A stretch of 64,000 nt of DNA from contig JAKONR010000544.1 of the NCBI GenBank assembly GCA_022701825.1, positions 1,825 to 65,824 of the forward strand, written 5' to 3'. Below, piece by piece: positions 1 to 64,000 of this stretch (within the stretch, counting starts at the first letter, position 1; every line of letters begins with the position of its first letter). The stretch comes from Hymenobacteraceae bacterium. Lineage in GTDB: Bacteria > Bacteroidota > Bacteroidia > Cytophagales > Hymenobacteraceae. The notes beneath the pieces were generated by a model, which did not search any database, was not told the origin of the DNA, and saw only the letters and a list, made by a program, of their open reading frames with translations. The translations under genes were made by a program, and so were the position numbers.

Positions 1-1
1 T

Positions 2-490
2 AACTGCCCCTCGGCCGACCGCACGGCTACGGTCGCGGATAACTCGGTGACGTTCCTCATGAGTAACATGATGCCACAGGCCCCCAACAACAACCAGCAG
101 ACCTGGGGCGACCTCGAAGACTACTGCCGCACGCTGGCCCGCGCCGGCAACGAGCTCTACGTTGTCTGTGGCTCCTACGGCCGGGGCGGAACCGGTAGTG
201 CGGGCTACCAGCTGACAATTGCGGGGGGCAAGATTACGGTGCCCGCTAACTGCTGGAAGGTGATTGTTATCCTACCCACCGGCAGTAATGATGTAAGCCG
301 CATCACTAGTAGCACCCGCGTGATTGCCGTCAATACTCCCAACGACAACAGTTTGAATGCCGTCTGGGGCGGCTACCGCACCAGCGTTGATGCCATTGAA
401 GCCGCCGCGGGCCTAGACCTACTCAGTGCGCTCCCCACCAGCGTTCAAAACGCCCTGGAAGCCAAGACGGACACGGGGCCGACTAAATAG
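2..490 (+). CDS. DNA/RNA non-specific endonuclease (NucA/Serratia family), C-terminal part; 5' end lies outside the window
   Basis: Frame 2 is open from the window start (NCPSADRT...TFLMSNMMPQAPNNNQQTWGDLE) and is closely similar to the catalytic domain of the paralog at 1292-2608. Confidence 0.9.
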   Translation, partial: NCPSADRTATVADNSVTFLMSNMMPQAPNNNQQTWGDLEDYCRTLARAGNELYVVCGSYGRGGTGSAGYQLTIAGGKITVPANCWKVIVILPTGSNDVSRITSSTRVIAVNTPNDNSLNAVWGGYRTSVDAIEAAAGLDLLSALPTSVQNALEAKTDTGPTK

Positions 491-511
491 CCCTGCTTCG
501 TAAAGTCTTGA

Positions 512-544
512 AGAGCCCGTTTGCTGCCAGTAAATGGGTTTTTT
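512..544. terminator. Probable bidirectional intrinsic terminator between convergent nuclease and inhibitor genes
   Basis: Hairpin AGCCCGTTTGC-tgcca-GTAAATGGGTT followed by a T-run, between two convergent stop codons. Confidence 0.6.
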
Positions 545-552
545 ACGTTTAC

Positions 553-987
553 TCAAGTTTCAATCAGGACCGTCTTGAAGCCCACTAGCTGGCCTTCGGC
601 TTCTCCCAACGCGTAGGCGTGCACCTGCGGGCCGCTGCCCACCCGGTACACCTGCACGGGGCTGAGCTGCTGCGTCAAGAAGTCCTGCAACGCCTGGTAG
701 CGGGCGGCGAGGGCAGCGTCACCCAGCACGCCCGTGGGCGACGTGTGATTGCGCAGGAAGTAGGGCAGTTCCACGACCTGCACCGGCGCCGTGGCCGGCT
801 CCCCAAGCGCGGTCAGCAGCTCCGGGCTGGGGAGTGCTCCGGCTGGCCGAGGGCAGCTCACGAGTTCTAAGGGCGCGTCCGATTCACTGAGAAAGAACAA
901 GCCCGCGAGCAAGGGGGTGAGCTGGGCTTCAATAGCCGGCAAGGAAGCAGGGGTGGTTGGAGACACGGAAGAAGGAAAAGTGGGCAC
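553..987 (-). CDS. Nuclease A inhibitor (NuiA-like) protein
   Basis: GLFFLSESDAP motif, VQVYRVG...YALG and C-terminal GFKTVLIET match the NuiA family; lies between two NucA-like genes. Confidence 0.85.
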   Translation of the reverse strand: MPTFPSSVSPTTPASLPAIEAQLTPLLAGLFFLSESDAPLELVSCPRPAGALPSPELLTALGEPATAPVQVVELPYFLRNHTSPTGVLGDAALAARYQALQDFLTQQLSPVQVYRVGSGPQVHAYALGEAEGQLVGFKTVLIET

Positions 988-1291
988 GGCCCAAAATTAT
1001 TTTTTGCTCGGGAGTGGGCTAACTACCTACGTAGTAGATTTTTGGAAATACTAGCCATAAGCAGTTACTCATCAAACTACTAGTGGCTTAACGGCGGCAG
1101 CACGACCAGTAATTCATAATGTACTGATAATGTGCAAGTCTTTCTCAGTAGCCGTAGGAGTAGTATACTCTTGCTTATATACACAAAACGCTGTATTCAT
1201 GTGAGTTGAATCTTCATGAAGTCCGCCGGACCTTTGCACTATCAGCAGGTGCTACTGCATTTTTTACGCTTTTGCCGTCCGCTTTCTACTT

Positions 1292-2608
1292 ATGAAGAAT
1301 ACCTTACTCCGCTCCTATTGGTTGCTGCTGGTTGGGCTGCTGGCCCTGCGCCCCGGGCTGGGGCTGGCCCAAACCACGACCACGCCGACCACCGAAACGT
1401 TCGAGACGGGCACGAAGACAACCTACCCGACCGGCGTGGTGACGCTCTCGACCGGCGACTGGACGTTTGATGATGCGCTGCTCGGCACCGACCCGACCGA
1501 CCAGAAAAATGGGGCGCAGGCCGTGCGCGTCGAGCAGCAGGGCCGCGTGACCATGAACTTCTACCTGCCGGACGGGGCCTCGCTGGTCACGGTGCAGCAC
1601 GCCTTGACGGGCAACGATGCGGGCAGCGCCTGGGAGCTCTGGGCCCAGTCCCAATATTGCAGCTGCAACAACTGGACGAAGGTAGGCGCCACGGTTCTCA
1701 CCACCAGCAGCAGCCTGCAAACGGCCGCCTTTTCGGTCAGCCTGCCGGGCGCCGTGCGCTTTGAACTGCGCAAGGTCTCCGGGGGAGCGGCGCGCCTCAA
1801 TTTTGACGACTTCACGGTCACGCCCTACGTCACTAACCCGGGTTCGGCGACCCCGGACAACGACCATATCGCGCTGGGCAACCCTAGTAACGCCAAGCCC
1901 GATGTCAACTTCCCCACCAACTACTTGCTGGAGAAGTACCAATACAAGCTCTCCTACAACCGGGACCAGGGTAAACCCAACTGGGTTTCCTGGCACTTGG
2001 ACGCTTCCTGGGTAGGCAGTGCGCCGCGCCAGGATGACTTCCGCCCCGACTCTACCCTGCCCGCCGGCTGGTACCGGGTGCTGGCCACGGACTACGTGGG
2101 CACCGGCTTTGACCGCGGCCACAACTGCCCCTCAGCGGACCGTACCAACTCCATTCGCAACAACTCGGTGACCTTTCTCATGTCCAACATGATGCCGCAG
2201 GCCCCCAACAACAACCAGCAGACCTGGGCCAACCTGGAGAACTACACCCGCACCTTCCTAGGCGCGAACGAAGTCTACGTCATCGCCGGCTCCTACGGGG
2301 TGGGGGGGACGGGCTCCAATGGCACGTACACCACCATTGCGGGGGGCAAAATCACGGTTCCCTCCAACACGTGGAAAGTCATCGTGATTCTGCCCGTGGG
2401 CAACAACGATGCGCTGCGCGTCAACGCCAACACGCGCATCATCGCCGTGGATATGCCCAACAGCAACGCCATCAACCTAAACTGGGGCACCTACCGCACG
2501 AGCGTCGACGCCATCGAGGCGGCGACCGGCTACGACCTGCTTTCCGACCTGCCCGCCGCTGTGCAGGCCGTGGTGGAAGCCAAAGTGGATGCCGGCCCTA
2601 CCAACTAA
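1292..2608 (+). CDS. Secreted DNA/RNA non-specific endonuclease (NucA family) with N-terminal beta-sandwich domain
   Basis: Signal peptide; PNWVSWHL, FDRGHNCPSADR active site and NMMPQAPNNNQQTW. Confidence 0.92.
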   Translation: MKNTLLRSYWLLLVGLLALRPGLGLAQTTTTPTTETFETGTKTTYPTGVVTLSTGDWTFDDALLGTDPTDQKNGAQAVRVEQQGRVTMNFYLPDGASLVTVQHALTGNDAGSAWELWAQSQYCSCNNWTKVGATVLTTSSSLQTAAFSVSLPGAVRFELRKVSGGAARLNFDDFTVTPYVTNPGSATPDNDHIALGNPSNAKPDVNFPTNYLLEKYQYKLSYNRDQGKPNWVSWHLDASWVGSAPRQDDFRPDSTLPAGWYRVLATDYVGTGFDRGHNCPSADRTNSIRNNSVTFLMSNMMPQAPNNNQQTWANLENYTRTFLGANEVYVIAGSYGVGGTGSNGTYTTIAGGKITVPSNTWKVIVILPVGNNDALRVNANTRIIAVDMPNSNAINLNWGTYRTSVDAIEAATGYDLLSDLPAAVQAVVEAKVDAGPTN

Positions 2609-2672
2609 GCCCCGGCAGTTCTTCGCTCCTTCTTCTCAGCCTTTAGCGGCGGCGCTGCCGCCTCCCCCTTTT

Positions 2673-5600
2673 ATGTTCCCATTCACTACGCGCCTGTCCC
2701 GCCTGGTCCGGCAACTAACCTGGCTGCTGCTACTCCCCGCCGCGGCGCAGGCGCAGCTGTCCCTAACCTCTGCCAGCGCCGCCAAAACCGAAAACTTTGA
2801 CGGGCTAGGTACGGCAACTGCTGCCAGCACCAAAGCCACCCTGCCCACCGGCTTTAAGCTCTCCACGGCCGCCACTCCTACCTACGGGGACGCGAACAAC
2901 ACGACCCAAACCACCAATTCGACCGTGTTGGCTAATTCCTCCGCTACCGGCGGAGCGTACAATTTCGGGAGCAGCCCGGCCACCGGTACCAGCGCCACTA
3001 ACACGGACCGGGCCCTGGGCTTCATTTTTAGCAGTGGCTATCCATCGCCGGCGCACGTACTGTTGTGGGTGCAGAACAACACGGGCAGTCCGCTGACGGG
3101 CCTGACCATTCAGTTTGACCTGGAGCAGTACCGCGAAAACACGGTGGCTGCCGACTGGAAGTTCTTCACCAGTACCGATGGGTCGGCCTGGACCGCGCAA
3201 ACGAGCGGCGACCAGACCTTTGCGGCCGCGGGCGCCACCACCTTCCGCTACCCCCCCTCGTCGACGACCAAGACGGTTACGGTAAGTAACCTAAGTATCG
3301 CTGCGGGGGCGTCCTATTACCTGCGCTGGACCATGCAGGCGGCCTCCAGCAGCAACAGCCACGGCATCGGCCTCGATAACCTATCGCTGACGCCCACCAC
3401 CGGAACGGGCGTGCCCCCCACTACGCCCACGCTTACCACCACGCCCGCTACCTACAACAGCCCCTGGTGCGTGACCACGATGGCGGGTAGTAGTGCCTTC
3501 AACGTCGCGTACACGAGCACCGGCACGTTCACCGGCACCTTCAAAGCGCAGCTTTCCTCGGCTATCGGCACGTTTCCCAACGACGCGACCAGCAACATCA
3601 TTGGCCTGGGGACGGGCGCATCCCCCATCGTCGCCACCATCCCGGCCGGTACGGCCAGCGGGACTGGCTACCGCATTCGCGTTGTCAACGACAATCCCAG
3701 TACCTTCGCCAGCGACAACGGTAGTAACCTGACGGTGAGCCTGGCGCCTACCGCCAACCCCGTTACCCTGAGCCCGACGACCGACCAGACGATTACGCCC
3801 ACCACCAGCGGGACGGCCCTCGTCGCTACCCCCGCCGCCGTCTCCACCTTCGCCTGGTTTTACGGCCCCTCGGCGACGGGCTCCTTCGCGACCGCCCTGC
3901 CGGGGGCGACCACGGCCACGTACCAGCCCAAGGGCGCGGACTTTCCGGGGCTGGGCGATTACTACGTCGTCGCGAAGGCCACCAGCACCTGCGGCAACAT
4001 CACGGGCACCAGCGCGCCGGTCAAAATCACGGTTGCTACCGCGCCGGCCGCGCTGACTACTTCCACCTCGACGCTGACCAGCTTCGGCGCCGTGGCCGTG
4101 GGCAGCACGTCGAGCGCCAAATCATTTACCGTTAGCGGCACCGGCCTGACGGGCGCCATCACGATCACGCCCCCGGTTGGCTTTGAGATTCGCACCGGCC
4201 CCACGGCCTTCGCCTGCTGCGCCATTACCCTTACGCCCGACGCCAGTGGCGCGGTGGCTAGCACGCAGCTTGACGTGCGCTTCGCCCCGCAGCTACCCCA
4301 GGCCTACGCCGACCAGGTCACCGTGGCCAGCCCCGGCTTCCCTACTGCCACCGTGGCAGTAAGCGGCACCGGTACGGCGGCCACGTACCCCGCCACCGTC
4401 AGCTCCGCGGCCCCTTCCGCCCTGACGACGACCACCGCGACGGCCGGGGGTACCGTTTCCGCCGACGGGGGCAGCCCGGTCACGGCCTACGGGGTTGCCT
4501 ACGGCATAGACCCCGAGCCAACTATTACCGGCCTCCACACCACAGACGGCGCGGGCCTGACCACCTTTACGAGTGCGCTCACCAGCCTGCGTCCGGGTAC
4601 GCAGTACTACGTGCGGGCCTACGCCACCAACGGCCAGGGCACGCTCTACGGCGAGCAGTATGCCTTCACAACCGTGGCCGTGCCCTTGGCGGCCGAGCCT
4701 ACCGTCTCGTCGCAGGTGACGGCCAGCCGACTTCAGACCACGCGGGTGCTGCTCACCTTCACCAGGGGGAACGGCGCCAAGCACCTGCTGCTGGCCCACC
4801 TCAACGCCAGCGTCAACCAGGACCCGACCGACGCGACGACCTACACTGCGAATACTACGTTCGGTCAGGGCCAGGCCATTGGCCCCGATGCCGACAACTT
4901 CGTGCTCTACGCTGGCGTCAGCGATACGGTCACCGTGTTTGGCCTGCGAGCGAATACGCCCTATTCCTTCGCGGTTTACGACTACAATGACAACGGCACG
5001 CCCTACGCGGAGAACTACCTGCTCACTAGCCCCGGCACGCTCGCGCTGACCACCCCGCCGCTGCCGCCCACCCTGCTGCTGGAGGAAAACTTCCCCTACG
5101 CCGCCGGGCAACCCCTAGCCAGCAACAACTGGACGGTGCACAGCGGGACCTCGAATACGGTCACGGTGGCCGCCACGAACCTAACGTACCCGGGCTACGG
5201 CGCGGGCACAGGGAACGCCGCGCTGCTGAACGGCTCGGGCATCGACGTAAACCGGACGTTCTCCCCCGTGTACGCCCGCACGACGGTTTACCTCTCGGCC
5301 CTGGTGTCGGTGAGCAACGCTACGAGCGCCGGGGATTACTTCCTGCACCTGGGTAACAACCCGCTCACGAGCAGCAGCTACCGGGGTCGACTGTTCGTGC
5401 GCAAAGCCACGGACAATACCATCCAGTTTGGGGTGTCGGGCTCGGGCAATGCCACGGACAAGACGCTCACCTACACGACTACCTCCTACGCCCTTAACAC
5501 GACTTACCTGCTGCTGCTGCGCTACAGCTTCGATGAAACAGGCAACCAGGCCGACCTCTTTATCAATCCGCCCCTGAGCGGGAGCCTACCTACCCCCGAC

Positions 5601-6263
5601 GCTACGTACACGGAGACGGGTAATTCCCCGGCTAACGTGGGCGCCGTAGCCCTGCGGCAGAGCGTGGCCTCGATGGTGCTGACGGTCGACGGGATTGCGG
5701 TGGGTACGGACTTTCCGCTGGCTACCACTACCCCGCTGCCCGTCACGCTGGTCGACTTCACGGCCCAACTCGCCGGCCGGGCCGTGCAGCTGGATTGGCA
5801 CACCGCCTCTGAGCGGAACGCAGCCCGCTTTGAGGTGGAGCGGAGTCTGGACGCAGTCAACTTCACCTATCTGGGCGCGCGCCCCGCCGCGGGTACAAGC
5901 AGCGTCGCTCACGCGTACGCCTTTACGGATTCGGCGCTGCCCGTTGGCACCACGACGCTCTACTACCGCCTGCGACAGGTAGACGTGGATGGCACCAGTA
6001 CCTATTCGCCCGTGCGGGCCGTAGCACTGGCCCCTTCAGCCGCAGGGGTAGCCCTCTTTCCTAACCCCACCACGCGCCTCACCACCCTAACTGGTGCTAG
6101 CGCGCATGCTTCGGTACAGGTGTTGGATGCCCTGGGCCGCACCGTGCTCATGGCCACGGCCGATGCCGCTGGCGTAACGCCGCTGGCGTTGCCAGCGGGG
6201 CTAGCGCCCGGCGTCTACGTGGTGCGCACCGGCAGCCAAGCCCTGCGCTTACTGCTGGAATAG
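2673..6263 (+). CDS. Large Thr/Ser-rich secreted protein with Ig/FN3-like repeats and T9SS type A sorting domain
   Basis: Signal peptide after ATG 2673; YYVRAYATN FN3-like motif; PLPVTLVDFTA...YYRLRQVDVDG...LFPNP...GVYVVR C-terminal domain typical of T9SS cargo. Confidence 0.85.
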   Translation: MFPFTTRLSRLVRQLTWLLLLPAAAQAQLSLTSASAAKTENFDGLGTATAASTKATLPTGFKLSTAATPTYGDANNTTQTTNSTVLANSSATGGAYNFGSSPATGTSATNTDRALGFIFSSGYPSPAHVLLWVQNNTGSPLTGLTIQFDLEQYRENTVAADWKFFTSTDGSAWTAQTSGDQTFAAAGATTFRYPPSSTTKTVTVSNLSIAAGASYYLRWTMQAASSSNSHGIGLDNLSLTPTTGTGVPPTTPTLTTTPATYNSPWCVTTMAGSSAFNVAYTSTGTFTGTFKAQLSSAIGTFPNDATSNIIGLGTGASPIVATIPAGTASGTGYRIRVVNDNPSTFASDNGSNLTVSLAPTANPVTLSPTTDQTITPTTSGTALVATPAAVSTFAWFYGPSATGSFATALPGATTATYQPKGADFPGLGDYYVVAKATSTCGNITGTSAPVKITVATAPAALTTSTSTLTSFGAVAVGSTSSAKSFTVSGTGLTGAITITPPVGFEIRTGPTAFACCAITLTPDASGAVASTQLDVRFAPQLPQAYADQVTVASPGFPTATVAVSGTGTAATYPATVSSAAPSALTTTTATAGGTVSADGGSPVTAYGVAYGIDPEPTITGLHTTDGAGLTTFTSALTSLRPGTQYYVRAYATNGQGTLYGEQYAFTTVAVPLAAEPTVSSQVTASRLQTTRVLLTFTRGNGAKHLLLAHLNASVNQDPTDATTYTANTTFGQGQAIGPDADNFVLYAGVSDTVTVFGLRANTPYSFAVYDYNDNGTPYAENYLLTSPGTLALTTPPLPPTLLLEENFPYAAGQPLASNNWTVHSGTSNTVTVAATNLTYPGYGAGTGNAALLNGSGIDVNRTFSPVYARTTVYLSALVSVSNATSAGDYFLHLGNNPLTSSSYRGRLFVRKATDNTIQFGVSGSGNATDKTLTYTTTSYALNTTYLLLLRYSFDETGNQADLFINPPLSGSLPTPDATYTETGNSPANVGAVALRQSVASMVLTVDGIAVGTDFPLATTTPLPVTLVDFTAQLAGRAVQLDWHTASERNAARFEVERSLDAVNFTYLGARPAAGTSSVAHAYAFTDSALPVGTTTLYYRLRQVDVDGTSTYSPVRAVALAPSAAGVALFPNPTTRLTTLTGASAHASVQVLDALGRTVLMATADAAGVTPLALPAGLAPGVYVVRTGSQALRLLLE

Positions 6264-6293
6264 ACTCAGCACAGCCCACATTAGCACAAGTGG

Positions 6294-6326
6294 AAAAAGC
6301 CTCGACCAACTGGTCGGGGCTTTTTT
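6294..6326 (+). terminator. Intrinsic terminator
   Basis: AAAAAGCCTCGACCA-ac-TGGTCGGGGCTTTTTT hairpin with U-tract, downstream of the T9SS gene. Confidence 0.8.
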
Positions 6327-6339
6327 GTAGCTTGGCAGG

Positions 6340-6828
6340 ATGAAAGGTTGGCTGCTCTGGGTGGTACTTGCCGCGGGTCCGGTTCACGCCCAGCGTCCCA
6401 CGGCGGAAGCCGCTCGCGCACCCGTCAGCTTTTGGCCCCTGGAGGCGCGCACGGGCACGGTGGTATTCACCGCCCCGACGAGACGACCCGCGGCCTCGGC
6501 GCGCTGGCAGGCGGAACAAGTGCGCGGCTGGCTTACCCAACTCTGCGGGACGAGTTGGGGCGAGCAGCAGGCCGGAGCTGACTCCGTGCAGCTTTACCAA
6601 GGTCAGCTGCGGGGCGTGCACGCGGGCGTGGCCCTGCGGTTTACCGTGCGCTTGAAGTGGGATTCCGCGGGGTGGCAGTACCAGCTATTTGCGTGTGAGG
6701 TGCGCTCGCCGACGGGCACGGAAGTCGTGCACTGGCTACCGCTGCACCGACTGCTCGATGACCCGGATTTTAAGCCCGATATAAGGAGCTTTCAGCAGCA
6801 GCTACAGGTAGCCTTGTCAGCCTTATAA
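6340..6828 (+). CDS. Hypothetical exported protein
   Basis: 162-aa ORF with signal peptide (MKGWLLWVVLAAGPVHAQ). Confidence 0.6.
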   Translation: MKGWLLWVVLAAGPVHAQRPTAEAARAPVSFWPLEARTGTVVFTAPTRRPAASARWQAEQVRGWLTQLCGTSWGEQQAGADSVQLYQGQLRGVHAGVALRFTVRLKWDSAGWQYQLFACEVRSPTGTEVVHWLPLHRLLDDPDFKPDIRSFQQQLQVALSAL

Positions 6829-7049
6829 ATCGGCGAGCAGCTCATGTGGTTTCTAGTACTTCTTATCGGCAGCAAATGGGTGAAATTATCGTCAGCACCT
6901 TGCGAGAAAGGCTAGGAAGATTCGCCCTTCTAGTGCCGACCTCAGCTAATCTGGCGCAGGGAAAAGGTAAGCGCACATCGCCTTGCTGGACGTTTAGGTG
7001 AGGTGGTCGAGTAAAAACAGACAATGAGAAGTCTTACCTGCCCATGCCC

Positions 7050-7352
7050 ATGCCCGACAATACTAATCCGAGCGGCCTGCCGCTGACCCGCAAAAAATAT
7101 ACGCCCGCCTTTAAAGCCGAGTGCGTGCGCCAGGTGGCCGCGGGAGCCCGGCAGACGGACGTGGCCCGTGCCCAGGGCCTCTCGCCCGCCTTGCTGGGCC
7201 GCTGGCAGCGCCAAGCGTTGGCCGAAGCCGTGCCGAGTAGTGTTGAGCGCGAAGAGATTAAGCGCTTGCGGGCCGAGCTCAAACGCGTGGAGCAGGAGCG
7301 CGATATTTTAAAAAAAGTCGTGACCATCTTTGCACAACCGCCTCAATCATGA
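7050..7352 (+). CDS. IS3 transposase OrfA (HTH)
   Basis: RKKYTPAFKAECV...VARAQGLS HTH and coiled coil ELKRVEQERDILKK. Confidence 0.92.
   Translation: MPDNTNPSGLPLTRKKYTPAFKAECVRQVAAGARQTDVARAQGLSPALLGRWQRQALAEAVPSSVEREEIKRLRAELKRVEQERDILKKVVTIFAQPPQS
7310..7317 (+). other. Programmed -1 frameshift slippery site (A7G) giving OrfAB
   Basis: AAAAAAAG near the end of orfA; the -1 frame is open from here to the orfB ATG at 7349. Confidence 0.7.
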
Positions 7353-8218
7353 GCCGTTATCAGTTCATCGAGCAGGCGGCTAGCACGGAGCCCGTGCAGG
7401 TGCTCTGCCGCGTGCTACACGTCAGTGCTGCCGGCTACTACCAGTGGCGGAAGCGGGCAGACCGACCGACACCTGCCTGGGAGCCGGCGGCCAGCGCCGC
7501 CTTTTCGCGCCACGCCCAGCGCTATGGCACCCGACGCTTGCGAGCAGAATTGCGCGCCGAAGGGCACGCCGTTGGGCGCTACGCGTTACGTACTTGGCTG
7601 CGTCGCCGCGGCTTGCGGGCGCTGAGCACGCGCCCCCAACGCCCCCGCACGACCATCGCTGACCCAGCGGCAGCTGTAGCCGAAAATCTGTTGCTTGGTC
7701 GACCAGCCCCCACTGCCCCGAATCAGGTCTGGGTGGGCGATATCACCTACTTGCCACTGGTCGGTGGGCGCTGGTGCTATTTGGCCACCTGGCGGGATAC
7801 GTGCTCGCGGCGCGTAGTCGGCTGGCACCTCGACCGGCACATGCCCACCGAGTTGGTGCTCACGGCGCTGGAGCAGGCCCTGACACTACGCCAGCCAGCT
7901 CCCGGCCTGATAGTCCACGCCGACCGCGGCAGTCAATATACCAGTTCGGCTTGCCGCACGCGTATCGAAAAAGCCCAAGCGCTGGCCAGCTATAGTTCGC
8001 CGGGCAACCCTTATGATAACGCCCAGGCCGAGGCGGGCTGGAGCACGCTCAAAACCGAACTGCTGCCGCACGGCGGCGCGTTTGCCAGCCTCGAAGAGGC
8101 TCGCCTAGAGGTCGCCTACTACCTTGACACCTACTTCAACCTTGACCGCCGCCACTCGGCGCTTGGCTACCGCTCGCCGCACCAATTTGAACGCGACTGC
8201 TTAACCAGCATATCTTAG
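7349..8218 (+). CDS. IS3 transposase OrfB (DDE integrase core)
   Basis: WVGDITY, HADRGSQY, GNPYDNAQAE and RRHSALGYRSP motifs. Confidence 0.95.
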   Translation: MSRYQFIEQAASTEPVQVLCRVLHVSAAGYYQWRKRADRPTPAWEPAASAAFSRHAQRYGTRRLRAELRAEGHAVGRYALRTWLRRRGLRALSTRPQRPRTTIADPAAAVAENLLLGRPAPTAPNQVWVGDITYLPLVGGRWCYLATWRDTCSRRVVGWHLDRHMPTELVLTALEQALTLRQPAPGLIVHADRGSQYTSSACRTRIEKAQALASYSSPGNPYDNAQAEAGWSTLKTELLPHGGAFASLEEARLEVAYYLDTYFNLDRRHSALGYRSPHQFERDCLTSIS

Positions 8219-8621
8219 AAGCTGTCCGTTTTTACTAGACCACCCCACCTTAATGCTGTCTCAGCTTGACGGCTTAGAAGGCGATGAGCAAGACTACAAT
8301 CTAAACTTTGCCGAAGGATTCGTCTGCCTGCGGAATTCAATCCACGAAAAGGCATACTCTTAATTTAACAAATGCTATAAAGCAGCGCCCATCTTCTCTC
8401 GCCGGTTCTCGCTGTGTCGTACTGGCGTATTACTGCGACGGCGACACAACCGGTCCTGTTTAGCTGATCCTGCGCAGCAAGGGAACCGGAGCAAATGCCC
8501 ATGGTGGGCAGCGTTGCCCAGAAAGCCAAGTCGTGCTGCACTTGTTTAAGCCGCAGGTCAACCCTGCAGCGCAAAGTTCAAGGGTGTTGGCGCAGACGAC
8601 CAATTAGGTTAGCATAGCTCC

Positions 8622-9776
8622 TTAACGATAAAGCACTTCCAGTCGCTTCACTGCTTGCGTGATCTCCGCAGCCGCTTCCACAATGTCAGCTTCCGTCGTA
8701 AATCGGCCCAGGCCAATGCGGACGGTGCAAAATGCCTCCTCATTGTTCAGCCCCATCGCCGTCAACACCCGAGAAGGATCCAAGCTTCCGGACTCACAGG
8801 CCGACCCCGTGCTGACGGCCACCTTTTCCAAATTGGCGATGATGGCGTCGGCCTCAATGCCGGGAAAGGTTAAGCTGCTGTTATGCGGCAAGCGATGGTC
8901 TAGGTTGCCGTTTATTTTAACGTGGGGCAAGGCCCGCAGAATATGGTCCTCCAAGTACTGGCGCAGGGCTTCCAGTCGCCTTCTTTCTGCGGATAATTCC
9001 GCGAAAGCCAGCTGACAAGCCGTCCCCAAGCCGACCACCAATGGCACGGGGAGCGTGCCCGGACGTAACCCGAATTCTTGGCTGCCTCCCCACTGCTGCG
9101 GCTGCAGGGCTAGCTTCCGAGCGCCGTCGCGAACAAATAACGCCCCCACTCCTTTCGGCCCGTACAATTTGTGCGCACTCAAACAGAGCAAATCAACCGG
9201 CCAGGCGCCCACATCCACGCCGATCTTACCTACGGCTTGCGCGGCATCACAGTGCAGCAGCGCGCCATGCCGGTGGGCCAGTTCCGCCAGCCGGCCGATG
9301 TCTTGCAAGGTGCCCACCTCCGAATTAGCCGCCTGTACTGATAGGAGCAACGTCTGTTCGTCCACCATTTGCTCGGCTACCTCCCAGATAATGACGCCGG
9401 TTGAATTAACCGGCAGCTCCACGACCTCCCACCCTTCCATGGCCAAGTGTTTGCAGGGCTCCAAAACGGACTTGTGCTCAATGGCTGACACCACGATGCG
9501 GCGGCGCTGCCCTGCTGCCTTCACGTGTTGCCGGGCGGCTCCCAAGATGGCTAAGTTGTTGGCTTCCGTTGCGCCGGAGGTGAAAATAATTTCTTCGTTC
9601 TCTGCCCCTATTAATTGGGCCACTTGCTCCCGCGCCGTGGCTACGGCCTCGGCAGCCTGTTGACCCATCGCGTGGGGGCTGCCTGGATTGCCGTAGGCCG
9701 TGGTAAAAAACGGCAGCATGGCCTCGACCACGCGGGGGTCGCAAGCTGTAGTAGCGTGATTGTCTAGGTATACCAT
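8622..9776 (-). CDS. sspA: Cysteine desulfurase (SspA/DndA/IscS-like), sulfur donor of the phosphorothioation system
   Basis: YLDNHATT, FTSGATEANN, HCDAAQAVGK, SAHKLYGPKG (PLP lysine) and STGSAC (catalytic Cys); divergent from sspBCD. Confidence 0.88.
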   Translation of the reverse strand: MVYLDNHATTACDPRVVEAMLPFFTTAYGNPGSPHAMGQQAAEAVATAREQVAQLIGAENEEIIFTSGATEANNLAILGAARQHVKAAGQRRRIVVSAIEHKSVLEPCKHLAMEGWEVVELPVNSTGVIIWEVAEQMVDEQTLLLSVQAANSEVGTLQDIGRLAELAHRHGALLHCDAAQAVGKIGVDVGAWPVDLLCLSAHKLYGPKGVGALFVRDGARKLALQPQQWGGSQEFGLRPGTLPVPLVVGLGTACQLAFAELSAERRRLEALRQYLEDHILRALPHVKINGNLDHRLPHNSSLTFPGIEADAIIANLEKVAVSTGSACESGSLDPSRVLTAMGLNNEEAFCTVRIGLGRFTTEADIVEAAAEITQAVKRLEVLYR

Positions 9777-9908
9777 GGAGGCCGGCAAATAAGTCCACAA
9801 AACTCGCGATTGCTTGGCTTACTTTTGAAAATGGAACGGGCAGAGTTGCATTACCCCCTTGCTTTTTGCCCTCTGCCTCCCCTGCAGGAACTACCATCCT
9901 TACCCATC

Positions 9909-10901
9909 ATGCGATTTCGATTTTCCGGCCACGAAAGCTTTCCTTGCCGCTATACGTGGCTACCCAAGGCCTACCTCGCCCTGCGGGAAAACCCCCATGT
10001 TTTTAGCGACGAGAACGAGGCCATGGTGCAATTGGGGGTGGGCAAGAACATGGTTCGCGCCATTCGATTTTGGGTGCAGTTGGCGGGCATCGCCCAGCCC
10101 CACGCGGAGCTCCCGGGCCTGCACATCACCCCTTTTGGCCACGCCATCTTTCATCCTGAGGGCTTTGACCCCTACTTGGAAGACGTGCGCACTCTTTGGC
10201 TGATTCACTGGAAGTTCTGCTCCCACGTCGATGAGCCTATGTTTGCCTGGTATTTTATGCTCAACCAATGGGCCGAGCCAGAGCTCTCCCGCAGCGAGTT
10301 GCTCCGCGCCTTTAAGCTGGAGGCCACCAAACAGGACCGCTCCTTGTCAGACACGACCCTGAGCCAGCACCTGGACATCTTCCTGCACACCTACTTGCCG
10401 GCGCGTGGCAAAAAAGGCGAAGTACTTGAAGACAACCTCGACTGCCCCCTCACCGAGCTCAACCTGCTGCTGCCCTCCGGCGAACGCCTGACTGAGCTGG
10501 TGGACGGCCGTCGGCATGAGCCGGTTTACGCTTTTCGCCGGGACCACAAGCCCGAAATCACCGGGGCCCTGATGGCATACTGCTTGCACGACTTCTGGCG
10601 CCTGAACCGCCCGCACGAAGCGTCGCTGACTTTCCGCGAAGTGGCCGTCGTGCCCGGCAGCGTGGGCCAGCTATTCAAGCTCAGCGAGCAGGACCTGCGC
10701 GACCGGCTCGAAAGCCTCGCCACTGATTCCTTGGACCTCCTAGAATATCGTGCATCCGCGGCTCTGCCCCGAGTGCTCAAGACTTACGAGTGGTCGGCGG
10801 AAAGCGAAGCCCAGCTTTTGGCAAACGTTTACCAACGCGACGTGACCAATTATATAACCCTACAAACCAGTCAGCCGGAAGAGGTAGTGGATCATGCTTG
10901 A
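9909..10901 (+). CDS. sspB: DUF4007 family protein (SspB-like nickase)
   Basis: FSGHESFPCRYTWLPK, LGVGKNMVRAIRFW and DPYLEDVRTLWLIHW signature of DUF4007. Confidence 0.85.
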   Translation: MRFRFSGHESFPCRYTWLPKAYLALRENPHVFSDENEAMVQLGVGKNMVRAIRFWVQLAGIAQPHAELPGLHITPFGHAIFHPEGFDPYLEDVRTLWLIHWKFCSHVDEPMFAWYFMLNQWAEPELSRSELLRAFKLEATKQDRSLSDTTLSQHLDIFLHTYLPARGKKGEVLEDNLDCPLTELNLLLPSGERLTELVDGRRHEPVYAFRRDHKPEITGALMAYCLHDFWRLNRPHEASLTFREVAVVPGSVGQLFKLSEQDLRDRLESLATDSLDLLEYRASAALPRVLKTYEWSAESEAQLLANVYQRDVTNYITLQTSQPEEVVDHA

Positions 10902-13900
10902 AGTACTTAACGCTCCCCTATTTAAAATTCAAGGTCGCTTTTTGCGGTCCACGCACCTGGAGCGCGACTGGAGCGACCCGACGGCCCTCCAAGATTACGT
11001 CCTTACTACCCACGCCAAACAAAGTGTCGCCCGCCTGGCCGCCGGCTTGGCCCCCACCTCCGGCATGCGCGCCTGGCGCATCACCGGCGACTACGGCTCC
11101 GGCAAATCCTCCTTCGCGCTGTTGCTCGCCAACTTGTTCTCGGCCCGTTGCGCGCAACTACCGGCCCTGCTGCAGGCCGGTCTGAAAGGAGTGCCTAGCA
11201 CCGAGGCCCCGGGGGGCTTGCCCCTGCTGCCCATTCTGGTCACGGGCTCCCGCGAACCGCTGGGTTTGGCTATCGCTCGGGCCCTGGAAAAAACCTTGTT
11301 GGCCCTGCCCGAAGCCACGGTCCCTGCCAAGCTCCTCACCAAGCTTCGCGCCGCCCTGCATCAGGGCAGCGTCACGGACGCGCAAATCATCAAGTGGGTG
11401 CAGACCAGCCACGCGCTGGTCGTGAACCAGCAGCTGGGCCAGGGGGTCCTGCTCGTGCTCGACGAAGTGGGCAAGTTCTTGGAGTTTGCTGCCCTGCACC
11501 CCGAACGCCAAGATATCTATTTGTTGCAGGGCCTGGCGGAGCTGGCCGCCCGCAGCGGCGCCACTCCCCTGATGATTGTGGTGCTGTTGCACCAAGGCAT
11601 CAGCGGCTACGCGGAGAGTTTGACCCAGACCCAGCAGCGGGAGTGGGAGAAAATCGCCGGCCGCTACGAAGAGCTGACCTGGCACTACCCCATCGAGCAA
11701 GTAGCTGAGCTGATTGCCAGCGCCCTCAACACGCAGTTAGACGTGGCTCCCTTTGCGGCCTTAACCCGAGCCAAGGCCGACATGCAGGATGCTTTGCGCC
11801 TACGCTGGTACGGGCCGGCTTCTCGCCAGCCCGCGCTGGCTGACATCGCCCCACGCCTCTACCCGCTGCATCCGTCGGTGTTGCCGCTGCTCGTGCGCCT
11901 GTTCGCCGCCTTCGGCCAGAACGAACGGTCGCTCTTTAGCTTCCTGTTGGGCAGCGAACCCTTCGGCTTGCAGGATTTTGTGGAACGCACCGAGGGCAAG
12001 GCCTTTTTCCGAGTGCACGACCTCTTTGACTACGCCCGCTATGCATTCGGCCAGCGCCTGAACCTGCAGAGCTACCGCAACCATTGGAAAGCCATCGAAG
12101 GCGTCATCGCCTCCTACCGGGGCGAGGACGTGTTGGAGCTCAACCTGCTCAAAACCATCGGCGTACTTAATGTGCTCAACGCCGAGGATCTACTGGCCAC
12201 GCCCGAAGCCTTGGAGCTGGCCTTGCGGGACAGCGGCGACGTGAAAGCCACCATCCAAGCGCTTAAATCCCGGCACCTGCTTTACTATCGGGGCGCAGCG
12301 GGTGGCTACAGCCTCTGGCCCCACACCAGCGTCAACCTGGAAAGCGTGTACGCCGACGCTGGGGTGCAGCTGGGCAGCGTCAAGAAAGTGGCCAGCCTCA
12401 TCCGTGAACGCGTGGAAGTACGCCCTCTGGTGGCCCGCCGCCACTACATTGAGACCGGCACCCTCCGCTTCTTTGAAGTGGTGTACACCGACGCCGACTT
12501 CCTTTCCGAACAGGTCGCCCCAAGCCGCACGGCCGATGGGAAGATCTTGGTGCCCCTGTGCGAGACCCCCGAGGAAGAGCAGCGCGTTCTCGACTTTGCC
12601 CAGTCCGCGGGCGACCTCCTGCCCAACCTGTTAATTGCCGTCCCGCAGCCCCTGCAGGGCCTAGCTGCCGTGCTGGAAGAAGTACGCCGTTGGGAGTGGA
12701 TTCAGCGAAATGTGCCGGAGCTCCAGCACGACGACTACGCCCGCGAGGAAGTGGCGCGCCAGCTCACCAACGCTCAGCAAACGCTTGCCGAACACGTGCA
12801 GCGCTACGTGGGGTTGAGCAACGCGAGCGTGGAAAGCGGCTTGCGCTGGTTTCGCTGCGGGGAGTTGCTGCCCCAAGTGAAGACCGGCCGAGAGGTAATG
12901 GCCCTGTTGAGCACGGTTCTGGACGAGGTGTTCCACGCCGCCCCTCGCATTCACAACGAGCTCATCAACCGTAAAGTGCTGTCCTCCGCCGCTTCTGGAG
13001 CCCGGGGACGCCTCTGCGAGCAGCTGTTCGACACGCCCACCCAGCCCTACCTGGGCATGGACGCCACCAAAACGCCACCGGAGATGTCGATGTACCTGTC
13101 CGTGCTCCGCGCCGGCGGGCTCCACCAGCTCAACCCGGCCACGGGGGCCTGGGCCTTGACGCTGCCGGCCGCCGACGTGGACGCCGGGCGAGGGCGACTC
13201 TTGCCTGCGTTTGCGCGCATCCGCGAGGTGTTGGCCGAAACCACCGACGCCCGCGTGCCGGTCACGGCCGTGTACGAGGCGCTACGCCAGGACCCCTACG
13301 GCGTACGCGACGGGCTGATTCCGCTGCTGCTGGCCATATTTAGCGTCATCAACGAGCAGGAACTCGCCTTTTACGAGGACGGCTCTTTCATCCCTCGCAT
13401 TACGGGCTCGAACTTCTTTCGCCTCACCAAAGCTCCCGAGACGTTTGAGATCCAGTTCTACCCCATCAACGGGGTGCGCACAGAGCTCTTTCAAAGCCTG
13501 ATTCACCAGCTGCAGCTCACTGGGCAGCACGTGGACCGCGTAGACTTGCTCGACGTGGTCAAGCCCCTGCTCTCCTTTATGGCGGCCCTGCCGCAATACA
13601 CGCTCAAGACTTCTCGACTGGATCCCCACACCAAAGCCGTGCGGACCGCCCTGCTGGGCGCTCGCGACCCGGTGAGTCTGCTCTTTCACGACTTGCCTTT
13701 GGCGTGCGAGCTGCCCCCAGTACTCGCAGAAAGCGATCAGCAAGGCGTGCAAGTGACCCTGTTTGCCCAAGAACTTAAGGCCGCCATTGACGAGCTGCGC
13801 AGCGCCCACCCGGGGTTGCTGCAGTGGATCAAAGAAAAGCTGCACGCCGAGTTCCAACTCCAGGGCTCCTTCGAGGAGGTGCGCCACCTGCTAGCGCCCC

Positions 13901-14370
13901 GCGCCGCGTCCGTGGCCGCGTTTGTCACCGAGCCGCGCCTTAAAAGCTTCTGCCTGCGCCTAGCCGACACCAAGCTCACGGAAACGCAGTGGCTGGAGTC
14001 GCTGGGCAACCTGGTGTGCGCCATGCCCCCGGCCAAGTGGCGCGACGCCGACGTGCACAAGTATGAGCAGGAAATACACCACTTGTCCGCCCAGTTTACC
14101 CGCGTAGAAGCCGTCGTTTACAATCGCAGCAAGCACAAGGGCATCGCCGAGGGCGAATCCGTGCGCATTGCTCTCACGCAACCCAACGGCCAAGAACGCA
14201 AACAAGTGATTCACCTCACCCCCGACGAAGTCGAAGAAGCCACCGACCTGCAGGGCGCCATTGCCGCGCTTCTGCGCGACAAAGGCCGTGTGGGCATGGC
14301 CGCTGCTTCCCGCGCGTTGTGGCAGCTGCTGGCCACCGGCGAGTCCGTGCCCGAAACAGCGGAACGCTAG
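10894..14370 (+). CDS. sspC: Large P-loop ATPase (SspC-like)
   Basis: Walker A GDYGSGKS, Walker B LVLDEVGK, YPLHP and GQNERSLFSFL; overlaps the DUF4007 gene. Confidence 0.82.
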   Translation: MLEVLNAPLFKIQGRFLRSTHLERDWSDPTALQDYVLTTHAKQSVARLAAGLAPTSGMRAWRITGDYGSGKSSFALLLANLFSARCAQLPALLQAGLKGVPSTEAPGGLPLLPILVTGSREPLGLAIARALEKTLLALPEATVPAKLLTKLRAALHQGSVTDAQIIKWVQTSHALVVNQQLGQGVLLVLDEVGKFLEFAALHPERQDIYLLQGLAELAARSGATPLMIVVLLHQGISGYAESLTQTQQREWEKIAGRYEELTWHYPIEQVAELIASALNTQLDVAPFAALTRAKADMQDALRLRWYGPASRQPALADIAPRLYPLHPSVLPLLVRLFAAFGQNERSLFSFLLGSEPFGLQDFVERTEGKAFFRVHDLFDYARYAFGQRLNLQSYRNHWKAIEGVIASYRGEDVLELNLLKTIGVLNVLNAEDLLATPEALELALRDSGDVKATIQALKSRHLLYYRGAAGGYSLWPHTSVNLESVYADAGVQLGSVKKVASLIRERVEVRPLVARRHYIETGTLRFFEVVYTDADFLSEQVAPSRTADGKILVPLCETPEEEQRVLDFAQSAGDLLPNLLIAVPQPLQGLAAVLEEVRRWEWIQRNVPELQHDDYAREEVARQLTNAQQTLAEHVQRYVGLSNASVESGLRWFRCGELLPQVKTGREVMALLSTVLDEVFHAAPRIHNELINRKVLSSAASGARGRLCEQLFDTPTQPYLGMDATKTPPEMSMYLSVLRAGGLHQLNPATGAWALTLPAADVDAGRGRLLPAFARIREVLAETTDARVPVTAVYEALRQDPYGVRDGLIPLLLAIFSVINEQELAFYEDGSFIPRITGSNFFRLTKAPETFEIQFYPINGVRTELFQSLIHQLQLTGQHVDRVDLLDVVKPLLSFMAALPQYTLKTSRLDPHTKAVRTALLGARDPVSLLFHDLPLACELPPVLAESDQQGVQVTLFAQELKAAIDELRSAHPGLLQWIKEKLHAEFQLQGSFEEVRHLLAPRAASVAAFVTEPRLKSFCLRLADTKLTETQWLESLGNLVCAMPPAKWRDADVHKYEQEIHHLSAQFTRVEAVVYNRSKHKGIAEGESVRIALTQPNGQERKQVIHLTPDEVEEATDLQGAIAALLRDKGRVGMAAASRALWQLLATGESVPETAER

Positions 14371-14439
14371 TTTGCTTTAACACAGGCAACAGTACTAGCA
14401 AAAAGACTTATCTTCGAACTCCATAAAACACCTTCTTCC

Positions 14440-15258
14440 TTGGAACTACCCTTCCGACATATTTTGAGTTTGTCTGGTGGAAAGGACAGCGCGGCGCTGG
14501 CCATTTACATGCGGGACCGCATACCGGAAATGGAGTACGTTTTCCACGACACGGGCAAGGAACTGCCCGAAACGTACGAATATTTGGGTCGCCTGGAAGC
14601 CCTACTGGGCAAGCCGATCCACAAAAGCACCGAGGAAAAAGGTGACTTCATCGGCTTCGATCAGCTGCTCAAAATCTACGGCGGCATGCTGCCGTCCAAC
14701 CATCGCCGCTGGTGCACCCGCATGATGAAACTCAAGCCTTTTGAGAAGTTTATTGGCGACGGCAACTGCTACAACTACGTGGGCTTGCGGGCCGACGAGA
14801 AGCGGGACGGCTACATCAGCCACAAGCCCAACATCAAGCCGCTCTATCCATTCATTGAGGACGGCTTGGTGAAGGCCGATATCGAGCGCATCCTGGAGGA
14901 GTCGGGGCTGGGGATGCCCCCCTACACCAAGTGGGGCCGCACCCGCTCGGGCTGCTTTTTCTGCTTTTACCAGCAGAAAATTGAATGGGTCCGCCTGCGT
15001 GAAGCCCACCCCGATTTATTTGAAGAAGCCAAGGCCTATGAAAAGCCGGGGAAGAAGGCTGAGACCGTCTTCTATTGGTGCGGGGACGAGCCCTTGGAGG
15101 AGCTGGAAAAGCCCGAGCGCATGGCGCAAATCATCCGCGACCACGCGGCGGCCCAGGAGCGGGCCCGCAGCAAAGCCAAAAACCGCAGCTTGCTGCACGT
15201 ACTCGGCGGTGTCGACGACTACGAAGAGCGCACGGGCTGCTTAATTTGTCAGCTATAA
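14440..15258 (+). CDS. sspD: PAPS-reductase-family ATP pyrophosphatase (SspD-like)
   Basis: SGGKDS PP-loop, RWCT, RSGCFFCFYQ and C-terminal CLIC. Confidence 0.87.
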   Translation: MELPFRHILSLSGGKDSAALAIYMRDRIPEMEYVFHDTGKELPETYEYLGRLEALLGKPIHKSTEEKGDFIGFDQLLKIYGGMLPSNHRRWCTRMMKLKPFEKFIGDGNCYNYVGLRADEKRDGYISHKPNIKPLYPFIEDGLVKADIERILEESGLGMPPYTKWGRTRSGCFFCFYQQKIEWVRLREAHPDLFEEAKAYEKPGKKAETVFYWCGDEPLEELEKPERMAQIIRDHAAAQERARSKAKNRSLLHVLGGVDDYEERTGCLICQL

Positions 15259-15310
15259 GAAATTACTTATATTTAATGCGTCTATTTATTTGCCATAACT
15301 CTACTCTTTT

Positions 15311-17215
15311 GTGATTCAGCCTGAGAGATTGCCCGTTAGTAAAGATGCAGCTTACCGCAATAAAGATTTAGCCCTCAATTGGATCCGCTTCGTGCGCAAG
15401 TACGGGCCCATCCCCGCCAACGACTCTGCGTTTGAAGAGCACACAGGAAAGGCGGCCAACCGGGCGGGAGTTTCCCCCATCACCTTCTTGCACCCGCGTT
15501 TTGCCGAGGTGCTGCAGTGCTTGACCGGCCAGGAGATACTTTCCGTTATTTTGACGGGGACCGCGGGCGATGGCAAAACGCACCTGTGCGGCAAAATTTG
15601 GACGGAGCTGCGGGGGGATCCTACGGCTTGGGCCTCCAATAACCCGTACATTTACCTGGTCTTGCCCTCGGGTGCCAAGCTGCACGTCATCCGGGACTTG
15701 AGCGCGTGGGTGCCCCAGCAAGGCGCGGAGTGGAACGAGCCCGAGCGGGATCTCTTGGAGCTGTTCTCTCGCTGCCTGTTCGAATCTACTGGCACGGACT
15801 ACTTTTTGATCGCCGCCAACGACGGGCAGCTCATCGAGACGTGGCGGCGCCTGCCCGACTCCTTGTCGGTAAACAAAGCCCGTCGTCACTTTGAGCAGAT
15901 GCTGGTGGAAGATTTAGAGTCTTTGCCGGACGTGGCCTTGCGCTTCTTCAACTTGTCGCGGGGCTCCTCCGCGGAACTGTTTGACTGCGCCGTCGAAGCC
16001 TTTTTAGAGCATCCCGGCTGGCAGTACTGCTTTGCCGGGGAATCCGGGGAATCCGTGGCTTTCGGCCCCCTATCTCCGATTCGTCGCAATTTCGAACTGT
16101 TGCAATCCACGCAATTGCGTCAGCGCCTGCGCGATCTGCTGGAGCTCTGCGACTACAACGACTTGCACATCCCGATTCGAGAAATCTTGGCGCTGCTGGT
16201 GAACGCCGTGCTGGGCCACCCCACGTGCAATAAAGACCACTTGATGGTGCCCGGAGACGTCGCGCGGCTCATCAAGGAGGGCAGCTTGGCCCGGGCGAGC
16301 ATCTACAACAACTTGATTGGGGGCAACCTGCGCGAAAGCCGACGCGAGAGCATCGGCGTGTTCAACTACTTGGACCGCTTCCGCCTTGGCCATGAAACCA
16401 CCAACCGCATCGACTCCATTCTCATCTTTGGCGAAGCGGACGACGCCCTACGGGAGTACTACGACGCCTACTTGGGCAATGATGAGTTTTACGGCGCTGA
16501 TGCAAGCTACCGCCAGGCGCAGAGCAACTACGTGGAGGCGGCCGATGAGGACGGCAGCAACAGCAAGTTCCTGGATATGCTCATAGCCCAGCGCCGGGCC
16601 TTATTCTTCAAGATTCCCGCCTCTGAAGCTGAGGAGCTGCACCTGTGGGAGTTGACCGTGTTTCGGTTTGCGGGTGAATACCTAGAAAAAGTGGTGCGAA
16701 ACCTCTGCCCCCCGGCGCAGGGCCGCGTGGAGCGGGCCATTGTGAACCGCTTAGTGCGGGGCCTGAATCGGGTGATCGTCGGCATGCTCATCACCGACGA
16801 CCGCAAGCTGTTTTTAGGCACGAGCCTCCAGTCCACGGGGGCTAAAGTTTCGCGGATCTACGAAGATGCCATTTCCGTGCAAGCGAGCCGCGGAGAAAAG
16901 GTGGAAATCGTGTGGAACGGCAATAAGCCCGCTTTGCTAGTCACGCTCAACGAGCACATTTCGGAGTCTTTCACGCTGAATCTGGTGCGCTACGAATTTC
17001 TCTCCCGCGTGGCAGAGGGCGCGCTGCCGAGCAGTTTTTCTAAGGAGTGTTACGAAGACGTGCTCTCGTTTAAAAGCCGTTTACTAACGGCCCTCAAAAA
17101 GCGCCGTCAGCAGGACGGGGATCAGCTGGACAACACCCTAACCTTTCAGCGCTTGCGCCTGGATGAGTCGGGCCGGCCCGAAAACCTCACCATTCAGTTA
17201 ACGGTGCCCGCGTAA
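15311..17215 (+). CDS. sspF: P-loop ATPase, SspF/DptF-like restriction component
   Basis: Walker A ILTGTAGDGKT and LIAANDGQL; first of three genes after sspD. Confidence 0.72.
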   Translation: MIQPERLPVSKDAAYRNKDLALNWIRFVRKYGPIPANDSAFEEHTGKAANRAGVSPITFLHPRFAEVLQCLTGQEILSVILTGTAGDGKTHLCGKIWTELRGDPTAWASNNPYIYLVLPSGAKLHVIRDLSAWVPQQGAEWNEPERDLLELFSRCLFESTGTDYFLIAANDGQLIETWRRLPDSLSVNKARRHFEQMLVEDLESLPDVALRFFNLSRGSSAELFDCAVEAFLEHPGWQYCFAGESGESVAFGPLSPIRRNFELLQSTQLRQRLRDLLELCDYNDLHIPIREILALLVNAVLGHPTCNKDHLMVPGDVARLIKEGSLARASIYNNLIGGNLRESRRESIGVFNYLDRFRLGHETTNRIDSILIFGEADDALREYYDAYLGNDEFYGADASYRQAQSNYVEAADEDGSNSKFLDMLIAQRRALFFKIPASEAEELHLWELTVFRFAGEYLEKVVRNLCPPAQGRVERAIVNRLVRGLNRVIVGMLITDDRKLFLGTSLQSTGAKVSRIYEDAISVQASRGEKVEIVWNGNKPALLVTLNEHISESFTLNLVRYEFLSRVAEGALPSSFSKECYEDVLSFKSRLLTALKKRRQQDGDQLDNTLTFQRLRLDESGRPENLTIQLTVPA

Positions 17216-17281
17216 AGTCTGACGGCAACGCGTTTTCCGATCGAATTGAGTCCTTTGTTTATTGGCTATTTCTAAGCAGCA

Positions 17282-18829
17282 ATGCACGAAACTATACTCG
17301 CAGCGGACACGGCCGTGGCCCGTCCCCCCCGTGGGCATTACCCAAACTCCGACCTCTGGTTGGACGAGCAAATTTGGGGACATCGCATTTATCCCCAAAC
17401 GCCCTGGTTGCTATTCTTGGAGTGTTTAACCGTCGCCGAATACTTCCTGCGCAAGGGAGCGTTGCTAGATGAGCAAGGATCGTATTACCCGTTGGTATTC
17501 TACCCCCTGCGCCGCATGCACTTGCGCAACATACTGTGGAATAATGACCTAATTAAAAGCTTGGAGAACGAGAAGCTCGACTCCAATACCAGCTGGAAGA
17601 CGTGGCTGGAGTGGATGAGCGAGCACGCTCAAAACCTGCACGAAAACGACTTCTCTTACCTGAAGCCACGGTTTGAAAAGTTCAGCGACTTTGCCTTTTT
17701 GGTGGGAATGCTACGGGACGCGTCGGTAGAAGGCGAAAGCAACAAGCGCTGGACTTCTCGCTTTGTCTTCCCATTTGGCGCTAGTGCCATTTACGAAGAC
17801 GCCACCCTCGACGGCAAACGCGATTACATCAATTTCACGCGGACCGGTGAGCTGCTCTACCTGATGCTTTGCCGCAGCTCGGTCGCCAATGAGTTGCGGC
17901 CCCACCTCGCGCAGTTTTTGCGGGGAGACAACGAATGGAATAAGCTATTACGGGTGTTGGAAAAAACACAGGAAGAAAACGGCACCGAGCGCAAGAGCAG
18001 CTATTTGCCTTACAAAAAGCATCCTTGTTTTGACCGCCTGGCGGAAGATTGGTTGCGCCTCTTTGAGTTAGGGTTACCCAACTTTGATGTCTTGAACCAC
18101 ATGGTCACCATGGGGGCGCTTCACGTACTCCTGTACCAATTGCACGTCGCGGCCGCCTGGTCTAATAAACAAGAACCGCTCACCTTGCTGTGCGAGGTGG
18201 TGGCGCCCAAAAAGACCCTGGTGCGGGAGTTGTCCATCATCAATTTCCAAGAGAACAATAGCTTATCTGGGGAAGCTATCCAGGCCTATTTGACGCGCAT
18301 CAGTGAGTCAACGGAGTGGCAGGAAGCTTTGGCACTCGCCACGCAGCAAGATCAGTATTCCCGCTGCCGCGAAATCCTGCTGCAAGAAGTTTGGTGGAAC
18401 GACCAGGATTACAACGGAGGCGAAGACCCGGCCACTCTCGTGGAGTTTTTGCGCGACAAGGCGCAGTCCCGTCACCAACAGCACGCCGGGGAAGTCCACC
18501 GTTCCTTTGGTCGCCTGATTGGGTTGGTGTCGCGACGAGCCACCAACAAATTTCGATACGCGCCCACGGACAGTTTCTTAAAAACGTTGATTTTCGCCAA
18601 CGTGCGCCAGCGTATGGAATTGAAAGAGTTTTTCAACCTGCTCTTCGAACGCTACGGCCTGGTGTTTAGCGAGCGGGAAGCCGCGCAAGTGATTGCTGAA
18701 GATGAGTACGATCCCAAGCCTTTTGCCGCCAACGCCGCGCGCCTCGAAGCCCGCCTGAGCAGCTTGGGTTTGTTGCGACGGCTCTCCGACGGCTGTGCTT
18801 ACATCATCAATCCTCACGGCCTCGAATAG
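17282..18829 (+). CDS. sspG: SspG/DptG-like restriction component
   Basis: C-terminal LFERYGLV...RLSSLGLLRRLSDGCAYI resembles DndG/SspG ends; position between F-like and H-like genes. Confidence 0.68.
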   Translation: MHETILAADTAVARPPRGHYPNSDLWLDEQIWGHRIYPQTPWLLFLECLTVAEYFLRKGALLDEQGSYYPLVFYPLRRMHLRNILWNNDLIKSLENEKLDSNTSWKTWLEWMSEHAQNLHENDFSYLKPRFEKFSDFAFLVGMLRDASVEGESNKRWTSRFVFPFGASAIYEDATLDGKRDYINFTRTGELLYLMLCRSSVANELRPHLAQFLRGDNEWNKLLRVLEKTQEENGTERKSSYLPYKKHPCFDRLAEDWLRLFELGLPNFDVLNHMVTMGALHVLLYQLHVAAAWSNKQEPLTLLCEVVAPKKTLVRELSIINFQENNSLSGEAIQAYLTRISESTEWQEALALATQQDQYSRCREILLQEVWWNDQDYNGGEDPATLVEFLRDKAQSRHQQHAGEVHRSFGRLIGLVSRRATNKFRYAPTDSFLKTLIFANVRQRMELKEFFNLLFERYGLVFSEREAAQVIAEDEYDPKPFAANAARLEARLSSLGLLRRLSDGCAYIINPHGLE

Positions 18830-18838
18830 CCCGTACTC

Positions 18839-21800
18839 ATGGAAATGTCTACCGTTGAAAGCACACTGCTCGTGGATACGGAATTAACTGCGGCCACGCT
18901 CATTGGGCAGGTGGCCAGCCACTACCTGCGCAACCGCATCAAAGGCAATGAAGCGGAGTCCGGCACGGCTCGCTTTATACTCGATCAACTGCGCGGGGAG
19001 CAGATGGCGGCCATTGCCCGCGCTATTTTGGATGATGATTTCTTAGCCCAGCGGGTGCAAATTCAACTTCCCGCCTCCAAGTTAGCTCCCTATGTCGCTG
19101 AATATGCGCTACCGGAAGACATCCTGACCACGCTGCGGGCAACTTATTTACGCAATGCTGAATGCCTGCTGCCAGCCTTGTTGCTCGCCAACACCGGAGA
19201 CGACGAAGCGCAGTCGCTTAATTTGATCGAGCCCATTGGCTCCGCCGTGCTGCTGTCCCAACCCGATCTATGGGTGGAGGCCGCCAGTGAGGGATTAAAC
19301 TTGCCGGCCGAACAATTGGAGATTTGGGAGCGCATCCTACGGGCCCTAATGGACTTAAGCATCCGCTCCCTGCCTCACGTGGCGGAGTACGTGCTGCGCA
19401 CGCGCCGGGAAATCCTTGACGGCTCCGCCCTGTTCTTTGCCCTGGGTGCAGCCCTGCCCGCCCTGGCCATGCCCCGGGACACGAGCTTGTTTGCCAACGT
19501 TCCGGAAAAATATTACGGCCAGCAGAGCCGGTGGAAAGGCTTGTTTCAGGATGCCTATAAAAAGCGGGCGCCTTATTTGCGCAAGCAAACGCCTGCCCAG
19601 ACCCTGCTCACCGGGGCCAACCTGCGGGCGGCCTACTCACGGGTCAAGGACGCCATCATTCCCAGCTATCACCCCGCAATTGAGGCGTTCATCGCGTCCG
19701 ATGGCCAATGGAACGCATCTGCTAAAGCACTAGCGGAGTGTGAGTGGGAAGAGATTAAGCCTTTATTTGACGGCCTGCGCCGAGAGCGCCTCAACTTGGG
19801 TACCCTCACGCGCAACTTTTACAACGACCGGGATCCTGACTTGCTCTCGTCCGACGAACGCGAGTATCTTAAATCGTTGATCCAGCGCAACCCTTCGTCG
19901 GCTAACGACGACGACCGCACCTTCTACGAGCAGCACCGCCACCAAATCGTCGAGGAGCGCACCTTGAAAGCTGCGTGGGACAAGTTCGCTTTTGGCCGGC
20001 CCCAGGAATGCGAAGACTTCCTGGCCGGGGTTGCCCTCTGCTTGGAGCGACTCAGCGTGGAGGACTACAGCACCAACCGGCGGCTCAAAATTCGCTGCGA
20101 CGCCAAAACGCCGCTCCTGCTGCGCAAGCTCAACTCCGATGCATGGCAATACTTTGCCGCCCGCTACTACGGCCTCAAGCAACTCTTCGGCGCCCAAGTG
20201 GAGTGGGAAGTAGGCGAGCTATTCAACTACGCCAAGTTGATGAAGGAATGGGATGGCCGCTACAGCCGCAACCGCTCCGAAGCCCGCGCAGCCTTGCAAC
20301 TTAAATTCACTATTGAGTTGCAGATGGACTCCGTAGTGGATGGCCAAGCCAGTGGCTCCACGAACTCCCTAACGCAACTTATTTGGAACTTTACCCCCAA
20401 CAAAGCCACTCGAGAATTTGCCCCGGACTGGGACCGCTTGGTAGCCTACACCATGGGCACTTCGCCGGTAGCACCCATGGTGTTGTGCACGGCGGGCCGC
20501 GAGGCCATCAGCGCCAAGGGCCGCTTTCAGTCGGTAAACCTGAGCGACGTGCGGACCCTGACGCCGGCCTTTGGCCAAAATCGCGGCTCTTTTGTTGGCC
20601 CCAACAAAGCCGGCAACAACTTAGCCAAAAAGTGGGAGGCCAATTTAAAAATCGCCCGCATCGACAACATGATTTCGCCGGCGGTGGAGCAAGAATTAAC
20701 CGCGGCCTGGCAAGCCTTTAAGCAACTATACACCCAGGCCATCACGGGCTTCAAAGCAGAGGGACTTGCCTGCCCGGCCTTGCTTGAGCAGGGGCAAGCG
20801 TACGCCCGATTGCTGAACTTGATTTCGGAAAAGGCCCTGGGCGATCGTAACCGGGAGTTGTTGCTGCTGCCCTTGCTTCGGATCGGCTCCGTGACCATTT
20901 CGGGCGATTCCTCCACGGAAATCATCACGCCCTGGCACCCCTTGCGCATGATTGCCATGGCGGTAAAGGCCCGACGCATCCACGAGCTGATTAAGTCTTA
21001 CATCAACGAGCCCGAAGTACGTTTCGGGGACGCGGGGCGGATGTTTTTCAAGGACCTGCGTGATGAACTAGACCACGCTTTCTATCCGGAAGTCGTGCTG
21101 GGGCGCTACGAAAGCAAGCCCCAGCTGCTGGCCCTAACCGATACTTGCGGGGATTATACGCTGCACGAGTCCCCCGTGGCCAATGGCATCGAGACCAGCG
21201 ACAACCCCACGGAGTCGTCCAAGCGGGTAGCTGAGCTTGTGGCCCGCTACCTGTCCTTGCAACCTCACGAGAGTGCCAACTTATCGGTGGTACTTTACAA
21301 CTGCGACTCAGCGCGCCTGCCGCAAGCCGTGGTGGACCGCATTGGGGCCATGCACGAGGAGGAGGAAGACGTCCGCTGCCAAATTGTGCTTCGCCACCAC
21401 GATTCCAGCAAGCTGCACCCGCTCTACGAACGCATCGTCGAGGCCTCCGACTCCGACCCCGATGCCTACAGTGCGAGCGAAGCCACCCGCGACTTCATGG
21501 CTCGCTTGCGCATTGGTATTTCGGCCGATCAAGCCCCCACGCCCAACGAGAAAGATGGCCCCCCCAACGACATCGTCTTTTTGCAAGACGTCATCGCGCG
21601 CCACGCCACGGTGGAATGGTACAAGGAAAACGCCCAGGTTGTGCCCTTGATGGACCTAATTCCCGCGCAGTGGTCGCGCCGCCGCCCCTCCCCAGCCGGG
21701 AACATGAAATCTGTGGTTTACTTGTGTTGCCCGGCCCAAAGCACTGAAGGTTGGGCCTACTTGACGGCCATCACCACCTTGGTTAAAGGCGACTGGGATG

Positions 21801-24175
21801 GCGACACCACGCAGCGCTTGTTGCCTGCCCGACAACTGGACTTCCAGGATCCCAATATGCGAGAGATCTTCGACCAAACCCACAACTTGGGCAACTGGGT
21901 GGTCAACTACGACGAACTGCTGGACCGCCGCCAGCTGATGGACCGCAAAGTGCGGGTCATTCGCTACAAGCAGTCTTCCACCCAGGGTCGTAACTTAATC
22001 GTTTCCTCCACAGCTTCCCTGGGCTTATTGCACTCCATGGTGCAGCGGCGCATCGGCAGCCTGCAGTTGGATTTGGACGCCGGGGCACAGAAGCAGCTCA
22101 CCGATCGGTTCATTGAAGAGGCCAATAGCATTTCCGGGGACATTGTCCTGCGGGCGGCGCGGCGCGGGCGCAACGCCAGTGAACTCATGGGCGTGGTGCT
22201 GAGCGCGTACCTGATTCAGCACGAAATGCGCGTCTTCAACGGCGGGGTCCCGGGTCAATACGGCTGGTACTTCCTCGACGATTATGCCGAGTGGTTGGGG
22301 CAGCGCGAAGAGCAAATGGCCGACATTCTCATGCTCACCCCCAGCGTTGGGCCCGAAGGCGAACTGCGCCTAAGCATCGTGGTGAGTGAAGCCAAATTCA
22401 TCGATCGCGGCTCCTTGCATGCCAGCGCCAGCAAGTCGCGTAATCAGTTGCGCGACACCCTCAAGCGCATTAACGACGCCCTTTTCGGCACTCCGGAGCG
22501 CCTGGACCGGGCCTTGTGGCTGGCGCGCCTGTCGGACCTGATCCTCGACGGGGTGCAGTTCACCGCCGGCTCCAACATCAACCTGGCCGATTGGCGCATG
22601 GCCATCCGCAAGGGCGAGTGTTACATTAGCCTGCGGGGGTATTCTCACGTGTTCGTGTCCGGTCCGGAAGACGACCCGCTGGATGCCGACTTCGTGCATG
22701 TAGCCGAAGTCAACGAGGCCTACCAGGAAGTATTCAGTTGGAACCAGGTGCGGTCCATGGTGTCGACGTATGCCGCAAAAGGAAATCCGCAGCCCGTACG
22801 CCTGGAAAAGGGGAACCCACAGGTGTGGAAATCGCAAACGTTCACCAAAGCCGCGGGCTGCATTCAGCCGGGCAAGCCCGGCCAGCTGGTGGTTGCCACC
22901 CCCGATAAAAAAGCTTCCGCTCCAAAAGGGGGCACCCCGCACGTGGCTCCGGTCCTTCCAGTGGAGCCGCCGACAGACAAGCACGTCAATCCTATCGCCT
23001 CCATAGATGCCTCTGTCTCGCCATGGGCTTATCCCAGCATTCAACAGCTGGTGCCGGCCAACATGGGAGAGCAAACCGTGAGCCCGGCCGAAGTGGAGTG
23101 GCTTGGTGTTGTCGCGCAGCGCACGAAAGCGGCCCTGCAGGGCTTCAATCTGAACGCGCGTTTGTTGACCCAAAAGTTGACGCCCAATGCCGCGCTTCTC
23201 ACTTTCCAAGGCAGCGCCAACCTAACCGTCGACCAGGTCCTGAAAAGGCAAGTGGAGTTCAAGACCACTTACGGGTTGAGCGTGGTCTCCGTGCGGCCGG
23301 AAGCGGGTGCCATCTCCTTGGCCATTGAACGGCCCAACCGCCAAGTGGTGCGCCTGGAAGATATCTGGGGCCGCTGGACGCCCAACTCCGTCAAAGGCAA
23401 CCAAACCCTGCCCATTGCCATCCGGGAAGACAATGGCGAATTGCTGTTCCTTTCCCCCCAAAAGAATGCCCCTCACACCTTGATTGCCGGTTCCACGGGC
23501 AGTGGCAAGTCGGTGCTGGTGCAAAACATTATCTTGAGCATCGCCGCCACCAACACCCCGGCGCAGGCGCAGTTGATCATCATCGACCCCAAGCAGGGGG
23601 TAGACTACTTCGCCTTGGAGCCCCTGCCGCACGTCAAAGGCGGGGCCATTATTGTGGATCAGGAAGCGGCCTTGGAGGAGCTCACGCTACTGGTCGAAGA
23701 AATGGAGGCCCGCTACCGGCGCTTCCGGGAAACCCGCGTACCCAACCTCACCACGTACAATGCCCGCGTAGCCCCCACGGAACAACTGCCCGTGATCTGG
23801 TTGGTGCACGACGAATTCGCGGATTGGATGCAAATCGACGAATATAAGCAGGCCGTCACTGCCATCGTGGCGCGCCTGGGGGTCAAGGCCCGCGCCGCCG
23901 GCATCTACTTGGTGTTCGCCGCCCAGCGGCCCGACGCCAACGTGATGCCCATGCAGCTGCGCGCCAACTTGGGCAACCGCTTGATTTTGCGCGTGGACTC
24001 GGAAGGCACCTCCGAAATTGCGTTGGGCCTGAAGGGCGCGGAGCGTCTACTAGGAAAAGGGCACCTGCTGGCAAAGCTGGAAGGCGAACCCGATTTGCTC
24101 TTCGGCCAAGTGCCATTCATTCAAGACGAAGTCATCGAAGAGTTGGTCAACTTGATGGGGGTAGCCCCAGTGTAA
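18839..24175 (+). CDS. sspH: SspH/DptH-like protein with C-terminal FtsK/SpoIIIE ATPase
   Basis: 1778 aa; PHTLIAGSTGSGKS, IIDPKQG, VHDEFAD and KARAAGIYLVFAAQRP; possible PD-(D/E)xK segment (ADIL...SEAKF). Confidence 0.78.
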   Translation: MEMSTVESTLLVDTELTAATLIGQVASHYLRNRIKGNEAESGTARFILDQLRGEQMAAIARAILDDDFLAQRVQIQLPASKLAPYVAEYALPEDILTTLRATYLRNAECLLPALLLANTGDDEAQSLNLIEPIGSAVLLSQPDLWVEAASEGLNLPAEQLEIWERILRALMDLSIRSLPHVAEYVLRTRREILDGSALFFALGAALPALAMPRDTSLFANVPEKYYGQQSRWKGLFQDAYKKRAPYLRKQTPAQTLLTGANLRAAYSRVKDAIIPSYHPAIEAFIASDGQWNASAKALAECEWEEIKPLFDGLRRERLNLGTLTRNFYNDRDPDLLSSDEREYLKSLIQRNPSSANDDDRTFYEQHRHQIVEERTLKAAWDKFAFGRPQECEDFLAGVALCLERLSVEDYSTNRRLKIRCDAKTPLLLRKLNSDAWQYFAARYYGLKQLFGAQVEWEVGELFNYAKLMKEWDGRYSRNRSEARAALQLKFTIELQMDSVVDGQASGSTNSLTQLIWNFTPNKATREFAPDWDRLVAYTMGTSPVAPMVLCTAGREAISAKGRFQSVNLSDVRTLTPAFGQNRGSFVGPNKAGNNLAKKWEANLKIARIDNMISPAVEQELTAAWQAFKQLYTQAITGFKAEGLACPALLEQGQAYARLLNLISEKALGDRNRELLLLPLLRIGSVTISGDSSTEIITPWHPLRMIAMAVKARRIHELIKSYINEPEVRFGDAGRMFFKDLRDELDHAFYPEVVLGRYESKPQLLALTDTCGDYTLHESPVANGIETSDNPTESSKRVAELVARYLSLQPHESANLSVVLYNCDSARLPQAVVDRIGAMHEEEEDVRCQIVLRHHDSSKLHPLYERIVEASDSDPDAYSASEATRDFMARLRIGISADQAPTPNEKDGPPNDIVFLQDVIARHATVEWYKENAQVVPLMDLIPAQWSRRRPSPAGNMKSVVYLCCPAQSTEGWAYLTAITTLVKGDWDGDTTQRLLPARQLDFQDPNMREIFDQTHNLGNWVVNYDELLDRRQLMDRKVRVIRYKQSSTQGRNLIVSSTASLGLLHSMVQRRIGSLQLDLDAGAQKQLTDRFIEEANSISGDIVLRAARRGRNASELMGVVLSAYLIQHEMRVFNGGVPGQYGWYFLDDYAEWLGQREEQMADILMLTPSVGPEGELRLSIVVSEAKFIDRGSLHASASKSRNQLRDTLKRINDALFGTPERLDRALWLARLSDLILDGVQFTAGSNINLADWRMAIRKGECYISLRGYSHVFVSGPEDDPLDADFVHVAEVNEAYQEVFSWNQVRSMVSTYAAKGNPQPVRLEKGNPQVWKSQTFTKAAGCIQPGKPGQLVVATPDKKASAPKGGTPHVAPVLPVEPPTDKHVNPIASIDASVSPWAYPSIQQLVPANMGEQTVSPAEVEWLGVVAQRTKAALQGFNLNARLLTQKLTPNAALLTFQGSANLTVDQVLKRQVEFKTTYGLSVVSVRPEAGAISLAIERPNRQVVRLEDIWGRWTPNSVKGNQTLPIAIREDNGELLFLSPQKNAPHTLIAGSTGSGKSVLVQNIILSIAATNTPAQAQLIIIDPKQGVDYFALEPLPHVKGGAIIVDQEAALEELTLLVEEMEARYRRFRETRVPNLTTYNARVAPTEQLPVIWLVHDEFADWMQIDEYKQAVTAIVARLGVKARAAGIYLVFAAQRPDANVMPMQLRANLGNRLILRVDSEGTSEIALGLKGAERLLGKGHLLAKLEGEPDLLFGQVPFIQDEVIEELVNLMGVAPV

Positions 24176-24272
24176 AATGAATAGACATTCATAAATCCCT
24201 TCGTTTAAGCAGATTTACTCTTTGCTAAACCAAGGAATTATGCGTTTATAATTCTGCTTAAAGTAATCCTTC

Positions 24273-25376
24273 ATGCAAATTCCGGGCAGTGCGCGCGTCG
24301 ATGTTCACAAGCTGGCCGCGGTGTTCGGGGACGTCACCAATTCGTACAAATTTTATTGGCTGTTGAGCATCCTCGATAGCCTACAGGAGCGGCAAGAATC
24401 GCGCATGTCCATGCAGGATCTGTCCTTGCGCATGCTGGCGCGGGTGTGGTACCCGCTGGACTTTTTTAAACTCTCCTTTGGCAAGCAAGACAGTTTCAAA
24501 TCAGTAGCGGCCCGAATTTCAACTATCATCCAAGTTGACAACCGCCCCTCAGCGCCCAACCTGTATGCCCAACTGCGTGCCCAACTTTCTCCCGAAGAGC
24601 TTGCCCCGTTAGTGGGCGCCACGCGCCGCCTGCTGGACTGGGTACCATACCGGTTCATACGACCTTTTTTTGCACTCGAAACTAGGGGCTTGCCGGATCA
24701 GCGCGTCAATGCCTTGGTGACGCAATTAACCAATGGCTCCTTTCGCGCTCCCTATCGCATCGAAGGAGACTTCATTAAGCTGCACGAGCCCTGGCGGGAT
24801 TACTTCCAGGAGCATCAGCTGATCTTGCGAGCTTACACCCAGTGGCACATCGTCCGATTTCTGCAGAAGCACAATCCCCACGTCATCGGCCTTCCCCAGA
24901 AGCTAGAAAAGCCGGGTCCAGAGCAACGCAAGCTGGCGACGGCCAAACGATTTTGGCAGTCTTACTTAGCGAACACCAGCAATTTGGCGTGCATTTATTC
25001 CGGACAGGAGGTGAACCTCAGCAACATGAGCTTGGATCACTTTCTGCCCTGGTCGTACGTAGTTCACGACCTGCTGTGGAACATTGTTCCCGTTCCCAAG
25101 GCAGTTAATTCGGCAAAAAGCGATTGGCTCCCGGCGTGGGAATACTTTCCGGGCTTCGCTAAGCTGCAGTACGCAGCCCTTTCCTATCATCTAAGGCAAC
25201 CGTCCCACGAGCGTTTGCTGGAGGACTACTCCCTCTTATTGGCTCCGCATTTTCGGGACCTGCATCAGTTATCATTTGCCCAGTTCGAAGAGCAATTAGC
25301 CGAACAAATATTGCCTCAACTGCAAATGGCGCAAAACCTGGGATTTGTATACCCTTTTACCTATTCCTCCCGATAA
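24273..25376 (+). CDS. HNH endonuclease with N-terminal SYK-x-x-x-L domain
   Basis: TNSYKFYWLLSIL; CIYSG...SLDHFLPWS...LLWNIVPVPKAVNSAKSD. Confidence 0.82.
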   Translation: MQIPGSARVDVHKLAAVFGDVTNSYKFYWLLSILDSLQERQESRMSMQDLSLRMLARVWYPLDFFKLSFGKQDSFKSVAARISTIIQVDNRPSAPNLYAQLRAQLSPEELAPLVGATRRLLDWVPYRFIRPFFALETRGLPDQRVNALVTQLTNGSFRAPYRIEGDFIKLHEPWRDYFQEHQLILRAYTQWHIVRFLQKHNPHVIGLPQKLEKPGPEQRKLATAKRFWQSYLANTSNLACIYSGQEVNLSNMSLDHFLPWSYVVHDLLWNIVPVPKAVNSAKSDWLPAWEYFPGFAKLQYAALSYHLRQPSHERLLEDYSLLLAPHFRDLHQLSFAQFEEQLAEQILPQLQMAQNLGFVYPFTYSSR

Positions 25377-26012
25377 TTGATACCGAAAGCTTTAACCTGC
25401 ATGATCTCTCTTCGGGGTTAACGCAGCTGATGCACGCTATTAATCCGGGCATCCGCGATCGCAGGAAGGCTGTTCTTTCTTATAAATATTTAGTATATTA
25501 TAAGATATTAATTAACCAATAATTTGGGTTTTACAGTTAAATCTTCACCTAGCTGCGCCTAATGCGCTACATGGGAATTAAGAAAAGACAGCATCATGAG
25601 GCGTTTTATAAAGCAGAAATTACCTCCCGCTTTTCTCGACTCAAAACGGTCTATCAATTCCGCACCCTGGCCAGATACAGCGCTATAATGCAGGGATGGT
25701 CTATGACTTGGAGCAGCGGCTGCCCGGGAGTTTGCTGAGTTGGCATATCGGCCCCTCTCCTCTTTTTCGGGGTATACGGAGTGAGGGATACCACCCCCAT
25801 CCTAGCAGCATTGCCACGAGGCACCTTCTTTTTGAAAAGTGGGGTGGACATTTGAGGTGATCAGTTCTGGTGTAGTTTATGAAAATAAAGCCCCTCATAG
25901 CTACACACGTAGCGGACGAAATTCGGCGGTTGAATATGCAAGGAGGGTACAATTAATGGCTTTGCAAGCTACATCCAGCCACGCGCTGATGCATAGCCAA
26001 TGCACCCGCTAG

Positions 26013-26714
26013 CTACCCCCTATTCATCCGCCGCAGTTCCTCGGGAGATAATGGTGGATTTTGCCGATGCAACATCGCGTGGCAGTTAGGACAGACAGGG
26101 ACTAAGTCCGTTAACGGGTCAAGTGTATATGGACCCTCTGCCGCAGAAATGGAAACGGGCGTAAGGTGATGCACATGAATAAACCTGTGCCCGATGCTAC
26201 CATAAACCTGCTCGAAGTTGATGGTGCAAACCTTACAAGTATAGCCGAGAGAAGCTAAGCACGCCGCCCGTGCATAAGGATTCCGCTCATAACGTGTCTG
26301 CGTAACCTGCCGTGCGCCCTCCTCAACAAATGCAGGCACCTCCTCCACAAACCGGGGAACGTAGCCCGGTTGTGTAAGAAACTTAAACCAAGCCTCTTCC
26401 AGCTCCTGCACTATCTGAACATTAGACAACGGAATTCCAGAGGACATAGGAGTCCAATTCTGCTCGCCTAGCCGGCCTCCCCGCAGTTGGTCAACTAATA
26501 AGATCTCTTCGCTGTCCGAATTTAACAGCACATCTAATTCAAGTGTGACCTTTTGAACTTACTTGTTTTTGCCATCCCAGTGGGGTGCTGCGAACGGTTC
26601 TGATATGACTCTGCCTGAGACCGTAATTCCTCTTGGCACAGAACCCAGTCTAACAAGGAAAACTCTATCTCCAGGCCTAATCATGCGGTAGCTAGTACAG
26701 CTCCAATCGACGCC
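26013..26714 (-). pseudogene. Degraded PUA/EVE-like + HNH (McrA-like) modification-dependent nuclease
   Basis: Same frame upstream of the 172-aa ORF reads WSCTSYRMIRPGDRVFLVRLGSVPRGITVSGRVISEPFAAPHWDGKNK, then an in-frame TAA at 26559-26561; C-terminus YERNPYAR...CKVC...IHVHH...DLVPVCPNCHAMLH; N-terminus missing. Confidence 0.8.
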
Positions 26715-26908
26715 TTTATAAGCGAATACATAACGAGAAGAATCGAGTTGCTTTAGCTAGTAAACTTACCTTTTATGCGTGGCTACCCTGTGATTCTCGC
26801 GAAGAAAATTTGCAACAACCACTTCACCTTTGAGAGATAACCTCAATCATTTACTGGCAACCTGAATAGAGAAGCGAATAGAATTGTACATCCTTTCCCT
26901 CCCAGCCA

Positions 26909-27546
26909 ATGTCCGACATTGCCCTACTAGTTTTAGAGAACCCTTGGGACGAGCCGGTGGGCGGTACTCGTCGGCTGACAGTACTACCATTCTTTGAAGG
27001 CCTGGAGCGGATACACGCGAATCTGTAGGTTTACTACTCGTCATTCCATAACCTAACGGGTATTCGCGCAGCGCTAGACCTTGACCTACAGCTTACGAAG
27101 GAGCCCCGACAGATACTCTACATCGGTTCTCATGGCCAGGGGAAGATGCTCGCCAATATCCGACTAGCTGACTTACGCCGTAGCATTCGAGCTAGAGCCG
27201 GTCGTATAGAGGGGGTCATAATCAGCTCTTGTGATGTTTGTAGTGACTCCCATGAGTTGACAAAGCTGGTGGCGGGAACTACCATCCAGTGGGCTATTGG
27301 CTACCGATGCGCTGTGTCGTGGTTCGACAGCATGGTCATAGAGTTGGCCTTTTGAATAGCCTGGCTGCGCAGCCCACCACCTATAAAAGCTCTTGGGCAT
27401 CGCTGGAGGGCTTTTTTGCAACAGCCCTCCAACTACTGAATACTCAGCATACGCTGGATCCCGTGAAAGGCACCCTAAGCGAAAACCTAACCATTGTGCT
27501 GAACTCTCGGCCAAATGCCACCCCACGAATTTTCCAGCTTAGCTAA
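26909..27546 (+). pseudogene. Caspase/CHAT-fold (DUF6642-like) protein, disrupted
   Basis: From ATG 26909: MSDIALLVLENPWD...FFEGLERIHANL*VYYSSF...ILYIGSHG...IISSC...WAIGYRCAVSWFDS; in-frame TAG at 27026-27028 and a frameshift near 27350. Confidence 0.62.
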
Positions 27547-27655
27547 GTAAGAGAAGAAATGCCCTTTTCGAATTTTTTATATCCTTTTCACTTGGGCTAT
27601 TACTCCTATATACCTTACTTTAGCGTGCTCTATTCCTGGCTAACCAATACTGTGC

Positions 27656-28831
27656 ATGAGTTTAATCAAAATCCTTGCTGCGGGCACAACATGCAAGCCA
27701 GTATCGTTTCAAAACAGCGCATTTTCCAGCATAGCCAAGGAAATTAGCATCTTAGATGTGCTTGAATCAATAAGAGACGGCTTATACTCTAAGCAGATTA
27801 GCTATCTAAGAGATTTATTAAGTACCGCACAACTTGACGAGTACAGTAAGCAGAAGAGAAACCTACCTGCCGTTACATTTTGTGGAACATTCGAAGGCCA
27901 AAGAAAAAAACAATACCTAAAGATTTATAATTCATTACTTGTCATTGATATTGACAAACTCAATAATGTCGAGTTAATAAGAGCAAGACAAATACTCAAG
28001 GCAGACTCATTTGTCTTTGCTTATTGGACCTCACCATCAAATAACGGATTAAAAGGGCTTATTGCACTACCTTACGAACAAATAGAAGAAGTTAATACCT
28101 TCCATAAAAGAGCATTTGAGCAAGTCTCAGAATATTTTTTAGAAAAATATTCTATAGCTCTAGATGAAAGTGGCAGTGATACTACCCGTCTCTGTTTTTT
28201 ATCTTCCGACCCATTACTTGAGCTAAAGGATTCTATAGAGGTATTCCCTGTTACCAAACCAAGCGAGTTTGAGACCAAAATACTAAAACAAACCAATATA
28301 AGCGGCTCTATAAAAACACATCATATCACAAGCTCTTTAAGAAATAAGCTATACAATCCATTAGGAAGAAACAACCCAAGGCACAGAAATAGAATCTATT
28401 TAGTTACAAAATTTTTACGAAAAAGAAACCTATCCATAACCAAATCTAATGAGAACTGGATTAAGGTAGCGTATGCGATTGCAAATTCCTTTACTTATGA
28501 GATAGGAGAAAAATACTTTTTAGCTTTATCTAAATTAGACCCAGATAAATTCAACGAAACTAATTGTAAAAACACATTAATTTACTGTTATAAAAACAGT
28601 GACAAAAAGATAAGCTTCAATACAATCGTCTATTTAGCTAAACAAGAAGGCTATTTAGCTTCAAGAATAAGAAGAGGGGGTAGTACTGAAGGTGGAGCTC
28701 CCAAAGAGCCTCGCAAGTTTCAGCGCCCGAGAACGGTTTTGCCGCCTGGCGCTATAAAGGCTAAGACTTTTGTCCGTATCTTAAAAAAACTCCCGGAACT
28801 ACTCTCTCTTCTCTATGAAAACGCTTCATGA
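27656..28831 (+). CDS. BT4734/VirE-N-like archaeo-eukaryotic primase-polymerase with PriCT-2 domain
   Basis: KRNLPAVTFCGTF, LVIDID (DxD), WTSPSNNGLK, LDESGSDTTRLCFLSSDP; PriCT-2-like NWIKVAYAIAN...ISFNTIVYLAKQEGY; no VirE helicase attached. Confidence 0.82.
   Translation: MSLIKILAAGTTCKPVSFQNSAFSSIAKEISILDVLESIRDGLYSKQISYLRDLLSTAQLDEYSKQKRNLPAVTFCGTFEGQRKKQYLKIYNSLLVIDIDKLNNVELIRARQILKADSFVFAYWTSPSNNGLKGLIALPYEQIEEVNTFHKRAFEQVSEYFLEKYSIALDESGSDTTRLCFLSSDPLLELKDSIEVFPVTKPSEFETKILKQTNISGSIKTHHITSSLRNKLYNPLGRNNPRHRNRIYLVTKFLRKRNLSITKSNENWIKVAYAIANSFTYEIGEKYFLALSKLDPDKFNETNCKNTLIYCYKNSDKKISFNTIVYLAKQEGYLASRIRRGGSTEGGAPKEPRKFQRPRTVLPPGAIKAKTFVRILKKLPELLSLLYENAS
28670..28812 (+). ncRNA. Putative RT-associated structured ncRNA nested in the primase 3' end
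   Basis: 15-bp closing stem 28670-28684 with 28798-28812 (13 Watson-Crick + 2 G-U) enclosing three hairpin regions; GC-richer than the AT-rich flanks; ends 2 nt before the RT ATG. Confidence 0.62.
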
Positions 28832-30701
28832 TTATTTCTCTGGCGAGCGCATAATTTTATATCTATGCAAAGTACGAGCTAAGCAGGCTCACGCTCGCAA
28901 TAAAAAACACGGTATTCATATTCTCACTGGACATGACGCACACAATTACCATATCAATGACTCAAACACTACTTCCGAGTTTGATAAGAAGCTACTAAGT
29001 GAAATAAACCAATTGATGCCCAAGAGAAGGCAATGGATACGGTTAAAGAAAGAAGATAGATACAAGAAAAATAACAAGAATGCACATAAGCAAAAACTAT
29101 CCTCGTTAGAAATAACTACAAAGACCATATTTTTAACTATAAAGTATTTTAGAAAGCGAAATCCGAATGAGTTATTCTTAATAAACCTTGATAACTTTGT
29201 AAACGAAATTCAAAACACAGTTTCAGACCCTAGCTACACTATTACTCCGCCCAAGATATATCCAAAGCCAAAAAATCTCAAATCTGCAAGCAGTCTTAAA
29301 CCCGGAGAGAATAATGTATGCAGACCTATTACACTGTTCCATCTGAAGGACAGAATAATAATATGCTTCGTAAACAAGTTTCTCACTTGCGTTTTTGATA
29401 AGTATTTCGAGAGTTACTCCTTAGCGTTTCGCGCAGCGCAGGATAGCAATGGCGTCAAAAAGATTCTATCCCATCACGATGCTATTGAATCTATACTCAC
29501 ATATAAATCCGCACATGCTACCAACCCACTGTGGGTAGCAGAGTGTGACATGAAAAAGTTTTACGATTCCGTAAATCACATTGTTGCACTAAATAGCTTC
29601 GATAGACTAGCAGGCTTAGCAACGATTGATACCCCCAGCTTGGACTTAAGGGTAGCCAGGCAAATCTTCATTAAATATCTTGATTGCTACTGCTTTAAAA
29701 CTAACGTATTGTGCCACAATACGAACGAAGCCTATTGGGTGGAGCACAGAATAGCATCTGGTGCTTTTGACTGGATAGAAGCTGAGCTCACAAAACTCAA
29801 CTACTACAATCATGGGTTCAGCCCTTCCTTATCCTGGAGAACATTAATATGTCTAATCAAATACCTTCTGTCCTGTCTTAAAAAAAGGCCTGTTTTCGAG
29901 CAGGCAAGAATCGGAGTGCCACAAGGAGGAGCCCTATCAGGCTTAATTGCGAATATGGTACTAGATGAGGTAGACAAGAAGCTGAATATAAGTGATGATT
30001 TTCTTTACATTAGATTCTGTGATGACATGGTAATAATGCATCCTAACCAAAAGGAATGCAAAAAAAAGATAAATACTTATCAATCACTCTTAAAAACGTT
30101 AAAACTTGTTCCTCATAAGTTTGAAAGTATCAAAAAGCTAAGAAAATCGGATGGCTCTCTAGCGCCTTTTTGGGAAAAGAAATCTAAAGGACCTTATAAG
30201 TGGGACGAAGCTCGCAACCATGGCTTTCCGTGGATCGGATTTGTAGGCTACGAGGTTCATTGTAGTGGAAAGGAAATAAGAATTAGGAAAAGCTCACTAA
30301 AAAAGGAAATTCAGAAACAAAAAAGAATTGTTGAGCATATAAAGGAATCTATAGAAAAGGGACAGAGAGTAACAAATGGAGAAGTAGCAAAATCAGTGAT
30401 TCTGCGCCTTATTGGCATGTCCGTAGGCAGAGTAGAACTATGGAATCACAAGCACGTTGTTAATGAAATGTGCTGGCAGGTGGGTTTTCGCATGCTGCGT
30501 AACACAAGGCATGCGATACACCAGATTAAAAGGCTTGACAAAAGTCGCAGTAAATTATACTATGATTTGCTACACCACTTAAGAAAAAAAGGCAAAATGT
30601 CAACCAAGCCTAAGGTTAGAAAAAACGCCCAAAAAATTATATCCTACAACCGACCATTCAGCTACTTTCATCAAGTGATTTCGAGAAAGACAGAATCCTA
30701 A
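28815..30701 (+). CDS. Reverse transcriptase, UG/Abi (DRT)-like, FCDD catalytic motif
   Basis: CRPITLFHLKDRI, SLAFR, ECDMKKFYDSVNH, GVPQGGALSGLIAN, YIRFCDDMVI and FVGY motifs; no recognisable maturase/HNH, Cas1 or retron VTG motif. Confidence 0.9.
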   Translation: MKTLHDYFSGERIILYLCKVRAKQAHARNKKHGIHILTGHDAHNYHINDSNTTSEFDKKLLSEINQLMPKRRQWIRLKKEDRYKKNNKNAHKQKLSSLEITTKTIFLTIKYFRKRNPNELFLINLDNFVNEIQNTVSDPSYTITPPKIYPKPKNLKSASSLKPGENNVCRPITLFHLKDRIIICFVNKFLTCVFDKYFESYSLAFRAAQDSNGVKKILSHHDAIESILTYKSAHATNPLWVAECDMKKFYDSVNHIVALNSFDRLAGLATIDTPSLDLRVARQIFIKYLDCYCFKTNVLCHNTNEAYWVEHRIASGAFDWIEAELTKLNYYNHGFSPSLSWRTLICLIKYLLSCLKKRPVFEQARIGVPQGGALSGLIANMVLDEVDKKLNISDDFLYIRFCDDMVIMHPNQKECKKKINTYQSLLKTLKLVPHKFESIKKLRKSDGSLAPFWEKKSKGPYKWDEARNHGFPWIGFVGYEVHCSGKEIRIRKSSLKKEIQKQKRIVEHIKESIEKGQRVTNGEVAKSVILRLIGMSVGRVELWNHKHVVNEMCWQVGFRMLRNTRHAIHQIKRLDKSRSKLYYDLLHHLRKKGKMSTKPKVRKNAQKIISYNRPFSYFHQVISRKTES

Positions 30702-30804
30702 TCTTGTGGCGCCCCGCCCTAAAAATCATTTCCAGATTATATTCATACACACTTTATAACCTTGGGGCTAGCACCAAGGCTTTATACATCCTGCTTATAC
30801 ACAC

Positions 30805-33800
30805 ATGCCCCAACTACAAGCAGGCTATGCCGTCGAGGAAGTACTTCACTTTCTATCCACACCGCAGCTTCAACAAGCAATACCCGCTGCCCAAGTACGG
30901 GAAATGCTACATCACTTGTCGTGGTTTGAGGTAGAGTCCACGGTAGCTTTCGACCAGCGAGGCATTGAGCATGATAACGAGGCGCTCTGGTCGGTCGCCG
31001 CCAATCTAGTCAGCAGAGGCCTCCCGACGAGGGCACCGCTCTCCTTAACCAAGGATTTACTAGCTAAGTACTGGCCTCAAGGCGCGGAGCAGGACAATAC
31101 CGCCTTCGAACAAGGAGTATATAAGTTCAAGCTGGCCGAATCTGCTAAACCAGAGCTTTGGGCTAAGTGGTTGTGGCGAGCGCTCCACCCTATTGACCCG
31201 CGGCTGCACCCCACTGCCACGATGCTCAGTGACCTGCAGAGCTGGGAGTCGCATGGCAGTACTTTCGAGCGCCGGTTCTTGACACAGATTATTCCCGCGC
31301 TGGATGGGGCTTATCTGATGCAGCTACTCCAGCCGCAGGTAGCACTGCGCAACTTGCTCGAATGGGCCCCCGACGAAGCGGAGCAATTACACAAGCTGCT
31401 GCAAACAAATCCCGAGGATTTCACTGACCAATCAGTTGATTTCACGCTACCCCTTCCTTACCCATGGCTTCGTAGCAACCTAGCAACCCACGGATTTGTC
31501 CTGGAAGTCGACGGCAGTCAGCATTGGGAAGATGAAACACAGCGCCGGAAGGATGCAGCGCGGGATAAGGCAACGCGCGAGGCAGGCTGGGTACCGCTTC
31601 GCTTACGCACCACCGACTTTTCGCAGCCTGAAAAAGCCCTGCATACGTTACACGAGGCAACTAAGCAGCACGACTATTTTCAACTACTACGCGCGAACTA
31701 TGAGCGCTCCTTACTGGCTACGGGACAGGGACGAGCAGCTTTAGGGCTAACACTAGGCCCGCTAGCGGTAGGCCGCCTGCATCGCACGCTACTGGAGTGT
31801 ATGCTAAATGGGCTACTGCCAGCCCACAAGACTATATGGCGGATTGCCATTATCGAACGGGACATTCCCTGCGCTAGCTGGGCCGTAGCGTGCCTTGCGG
31901 AGCAGATGGAGCAGCTCTACTGCCTGCAGGGCCTAGGGCGACATTTGCCCGACATCGTACTACACATCGTCCCAGCGCCAGAGTTCGAGCCGGTGGAGGT
32001 TGAATCTAGCCAATTCTGCTTTACCAGCGGCGTTGAAGTTCAGGTGCTGGAAACACCTACTTCCCTTAAGGATGACTATGACGTTCTGCTGGATATATCC
32101 ATGCTGCAACGACCTGGCTTTAGCCAGGCGCCCCCGCTACACCGCACGCCCTGTCTAACGCTTCGCACAGCGCACGCGCCCCAGCAAGCTCGCTCGTTTC
32201 ATACGGCTCCGCTTATCCCTTATCCTGCTCTAGTAGAGCGAGACGGCAGCAGTGAGTCGGCCTTCCACGTGGCCGACGAGCAGCGCCCCCGCGTGGCGGC
32301 TCTGGAATATTTTGTGCAAAATATCTTTCGCAAAAAAGGCCTACGAGCAGGTCAACTACCCATAATTAGCCGAGGCCTGCAGGGCAAAAGCGTTTTGGGC
32401 CTGCTACCAACCGGCGGTGGCAAGTCTCTTACTTATCAAGTAGCCGCATTGCTTCAACCCGGTATCGCGCTAGTAGTTGATCCCATTAAGTCTCTCATGC
32501 TTGACCAGTATGATGGCTTGCACGATAACTGGATCGACGCCGCTTCTTATGTGAATGGGTCCGTACGCTCACGTGTGCAGCGCGAATTACGGCTTGCTCG
32601 CCTACGCCGGGGAGAAGTGCTGTTTTTCTTCATTTCGCCTGAGCGCATGGTTATTCCTGACTTTCGTCAGAAACTTCAAGCTATGTACTTGGCAGAGCCT
32701 AGGGTGGGGTTTAGCTACTGTGTCATTGACGAGGCGCACTGCGTATCGGAATGGGGCCATGACTTCCGAACACCCTATCTACGCCTTGGCATCAATGCGC
32801 GCACCTATTGCCGGACCTATGATGGTAGTCCCTTGCCGCTTTACGGCCTAACAGCAACTGCCTCTTTCGATGTACTAGCCGACGTGCAACGGGAGTTGAA
32901 CCTAGAAAATGAGGATGAGGCGATTGTGCGTACGGAAGTTTCTGCCCGGCAAGAGTTACATGTCCGCATCTTACCCATCCAGGTCAACGACCCGCTTGCA
33001 TTTGATGCAGCTGGCCCAGCCAAACAAAAAGCGCTACTTGATTTACTGTCTACTATACCCCAGGACCTACGCCGCTGGAATGGTCAATCCGCTATAAGTC
33101 TAGACGAGGACACCGCCTTAACTGTGAGGCGTATCCCCAACCTAGAAGATGCTACCTTTTTCCTTCCTAACGAAAGGGGGAAGTACGAGCACGCAGGCCT
33201 CATCTTCTGCCCTCATAAGAGTCCCAAAATTTCGTCTGGCGTACGCCGTGTGGTTTACGCATTAAATGAACCTGGCCAAGACCTGCCTCATTTAAAAATA
33301 GGCTACTTTATGGGAGCTAGTGCCGACGACGGGGATGCTTCTGAGCAGACCCAACAGCGAGAGCTTGTTTCCATGGATGGAATGCAAACGCAGTTCAAGG
33401 CCAATGAATTGAACCTGCTCGTAGCTACCAAAGCCTTCGGTATGGGCATCGACAAACCGAATGTGCGCTTTACGGTGCACTACTGTTACCCAGGCTCCAT
33501 CGAAAGCTTCGTGCAGGAGGCTGGGCGGGCTGGGCGCGACCGGGCTACGGCAGTCAACTATGTACTTTACTACAAAGAGGACGTCGAGATTCAGCAAAAC
33601 TTCCTAGCCAATGCTTTTAAGGGCAGTCATAAGGAGGGGTGCATCATGCATGAGCTACTAACGCTCATCACCTTTCCCACTTCCGAGCAGTGCGAAGAGC
33701 TAAATCATGAGTTAGAGATTGCCTTTCCCGAAATTCCTGTAACAGCCTCGCTTTACGCGCTCCCAGGTCAATCTACCCCACGTTACCTGTACCTCAACCA

Positions 33801-35196
33801 AGCGCACAGCTGTAGCTATGGTCGCATTGATTTAGCTAATCCACAGGCAATAAAGGGGGATACTGACAAAAAGCACCCTGACATCTCCTTTACGCAGGCG
33901 CAGCAGGTAGTTAATTGGACTATCAACTACTTATTAACTGAGCTGCCTACGCTGGCTCGCACTAGTCAGGCAACGCTAGCTAAACACTTAAGCGGACGTA
34001 GCGCCGCAGCTAATACGCCGGGCATTATTCCCCGCTTAGAAGAAGTAGGTTTTGGCACGAGCCCTGAACCGCTGACCATTGGCTTTGCAAATGGAATGCT
34101 ACGTGAAATCAGCGAAACTGCGCATACTTTCTCGCTTGATTTACCCATCCCGTTACTTCGCAAGGCGTCAGCTTATGCAAATACACCCGAAAAATTCTTA
34201 AGCAACCTTCAAAAGGCTTACAAGAAATCGACTAATCAGACGCTGCGCTTACCAGCAGCATTGCGCGACCTTATCAAGGAGCTGGTTCCTAGGATTCGTC
34301 AGGAAGAAGATACCGCTAAGGCAGTCCATCGCCTGTGCTTGCTAGGTGTCATTCGTGACTACACTATCGATTACGGCGCCCGCGCTATGACGCTCTACTT
34401 TGCCCCTAGGCAAAGTGAAGATGAAGTACTAAGTGCCTATCGCACCTACCTTCTGCGCTATACGACTCCTCCTAGGGTGGACGAACGTGTAGTAGCCGTA
34501 CGAGAAGCAGCGGCTGGCCATCATATTCTACCCGCCTGCCTCGATAACCTGCTGAACTTCACTTATACAGAAACTGCTGCTAAGCGCCAAGAGTCTATCA
34601 AGGCAATGGGCAACGCGTGTGAGATGGGTCTGAATGGGGAGAACCTAAGCGAATACTTTGACCTCTACTTCAATTCCAAATATGCCCGGGAGGAATACCT
34701 TCCTAAACACACACAGAAGGGCCGCTATTTTGACCAGGCAATCCTCTGGCGCTACCTTAATTACATTGGTAACCCTCCGGATAACTTAGGCAAGGAGAAG
34801 GATAATGCAAAGCACTTGCGTGGGGCCTGCAGCCGACTCCTCCAAGACCGTATCTACAGCGCGAATGGCGCCATTCTACTACTAAGCGGATTTACAACGC
34901 TCTTCCTTGAGTTAAGCAAGCCTAAAGACAAGCAAGCTGAACGGCTTTTGCACGAAGGCCGCACTAATCTTCTAGCGGGCTTTAACGCATTTCAAGCGCA
35001 AGATGCCTTAGAGCTACCGACACTTCTGGCGTTTGTTCAGCAGTTTGCCGCGGCTGCCGGCAGATATGATAACCGAGTAGCTGCCTTTATCAATACCCAT
35101 ATTACGTCCCAGTTAGAGCTTGAGATGCTCACTAGCTGGCTCCAAGCATTCAATCACAACTTTGACGACCGGCCAGCGCTGGCGGTCGTAGCTTAA
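30805..35196 (+). CDS. RecQ-family SF2 helicase with N-terminal DUF559/Vsr-like nuclease domain
   Basis: LEVDGSQHW...RKDAARD...GWVPLRL; LPTGGGKSLTYQ, DEAHCVSEWGHDFR, TATA, ATKAFGMGIDK and QEAGRAGRD. Confidence 0.87.
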   Translation: MPQLQAGYAVEEVLHFLSTPQLQQAIPAAQVREMLHHLSWFEVESTVAFDQRGIEHDNEALWSVAANLVSRGLPTRAPLSLTKDLLAKYWPQGAEQDNTAFEQGVYKFKLAESAKPELWAKWLWRALHPIDPRLHPTATMLSDLQSWESHGSTFERRFLTQIIPALDGAYLMQLLQPQVALRNLLEWAPDEAEQLHKLLQTNPEDFTDQSVDFTLPLPYPWLRSNLATHGFVLEVDGSQHWEDETQRRKDAARDKATREAGWVPLRLRTTDFSQPEKALHTLHEATKQHDYFQLLRANYERSLLATGQGRAALGLTLGPLAVGRLHRTLLECMLNGLLPAHKTIWRIAIIERDIPCASWAVACLAEQMEQLYCLQGLGRHLPDIVLHIVPAPEFEPVEVESSQFCFTSGVEVQVLETPTSLKDDYDVLLDISMLQRPGFSQAPPLHRTPCLTLRTAHAPQQARSFHTAPLIPYPALVERDGSSESAFHVADEQRPRVAALEYFVQNIFRKKGLRAGQLPIISRGLQGKSVLGLLPTGGGKSLTYQVAALLQPGIALVVDPIKSLMLDQYDGLHDNWIDAASYVNGSVRSRVQRELRLARLRRGEVLFFFISPERMVIPDFRQKLQAMYLAEPRVGFSYCVIDEAHCVSEWGHDFRTPYLRLGINARTYCRTYDGSPLPLYGLTATASFDVLADVQRELNLENEDEAIVRTEVSARQELHVRILPIQVNDPLAFDAAGPAKQKALLDLLSTIPQDLRRWNGQSAISLDEDTALTVRRIPNLEDATFFLPNERGKYEHAGLIFCPHKSPKISSGVRRVVYALNEPGQDLPHLKIGYFMGASADDGDASEQTQQRELVSMDGMQTQFKANELNLLVATKAFGMGIDKPNVRFTVHYCYPGSIESFVQEAGRAGRDRATAVNYVLYYKEDVEIQQNFLANAFKGSHKEGCIMHELLTLITFPTSEQCEELNHELEIAFPEIPVTASLYALPGQSTPRYLYLNQAHSCSYGRIDLANPQAIKGDTDKKHPDISFTQAQQVVNWTINYLLTELPTLARTSQATLAKHLSGRSAAANTPGIIPRLEEVGFGTSPEPLTIGFANGMLREISETAHTFSLDLPIPLLRKASAYANTPEKFLSNLQKAYKKSTNQTLRLPAALRDLIKELVPRIRQEEDTAKAVHRLCLLGVIRDYTIDYGARAMTLYFAPRQSEDEVLSAYRTYLLRYTTPPRVDERVVAVREAAAGHHILPACLDNLLNFTYTETAAKRQESIKAMGNACEMGLNGENLSEYFDLYFNSKYAREEYLPKHTQKGRYFDQAILWRYLNYIGNPPDNLGKEKDNAKHLRGACSRLLQDRIYSANGAILLLSGFTTLFLELSKPKDKQAERLLHEGRTNLLAGFNAFQAQDALELPTLLAFVQQFAAAAGRYDNRVAAFINTHITSQLELEMLTSWLQAFNHNFDDRPALAVVA

Positions 35197-35207
35197 GACT
35201 CTCTTCT

Positions 35208-36041
35208 ATGCTCTCCGCGCAGCCTTCCCTCGAAATTCTGAAGCAGGAATTATCCCGTCTCTCCACGTATACCAAAGAAATAGGCAAAGCCCAGGAAGTT
35301 GCTACTCAAGCTCAAGCAGCAGCGACTGCTGTCATCAAAGCTGCTGAGAACATCGGTCTAAAAAGCAGCCAGCTACTTGGCGACTTAAAGACGGAGCATC
35401 TGCGTGCTGTTTCTGAGCAGACTGTTATCCTAGAGAAAGCATCTCATCAGCAGGCTGCGGACGCACAAGACATCATTAGACAGGAGATAAGCGGCCTGCG
35501 CCAAGGCGCAGAGACTGCCGCAAAAGTGCTGCAGCAGGTACTGGAAGAACAACCACATATTCTGGCTACTATCACAGCACAATATAAGCAGGAAGGAAGC
35601 TCGCAAACGGACTTACTACGCCAACGAATTGGGGAATCCACAGCTTTCTTAACTGAGCAAGTAGCCTCTCAAATTGGGAAGCTCAATCAGGTAAAAAAGG
35701 ACTTCGACGTAGCGGTGCGTAAGCAGATAGATGTGCTCACCTCCATTACAGACCGGCTTCAAGTCATCTCTGGGAGCCTAACTGCTTTTCGGGATGCGAT
35801 GAATGCGGCCAGGTTTACGGATCACTTAGAAGAGTTAGATAGCAAGCAAGAAAAACTAGTAGTTCTCACTGCGCAGAATCATACAAGTCTCCTAAACCGG
35901 CTCGAAGTGCTTGAGAGTATCCAGCAGCACGGCGCAGAGATGAACACAACCTTGGCTGCGCTCAAGAGCCAAAACCTAATACTACAGGCTGTCATAGCAG
36001 TGGGTACTGTTGTGCTGCTTGCTCTTCACTTTATAAAATAA
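35208..36041 (+). CDS. Coiled-coil protein with a single C-terminal transmembrane anchor
   Basis: Helical Q/E/K/A-rich body; hydrophobic tail LILQAVIAVGTVVLLALHF; starts 11 bp after the RecQ-like gene. Confidence 0.7.
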   Translation: MLSAQPSLEILKQELSRLSTYTKEIGKAQEVATQAQAAATAVIKAAENIGLKSSQLLGDLKTEHLRAVSEQTVILEKASHQQAADAQDIIRQEISGLRQGAETAAKVLQQVLEEQPHILATITAQYKQEGSSQTDLLRQRIGESTAFLTEQVASQIGKLNQVKKDFDVAVRKQIDVLTSITDRLQVISGSLTAFRDAMNAARFTDHLEELDSKQEKLVVLTAQNHTSLLNRLEVLESIQQHGAEMNTTLAALKSQNLILQAVIAVGTVVLLALHFIK

Positions 36042-36196
36042 GCACCTCATCAAATCATGGGGAAAGAGATCAGCTTATTATCGGGCTGAAGTGTTCTAGG
36101 CTAGGCGCACAGAAGCAAAAGATATATTTTTCGAAACCTATTTTCAAAACACGTCTCAACTCTGTACAGCTTAGCTAGGCCACCTCAACCTACTAT

Positions 36197-37459
36197 CTAC
36201 AGCAAGGATTGCAACTTCATTAACTTGTAGACTGGCAGCAACTTCTCCCAGTCCTGCATCACCGTCGCTGGCAACGTAGTGAGCGAGACGCGTGGGTCAT
36301 TTGGCGCATACTGATGCCGAATAATGAAGTACTGTCCGCCCACCTCATCAGGCCGCACATAGGCTGCTAGTTCCTGTGCGTTTGCGAAGTCTATCACCTT
36401 CCGTGGGGTACCACCCCCCACCTGAATCCTGAACTCACTTCCTAGCTGCGTTAACACCTCAAAAAATTGCTCTCGGTAATCGGACCGCCGCATCTTCCGG
36501 TGAAAATCTTGCCGGTCCACTACTTGTTTGTCGCGGCCAATGCGGCACCAGGTTTCAACAGAGTGTTCGAATAAAATCACTTGTAACCGGATAAACTCCT
36601 TCGGTGTAGCTGCCTCATTAATCGCTTTTAGCTCGGACTTGCTACGTCCAAAGTTTAGCCAGATAGCCTTCAAATCGGGCTCCACTCCTACCCCGTGCAC
36701 TGCGGCAGACACTTGGTTTTCTACGCGGTAGTGTGGGTGCAGGTCCCACTTTTTTTGCTGCACTGATTTGGCCAGTTGGTCGTGTAATTTATAGAGGCGG
36801 TTGCGTACCACATTGCGCTCGCGGTTAGCTACCTCGTCTTGTGCTCGCCACCGGTCACTGGCAAATGCCCGAAAATGTTCCGTGGTAAAAAACTGTCCTG
36901 CTAAAGAAAGCGTGGACTTTTCCTGAGCAGCCACTTGCTTTAGTTCTGCTACAAGCTTCCGCACCGCCGGCTCCACGGCCCGACGCTCGGCAAATACCTT
37001 ACTATATTCCTCTACAAAGGTCGGGGTAAGCGCGAGGCCCTGTTCGTAGAGGGGAACCCACCACATAGCTAGCAGTTTTTTTACCTCATTCTCTTGTCTA
37101 ATCACGGCCGTCAACTCCACATTATTCTTAAGTCCACCAGCCGTGACATTAGCTGAGCCGATGAAGGCCACGTAGTGCTCAGCTTGCCGCACTACATACA
37201 CCTTAGGATGATACGTCGCCTCGCCCCCGTATAATCGTGCCGTCCTAGGAGCTTGCCACGTTAGCAAGCGCGTGAGGGCAGCCGGCGGGGTAGGCAAATC
37301 CACCCCAACTAGTAGCCTTACTGTGGCCGTGGGTGGGGTGTGCTGCTGCAAAAAATCTAGGCCCTGCTCATTGATCAAGGCTACGGCTATCCATACCTCT
37401 TCGGCGGCGGTTAGGGCAGCAGCTAACTCCTCTGCTAGTGTGGTTGTGAAAGCAGACAT
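36197..37459 (-). CDS. PLD-family (NgoFVII/BfiI-like) nuclease with C-terminal putative DNA-recognition domain
   Basis: YHPKVY...FIGSANVTAGGLKNNVE HKD-type motif. Confidence 0.8.
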   Translation of the reverse strand: MSAFTTTLAEELAAALTAAEEVWIAVALINEQGLDFLQQHTPPTATVRLLVGVDLPTPPAALTRLLTWQAPRTARLYGGEATYHPKVYVVRQAEHYVAFIGSANVTAGGLKNNVELTAVIRQENEVKKLLAMWWVPLYEQGLALTPTFVEEYSKVFAERRAVEPAVRKLVAELKQVAAQEKSTLSLAGQFFTTEHFRAFASDRWRAQDEVANRERNVVRNRLYKLHDQLAKSVQQKKWDLHPHYRVENQVSAAVHGVGVEPDLKAIWLNFGRSKSELKAINEAATPKEFIRLQVILFEHSVETWCRIGRDKQVVDRQDFHRKMRRSDYREQFFEVLTQLGSEFRIQVGGGTPRKVIDFANAQELAAYVRPDEVGGQYFIIRHQYAPNDPRVSLTTLPATVMQDWEKLLPVYKLMKLQSLL

Positions 37460-37639
37460 TTTGAGGTGCGCAGGTAAATCCAGACAGTTTAGGAGCCTAA
37501 TTGCGCTCTTAAAGATGCATGTTTCAGAACTAGTAACCGCTAATTATTAGCTTGCCGGATGGGAAAGCACATACTATCCTATTTCCAAATACTTGTTCTA
37601 CTCCTCCATATCTGACCTCCCAGCGCACTCCCCCACTTT

Positions 37640-39550
37640 ATGGCTCAACGAAACCTAACGTATTCCATACGCGGCATTTTCACAGATTGCCTCCACGACC
37701 ATCACGCTAGCCAGTATCTGATTGCCGCCTACCAGCGCGGTTACAAGTGGAATTCGGGTGACGGGAGCGATACCAAGGGCCAAGTAGACAAGCTGCTTGC
37801 CGATTTATGGCGAGCCTATGAAGTTCTACGTCGAGGGGGAGCAACAGCAGACTACTATCTGCAATTTTTAACTCTCAAGCCCATTAAACTACCAACAGGG
37901 CAAACGGTATTGGAGGTTATAGATGGGCAGCAGCGGCTAACCACATTAAGTTTATTTTTTGCCGTTCTACGCTATAGCTTAGGTGTTGAGGGGGGAGCAG
38001 AGTTCGCCTTCATTGAGCACCTAGCCAGCCCAGCAGGCTCCACAATAGGCAAATTAGAGTATGCAGTTCGAGACCGGTTTTTAGAGGAGTTTGTCTACCA
38101 AGGCAACGTTCATAAGCTAGTAACTGCTACTTCGTGGGAAGCTTTTCTCGAGACGGCTACCACAGCTATTGACTACAACCAGCAGGATATTTACTACCTG
38201 TATAAAGCTGCTCGTAAAATTCATAGCTTTTTAACCGAGGAGCAGCGGCGAGCCAAAATATCCGCGTTCGGGACTTTTGTGGCGGATTATGGTCGCCTTA
38301 TTGCCAATGTTATTGAGGAGGAAGTTAATAGTGAGGACGTTTTTAGTGACCTGAACAGTAACCGTGTCCCGCTGACCGATACCGAACTGGTCAAGGGGCT
38401 CTTACTAACTCGAGCCAGCCGCACTGCCTCTTCTTCCTTTCAACAGGTGCAGGAACTACGCTCCGCCCAGGGGCGCCAGTGGGATGAAGTAGCCCGCTGG
38501 TTGCAACAGCCTGGAGTAAGAGTACTCTATGGATTGCATAAAGAGTCTGCCCTGTGGCAATTGCTGCGCCTAGTAGCGCTGCGTATGGCAGCACCGTTTC
38601 CCACAATACGGGCGATGGTTCCTCCACGTAGCGCGATAGGAACCGGCTTTCCCCTCTATGAATTCTTTGAGCACTTACTTAGCTTCGGAGCTCAGGCTCC
38701 CAAAGCGGCAGATTGCTTTGAGCAGTTGCAGCTACTGAGCGGACTACTGCATGATTGGTACGATACTCCAGCTATTCATAACCAGCTGGGAGTACTACAA
38801 GTGAGTAAGCAATACCAGAGTAAAGGAGAGGTACTTGAGCGCATCACGGCTGAAGATCAGCTGCTTGCCGGCGGCCCTCGCGCTTTCCTGCGGCAGGAAA
38901 TTAGTAAGTTCTCTTGCCTAAAAGGCGACCTAGCCACGTTAGCTTACAATGCGGGGCCAAATAAGGCATTCGACTTACTTCTCCTCCTGAACGTATTTCC
39001 CGAGAAGCCCAGCAACAAGGATACCGATCAGCCTATTGACAATTATCCTTTTGACTTTGCTCGCTTTAACGGGGAAAGCTGGAGCTTGGAGCACATCTAT
39101 CCGCAGCACCCTGCTTTGGAGGGGGAGCAGGTACCTGTTGAAGTACGGATTTCGCTTCGTGCCATAGCCGATGCTGATGACACCCCACCACAAATCCAGA
39201 AAGATGCTTTATCGCCGGAGGAGGCTGAAGAACTGCGACAATACCTACACGCGGATAATCAGCTATTGCACAGCCTAGGTAATCTCGCCCTGCTGACGTC
39301 GGGCGATAACAGCAGCGTCAGTAACGCTCCCTTTCACGAAAAGCGCCAGCGGCTCATGCAGCGGGTGCGCCGAGGCAGTTTTATCGCCCCGCATACATTT
39401 AGTGTTTTTAGCAAACTAATACTACCAAAATCCCAATCTCAATTCGACTGGACTAAGGCGGATATCCGCGAGCACGCCACCTATCTGGAGGAGCAGCGCG
39501 CACGATTAATCAAAGACTTCTCAATACTTTCTTCTCTACCCACCGCATGA
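37640..39550 (+). CDS. DUF262 + DUF1524 (GmrSD/SspE-like) nuclease
   Basis: YQRGYKW, VIDGQQRLTT, FSDLNS; C-terminal SLEHIYPQ...LGNLALL...NSSVSN...F.EK. Confidence 0.87.
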   Translation: MAQRNLTYSIRGIFTDCLHDHHASQYLIAAYQRGYKWNSGDGSDTKGQVDKLLADLWRAYEVLRRGGATADYYLQFLTLKPIKLPTGQTVLEVIDGQQRLTTLSLFFAVLRYSLGVEGGAEFAFIEHLASPAGSTIGKLEYAVRDRFLEEFVYQGNVHKLVTATSWEAFLETATTAIDYNQQDIYYLYKAARKIHSFLTEEQRRAKISAFGTFVADYGRLIANVIEEEVNSEDVFSDLNSNRVPLTDTELVKGLLLTRASRTASSSFQQVQELRSAQGRQWDEVARWLQQPGVRVLYGLHKESALWQLLRLVALRMAAPFPTIRAMVPPRSAIGTGFPLYEFFEHLLSFGAQAPKAADCFEQLQLLSGLLHDWYDTPAIHNQLGVLQVSKQYQSKGEVLERITAEDQLLAGGPRAFLRQEISKFSCLKGDLATLAYNAGPNKAFDLLLLLNVFPEKPSNKDTDQPIDNYPFDFARFNGESWSLEHIYPQHPALEGEQVPVEVRISLRAIADADDTPPQIQKDALSPEEAEELRQYLHADNQLLHSLGNLALLTSGDNSSVSNAPFHEKRQRLMQRVRRGSFIAPHTFSVFSKLILPKSQSQFDWTKADIREHATYLEEQRARLIKDFSILSSLPTA

Positions 39551-41829
39551 GCACAGGCTTTACATTGCACCAGCTTTTTACTTCCACTGAAACGGAACAA
39601 TTCCTGGTACCCGAAATTCAGCGCGACTACGTGTGGGGGCCTGCCCAACTTGATAAACTACTCTCTTCTCTTCGAGTAGCTTTTGCCAAAGCGCAGCAGG
39701 CACTAGACTTACAAGTAAGCGGAGCAGACGCGACACCCGCAATAGTCGATTCTTTTCTAGAGCACCACCGACGCCAGCGCTTCAGCCAGCACCTAGGGTT
39801 TATTTATGCCTATCATGATTCTTCATATCCCGGTAAAGCTTTTCTAATTGATGGTCAACAACGCCTCCTTTCACTTTACCTCTTGCTGCTAGCCCGGGCT
39901 GTACAGGAAAATGAGCAGGCTGACTTTCGGACGCAATATCTCACGTCCACTCAAAAAGTGAAGCTGGACTACCGAGTACGAGCTGCCACGCACGACTTTC
40001 TGCAACGATTCGTCACATTTGTCTTAGCATCTCCCGCCGCTACGACAACCCCCACCGCAGATGCTGTTAAGCAGCAATATTGGTATCTGAGCTCCTACGC
40101 GCAGGACCCCACCATCGCGCACATTTTAGACAATTACACCCACTTAGAAAAACAAGTGGCGCAAGGAGGACCGACTTACCATTTCCTGCATCACTTTGTA
40201 AAATTCTGGTATTTCGATACGGGCGACAGTGCACGTGGGGAAGACCTCTACCTATCACTGAATTCCACTGGTCTCCTTACTTCGACCGGCGAAAACCAGC
40301 GGGCACTGCTACTCGGGGCAGAGCAGGAGAGTAGCTGCAAACAATACTGGGGAGGTAAATTAGAGCAGTGGCAGGACTTTTTCTGGAAACACCGCGGCGG
40401 AAGTAATCCGAATGCCGATAATGGCTTTAATGAGTTCTTTCGCTGGCTTCGCATTCTAGCCCCCACGTTCGCTTATGATATAGCAGCCGCTGCTGAGCCG
40501 ATAATACAGGCTCTACTAGAGGCAGAGACACCTCGCGCATTGCCGCCAGGTTTCACCCTAGCAAATGCAGACCAGATAATGCATGTGCTGCAGTTGCTTT
40601 TTCCAAAACCGGGTAGTACACCTACTGACAAGACCATACCGGCAGGTTTGCTACCTGTTACTTGGCTAGCACCAACGGGACCTCCAGAGCAGGCGAAGCT
40701 GAGCTTAAAAGAGCTTTTTCAGTTCTTACCAGTACTAGCGTACTGTCTAGAGCAAGCTAAACTACCAGAAGCTGACAGGTGGGCACAGTTGCCTCGGGTC
40801 GTCCGCTATTTTTACAACCTACAAAGACTAGAGCGAATAGCCAAGGCAGGTACGCAAGATGCTGCAAAATTTTGCAGCGAGGCCATTTTGCTAGCTAAGC
40901 AGCTAGGTGCTACCAGCACGGGGGACATTACGGAATTACTTACTATTGCCACTACTCGCCGCGTATCAGCAGCTTTATTGCCTGAAGAAGAAAAGCAGAA
41001 GCTTGAGCTCTATCGCAATGCCGGTTCTGACCGTAACGAGTTGGAATCGCTGTTAGGACAATTAGAGGACGGCCCCTATAATTCGGGAGAAGTAAAGCAC
41101 TTCTTTTTCAAAGAAGCTATTCCCACAACCACGCTGTCCTATGTGCGCCGCCTGCACCGGCGCTACTTTGACTTAGCCTTACAACTACCTGCGAACAAAC
41201 ATCTTCTTCAATCCTTGCTCTTGCTATGGGGGGATTGTACTGTTCAGGACACTGGCAGCTATCTCTACGAACAGTACAACTACGGTGCCTGGCCGAGTAT
41301 CATCCGAACTGAAGAAGGAGGCTTTCAAGCTTTTTTCTCGGATTTCCTTCAGCTAGAGGTAGATGTAGCAACCTACTACCAGCGTAATAAACAGCAGTAT
41401 TACACGGGCAAATCTATCTCCACTCTACTCGCGGATACAAGCTTCGATAATCAATTGCGCTTACTTGCCCTATTCTTTGATTATTTCCAAGCACAAGACC
41501 CGTCAGTAGATAAGGTTTCCTTATGGCCTAAAGGCAATCAGATAGGCTATTTCTATCCCGACCATGCCGAAGGACGTGATAAGCCCATCACGGATGACCA
41601 AGCAGCTGTCTTTGGAGCTGAAACTCTCCGGTTCTGGAATGTTAGTGATCGCCTAACCTCTGCAACCCACAAGTGCCGAGCACTCCTGCCATGGGCATAT
41701 GAGCTTTTCAACAAATACAATACCCAAGGCTTTTCTTATCAGCAGTTTGTGGAAGCACGTCTGCAAGAAGTAGGCGCGCATTTGGCTGTACAGGTTGATA
41801 GTGTGACTGTTGACACAGCCACAGCGTAA
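39547..41829 (+). CDS. DUF262 (GmrS/ParB-like) domain protein without an evident HNH motif
   Basis: VPEIQRDYVW, LIDGQQRL, LYLSLNSTG; ATGA overlap with the upstream DUF262 gene. Confidence 0.83.
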   Translation: MSTGFTLHQLFTSTETEQFLVPEIQRDYVWGPAQLDKLLSSLRVAFAKAQQALDLQVSGADATPAIVDSFLEHHRRQRFSQHLGFIYAYHDSSYPGKAFLIDGQQRLLSLYLLLLARAVQENEQADFRTQYLTSTQKVKLDYRVRAATHDFLQRFVTFVLASPAATTTPTADAVKQQYWYLSSYAQDPTIAHILDNYTHLEKQVAQGGPTYHFLHHFVKFWYFDTGDSARGEDLYLSLNSTGLLTSTGENQRALLLGAEQESSCKQYWGGKLEQWQDFFWKHRGGSNPNADNGFNEFFRWLRILAPTFAYDIAAAAEPIIQALLEAETPRALPPGFTLANADQIMHVLQLLFPKPGSTPTDKTIPAGLLPVTWLAPTGPPEQAKLSLKELFQFLPVLAYCLEQAKLPEADRWAQLPRVVRYFYNLQRLERIAKAGTQDAAKFCSEAILLAKQLGATSTGDITELLTIATTRRVSAALLPEEEKQKLELYRNAGSDRNELESLLGQLEDGPYNSGEVKHFFFKEAIPTTTLSYVRRLHRRYFDLALQLPANKHLLQSLLLLWGDCTVQDTGSYLYEQYNYGAWPSIIRTEEGGFQAFFSDFLQLEVDVATYYQRNKQQYYTGKSISTLLADTSFDNQLRLLALFFDYFQAQDPSVDKVSLWPKGNQIGYFYPDHAEGRDKPITDDQAAVFGAETLRFWNVSDRLTSATHKCRALLPWAYELFNKYNTQGFSYQQFVEARLQEVGAHLAVQVDSVTVDTATA

Positions 41830-41855
41830 AACTGTCTACTTGCCCTCACCCACCT

Positions 41856-42713
41856 ATGAATCCCTCCCCTCTCCGCACCTGGTGGCGCGCGCTCGACACA
41901 CCCTGGCAACGCATCTTCAAGCGCACGCTCGACATCAACCACACCCCCACCGACGAGGAGCTTCAGGAAATAAGTCAACTAGAAGCCATCGACTGCAGCG
42001 GCACCACTATCATTAGCCTCGAGCCGCTCCAGCAGCTAGCTGGCTTACGCCGCCTCGATGCCCACAACACCAAAATCACCCGCGTAGAGCGCCTGAGCGC
42101 CCTGCTCCAACTCGAAGAACTCGACTTAAGTGGCACCCTTGTCAGTAATCTAGCTTCCCTGCACTTGCTCACTAAGCTCTGGTCCGTACGCTGCGTTGGT
42201 TGCCCACTCACCTCCCTTCAGGGCCTGCAACAGGCTACGGAGCTAGCGTATCTGGATATCACCAGCACGAGCATTACCTCTTTAGAACCTCTACTTCTAC
42301 TCCCAAATCTGCGCAGCATTAAGGCTACTGCTAGTGCCTTAACCGACGAGGAATCGGTCAAGACCCTAGAAGAAAAAAGTGTTGTGATTCAGTACGACGC
42401 CACTCCCCTCGCCGACGCTCAAGAGGCGGCCGCTCAACAAGCGCGATATGCGCAAATGCCCGTAGCAAGTCGATTTCTGGACTTAGACTCCCAATTTGTC
42501 GAAGCAGCTAGATGCATAGTGCTCCACCAGCAAGGCAGCACTTCGTTAATTCAGCGCAAATTAAAACTCGGCTATAACCATTCTGGTCGCTTATTAGACC
42601 TACTCGAGCAGGCCGGAATAGTGGGGCCCTTTGAAGGTAGTAAAGCTCGAGCTGTGCTGATACCCGATGAATACCAATTGGAACTAGTGCTGAAGAATCC
42701 CATAGGGAGATAG
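41856..42713 (+). CDS. Leucine-rich-repeat protein fused to an FtsK gamma (winged-helix) domain
   Basis: Repeated LxxLxxLxLxxTxI/VxxL units; C-terminal FVEAARCIVLHQQGSTSLIQRKLKLGYNHSGRLLDLLEQAGIVGPFEGSKARAVL. Confidence 0.82.
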   Translation: MNPSPLRTWWRALDTPWQRIFKRTLDINHTPTDEELQEISQLEAIDCSGTTIISLEPLQQLAGLRRLDAHNTKITRVERLSALLQLEELDLSGTLVSNLASLHLLTKLWSVRCVGCPLTSLQGLQQATELAYLDITSTSITSLEPLLLLPNLRSIKATASALTDEESVKTLEEKSVVIQYDATPLADAQEAAAQQARYAQMPVASRFLDLDSQFVEAARCIVLHQQGSTSLIQRKLKLGYNHSGRLLDLLEQAGIVGPFEGSKARAVLIPDEYQLELVLKNPIGR

Positions 42714-42810
42714 TGTGGGCCGCACAACGGCAACTATAATTCCTTATTATTGCCGATGCGCCGTCGCCTGCATCAATCCGCTAGCGCGTGACAAAAGCTT
42801 CCCCTACAAT

Positions 42811-43218
42811 ATGCCCCCCCGCCACGAAGTAGTAGCCGCCATCATCCAGCACGAAAATCAATTCCTCTGCCTGCAACGCGGCCCCAGCAAATACGCCTAC
42901 ATCGCCCACAAATGGGAGTTCCCCGGCGGCAAAGTAGAAGCCGGCGAAACCCAGGAAGAGGCACTAATACGGGAAATTCAAGAGGAGCTAGCCCTAGGCA
43001 TTCAGATAAAGAATAATCTCCTAACAGTGCACCACGCCTACCCCGACTTCGATATCACGATGCACGGGCTCCTATGCACAACCTCCCCATACACACCCAC
43101 CCTGCACGAGCACGTGGCCTACGTCTGGCTCCCGCGCGAGCAGCTCCACACCCTGGACTGGGCCGCCGCCGACCTACCAATCGTCGCTCACCTACAAGAG
43201 AATGTCCCTGCTCGCTAG
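42811..43218 (+). CDS. NUDIX hydrolase (MutT/NudG-like)
   Basis: Nudix box WEFPGGKVEAGETQEEALIREIQEEL; LDWAAADLPIV. Confidence 0.9.
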   Translation: MPPRHEVVAAIIQHENQFLCLQRGPSKYAYIAHKWEFPGGKVEAGETQEEALIREIQEELALGIQIKNNLLTVHHAYPDFDITMHGLLCTTSPYTPTLHEHVAYVWLPREQLHTLDWAAADLPIVAHLQENVPAR

Positions 43219-46030
43219 CCTAACTCGGGGCTTTATCGACCACACCACACCTTCTCCAGACCAGTTCCTGCCGAAGCTGGTAGTGAATGATAAGGCGCAG
43301 GGCAAAACGGTACTCGCAAACCTGTTACGTCACCTGGACGAATGCGAGGAGTTCTGGTTTACGGTAGCCTTTGCCACTAAAAGCGGGGTGGTGACCCTGC
43401 TAAACGCGTTACAAGCGCTGGAAAATCGTGGTATCCAAGGGCGGGTGCTGGTCTCGCAGTACTTGGACTTCACCCAACCGGAAGCGTTACGCACCTTACT
43501 ACGACTCTCCAACGTCACCTTAAAAATTGCCACCACCGGTAACTTCCACGCCAAGGGGTATCTATTCAATAAGGGAGATGACAGTTACGACCTACTTATC
43601 GGAAGCAGCAATCTGACGGCGGGAGCGCTGAAGGTAAACAAAGAGTGGAACCTGCAGGTATCCTCGAGCGCCCAGGGCGAGTTGCTACGCAGCGTGCAGG
43701 AGGTGTTTGCGCAGGAATTTGAGCAGGCGACGCACGTGGATACCCACTTTATTACCGCCTACGAACAGCGCTACCTAGCCAATTTTCTTCGCCAAGAAGT
43801 TGTCTCTCTTCCCCCCGTCTCGCCGAATGCGATGCAGGTGGAGGCGATGGCTAACCTGCAGGCGTTACGCAAGCAGGGGCAAAGAAAGGCCCTCCTCATT
43901 TCAGCGACGGGCACGGGCAAAACCTACTTGGCCGCCTTTGACGCGCAACAAGCTGGAGCCAAAAAGCTCCTCTTCGTGGTGCACCGCACTACTATTGCCA
44001 ATACGGCCCTACAAACCTTCCAGCGCGTATTTGGCCCTACCAAACGTATGGCGGTGTATGAAGGAAATGCCGAAGATCTCACCCAAGACTTCCTCTTCTG
44101 CACCGTCCAAACGCTAGCCAAAGCCCCCCACTTAGCCAGATTTGCCCCCGCCTACTTCGACTACGTCATCGTCGATGAAACCCACCGCTCCGGCGCCGAG
44201 AGCTACCAGCGCCTGCTAGCCCACTTCCAACCCACTTTCCTACTCGGCATGACGGCCACGCCGGAGCGGACGGACGGGTACGACATCTTCCAGCAGTTCG
44301 ACCACAACATCGCCTACGAAATTCGTCTGCAGCGAGCGCTGGAAGAAGATATGCTCTGCCCCTTCCACTACTTCGGCGTAACCGACGTGACCATCGGCGG
44401 CGAGGTAATGCCCGAACAAGCCGTGTTTGCCCAGCTCGTGGCCGAAGAGCGCATCGCCCATATTCTGGAAAAAGCGACTTTTTATGGCTGCGACACCGGC
44501 CGCGTGCGGGGCCTAGTGTTTTGCCGCACCCTGGCAGAGAGTGCGGCCTTGGCGGATGCCTTCAACAGGCAAGGCTTCCGCACCCTAGCCTTGGATGGCA
44601 GTAGCAGTGAAGCTACCCGCGCCGCCGCTATCGCCCGGCTGGAAAGCGACGACCCCGCCATCCAACTCGACTACCTGTTCACGGTCGACATCTTCAACGA
44701 GGGCATTGATATTCCTCGGCTCAACCAAGTCATTCTGCTGCGCCCCACGCAATCAGCCATTGTGTTTGTGCAGCAGCTAGGGCGCGGGCTACGCAAGGCC
44801 CCGGGAAAAGAATACCTCACGGTACTCGACTTCATCGGCAACTACGCTACCAACTACCTAATTCCTATTGCCCTATTCGGCGACACGACCTATAACAAGG
44901 ATACGCTGCGCAAGCTCCTGGCTGCCGGCAGCAGCTTGTTACCCGGCGCTTCCACCATCAACTTCGACCGCATCGCCCAGGACCGTATCTACGCCTCCAT
45001 CGATGCGGCCCGACTTAATCAGAAGCGGGATTTAATAGAAGCTTACCGCCTACTAAAATTCACCATCGGCCGGCCACCCCTGATGGTGGATTTCTTACTA
45101 CATCAAGCCCGGGACCCTTTTCTGTACGTGACGGCCTGGGGGTCCTTTTTCAACTTTGCCGCTCAGCAAGAATCCGACCTACAGGGCCAGCTAACTACTG
45201 AAGAAACCTCCATCCTAGCCCTTATCTCCACGCACCTGGCCAACGCCAAGCGCATCGAGGAAGTAGCTATCCTGGCCCTCTTGCTGCAGCAGGATGCGGT
45301 GTCTTTCCCGCAGCTAACCGCCCACCTGCTCACTACCTACGGCTTACCCACCGTTGCCAACCCGCGCTCCTGCCTGCGCAACTTAAATTTTGAGTTCGTA
45401 CGCACGCCCAAACCCCTCGCTGCTTATGATGGGGAAGTATTCCGCCTTACCCCGGAGATGGATGCTATGGCCACCAAGCCCATATTCCGCCAATTCTTAC
45501 TCGACGCGCTCGCCTTTGCCCAGATTCGCTACCGCACCTATCCTCAGAGCCAATTCGTGGGCGGCTTCTTCCTGTACCAAAAGTATGCTCGGCGCGATGT
45601 GTGTCGCATCTTGAATTGGGACCTAGATGAAAGCGCCACCGTGTACGGCTACAAGGTGAAGGATGAGAGCTGCCCCTTATTTGTAAACTATCACAAAGCC
45701 GAGGACATTGCCCAGAGCACGAACTACGAGGATGGGTTTCTAAATCCCCACGAGTTCAACTGGATGACTAAGTCTAACCGCAAGCTGACCAGTCCCGAAA
45801 TAGTGGCTATGCAGCAGCAGGGCCTTCGGCTACCCCTCTTCATTAAAAAAAGCAACGGCGAGGGTACCGACTTCTATTACATGGGTGAGGTAGCACCTAC
45901 CTCCTTTACCCAAACCACTATCCTGGCGGACGATGGCACTGAAAAGCCCATCGTGCAGGTGCATTTTGCGTTGACGCATCCCGTCGAGGATAACCTTTAT
46001 CACTATTTGACAACGGAGGTCAGTGTATAA
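43202..46030 (+). CDS. PLD-SF2 helicase-DUF3427 protein, SauUSI-like type IV restriction enzyme
   Basis: FHAKGY...GSSNLT...NKEWN PLD; ATGTGKT, DETH, TATPERTD and QQLGRGLR; C-terminal FVNYHK...YEDGF...FYYMG; overlaps the NUDIX gene. Confidence 0.87.
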   Translation: MSLLASLTRGFIDHTTPSPDQFLPKLVVNDKAQGKTVLANLLRHLDECEEFWFTVAFATKSGVVTLLNALQALENRGIQGRVLVSQYLDFTQPEALRTLLRLSNVTLKIATTGNFHAKGYLFNKGDDSYDLLIGSSNLTAGALKVNKEWNLQVSSSAQGELLRSVQEVFAQEFEQATHVDTHFITAYEQRYLANFLRQEVVSLPPVSPNAMQVEAMANLQALRKQGQRKALLISATGTGKTYLAAFDAQQAGAKKLLFVVHRTTIANTALQTFQRVFGPTKRMAVYEGNAEDLTQDFLFCTVQTLAKAPHLARFAPAYFDYVIVDETHRSGAESYQRLLAHFQPTFLLGMTATPERTDGYDIFQQFDHNIAYEIRLQRALEEDMLCPFHYFGVTDVTIGGEVMPEQAVFAQLVAEERIAHILEKATFYGCDTGRVRGLVFCRTLAESAALADAFNRQGFRTLALDGSSSEATRAAAIARLESDDPAIQLDYLFTVDIFNEGIDIPRLNQVILLRPTQSAIVFVQQLGRGLRKAPGKEYLTVLDFIGNYATNYLIPIALFGDTTYNKDTLRKLLAAGSSLLPGASTINFDRIAQDRIYASIDAARLNQKRDLIEAYRLLKFTIGRPPLMVDFLLHQARDPFLYVTAWGSFFNFAAQQESDLQGQLTTEETSILALISTHLANAKRIEEVAILALLLQQDAVSFPQLTAHLLTTYGLPTVANPRSCLRNLNFEFVRTPKPLAAYDGEVFRLTPEMDAMATKPIFRQFLLDALAFAQIRYRTYPQSQFVGGFFLYQKYARRDVCRILNWDLDESATVYGYKVKDESCPLFVNYHKAEDIAQSTNYEDGFLNPHEFNWMTKSNRKLTSPEIVAMQQQGLRLPLFIKKSNGEGTDFYYMGEVAPTSFTQTTILADDGTEKPIVQVHFALTHPVEDNLYHYLTTEVSV

Positions 46031-46356
46031 GCTTTTTCATGAGCGTAAGAACACGCATCTATAAGTGGCCTGCGTAAGCTGCATCTGAATTAAGTCATAC
46101 TAGATGGCTGATTCGTTCGGCTACCCACTAAACAGCTATCTCTCCTTCACTCAACGCGCCTGTCGTGACTTGCGCCGCCTCACAACTTGCCCCTTGGCTA
46201 CGTGCAGACTAGAGGGGTGAGGCAAGCAGCTTGTGTTCCTTGAAAACCTTGGATCCGAACGATAAGCGATCGACAAGGCTAAGCTGCACAATATTTTGCG
46301 CAAGCTAGGGTCCAGCTACTACGCGCTACACACGAAAATAAACCGCAGTGAGAACC

Positions 46357-46390
46357 AGTTAAAAATACCCAATTATAGGTATTTTTAACT
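46357..46390. repeat. Perfect 13-bp inverted repeat with 8-bp spacer
   Basis: AGTTAAAAATACC-CAATTATA-GGTATTTTTAACT. Confidence 0.85.
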
Positions 46391-46544
46391 TAATCGAGAA
46401 GCACAATATTTGACAAACTAATCGCTTCGCAATTGCTGGCCTCAGGGCTACGCAACCACTGCAAGCTTGCTTGTGCGGCATAAAACAAGTATTAAAGCCC
46501 TGCTTATAGCGCTTTGTTCGACTCTTGCCTTACCCTCCTTAGTT

Positions 46545-48185
46545 ATGAAAATACGGCTACTTAAAATGGGGCGTCTACTAGGAATTAGTCTGTTGTTACT
46601 AGCGGCAAGTGAGGTCAAAGCCCAGATAAAGCGCGAGACCCTCGACAAATACGACTCGCTCGACCGCATGCTGAGCCGACCCCTCGTGAACCAGATAGTT
46701 ACCGATGAGGCCTATAAGGCTATGCTCTATAAAAAGCAGGTATCATTAACTGGCCTGGCTGTTTCGACGGGCAAAACGCTCGGTATCAGCTTAACTACTG
46801 ATGACAAAAGCGTAGCCGCCAACGTAGGCATTGTCAATATTCGGCCATTAGGTTTTCTGCGTTTTGGTAGCCCGACCTCCTCCTATAAAAACTTCAATGT
46901 AACACCAATTCTTACCTTTCGCTCAACTTCTGAAAAAGGCTTCGTGTCTGTATTTTCCGATAACCGGCTCCAGACAATTAATAGTTTTGGTGGGTCACTG
47001 CTATTCTTTGGAAGTGGCTATTCGAGTTTCAATGAACGCACGAAGAAAAACCTGCAATGGAAGCTAAATAAACTGCGGGCTGAAGACCGGCAGAAGTGGT
47101 CGGACAGCAAGACACCCTATAACGAGACGAAGTGGCAAACTGAAAAATATCGTCAGTTGGCCGATACCGTAGCACGCTTCGTACTTCGGTGGCGAGCCTT
47201 TCAGCAGTGGCTGGGACCCAACTACGGCAGCTCCAGCCGAGCATATCGCTACTATGAGGAAAATGGCAATCTGACGCCTGAAGAACTAAATGACAGCGAC
47301 GGTGAGCATCTCGCTAGTCTCTACTTTATGGCCGAGCACGATGCGCTGCCGATACTGGACGATAACTGGGATGAGCTTAACCGACCTCAGGAAAGTAAAA
47401 TCATTCATGAATTTGCCCCCAGCCGATCCGGTACAGTCGCCACCATACCATTTGACCAACAGGTAAGGCAATTAGCCGACAGCCTTCGCCAAAATCGTTA
47501 TTTTATTCAAAAAGTTGGTGAGTTACGCTTAGACACGAATGAAAAAACACTAGAAAAGGGCCTAAAGTTGTACGATTCGCTACAGCAAAATGTACCCTGG
47601 GCGCGTAAGATTCGATTCTGGGGTACGGTGACGACTTCGTATAATTCGGTGAAGCAGCCCCTATTTGACGCTGGGGCAAAGTCCAAAACCTATGCTACCG
47701 AATACATCGACCGCTACTGGCAGGTGCAAGCAGCGAGCAACGTCTTAGTGGAAGGTGAGCGGCTCGACCTCTTTCTTTCAGGGGGTGGGGGCGTCAACAA
47801 CGCGCTGGTATTTAAGAGCAGTAACTTAGTAACCTATCAAACTACTGCGCAACGGATAGTTGGCACTGATACCGTCACAACTGTTAGTCAGAAGCAGCTT
47901 TATCCCACGCGGCCAGAGTTTAGGCGGCTGTGGCAGGCGCAGGCGCAGCTAACACTGACTTACCGCAAGAACGTTGGTTTGACAGCCAGTTACGAGGGGC
48001 AGTTTAATGCCAACATCCATGGCCTGCATACGCTAACGATGGGGGTATTTGTACCCGTGAAAGTGGGCAGCACGACTCTGCTGGTGTTGCCACTAGCTCG
48101 CGCCCGAACACTCGACCTCCCCTACCGCTGGAGCTACGGCGTTAGCGTTACGGCGTCGATACCAGGCTTCTCCAACAATAGATAG
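46545..48185 (+). CDS. Hypothetical exported/outer-membrane protein
   Basis: Signal peptide (LLGISLLLLAASEVKAQ); amphipathic beta-strand-like C-terminal third. Confidence 0.65.
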   Translation: MKIRLLKMGRLLGISLLLLAASEVKAQIKRETLDKYDSLDRMLSRPLVNQIVTDEAYKAMLYKKQVSLTGLAVSTGKTLGISLTTDDKSVAANVGIVNIRPLGFLRFGSPTSSYKNFNVTPILTFRSTSEKGFVSVFSDNRLQTINSFGGSLLFFGSGYSSFNERTKKNLQWKLNKLRAEDRQKWSDSKTPYNETKWQTEKYRQLADTVARFVLRWRAFQQWLGPNYGSSSRAYRYYEENGNLTPEELNDSDGEHLASLYFMAEHDALPILDDNWDELNRPQESKIIHEFAPSRSGTVATIPFDQQVRQLADSLRQNRYFIQKVGELRLDTNEKTLEKGLKLYDSLQQNVPWARKIRFWGTVTTSYNSVKQPLFDAGAKSKTYATEYIDRYWQVQAASNVLVEGERLDLFLSGGGGVNNALVFKSSNLVTYQTTAQRIVGTDTVTTVSQKQLYPTRPEFRRLWQAQAQLTLTYRKNVGLTASYEGQFNANIHGLHTLTMGVFVPVKVGSTTLLVLPLARARTLDLPYRWSYGVSVTASIPGFSNNR

Positions 48186-48220
48186 CTGTTCGGCACAAGT
48201 GATTTAATGCCCATAACTGT

Positions 48221-48967
48221 ATGAGAACCTTTTTGCACAGCGGCCTAGGAGCCTTTTTGCTAGTAATGGCAGGAACGCAGGCCAATTGGGCGCAATCGCC
48301 GGACTCGTTGCGTTTGCAGGCGTTTTACCAGGGGGATACCGGTAACTGCGCATCAGTAGCGTTGATAAAGGCAGCCATCAGCCAGTATGGGCTAGGTAAA
48401 GCATTTGACACCCTTCGTACTGGCCCTTCACTCACTGTCAAATTGCGCAGTGGGCAAACGCTTACGCTAACAGATACCGAACGTAGGCAAGCTGGTAAGG
48501 CAGCTTTATTTGTGCGTAACGATAAGTCAAAGCCAAAGCCTGAAGGCAGCGACTTACCAATGGAGGAAGCTACTCCCATTATTCAATACGCCAATCTATG
48601 CTACGCTGTGATGGCGAAGTTTATTGAAGTTTACGGCGAATACGGTTGCCTAAACCGTGACAATACAACGGATGAACCTACTCGTACAGCCAACTTTAGC
48701 GCCGCTTTGGCAACGCTTGCCAATGGGGTTTGCTCCGATAATGTATACCGGCATCTGGGCTTAGCAGTAGAGAACCCAATGCACATAGAATTTTACCCTT
48801 CGCTAGACTTCACCACTAAGCCCGGCGTGTTAGTTTACAGCAAAAAACATGCTGTGGTATTATGGGGGAAATACTTTGACTATCATGGTGATTGGGTAGC
48901 GCGCTCAAAACATGGACACTGCGAAACCACTGGGTTCAAAGCCAAATATTACCTTGTATTGAAGTAA
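48221..48967 (+). CDS. Exported protein with papain/calpain-like Cys motif
   Basis: Signal peptide; FYQGDTGNCASVALIKA and downstream KHAVV...YFD. Confidence 0.55.
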   Translation: MRTFLHSGLGAFLLVMAGTQANWAQSPDSLRLQAFYQGDTGNCASVALIKAAISQYGLGKAFDTLRTGPSLTVKLRSGQTLTLTDTERRQAGKAALFVRNDKSKPKPEGSDLPMEEATPIIQYANLCYAVMAKFIEVYGEYGCLNRDNTTDEPTRTANFSAALATLANGVCSDNVYRHLGLAVENPMHIEFYPSLDFTTKPGVLVYSKKHAVVLWGKYFDYHGDWVARSKHGHCETTGFKAKYYLVLK

Positions 48968-49310
48968 TAGCCCCATGCGCCTTATTTCCGCTGGCTTACT
49001 TCTCTTTCGGCAACGCTCCTACTGCTGTTCCCACTTAGCTGCAGCCAATCACCAAGCATCTTGAGCAGAGTATAGTCGCTTCAACCGCCTCCCCACCCGT
49101 AGCAATAGAGCAACACCACTACTTCTGAGACTAGCTATTCAACAAAGGAGGTTTACATTACCCTAAGTGTTGAATCCGGTGAGACAATACGCGTCAGAGC
49201 TTTCGCTATTCAGCACCCACTCGAGCTGATGAAAGCGGAGTCCGTGTAACGAACGCGTAGCTAGGCGGTATGCACCATGTCCCTTACTGGCCTCGTCTCG
49301 CGCCCTGTTG

Positions 49311-50405
49311 ATGCACAACCTATTACTCATTCTACTCACTAGCCTTACCCTACTGCCAGCGCAGGCACAACCCCCACACGCGCTGCTCCGCTGGCAAAGC
49401 ACAGCCATCGACAGTATCGTGCGGCAAGAGATGCGGCAGCAACACATCGTTGGCCTCTCCCTCGGCCTCATTGTCCAAGGCCGAGTGATGCTCACCAAAG
49501 GGTATGGCCTGGCTAATGTCGAGCAGGGTGTGCCAGCCTCGCCACAGTCAGTTTATAAACTAGGTTCAGTCAGTAAACAGATGGTGGCCACGGCCATCAT
49601 GCTTCTGGTGCAGGAGCAAAAGCTACGCTTAACCGATACGCTGCCCCGATTTTTTCCTGGCGCACCTCTTGCCTGGCACCACATCACCGTTCGCCAACTA
49701 CTCAACCACACCTCGGGCTTGCCGCGGGACTCGCCCGCCTTGGATAACATGAAGCCCCAGCCGGACTCGGTGCTCATCCGGGCCGCCTACCGCAGTCCCC
49801 TCTTGTTTGCCCCCGGAACAGGCTGGCGCTACTGCAACTTAGGCTACTTTATGCTAGCCGACATTATTCGTCAGCGCACAGGGCAATCCTTTGCCAGCTT
49901 TATGCAGGAGCAGGTGTTTAAGAAGTATAATTTGTCTCACACCCGCACTACGAGCTTTTCGGCCCTGATACCGCACCGCGTGGCCGGGTACGCGTACAAG
50001 CCAAGCGAGGGAGTTGTGCACGCGACCGATTACCTAGCGCTCCGTCCCAGTGGGGCTTTCCTTTCGAGTGTGGAGGATATGCTCCGGTGGGAGTTGCTCA
50101 TCCAACAGCAGCAGCTGCTGAGTAAACGCAATTGGGAGCAGATGTGGCGGGATACTGTTCGCACCGATACTAGCGCTCACCCCCCTCATGACTATTACGG
50201 CTATGGCTGGGATGTGGGAAAGTACAGGCAGCAGCTCGTTGTACACCACGATGGCACACTGCCCGGCTTCACAAGCAGTTATTTTCGCTTTCCCGACACG
50301 AATACGGCTATTGTAGTACTCACTAACGCGGATAAAGCCTACCCCAGAACCGTGGCGTTACGCATTGCCGAACTGCTATTTCGAGCGTCCCCAAATGCTA
50401 AGTAA
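49311..50405 (+). CDS. Serine hydrolase (beta-lactamase class C/AmpC-like)
   Basis: GSVSK (SxxK), LLNHTSGL, YCN and HHDGTLPGF; signal peptide. Confidence 0.9.
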   Translation: MHNLLLILLTSLTLLPAQAQPPHALLRWQSTAIDSIVRQEMRQQHIVGLSLGLIVQGRVMLTKGYGLANVEQGVPASPQSVYKLGSVSKQMVATAIMLLVQEQKLRLTDTLPRFFPGAPLAWHHITVRQLLNHTSGLPRDSPALDNMKPQPDSVLIRAAYRSPLLFAPGTGWRYCNLGYFMLADIIRQRTGQSFASFMQEQVFKKYNLSHTRTTSFSALIPHRVAGYAYKPSEGVVHATDYLALRPSGAFLSSVEDMLRWELLIQQQQLLSKRNWEQMWRDTVRTDTSAHPPHDYYGYGWDVGKYRQQLVVHHDGTLPGFTSSYFRFPDTNTAIVVLTNADKAYPRTVALRIAELLFRASPNAK

Positions 50406-50498
50406 TAGCGGTGGTTTCTCAATTTTAAGCGCCCGTTCGGGGCCCGCCAGTCGTTGCAAAGACGGCTATCACCTAGTGATTACAGATTCCTCCTTACC

Positions 50499-51605
50499 CT
50501 ATTTCCCACTCTTATCCTCTCCTGGCACTTTCACCAGCGTAAAGCGCACGGCATGCCTCCCGAGATAGCCGGCAGCCTCCAAATTGCTGGGTGTGGCAGT
50601 GGGTGTGAGCGTCGCCGTAAGCGTGTCGGGTCGCGGCGTTGGCCGGCGCCAGACCACGCGTAGCTGCCGACCCTCGTAAGTATAGTTGCCAAATAAGCGC
50701 CGCTTGGTATCGTTGAACTCAAACACGCAGTCGTGGTCAATGTCCAGGTACACCGTCGTCAGCACGCTGTCCTGGCACGAACGAGCCGTCAGAAGTTTTC
50801 CCCCGAACTGCACATTACGCACAGCATATTTGCCCGTGAGCTGCGGGTAGGTATCCGGGAACTCGTGGCTACTCAGCAGCAGCAGGGGCACATACACCAC
50901 CGATAAGCGGAGCAGTAGACGCACTACAGGCCGGCGGATGGCGAGGCGAGGTAGGTGCGGGGGTGTGCGCAGGAAAACTGTAACCAGCCGCTCATAATCC
51001 AGTCCCAACAGATAGAGCAAGCCCGTAAAGTGAATCATAGCCTGCCAGAATACCCCCGCCGGCAACTGGTAGAAGTAATCGATGAGCAGGATATTGACCA
51101 TTACCGGTAGTAGGGTCAACACCCCGAGCAGCCGCGTGCGATGAAACAGCAGCAGTAACGCTCCTCCGATTTGCAGCGCCCCAATCACGCACCGGTAGGG
51201 ATAGGAGTGGCCGAAGTAGGCCCAGGTCAGGTCTTCACCGGAGAAGCTGCTAAAAGGCAAATCCAGCATGCCCAGCGGCACAAAGAACTGGAGCTTAAAA
51301 AGCTTTTGCCACCCAATTAAAGACAAGTCGAAGGCCACGGCGTAGCGCAGTAGTCCCTGCCAGAAAGCTAGGGTAGACCCATTATCGGTCCGACCTGTTA
51401 GCTGCCGCCCCCAATACAAGCCATAGCTGATGGCCGCCACCAGTACGAGCACAACTCCGGTAAGCAGACCGGCATACGGGGCCCAGGGACCGATAACCCA
51501 CCGGCCGACGCGCAGTAGCACGGCGCCGGTGACTAAGCCAGCCAGGGAGCAGAGAAAGAGTTTAGTGCCCTTACTGGGGCGGGGCGGGTGAGTCGGGGAA
51601 GCCAT
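50499..51605 (-). CDS. DoxX-like integral membrane protein
   Basis: Multiple TM segments; GWQKLFKLQF...LTWAYFGHS...GALQIGGALLLLFHRT...NILLID. Confidence 0.7.
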   Translation of the reverse strand: MASPTHPPRPSKGTKLFLCSLAGLVTGAVLLRVGRWVIGPWAPYAGLLTGVVLVLVAAISYGLYWGRQLTGRTDNGSTLAFWQGLLRYAVAFDLSLIGWQKLFKLQFFVPLGMLDLPFSSFSGEDLTWAYFGHSYPYRCVIGALQIGGALLLLFHRTRLLGVLTLLPVMVNILLIDYFYQLPAGVFWQAMIHFTGLLYLLGLDYERLVTVFLRTPPHLPRLAIRRPVVRLLLRLSVVYVPLLLLSSHEFPDTYPQLTGKYAVRNVQFGGKLLTARSCQDSVLTTVYLDIDHDCVFEFNDTKRRLFGNYTYEGRQLRVVWRRPTPRPDTLTATLTPTATPSNLEAAGYLGRHAVRFTLVKVPGEDKSGK

Positions 51606-51670
51606 ACGGAAAAGAGAAAGGTGAGCGAAAGCCCAAACCTCCTCTGGCCTCGCCCCTACCGCGTTCGGCC

Positions 51671-52876
51671 TTATCCAACCGAACCCATTGGTGGTAGCCA
51701 AGCTCCGCTGGGCGGCGCTGGTAACGGCGCCTTACCAGCCCGCACTTCTTGCACAAACTGACTAGGTGTCAATCCTGTCACCTTCTTGAAGGTGGTGTTA
51801 AACGTGGTCTTGGAGCTAAAGCCCGCCTCGAAGGCGATGCCTACCATGCTCAAGTGCTGGTGCTGGGTGGAGGCGAGCAGCCGATGGGCTTCAGCCACCC
51901 GATAGGCATTGATAAACTGAAAAAAATTAACCCCGAACCCCTCATTAAGTACATACGAAAGCTCGTGGGTCGAGAGCCCCGCCCGCTGCGCCAGAGCCGG
52001 CAGGCTCAGGTCGGCTTCCAGGTATACCTTCTCGGCTTCCAGCATTTGACGTAACCGCTGCTGCCAGTAAGCTACTTGGCTCGGCGACAGGCGTGACTGC
52101 TTGGGACTAGGGGAAGGGGCCAGGTCGGGCGAGTCTTGGTCCTGGGCTTGCTCTTCTTGCCACAACTCCTGAATCTCGGCTCGTACTGGAGCTGAATAAG
52201 CAAATACCTCGGGCTGGCGCAAGGCATAGTGGGCCAGGTAAAACACCGCGCCCAGGTAGCCAGCCGGGGTGAGCGTGAGCACCCAGCCCAGGTGAAAAAA
52301 CAGCTCGTTCAGCCACAGCCCCACTAGCAGTGCCAGGCCCCACAGCACTTGTTTGAGCCACTGCAAGTCGATGGGCTCCGGCTGCGCCGTGAGGTGGAGT
52401 AAGTGGCGCTGATGCCGGCGCAGAGCCAGGTAGGCCGCTAGCCAGTAGCCGATGGCCTGCACCTTGGGCATCGCAAAAACCAGCGCGCGCCCTATCCCAC
52501 TCGGCAGCCATGTAACGCCAGCCGGCCCCAAGCCCAGCAGCGCGGGTAGCAACAGCAGCAAAAACAGCAGCCAGGGCAGAAAATGGAAGCCGTCGCGCCA
52601 TTCTAACGAGCGGTTGGGCGCGGTAAACTGCACCACGCTTAGGTAAAAGGCTGGCGCCATCGCCAGGCGCGTCAACTCCAGCCACCCGGGCAGGCTCGGA
52701 TACTGCGCCACCACCGCCGTGCCAGGCAGCACGCGGCCCAGCAGCACGCACCCCACGCACGCCAAAAAAAGTCCCAGCCACCGATTGGCCAGCTGATTCA
52801 CGCGGAGTGCATTCGTGCTCAGCAGGAAGGCGAGCAGCAGCACGCTACCGCAGGCAAGGGAGTAGAGTAGCGGCAT
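51671..52876 (-). CDS. Membrane-bound AraC-family transcriptional regulator
   Basis: N-terminal TM helices; YLEADLSL...LSYVLN...NFFQFINAYRV...IAFEAGFSSKTTFNTTFKKVTGLTPSQF. Confidence 0.9.
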   Translation of the reverse strand: MPLLYSLACGSVLLLAFLLSTNALRVNQLANRWLGLFLACVGCVLLGRVLPGTAVVAQYPSLPGWLELTRLAMAPAFYLSVVQFTAPNRSLEWRDGFHFLPWLLFLLLLLPALLGLGPAGVTWLPSGIGRALVFAMPKVQAIGYWLAAYLALRRHQRHLLHLTAQPEPIDLQWLKQVLWGLALLVGLWLNELFFHLGWVLTLTPAGYLGAVFYLAHYALRQPEVFAYSAPVRAEIQELWQEEQAQDQDSPDLAPSPSPKQSRLSPSQVAYWQQRLRQMLEAEKVYLEADLSLPALAQRAGLSTHELSYVLNEGFGVNFFQFINAYRVAEAHRLLASTQHQHLSMVGIAFEAGFSSKTTFNTTFKKVTGLTPSQFVQEVRAGKAPLPAPPSGAWLPPMGSVG

Positions 52877-52924
52877 GGAGCACGGGGAGAAGCCTCTTGC
52901 CTGCGAAGATAAAAAGGGGGAGAT

Positions 52925-54082
52925 TTATTGCTCTCTGGCTGCCCCAACCTTCAACTCAGCCGCTTCTGACTTAAGCAGTGCGATGTGATTCGTGGAATCA
53001 AGCTCAATACGTTGCAGCACCATTGCCTTTTGAAAATCTTCCAGGTATAACCGTGAGGTCAGCGTTCGCTCTACGAGTCGTACGCTCAACAAATCACCTA
53101 GCTTCTCTAACTCCGGCTGCATCTGCTTTTGGGCTGGCCCAATTAGCAGCCAGAATGCGGGGGTAAAATCCTCCGGGCGAAGTACCCCAGCTCGGGCCTC
53201 TTGCAGCACCTTCGTTAGCAAGGCAGTAATCACCGGCTCATCCGCTGGAAACGGCTCGTAGCCCTCCCCCAAATAGCGCTTCATATCGGCTAGTAAGGGA
53301 GCCGGTGGCTGCAACACCTGCTGCTTGATGAGCGGAAGGTCATAAAAATGCCCCCCTTTTTTCAACTCCGCTGCTAAATCGAGTCGCACGCTCTCCTCCT
53401 TGCCAGCGAGCGACACGAGGTTAATCTCCCCGCTTCGCAGGTCGTACACACTGGCATATTTAGTGGCGTACTGGCCCTGCTGCCGACAAGCCTGCAGAAT
53501 AGGTAGTCCGTTCTCCAGCGATGGGCGCAGGGTGGGGCTTAGCATCTTTTTGAGCGTCTCGTCTCCGTAGCCAAATCCTCTGGATTGGTGCGACAACTCA
53601 TATTGTAGCTGACCATTGCTGACGTGAATAATGACCGAAGCCCCCGTTTTATCGGCAATGAGCATGGCTCCGGAGGCAAAGCCAGGCTCGGCGTAGCGGT
53701 GATAAAAGGCGATGGCTTCCGGCACCGTTTTACAGGATTCGAGCATGCGCTCGGCCGGGTTTCCCTGGGGCGTTTTCAAATTTGGGGCAGGTACGTAGCT
53801 TCTGTTAGCGCCCGCTACCCAGTCAAACGCCAGTCCGTATTGATTCACACCACCCTGTGCCCAGTCATCATTAAATCCCAGGTACGCACAGCCATAATAG
53901 GTTTTCGTGGCCGGCTGAAACCAGATGCGCGTCGCCGGATTAGAATAATCCTCGTTGTTAAAAAACAGCGTCCGCTTGGCGTCTGACAAGACAAAGATGG
54001 TGCAGGAAAAAGCCGCTTGCACCGGACAAAGCAGCGCAAATACAAGTAACCAAATACGCCTGAAACGGTCCACTATTTTCAT
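52925..54082 (-). CDS. Exported Ntn-hydrolase (C45/C59-like)
   Basis: Signal peptide ending AAFS, then CTIF (N-terminal Cys nucleophile), NNED and GGVNQYGL. Confidence 0.75.
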   Translation of the reverse strand: MKIVDRFRRIWLLVFALLCPVQAAFSCTIFVLSDAKRTLFFNNEDYSNPATRIWFQPATKTYYGCAYLGFNDDWAQGGVNQYGLAFDWVAGANRSYVPAPNLKTPQGNPAERMLESCKTVPEAIAFYHRYAEPGFASGAMLIADKTGASVIIHVSNGQLQYELSHQSRGFGYGDETLKKMLSPTLRPSLENGLPILQACRQQGQYATKYASVYDLRSGEINLVSLAGKEESVRLDLAAELKKGGHFYDLPLIKQQVLQPPAPLLADMKRYLGEGYEPFPADEPVITALLTKVLQEARAGVLRPEDFTPAFWLLIGPAQKQMQPELEKLGDLLSVRLVERTLTSRLYLEDFQKAMVLQRIELDSTNHIALLKSEAAELKVGAAREQ

Positions 54083-54093
54083 AACACTGTAGA

Positions 54094-55056
54094 TTAAATG
54101 GGGTAAGCCGGCCGATGATTCTCCCGGAGCAGGCGTTGCAGCTGTCGCACGCTGCGAAAGCCGCACTGCGCAGCGATGGCTTCCTGCGTCAGAGCGGGAT
54201 TTCGGCGCAGGGTGCTGGCCAACTCCCGGCGTAAAGCGGCCGTGTAGGCGTGAATGCTGATGCCGGTGGCTCTGCGAAAGGTGCGCGTCAGCGTGCGCGG
54301 ACTCATGTTCACCCGTTCAGCTAGGGCTTCGAGCGTGGCTCCGGCTGCTAGGTTGTTCGTCAGCCAGTCTTGCACTTCATGCACGCCCGAATGCAAATGA
54401 TTGCGATAATCCAGGTACACACTCTGCTGGCTATGCCCGGCCCCACGCCGGGTATACACTACTAGCTCGCGGGCCACTTTGGTCGCAAACAGGGGTCCGT
54501 GCCACTCTTCCAGTAGGTACAGTGCTAAGTCGATGCCCGCCGTCACCCCCGCACTGGTATAGACGCCCCCATCCTGCACAAACAGGGTGTCGGCCTGCGC
54601 GAGCACTCGTGGGAAGCGGGCCTGCAACTCGGCAAGCCGCCGCCAGTGCGTCGTGCATTTGCGGCCATCCAAGAGTCCTGCTTCTGCCAATACAAACGCT
54701 CCCGTACAAATCGAGCATAGCCGCACGCCCTTAGCCGACAGCGCCCGCAGCCACGCGAAAAAGGCCGCGCCTTCCCGCCGAAACGCGGCCGACTGCAAAT
54801 AGCTCATCTCCAGGCCCGGCACAAATACCACGTCGTTAGAGGCCACAATCACATCCGTAAACGCCATGAGGGGTCCTAGACTCAACCCCGCCGAGCTGCA
54901 CACGGCCCCCTGATACGAACAGTACGTCAAGCGATACGGCTTACCGTACGTGGCCGCCTCGTAAAACACCTGCACCGGGCCCGTCAGGTCCAGCACGTGC
55001 ACGCTCGGCGGCACGGCAAACACCAGTTGAGGTAGGGAGGTAGAAGCAGTTTCCAT
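54094..55056 (-). CDS. GlxA-family regulator (DJ-1/PfpI + AraC HTH)
   Basis: LDLTGPVQVF, SICTGAFVLAEAGLLDG, TTHW, TSAGVTAGIDL and C-terminal HTH. Confidence 0.92.
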   Translation of the reverse strand: METASTSLPQLVFAVPPSVHVLDLTGPVQVFYEAATYGKPYRLTYCSYQGAVCSSAGLSLGPLMAFTDVIVASNDVVFVPGLEMSYLQSAAFRREGAAFFAWLRALSAKGVRLCSICTGAFVLAEAGLLDGRKCTTHWRRLAELQARFPRVLAQADTLFVQDGGVYTSAGVTAGIDLALYLLEEWHGPLFATKVARELVVYTRRGAGHSQQSVYLDYRNHLHSGVHEVQDWLTNNLAAGATLEALAERVNMSPRTLTRTFRRATGISIHAYTAALRRELASTLRRNPALTQEAIAAQCGFRSVRQLQRLLRENHRPAYPI

Positions 55057-55093
55057 CGCGAAGTCAAAAGTACCTGCCAGCTCCAACCATCTT

Positions 55094-55123
55094 CAGCCAT
55101 TCGCCGGACATTCCCAGCCATTC
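55094..55123. promoter_or_regulatory. Possible operator: three imperfect direct repeats C(A/G)G(C/A)CATTC upstream of the GlxA gene
   Basis: CAGCCATTC at 55094, CGGACATTC at 55105, CAGCCATTC at 55115 (about one helical turn apart). Confidence 0.4.
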
Positions 55124-55274
55124 TCAATTAGACTGCCAGAATCATTACCTACCTAAAAAAAAGGTGTTCATTTGGATAGGATGGAACACCCCAGCCAGGG
55201 TAGGGACAGTGCTTTGTCTTATCGGGCTCGCTTCGCTACTGGAGTCAGCCCCTTTCTCTTTTCTAAGGTAGGCA

Positions 55275-56375
55275 ATGGACAAATTTCTCCGCTTTGTACT
55301 GTATTGGTCACTGCTGGCAGCTGCTCCAGGGTTGGTCGTTGCACAAGGGACCATACCCCCGGTGGGCGATGGCTTGCTAGGCACCTATTACCAGGGCCGC
55401 AATTTTGAACAGTTCCGGCACCGCCGAGTCGATGCCACTATCGACTTTCACCGCCGCCACCAGTCCCCGGCGGAAGGGGTACCAGCCGAAGACTTTTCGG
55501 CCCGCTGGACGGGCTGGTTGCGGGTCCCTACGAGTGGGCACTACGTGCTGTACCTTGACGTGGACGATGGCGCCCGGCTCTGGCTCGACGGTCGCCTCCT
55601 GCTCAATGAGTGGCGCGGCCAATCTATCAGCTCATACTCCGTAGACCTCGACCTGCAAGCGGGCCGCACCTATGCGCTACGTCTGGATTACTGCCAGTAT
55701 GGGGCCGATTCCTATGCGCAGCTCGCCTGGGTGCGGCCCGAACAGTTGGCGCAATTTCAGCGGGCGGCTTCCTGGCGCACGCTGTGGGGCCTAACCGCTG
55801 ACCGACCTATCCGTGCGGTCATTCCAACTCGCTATCTCTTCAGCTACGACCCGGCCCGACAAATCGTATCTGTTCGTCCCGCACCTCAGCCGCGGCGCTC
55901 GCAGTCGCCTACCCCTACAGCAAACCATCCCCTCACCCACCATCGACTACCGGCTCCAGCACGACAGCTAAAAGCCCCTCCTCTTCGGCCAGGACAGCAG
56001 GCGGGTACCCAGTTGGCTGCGCAACTACTACATGGCCAGGCATTGGTCTGCCCCAACTTGTACTTCGCGCAGGGCCAAGACGCTTTGCTACCCGCCGCGC
56101 AGGCTAGCCTGGATACATTGGTAACCCTCTTACGCCAGCAGCCGGGGCTACGGCTGCAAGTGCAAGGGCACACGGACAACCAGGGCGATTCAATTCTTAA
56201 TCGCCAACTCTCATAGCAGCGCGCCGATGCAGTCTGCCGCTACCTCGTAGCGGGTGGGGTCGACAACGGCCGCCTGTAAGCCAAAGGGTATGGTGGCTCC
56301 CGCCCCGTCGCCGATAACCAAGTGGTAGCGCTTCGGGCCCGCAACCGGCGGGTAGTTCTGCAGCCGCTACCTTAA
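55275..56375 (+). pseudogene. PA14 + OmpA-C domain protein, OmpA domain broken by two nonsense codons
   Basis: PA14 (FSARWTG...VDDGARLWLDG); OmpA VQGHTDNQGD...NRQLS*QRADAV...RL*AKGYG...RARNRRV; TAG at 56214-56216 and TAA at 56277-56279. Confidence 0.85.
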
Positions 56376-56541
56376 CCGGACCCCTTCCTGCATAAAACAG
56401 GTTAAGCAGTAGCTACCAAGCCTTCGATTACCTACTTAGTCGGCTTAGTAGCAGCGCCAGCACCGAACCAGGTAGTGATGATTGGTCAGACACCGTCCGA
56501 CTAATTGGTACTGTCGGCAGGGATACGCTGCACGTGCCGCG

Positions 56542-56877
56542 CTACTGTTCCGATGGCTGCTGCGGCCCTACCGCGTCGTAAATCACGACTTTTTCCCAGT
56601 AGCGTGCATACTCCTGCCGAAAGCTATCATGAATTGGATGCTGCTGATAGTCCTGCTCCGCGGCGGCGCTCTCAAAAAAGCACAGCCAGGAGTAAGTATA
56701 GGTACGGTCAATAACGGCACGGTCGGTCTCGGCCGGCGTGCCGATGTGGGATAGCTTGATAGCCGGAATGGCTTGGAGTTGCCGCAGCCCCTCCAGCAGC
56801 TTGGCGCGGTCGTCGTCGCTAGCCGCGGCGGGCAGGTAGAATAAGACGTGGTGCACGAAGACGGTGGACGGGGTCAT
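56542..56877 (-). CDS. Dabb family (stress-responsive A/B barrel) protein
   Basis: FVHHVLFYL...YQQHPIH...WEKVVIYD. Confidence 0.85.
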   Translation of the reverse strand: MTPSTVFVHHVLFYLPAAASDDDRAKLLEGLRQLQAIPAIKLSHIGTPAETDRAVIDRTYTYSWLCFFESAAAEQDYQQHPIHDSFRQEYARYWEKVVIYDAVGPQQPSEQ

Positions 56878-57202
56878 AAGACGAGTTGAATTAGGGCGCA
56901 GGCCGAGTGGCTATGAATTAGAGCAAAGTACGGTGGCCTAGTCTACACCTTTCACTCTTCCTACGCCATAGCAGCCCTTTACCTAGCGCCGTGCACCTTA
57001 CGCACCCAATAGCAATTGACTTGTTGGCCTTCTTCAAACTTGAGCACTTTGACTTAATAAAGCTGGGCCCGGCCAAGGAGTGGATTTTACGCCATTTCCC
57101 AGCAACTAGCAAAAGGGTGCAACCTATCCGCCATTCTCCCAGCTCTCTCGAGGGTAGTTCACTGAGCAATTACCTATGCTTCTCGCGTTAGTTTTCCGGC
57201 GG

Positions 57203-58882
57203 ATGATGCGGCCCCTTCTGCAGCTATTCACGTATTCTGTAGGCGCAACCCAGTGCCTGTTCCTTCTTGCGCTGAGTAGCTACGAGGTACAAGCCCAACG
57301 TCTGGTGCGGGGGAGTGTGCGCGACGCGACGACGCACCGCCCTCTAGCGGCCGTAACCATTCGCTTAGCGCAGGCCCAGTATAGCACCAGCTCGCATTCA
57401 GACGGGTCTTTTACATTGGCCCTACCGGCGCTCTACCAGTCCGACACGCTGCTACTCTCCTGCCTTGGCTACACCACGCAACGGCTGCCGCTAACAACCC
57501 TAGACCTCGCTGGCGGGCAGCAGGTGCTATTGCACCCACAATCGGCGGGGCTGGCGGCCGTCGCCGTGACGGCTCGCAAGTGGCAGGAGCGAGCTTTTGG
57601 CGTTACGAGCGCCAGGGCCCTGGTCCACTTTACCGACGGCACAGTACCCTCCGGCCAAGCCATAGAGATTGCCCAACTCATGCGGACTGGGTCAGGCGGC
57701 GCCGTGCTCACTTCCGCTAATCTCTACCTGGCGGCGGGCTTACCAGATAGCGTGACCTTAGTATTGCGGTTCTACCGCCTGGAAGGCGAGCGCCCTACCA
57801 CCCCACTAATCGCCCAAGTCATTCGTCAGCGCGCAGCGATTCGCCCAGGCTGGCTACGGTTGGACCTGACGCCGTACGGACTCTTTTTGCCGCAGGATTT
57901 TGTACTTGGCGTCACCATTACTCCTTCGGCGGCAACGCAGGCCGCTATTCCTTACGAAATCAAGCTGGGTGGTCCCGCAAAAAGCTTCGCTCGTCCAGCC
58001 GGCGCCGCTACCTGGCGAGTACCGCCCCACCACTACCGCCTCTATATCACCGCCCGGGTACCCCCAGCTGCCTCGACCGCTAGTGACAATCAACAGCCAG
58101 TAGCCTCTCACCGGCTGTACTCGCCGACCGTTCAGGATTCGTTTTTCTTATTCGTACGCTTACCCAAGGGTTACGCTCAACACCCACGACGCCATTACCC
58201 CGTCGTCGTGCTACTTGATGCGAACGTGTACCTAGATATCGTCCACGACGAGCTGTGCCGTCAAGTAGCTGACGCCCCCTTTATCCTCGTTGGCGTCGGC
58301 TACCGCGACGCCGGACTGGCCGACTCTTTACGGCAGCGCGATGATACGTATCCGGCCGGGCTACCGGCCGATAGCCTTCCCGTATCAGGCGGTGGCCAGC
58401 GATTTCTCACCTTTCTGCAGCAGGAATTACTGCCCTATGTAGACCACACCTACCGCACGCAGCCTTCGAACCGCACATTGCTCGGACATTCATTAGGTGG
58501 CTATCTGGTCCTGTACGCGCTAGCGGAGAATTTGCAAACGGGACAAGGAGCCTTTACGCACTATGTGGCAGCGAGCCCCGTCCTGTATTACCACGACCAG
58601 TACGTGCTGCAGCTATTGGCAACACTAGTGCCGGCCGCTACTTCGCAACTAGTGCACTTATACCTAAATAACGGAGCGCGCGAGCTTACACCGCATACGG
58701 CGGAAGGAGTTGCAACTATGACGAATTTTCGCACGCTCGCCGCTACCCTGGCAAGTGGAAAGTTCACCTCGTTACAGGTGCAAACGCACGTCTACCCGGA
58801 CTACGGTCACCTGGAGACAGCAGTACCAACTTTCGTGGAAAGCCTACAGCGCGTGAGCACGCTCCTAGGGAAACCTAACTAA
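57203..58882 (+). CDS. CarboxypepD_reg-like domain + alpha/beta-hydrolase (IroE-like esterase) fusion
   Basis: VRGSVRDATT..PL...SCLGY N-terminal domain; YPVVVLLD and GHSLGG nucleophile elbow. Confidence 0.8.
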   Translation: MMRPLLQLFTYSVGATQCLFLLALSSYEVQAQRLVRGSVRDATTHRPLAAVTIRLAQAQYSTSSHSDGSFTLALPALYQSDTLLLSCLGYTTQRLPLTTLDLAGGQQVLLHPQSAGLAAVAVTARKWQERAFGVTSARALVHFTDGTVPSGQAIEIAQLMRTGSGGAVLTSANLYLAAGLPDSVTLVLRFYRLEGERPTTPLIAQVIRQRAAIRPGWLRLDLTPYGLFLPQDFVLGVTITPSAATQAAIPYEIKLGGPAKSFARPAGAATWRVPPHHYRLYITARVPPAASTASDNQQPVASHRLYSPTVQDSFFLFVRLPKGYAQHPRRHYPVVVLLDANVYLDIVHDELCRQVADAPFILVGVGYRDAGLADSLRQRDDTYPAGLPADSLPVSGGGQRFLTFLQQELLPYVDHTYRTQPSNRTLLGHSLGGYLVLYALAENLQTGQGAFTHYVAASPVLYYHDQYVLQLLATLVPAATSQLVHLYLNNGARELTPHTAEGVATMTNFRTLAATLASGKFTSLQVQTHVYPDYGHLETAVPTFVESLQRVSTLLGKPN

Positions 58883-59023
58883 CCGTTCCCGCCGAAATAA
58901 GGGGAGCTGCTATTTCCCAAGAATTTAACAGGGCTTGTTCCGAGCGTGTACCTGCGTACTCGATATTCAGCAGTTGTAGAATCAAGGCCTGCGCTGAACG
59001 CGCGCTTCCCACCAAGGCCTTTC

Positions 59024-60181
59024 TCAAAACCGCTGTACGTAGCGAGCCGCCGCCACTGCATCAATAAACCGCACGGCACGATTAGCTAAGGCGGGGGCAA
59101 AACTCGCTTCTTCCCCCAACCCCGTAAAGCGCAGGGCCGCGTCCTCGCGCACCGCCCGCTGTAGGGCTGGAGCCCGTAGGTACGTCGCGTAGGCCGCTGC
59201 CAGCCAGGGCTCCGCGGCCGCCAGCCGCCCACTATCCGGCACCTTATCGCGCTTAACCTGCTGATTGAAGACCCGGTCAACGGGTAGCAGATTCCAGAGC
59301 TCATTCACCGGATATACCGCCAGGGGCAGGAGGTGGTCCAGGTCGTAATGCTGGGGCTGGGTCAGGCGTTTTAGCGTCCAGGGGCAAGTGAAGGCAACCT
59401 GCTCGTGCAGCAAAATATCGATTTGATTACGCTCCCAGCTCAGGGGCCGGCGGTTATCAGGGCGCGCGGTAAGTAGAGAGTAGATAAAGCCCCGGTCGAT
59501 TTCCCTATCCTGCTTCACCTGCTCGGTAAACAAGGCCCACTCGTGTAAGCATAACGCTTCGACGTAGAGCGAGAGCCGCTGAAACGCCTCCCACAGCGAA
59601 GCCGACACCACCACGCAGAGGTCGGTAAGCTGCGTATCAGGTAAACCGGCTACCCCAGTCAACTGCCCGTACCGCCTTGGCCTATCAAAGACTGCCCACT
59701 CGCCGGGACCTGCATATTTAATGGGCATCTGCAGTGCCTTAGTCATAGCCGCGACCGTCTGCTGGTAGGCTTGCTGCAACGTCACCGGATATGTAGCCCG
59801 GCGCCGAGGCGTCCGCATCTCCGTGAGCAGAAAGAAGCCATCGGCTGGTTGGGGCGGCAGCTGCACCAACTCCTCCCAAATCAAGCGCAGTTGGGTTAAG
59901 GCGGGGCGAAAGCCCACGTCGTTACGCACGCTGTCCGCTTCCCCTCGGCTAGCCCGCCCGCCCTGGTAGATGGGGGCCTGCGCATCGGCAAAGGGCCAGT
60001 AGTAAGCCACCCACAGTTCCGCTAGGCGACTTAAAGGCACAGCTACATCCTGACCCTGGATAGCCGGATAGAGAAGCACTACATCGTTGATGGCCCGTAG
60101 CAGCGCTATTTTATAGCTGGTGGTTTTTGTATCGTGCTTGAGAATGGTAGCCAAGCGCTGCTCACCAGAAGGAAGGAACAT
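59024..60181 (-). CDS. HNH-family endonuclease with N-terminal SYK-x-ALL domain
   Basis: KTTSYKIALLRAI; CPWT...YDLDHLLP...NELWNLLPVDRVFNQQVKRD. Confidence 0.78.
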   Translation of the reverse strand: MFLPSGEQRLATILKHDTKTTSYKIALLRAINDVVLLYPAIQGQDVAVPLSRLAELWVAYYWPFADAQAPIYQGGRASRGEADSVRNDVGFRPALTQLRLIWEELVQLPPQPADGFFLLTEMRTPRRRATYPVTLQQAYQQTVAAMTKALQMPIKYAGPGEWAVFDRPRRYGQLTGVAGLPDTQLTDLCVVVSASLWEAFQRLSLYVEALCLHEWALFTEQVKQDREIDRGFIYSLLTARPDNRRPLSWERNQIDILLHEQVAFTCPWTLKRLTQPQHYDLDHLLPLAVYPVNELWNLLPVDRVFNQQVKRDKVPDSGRLAAAEPWLAAAYATYLRAPALQRAVREDAALRFTGLGEEASFAPALANRAVRFIDAVAAARYVQRF

Positions 60182-60258
60182 AAAGATGGGGCTAACGAGC
60201 GGTAAAGAAACGACTGACCGGCAGGGTATATTCGTCCTCTTTCTCAACTCTTCTATAT

Positions 60259-60822
60259 ATGCAAAAGCTCTTCTTACTACTCTGCCTCACCTGTTGTCTC
60301 CCATTTTGGAACGTCACCCACGCCCAAACTCCGGACAGTACCTCTATCCAGCGCAGCAGCCCTTATCGCTACGTGAATGCCACTTCGCTCAAGCTACGAA
60401 TTCAGCCTGACGCAACCGCCATGGCAAGCGCAGTTATCGCTGGCGCTAGTCGAGTGCAGCTACTTGGGGAAACCGAGGATGGCTGGAGCCAAATTCAAGT
60501 AAGCGCAGTGGTCGGCTATGTCCGCAGCGAATACCTGGTTGAGGAGCAGCAGCAGGTAAGCGCCGACGTTAACTGGGAGATTATAAATGCTGCCGGAGGC
60601 GCTACTTACAGCAGGTTGGTACCGGCAGCCTCCCCACATAGGAAGGTCGTAGCTAAGCCCGCTGCCGGACCAAAAGTATACATCTGTGGCAATGGGCGCA
60701 CCGAAGTCTACCACAGCAGTAGCGACTGCGCGGCTATGCGCCGCTGTACCTATCAAACGCTGGTGATGAGCCAGCGAGAGGCACAGGCCAGTGGGCTGCG
60801 TGGCTGCATGAAGTGCTATTAA
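60259..60822 (+). CDS. Exported SH3-domain protein with C-terminal Cys/His metal-binding motif
   Basis: Signal peptide; YVNATSLKLR...GWSQI...GYVRSEYL; VYIC...YH...C...GCMKC. Confidence 0.8.
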   Translation: MQKLFLLLCLTCCLPFWNVTHAQTPDSTSIQRSSPYRYVNATSLKLRIQPDATAMASAVIAGASRVQLLGETEDGWSQIQVSAVVGYVRSEYLVEEQQQVSADVNWEIINAAGGATYSRLVPAASPHRKVVAKPAAGPKVYICGNGRTEVYHSSSDCAAMRRCTYQTLVMSQREAQASGLRGCMKCY

Positions 60823-60945
60823 GAAATGGGGGCTTTAGCTGGTGAGGTAAGTTGCCCACGCATCCAGCTCCTATCTCTTACTCAGCCCTAGCAAGTAGTA
60901 TGCCCATACCACATTGCTAAAGCTCAAAAATAGGATAAAATCCTA

Positions 60946-61048
60946 CACGCTAATTAGCAACATCAGCGGGTAAAAAAGATGCTATTTAGTGCGTGTTTTG
61001 GGATGCGACTTTGCTATTTCCGCGTGCATTTGTTGCTAAAATAGCGTG
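60946..61048. repeat. Four copies of a (T/A)TGCTA-N4-6-GCGTG motif (one inverted)
   Basis: 60946-60960 (inverted), 60979-60995, 61011-61026, 61033-61048. Confidence 0.6.
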
Positions 61049-61397
61049 TTTTTTACGCTACTCGCTTGCGTAGTGATAAAAGTGTGCATGTGCACTATAC
61101 GAGAGAAGTATTCTAGGACTATTTCCACAAAACACCCAGAATTCTAACTAGCGCAAACCTTAGCTCGCAGCTTTCATTTTACGCGCAGCCTTACTCATTG
61201 CAGCAGCTCGCAGCCCTCAACGCCTTTCTCCACAAGCCTTGTGCTTACTGCCCCACTCAGGCGGCATATCGCAGCAGCCTAACTCGAGCAGCGTGGCATT
61301 AAAATATTTTTCCTGTGCTAAACACAAACTGAAGGAACAGCTTTACGCAGTGAGGGAGGAGAGAACTTGTTTAAACCAACGTTTAAACCGAAAGCAA

Positions 61398-61431
61398 AAC
61401 AGCCACTCAGACTGTCATCTAAGTGGCTGTT
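61398..61431 (-). terminator. Hairpin just downstream of tRNA-Gly (terminator and/or att-end structure)
   Basis: Minus strand AACAGCCACTTAGA-tgacag-TCTGAGTGGCTGTT followed by TTGCTTT. Confidence 0.7.
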
Positions 61432-61439
61432 AATCAATG

Positions 61440-61512
61440 AGCGAGAAACGAGGTTCGAACTCGCGACCCTCAGCTTGGGAAGCTGATGCTCTACCAACTG
61501 AGCTACTCTCGC
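61440..61512 (-). tRNA. tRNA-Gly (anticodon CCC), CCA not encoded
   Basis: Reverse complement GCGAGAGTAGCTCAGTTGGTAGAGCATCAGCTTCCCAAGCTGAGGGTCGCGAGTTCGAACCTCGTTTCTCGCT folds into a cloverleaf. Confidence 0.97.
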
Positions 61513-61528
61513 GGGGGTTGGCTGTGGG

Positions 61529-61536
61529 CAAAGGTA
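61529..61536 (-). promoter_or_regulatory. Bacteroidota -7 promoter element for tRNA-Gly
   Basis: TACCTTTG on the minus strand matches TAnnTTTG, 16 nt upstream of the tRNA. Confidence 0.65.
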
Positions 61537-61605
61537 CGGTACCGCACGCAAATAGCAAGTGGCCCCGCTGCGCGGAACAACAGAGCAGCCGTAGGCGTTT
61601 AGGTA

Positions 61606-61866
61606 GTGCCTATGCCCCGCCGCCCAACCCGCGCCATTCTTTCGCCTTCTTCGCGCCGCATGGTGGCGGGCCTACTTATCGCAGCGGGTATTTTGCTGGT
61701 TATTGGGCAGTTGCTGCGGGTGTATGTGCTGGTGGCTAATTGGTGGGTGCTGGGCCAGGTGAGCGTGGGGCCCACGGTAGGCGTAGTACTGGGGCTGGGG
61801 GCAGGCGCGCTCACCAGCTACATCGGCTGGCGGGTGGGCCGGGCGGGCTACGAGCAGCAGCCCTAG
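61606..61866 (+). CDS. Small membrane protein, hypothetical
   Basis: Two hydrophobic segments; core-like GC content. Confidence 0.5.
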   Translation: MPMPRRPTRAILSPSSRRMVAGLLIAAGILLVIGQLLRVYVLVANWWVLGQVSVGPTVGVVLGLGAGALTSYIGWRVGRAGYEQQP

Positions 61867-61905
61867 CGGCACAATCCGCGCCTTCGCCACACCTTTGCGG
61901 GCGAT

Positions 61906-62451
61906 ATGTCTTCTCCGCTCCGCATCTCGGTGGCCAAGGCCAACCCGGCTACCGCTACCCGACTGGCCATTTTGGGCCGCCAAACCTTCCTTGAAACCTT
62001 TGCCGACGCCGCGCCGGCCGCCGATATGAACGCTTTTTTGGCTCATGTCTACGGGCCGGAGATTCAGCTAGCCGAGCTGCGCGACCCGCGCTACACCTTT
62101 TTGCTGGCCGAGATGCAGGGCGAGCTGGTGGGCTTTGCCAAGCTCTGGCGCGACTCGGACTTGGGCCTGCCCGCCAGCGAAACGACCACTGGCCGCCTGG
62201 AAATCAAGCAGCTCTACGTGGCCCAGGACTGGATAGGCACCGGCCTGGGCGCGGCCCTCATGCGCCGCTGCCTCGCGCTGGCCGACGCCGAGCACGCCGC
62301 CGCTATCGTGCTGGGCGTGTGGGAGCACAACCAGCGGGCGCGGGCGTTTTACGAGCGCTTTGGCTTCCGGGTCGTGGGGCAGCACGGGTTTCACATCGGC
62401 AGCGAGGTCTCGACCGACCTCATCCTGCGCAAGGGGCTGGCTGGGCGCTAG
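61906..62451 (+). CDS. GNAT N-acetyltransferase (PaiA-like)
   Basis: RQTFLETF, LEIKQLYV...GTGLG...LGVWEHNQRARAFYERFGF. Confidence 0.9.
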   Translation: MSSPLRISVAKANPATATRLAILGRQTFLETFADAAPAADMNAFLAHVYGPEIQLAELRDPRYTFLLAEMQGELVGFAKLWRDSDLGLPASETTTGRLEIKQLYVAQDWIGTGLGAALMRRCLALADAEHAAAIVLGVWEHNQRARAFYERFGFRVVGQHGFHIGSEVSTDLILRKGLAGR

Positions 62452-62460
62452 CCGGTATAT

Positions 62461-63459
62461 TTGGCCGTGCAGGTTTCGGCTTTTACTCTCCTGAAGAACT
62501 TTGGCGGGCCGCTGGGCCTGGCGGCGCTGGCGGCCTGCCAGGCCCAGCCCGAAAGCGCGGGCAGCCACGCGCCGGCCGCGCACCCGCCCGTAGGGCACTT
62601 TTCGGGCACCCTCACGGCCCCCGGCCGGCCCGAGCTGCGGGCCGCCTTTGAGGTGCGCCACCCCCGCCCCGGCCACTACGATGCTGAGCTACTGGTAGAA
62701 GCGGCCCCCAGCCTGAGCTTTGTGGCCGACACCGTGGCCTTCGCGGGCGGGCGGCTACTGCTGCGGCGCCCCGGCTTGCCCGGCCAAACGCTGGCCCTAA
62801 CCCAACAGGGCGACTTTTGGCGCGGCAGCCTGGCCATCGATTCCGTTTCCTACTCTACGCTGCTAGTGCGGCGCGGCCCGCCCGAGCCGGCCGTGTATCG
62901 GGTGCGGCCCGATGAGGTACCTGGCTCGGTGGGCGAGGCGCTGCTCTTTAGCCCCGCCGACGAAAGCCTGCCCGGTGCGGCCCTGGCCGTGTTTCCGACG
63001 GCCGCCACCACCCGCCCCGCCCCGGCCTGGGCCGATGCGCTGGCCCGCCAAGGCTACACGGTGCTGCTACTGCCCGCCGCCGACACGCTCACCACGCCTG
63101 CGCTCACGGCGGCGCTCGCCTACCTGCGGCGCACGCCCGGCGTCGACACGGCGCAGGTGGGCATCTGGGCAGCCGGGCGGCGAGCCGAGTTGCTGGCCAC
63201 GCTGCTCACCCAGCCCGAAGCGCCCCACCCCGCCTTCGTAATTACGCAGGAGGTCCCCGCGCCCACCGCCGCTATGCGCGGCGCGTGGCGCACGCTGGCA
63301 CAGCGCCAGCGCGTGCTGGGCGTATACGACGCCTCGGATGCCACCACCGCCAAGGCCACCACTGCCTTGCGCACAGCGCTGGGGCGGCCCGGGCGCGTGC
63401 TGCGCGGCCAAGGGCCGGGCCTGAGCGATGGCGTAGCTACCTGGCTGCGCGAGCGCTAG
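62461..63459 (+). CDS. Hypothetical lipoprotein with degenerate alpha/beta-hydrolase-like C-terminus
   Basis: Lipobox LAAC; ALAYLRRTPGVDTAQVGIW. Confidence 0.6.
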   Translation: MAVQVSAFTLLKNFGGPLGLAALAACQAQPESAGSHAPAAHPPVGHFSGTLTAPGRPELRAAFEVRHPRPGHYDAELLVEAAPSLSFVADTVAFAGGRLLLRRPGLPGQTLALTQQGDFWRGSLAIDSVSYSTLLVRRGPPEPAVYRVRPDEVPGSVGEALLFSPADESLPGAALAVFPTAATTRPAPAWADALARQGYTVLLLPAADTLTTPALTAALAYLRRTPGVDTAQVGIWAAGRRAELLATLLTQPEAPHPAFVITQEVPAPTAAMRGAWRTLAQRQRVLGVYDASDATTAKATTALRTALGRPGRVLRGQGPGLSDGVATWLRER

Positions 63460-63499
63460 GCCGGCAACCCGCCCCGCTCTGCAGCTTCCCAAGCAACTA

Positions 63500-64000
63500 C
63501 TACACCAGCAGCAGTCCCTTTTCGCGCAGCAGCTGCCAGGCGGGGCTTTGCAGAAACTTCTCCCACGAGCCAGCCGCCACGGGGAAGGTGGCCGCCGCTT
63601 CCTTTAGCAGCACTTTGGTGTCGTAGTCGTGGCTGAGGCGCAGCAGCAACTCGTGCAGCCAAGGGCCGATTAGCTCGGTGGTCTTGACCTCGAAGTCCTC
63701 GGCCTGCTCGTAGCAGGTAAGGACGGCGCGGGTCGTCTTTTTGTCTTTGGGGGTATTACCACCGCTTGTCTTGTAGCTCAGTTCGGGCGCGTTGCCGAGC
63801 CAAAATAACCGGCGGTTGGGCTGCCCAAAATCGGGCTTTTCGGGCTCTTGCAGGGCTTGCGCGATAAGCTGGCGCGGCACCGTGGGGCGGGGCGTTTTAA
63901 AATCAAACCAGAAGCTGAGCGGCTCGCGCAGGGCCACGCCGTGCATGTAGTTGTAGAGGCTTTTGGCGAGGCCGGGGCCAAATTGCTCGTGGTCGGTGCC
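63500..64000 (-). CDS. C-terminal part of a probable radical SAM protein; 5' end lies outside the window
   Basis: Frame open to the window end (GTDHEQFGPGLAKSLYNYMHG...WFDFKTP); product call is from recollection of similar Bacteroidota C-termini, and the catalytic motif is not in the window. Confidence 0.55.
   Translation of the reverse strand, partial: GTDHEQFGPGLAKSLYNYMHGVALREPLSFWFDFKTPRPTVPRQLIAQALQEPEKPDFGQPNRRLFWLGNAPELSYKTSGGNTPKDKKTTRAVLTCYEQAEDFEVKTTELIGPWLHELLLRLSHDYDTKVLLKEAAATFPVAAGSWEKFLQSPAWQLLREKGLLLV

Follow-up and report, generated by a model that had tools for sequence, protein, structure and literature searches.

The gene pair and its setting

In the window, which is the whole 64,000-nucleotide stretch of DNA that was analysed, two genes lie on the forward strand with a 17 bp overlap: ORF1 (27656-28831, 391 aa), encoding a primase-polymerase (PrimPol), and ORF2 (28815-30701, 628 aa), encoding a reverse transcriptase (RT). 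A structured RNA is predicted at their junction. The following features were localized:

27656-28831, + strand: BT4734-like/VirE-N primase-polymerase with PriCT-2, the UG39 partner of Mestre cluster 64 (Pfam, PADLOC)
27947-27955, + strand: primase motif I, D98-I-D100, with the aspartates invariant in 80/80
28669-28812, + strand: predicted ncRNA of ~144 nt (fold energy, covariation, covariance model)
28670-28687 with 28795-28812, + strand: SL1, the closing stem of the predicted ncRNA
28688-28691, + strand: 4-nt linker of the predicted ncRNA
28692-28714, + strand: SL2 of the predicted ncRNA
28715-28722, + strand: loop A of the predicted ncRNA
28723-28752, + strand: SL3 of the predicted ncRNA
28738-28764, + strand: predicted pseudoknot, SL3 apical loop 28738-28743 with 28759-28764
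28765-28774, + strand: short SL5-like hairpin of the predicted ncRNA (modest support)
28775-28794, + strand: loop B of the predicted ncRNA
28776-28794, + strand: candidate template loop, with a conserved G at 28776, a 2-nt linker, UCUUAAAAAAAC at 28779-28790 and UC at 28791-28792 (column conservation, DRT10-like position)
28815-30701, + strand: UG39 class 2 UG/Abi RT, 628 aa, with D245, PQGG at 369-372 and FCDD at 401-404 (PADLOC)
30660-30665, + strand: S616-Y617 in a C-terminal K/R-P-F-S-Y motif, candidate protein-priming residues (conservation)

The first-pass annotation had described an AT-rich two-gene cassette inside a defence island, with an RT carrying PQGG and FCDD motifs that overlaps the primase ORF, and this description proved accurate. 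The GC content across 28001-30000 is 36-39%, as against 53-68% for 1-25000 and 49-57% for 31001-43000, and the same island contains SspABCD and SspFGH, two GmrSD-type genes, two HNH genes and one type IV REase. The RT frame has a stop 10 codons 5' of its ATG, and the two proteins are encoded by separate ORFs in different frames; the primase-RT intergenic gaps in homologues are 64-188 nt.

The annotation had also asked whether RT homologs keep the primase neighbour. Of 110 related loci, 101 have the primase as a direct neighbour of the RT, in tandem at 99 and divergently at 2; the remaining nine, in which no primase was found, have upstream DNA of at most 325 nt. Among 401 genomes of the phylum the spread is patchy: the four that carry the RT are the same four that have a primase match below 1e-100, at adjacent coordinates. 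A single-protein query of IMG/VR viral contigs gave no match, while an alignment query found one full-length copy among 50 loci, the others being distant RTs; a plasmid search yielded one partial match in 72,556 records. A search of 114 flanking genes of relatives for a conserved third gene or effector found none, nor was an integrase present as a conserved partner, and the SLATT family was matched by 0/114 at E 1e-8; the commonest neighbour family comprised AAA_15/21 ATPases (6/114). Since helicase families at E 1e-8 were likewise matched by 0/114, the earlier statement that the pair lacks a helicase partner stands for the family; in the window itself a DEAD/Helicase_C gene (30805-35196, Pfam) follows the RT. 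An immediate neighbour gene had a PADLOC match (E<=1e-10) in 28 of 66 loci, a raw count without background control that includes two generic matches.

The assignment of ORF1 as a stand-alone BT4734/VirE-N primase-polymerase with PriCT-2 was upheld by Pfam and PADLOC. Its matches are BT4734-like_N (residues 66-186, E 2.7e-28), PriCT_2 (residues 252-328, E 4.4e-4, at 21 bits just below the Pfam cut-off of 22) and the PADLOC profile RTasVirE-PriCT2 (residues 15-334, E 6.9e-116). Residues D98, D100, G131, K133, D170 and D175 are invariant in all 80 aligned sequences; in AgaPP, motifs I, II and III read DFD, GLK and VD (PMC11724360). With the modelled primase as query, Foldseek returned nothing at E<=0.001, and the weak top rows were mostly AEP-family enzymes. 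The conserved body of the protein stops near residue 335, and the last ~50 codons run through the RNA element: residues 350 and 360 face gaps in 70 of the 80 aligned primases, and pLDDT is <50 at residues 339-364 of the structure model.

In the RT, D245, D403 and D404 are invariant in 68/68 sequences. The AlphaFold2 model (pLDDT 89.2) gave DRT9 RTs as its top three Foldseek matches, with E values of 1e-12 to 6e-11, and the nearest RT folds were those of DRT9 and DRT2. Residues S616 and Y617, which are preceded by a low-confidence linker in the model, are also invariant in 68/68. By analogy with the RTs of DRT9 and DRT10, which prime from a C-terminal Tyr/Ser (DRT9: PMC12483538), these residues are candidates for a protein primer.

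The membership of the RT in UG39 is virtually certain. PADLOC RT_UG39 matched residues 4-624 at E 8e-178 and 590.8 bits, and the next family scored E 7e-20; the next best named DRT/UG model was Drt2 at 69.5 bits, and RT_UG17, Drt9 and UG10 scored E 7.8e-20, 5.2e-18 and 1.2e-8, respectively. The UG/Abi class proposed earlier was thus correct (PADLOC RT_UG39; nearest solved fold DRT9). Class 2 RTs carry no extra known domain, and RVT_1 was the sole Pfam match at E<=0.01. Because both proteins match the UG39 and partner profiles, the pair is, judged by sequence, an already catalogued one, namely the class 2 UG/Abi RT UG39 (formerly UG28b) with the cluster 64 VirE/PriCT-2 protein, as the first-pass annotation had thought possible. 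In the portions of the sources available to us, UG39 is listed with a VirE and PriCT-2 partner (Mestre 2022 PMC9226505; Sharifi and Ye PMC8934634), and the former splits UG39 off from UG28 within class 2, terms its defence prediction inconclusive, and reports ncRNAs for UG2, UG8, UG27 and UG28 and none for UG39. The literature searched yielded neither experimental work on UG39 nor a description of an ncRNA of the pair.

The predicted RNA and its candidate template loop

The structured element noted earlier at the junction was substantiated and refined, in that it lies in the window inside the 3' end of the primase ORF. For the segment 28669-28812 the fold energy is -50.5 kcal/mol (z -2.79), which only one of 200 shuffles equalled. 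In a sequence-only alignment of 48 sequences, with the loci parsed by alignment columns, 80.1% of cells at the 25 named pairs were paired, as compared with 63.3% when shuffled and 42-55% when slid, and double changes were observed at 21 of the 25; a covarying RNA is therefore kept by RT homologs, as the annotation had suggested checking, and its primase-RNA-RT architecture is sustained together with the pairing in 101/110 loci. SL1 was recovered unaided by RNAalifold. Of the 26 held-out representatives, a covariance model detected 18 at E<=0.01, placed three more above E 0.01 and missed five altogether (L090, L093, L103, L106 and L161); it gave no hit in 13 loci that carry unrelated viral RTs, and across the genome it reported a single site. 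The SL5-like hairpin scored 8.8 versus 7.4 for shuffled sequences, with 45/64 exceeding their own shuffle mean. An Rfam search of 27000-31500 gave no match at E<=1, and no retron model was found among the best 25 of 41 PADLOC families, so that a retron assignment was rejected; we take the resemblance of the closing stem to retron a1/a2 arms to be nothing more than that. We consider it very probable that this is a functional structured RNA, cis-encoded and predicted to be closed by a 5'/3' stem.

The window element sits wholly within the final ~50 codons of ORF1, inside the translated frame, and such read-through is peculiar to the window copy and its closest relative, L028. In 65 of 71 representatives the primase stop is located inside the first stem arm or 3' of it, and solely in the window does it lie past the entire RNA. 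In most cases 0-25 nt separate the end of the SL1 3' arm from the RT start, often with a U-rich run after the arm, and in L020, where the primase is encoded on the opposite strand, the RNA is still beside the RT. An internal promoter was not supported: a perfect -7-type box occurred at most 65 nt from SL1 in only 7/74 representatives and directly at the stem only in the divergent L161, and boxes were counted 5' of the primase in 10/59 and inside the gene in 5/59.

The pseudoknot was predicted family-wide, as evidenced by a native score of 11.0 versus 7.95 for permuted sequences (sd 0.42, maximum 9.85 of 5000; 40 representatives), and at a fixed register 74% versus 52% were paired among 22 clade members. 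In the window it was assigned by homology as three G-C pairs, a mismatch and two U-A pairs, which alone are not significant.

The candidate template occupies the position of DRT10 loop B, between SL5 and SL1. Its C-A-G-U-A-U columns are 89-100% conserved (66 aligned), and the loop is variable past GUAU; a conserved U tract is absent from loop B, and the window has instead an A7 run at 28783-28789. A dinucleotide match between A and A' after the G and 2-nt linker was observed at period 5-7, a range picked after viewing the data, in 24 of 40 representatives (0.60) versus 0.36 swapped and 0.24 shuffled. Merging of related loops weakens the signal: the A-B-A' pattern was then found in 17 of 39 unique loops (8.7 shuffled, 11.4 swapped, p 0.012) and in 9 of 20 dissimilar ones (4.9 shuffled, p 0.027; 6.5 swapped, p 0.12), with rival boundary/period cells equal or higher (12/20). 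Among the representatives, boundaries 1, 2 or 5 bases past the conserved G scored no better than the shuffles, and 4 was marginal. On a within-family quick tree of 71 RTs, built without L002, L081, L160 or reference RTs of other UG groups, A and A' co-vary from UU to UC, and UA occurs in L046, nested in the UC clade. The 5-7 pattern is absent from the window clade (window, L029, L034 and L043); the window could form A-B-A' with period 12 only, giving a B of 10 nt, a length that DRT10 tolerates only at a low level. The repeat pattern is only suggestive, and it is atypical in the window copy. By its likeness to the characterised systems, the RNA probably serves as the RT template.

A proposed mechanism and its rivals

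Our main reading, to which we give a probability of roughly 0.55, is that the RT would make protein-primed repeat DNA from the RNA and that the PrimPol would fill in the second strand. By analogy with DRT9 and DRT10, the RNA would be excised from the operon transcript (in two divergent loci it may have its own promoter), SL1 and the SL5-like hairpin would delimit loop B, and the folded RNA, bound by the UG39 RT, would be copied into tandem-repeat ssDNA, synthesis beginning on S616 or Y617 and ending two bases after the conserved G. Resetting on A-B-A' would give 5-7-nt repeats in most relatives, for example from templates UCUUUG or UUAUGG, and the window copy might produce a 12-nt T-rich repeat or, through slippage on A7, poly-dT. 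As suggested by the biochemistry of CAPP_B and AgaPP and by DRT7, the PrimPol would then prime and extend on the repeat ssDNA to yield dsDNA repeats. From what is reported for DRT3 and DRT9, host nucleases may limit the amount of product until they are blocked by a phage protein, whereupon the product would build up and cause abortive infection, with a probable halt of the phage-infected cell. Since no effector gene lies beside the pair, toxicity of the DNA itself is assumed.

An anti-phage function appears likely, though somewhat less so than the template role of the RNA. A module that is RNA-templated but serves mobile-element maintenance, DNA repair or anti-defence, or one that makes a discrete short cDNA, functions of the kind suggested for UG27 and AgaPP, seems an unlikely alternative. 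In its favour are the inconclusive defence association of UG39 in the accessible part of Mestre 2022 (PMC9226505), the 38 of 66 loci without a PADLOC match in the adjacent gene, the 50-100-nt hairpin cDNAs, rather than repeats, made by another class 2 RT, UG27, and the role in element replication and repair proposed for AgaPP (PMC11724360). However, the window copy has Ssp, GmrSD and type IV restriction genes around it, the spread is patchy (4/401 genomes, one full-length copy among 50 IMG/VR loci), and neither a helicase nor an integrase partner is conserved.

Two roles had been proposed for the primase, of which second-strand synthesis fits better than priming of the RT, and we lean towards it because the C-terminal Ser-Tyr of the RT is invariant and the characterised relatives of the primase favour DNA as template: CAPP_B and AgaPP, both DNA-templated primase-polymerases, are weak on RNA (PMC8211822, PMC11724360). 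That the primase works ahead of the RT, providing a DNA or RNA primer for an RT templated by the RNA, is improbable: the constant pairing and the intact primase motifs with PriCT-2 would agree with it, and DRT3a is apparently not protein-primed in the same way, so that priming varies within class 2, but the Ser-Tyr is shared with the protein-primed DRT9 and DRT10, AgaPP primes RNA inefficiently (PMC11724360) and CAPPs favour DNA templates (PMC8211822, PMC11724360).

It is equally doubtful that the element has a cis-regulatory or scaffolding role, as an RNA coupling or attenuating RT expression, with the proteins acting as a split DRT7 whose protein-templated or untemplated DNA is copied by the primase. 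The closeness of the SL1 3' arm to the RT start with its frequent U-rich run, the primase stop inside the element in most loci, the variability of loop B past GUAU and the fact that DRT7, in the available part of its preprint, works without RNA would all suit such an RNA. Against this, the characterised members of class 2, to which UG39 belongs, use cis-encoded ncRNA templates, the closest folds are DRT9 and DRT2, and the multi-branch layout fits DRT10 and is kept where the primase is divergent (L020). Lastly, a +1 slip on A7 that fuses the frames in a sub-lineage into a DRT7/UG10-like protein of ~1000 aa is very improbable: the window and L028 do have a primase frame that spans the whole RNA and an RT frame that lies at +1 and opens at A7, with overlaps of 44 and 56 nt between the open frames, but any such overlap occurs in only 5/72 loci, the tail is missing from 70/80 primases, and the six codon differences between the two copies (four synonymous, two not) fit the RNA stems as well, which could make the open frame incidental.

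Primase-polymerase alpha makes the complementary strand at telomeres, and telomerase RNA has a pseudoknot. More tentatively, UG39 may be a bacterial telomerase-plus-fill-in machine, in which an RT bound to a pseudoknotted RNA would add 5-7-nt repeats by copying a short template within that RNA and a dedicated, separately encoded primase-polymerase would make the complementary strand; given a second-strand enzyme of its own and no other effector, double-stranded repeat DNA itself would be the weapon, with a reprogrammable sequence. UG39 would then be the first DRT to combine RNA-programmed repeat synthesis and a second-strand enzyme of its own.

Comparison with known systems

DRT10 combines a UG17 RT, an ncRNA and SLATT and makes protein-primed tandem-repeat cDNA (bioRxiv 2025.10.16.682844; 2026.06.29.735271; 2026.04.29.721553). 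The predicted window RNA shares with Eco3 DRT10 the layout SL1, 4-nt loop, SL2, loop A, SL3, SL5 and loop B, and the systems have in common a conserved G and 2-nt linker ahead of the template, here a candidate one, a C-terminal Ser/Tyr and, in many UG39 relatives, a suggestive A-B-A' pattern. Unlike DRT10, the window RT is ~170 aa longer and not UG17 (E 7.8e-20 versus 8e-178), its partner is a PrimPol and not SLATT, which was absent among the 114 flanking genes, and its RNA lies between the genes, overlapping the primase stop; a pseudoknot is predicted here, a word absent from the two DRT10 papers searched. The locus was not filed under DRT10 on the UG17 and SLATT results.

DRT9 (UG28) consists of an RT and an upstream ncRNA and makes protein-primed poly-dA (PMC12483538). 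Its RTs are the nearest solved folds and prime from a C-terminal tyrosine, for which UG39 has a candidate, but RT identity is 13-14%, and UG39 has no conserved poly-U template and always a second enzyme; the Drt9 profile (E 5.2e-18) and loop B spoke against this filing. DRT7 (UG10), as described in the accessible part of its preprint, is a fused RT-primase-polymerase, protein-templated and without ncRNA, in which the primase domain uses the RT product as template to give duplex-like DNA (bioRxiv 2026.04.18.719102). It thus shares the coupling of an RT to an AEP primase-polymerase, whereas the window has two ORFs in different frames, a conserved RNA and a UG10 match of only E 1.2e-8; filing under DRT7 was rejected on the separate ORFs, the stop 10 codons before the RT ATG and the homologue gaps of 64-188 nt. 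CAPP_B and AgaPP are of the same AEP family and have the motifs DxD, GxK and D in common with the window primase, and their DNA-templated priming and extension are the basis of the role suggested for it; their partners are Cas1-Cas2 or a helicase and Argonaute, whereas the window primase is paired with an RT and no helicase.

Each class 2 DRT worked out so far gave new chemistry. If our reading is true, UG39 would provide a third route to double-stranded repeat DNA, beside the two RTs of DRT3 and the fusion of DRT7, would bear on the proposed DRT-telomerase link and would amount to an RNA-programmable dsDNA repeat writer. Clones that end at the gene borders or recode the primase tail would destroy the RNA, so a proper test of UG39 needs it; the RNA model specifies precise mutants of the stems, pseudoknot, template and priming residues, and predicts a repeat for unmapped reads. 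Relative to UG39 as catalogued, both window proteins fit the profiles nearly full length and the two-gene pairing is the same; the window copy differs in its read-through primase tail, and what is added here to the known gene pair is the RNA with its predicted pseudoknot and template candidate, together with the priming candidate in the RT.

The gene pair, its relatives and its surroundings

The two ORFs overlapping by 17 bp, the RT motifs, the low GC content and the defence-island setting described in the first-pass annotation were all present. The cassette is composed of the following elements:

27656–28831 (+): primase (PrimPol) with VirE-N and PriCT-2 domains
28669–28812: predicted ncRNA
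28815–30701 (+): reverse transcriptase (RT)

PADLOC profiles assigned the RT to UG39 (E 8e-178) and the primase to RTasVirE-PriCT2 (E 7e-116). In Mestre 2022 (PMC9226505), the class 2 UG/Abi group UG39, once named UG28b, is linked to cluster 64 (VirE + PriCT-2) and its defence prediction is graded inconclusive; the VirE_N link is also given by Sharifi and Ye (PMC8934634). The gene pair is therefore known on paper, as the annotation had suspected. In the literature searched, UG39 combined with reverse transcriptase returned Mestre 2022 and otherwise plant papers only, with no study of a UG39 system or of its RNA; supplementary figures could still hold an RNA model. The RNA is well supported and apparently unpublished.

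The collection of related loci whose RT is nearly full length numbered 110 (26 from GTDB, 80 from metagenomes, being the best 80 of 504, one from IMG/VR and three from a phylum sample), and the primase gene adjoined the RT in 101 of them, 99 in tandem and two divergent (L020 and L161). Each of the remaining nine had at most 325 nt of upstream DNA. Near-duplicates were common; the 105 loci with enough sequence, window included, were reduced to 74 representatives at 90% RNA identity. Reciprocally, the four strong primase matches among 401 genomes came from the same four genomes that carry the RT, and two further weak matches both lay within 700–750-aa frames. One full cassette was located on a viral-catalogue contig (L108, IMG/VR) between brxL and an integrase. 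RT or primase frames were broken in L002:5001–6761, L023:5001–6775 and L016, either because these copies have decayed or because of errors in the assemblies.

Among 114 immediately flanking genes from 66 loci, no conserved third gene was observed. PADLOC matches at E ≤ 1e-10 comprised 31 flanking genes in 28 of the 66 loci, a raw count in which two are generic. The neighbours in the window were as follows:

8622–24175: complete SspABCD + SspFGH phosphorothioate system (PADLOC), of a known kind
26013–26756 (−): HNH gene (Pfam HNH); a 65-codon stretch lies ahead of it in frame, separated by one stop codon, and the two are probably a single prematurely terminated gene
26882–27355 (+): abutting open stretches of 48 and 108 codons, same frame, single stop between; probably a disrupted gene immediately 5′ of the cassette
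30805–36041: 1463-aa REase-like/DEAD helicase gene and 277-aa coiled-coil-like gene, directly 3′ of the RT

The second stretch at 26882–27355 contains His-Gly and Ser-Cys motifs suggestive of caspase-like peptidases. Neither the helicase nor the coiled-coil-like gene was conserved beside related RTs among the 114 flanking genes.

The RNA element at the junction

The proposal that the junction is structured was upheld, as evidenced by a fold better than 199/200 shuffles (z -2.79); an Rfam search of the junction gave no match. Relatives possess a 120–210-nt element ending just 5′ of the RT start, and the expected covariation was observed upstream of the RT homologs. When 48 of the 74 representatives, picked for typical length, were aligned with MAFFT on sequence alone, the 25 named pairs of SL1, SL2 and SL3 were 80.1% paired versus 63.3% when shuffled (0/500 reaching the observed value) and 42–55% in slid registers, with double changes in 21 of the 25. 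The segment ends were set by a stem search that favours SL1; SL2 and most of SL3 were not so selected, and SL2 was 83.8% paired, while part of SL3 lay off register in this alignment (60%). A covariance model recovered 18 of 26 held-out representatives at E ≤ 0.01 and three more weakly, missed five, gave no hit at 13 loci that encode unrelated viral RTs, and had a single site in the window's genome.

The order of the RNA is SL1, a 4-nt linker, SL2, the 8-nt loop A, SL3, a short hairpin, a conserved G, a 2-nt linker, loop B and the closing strand of SL1. In a long-branch RT clade (L090, L093, L103 and L105) the RNA has the closing stem and is missed by the model; it is likely a second RNA subtype. 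In the two divergent loci (primase genes at L020:3796–5001 and L161:3287–4456, oriented away from the RNA-RT unit), a perfect match to the −7-type box consensus ends just before SL1 in L161 and a near match occurs in L020, which suggests that the RNA 5′ end is a transcription start there.

The apical loop of SL3 was predicted to pair with a segment about 7 nt downstream of SL3, scoring 11.0 versus 7.95 for permuted partners (40 representatives under 70% identity) and, at fixed register, 74% versus 52% in 22 members of the largest clade (five with indels excluded). Relatedness inflates these tests, yet the paired strands vary in sequence from locus to locus; in the window itself the pseudoknot was assigned solely by homology. 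In L010, L011 and L019, an internal duplication of about 15 nt lies within SL3, and the pseudoknot partner is re-formed from duplicated sequence. The telomerase pseudoknot, telomeric fill-in and retron arms are general parallels. A pseudoknotted DRT2 RNA is reported in PMC12039810.

Candidate template and catalytic residues

Loop B is likely the RT template. With the DRT10 template boundary, at the third base 3′ of the conserved G, the template ends A and A′ matched over 2 nt at period 5–7 in a fraction of 0.66 in the set of 64 sequences and 0.60 in the set of 40, versus 0.36–0.39 for swapped and 0.22–0.24 for shuffled controls (L007 and L020 omitted as unaligned). After similar loops were merged, the match held in 17/39 and 9/20, the latter not significant against swaps, and other boundary/period cells scored as high. 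On a quick tree, covariation of A with A′ is seen within several clades. The pattern was absent from the window's own clade, and the window's sole repeat options are a 12-nt period around the A7 run or slippage to poly-dT, the product of the DRT9 U4-to-A4 mutant (PMC12483538); the exact DNA product of the UG39 RT is uncertain. In L014, L015, L017, L060 and L047, short genomic tandem duplications in the loop B region give two to three copies of a 6–7-nt unit around the conserved G; slippage during replication could account for them, or they could be left over from repeat cDNA.

RT residues D245, D403 and D404, the glutamine and glycines of PQGG, and S616 and Y617 near the C-terminus were invariant (68/68). 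The RT structure model was confident (pLDDT 89) and best matched DRT9 RTs, then group II intron RTs and DRT2. Priming sites are reported as C-terminal tyrosines in DRT9 (PMC12483538) and a C-terminal serine or tyrosine in DRT10 (bioRxiv 2025.10.16.682844). Primase D98, D100, G131, K133, D170 and D175, invariant in 80/80, correspond to the DFD/GLK/VD motifs required for AgaPP activity (PMC11724360); AgaPP and DbCAPP (PMC8211822) prime and extend on DNA and do so poorly on RNA.

Proposed mechanism and known systems

Most likely, the RT-RNA complex would make protein-primed repeat ssDNA and the PrimPol would then make the second strand; the product would turn toxic when host nucleases are blocked by phage proteins, as with DRT9 (PMC12483538) and DRT3 (PMC13174585). 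In DRT7, an AEP domain copies the RT product (bioRxiv 2026.04.18.719102). The cDNAs of UG27, also a class 2 RT, are short hairpins (bioRxiv 2026.09.22.753630), unlike the repeat ssDNA proposed here, and because of this the rival explanations stay alive: a primase acting as primer supplier, a regulatory or scaffold RNA, and a module that is not anti-phage or yields short cDNA. Fusion of the primase and RT proteins by +1 frameshifting at the A7 run is very improbable. The primase ORF spans the whole RNA only in the window and L028, and elsewhere its stop falls within the first half, so it is usual for stop and RNA to overlap, and the read-through tail is probably incidental.

The RNA makes the UG39 cassette directly testable. 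Its order of elements agrees with that of the Eco3 DRT10 RNA (bioRxiv 2026.06.29.735271), whose pseudo-symmetry is mirrored by the like beginnings of loops A and B in the UG39 element, and by analogy the cassette would be a variant of the DRT9/DRT10 kind.
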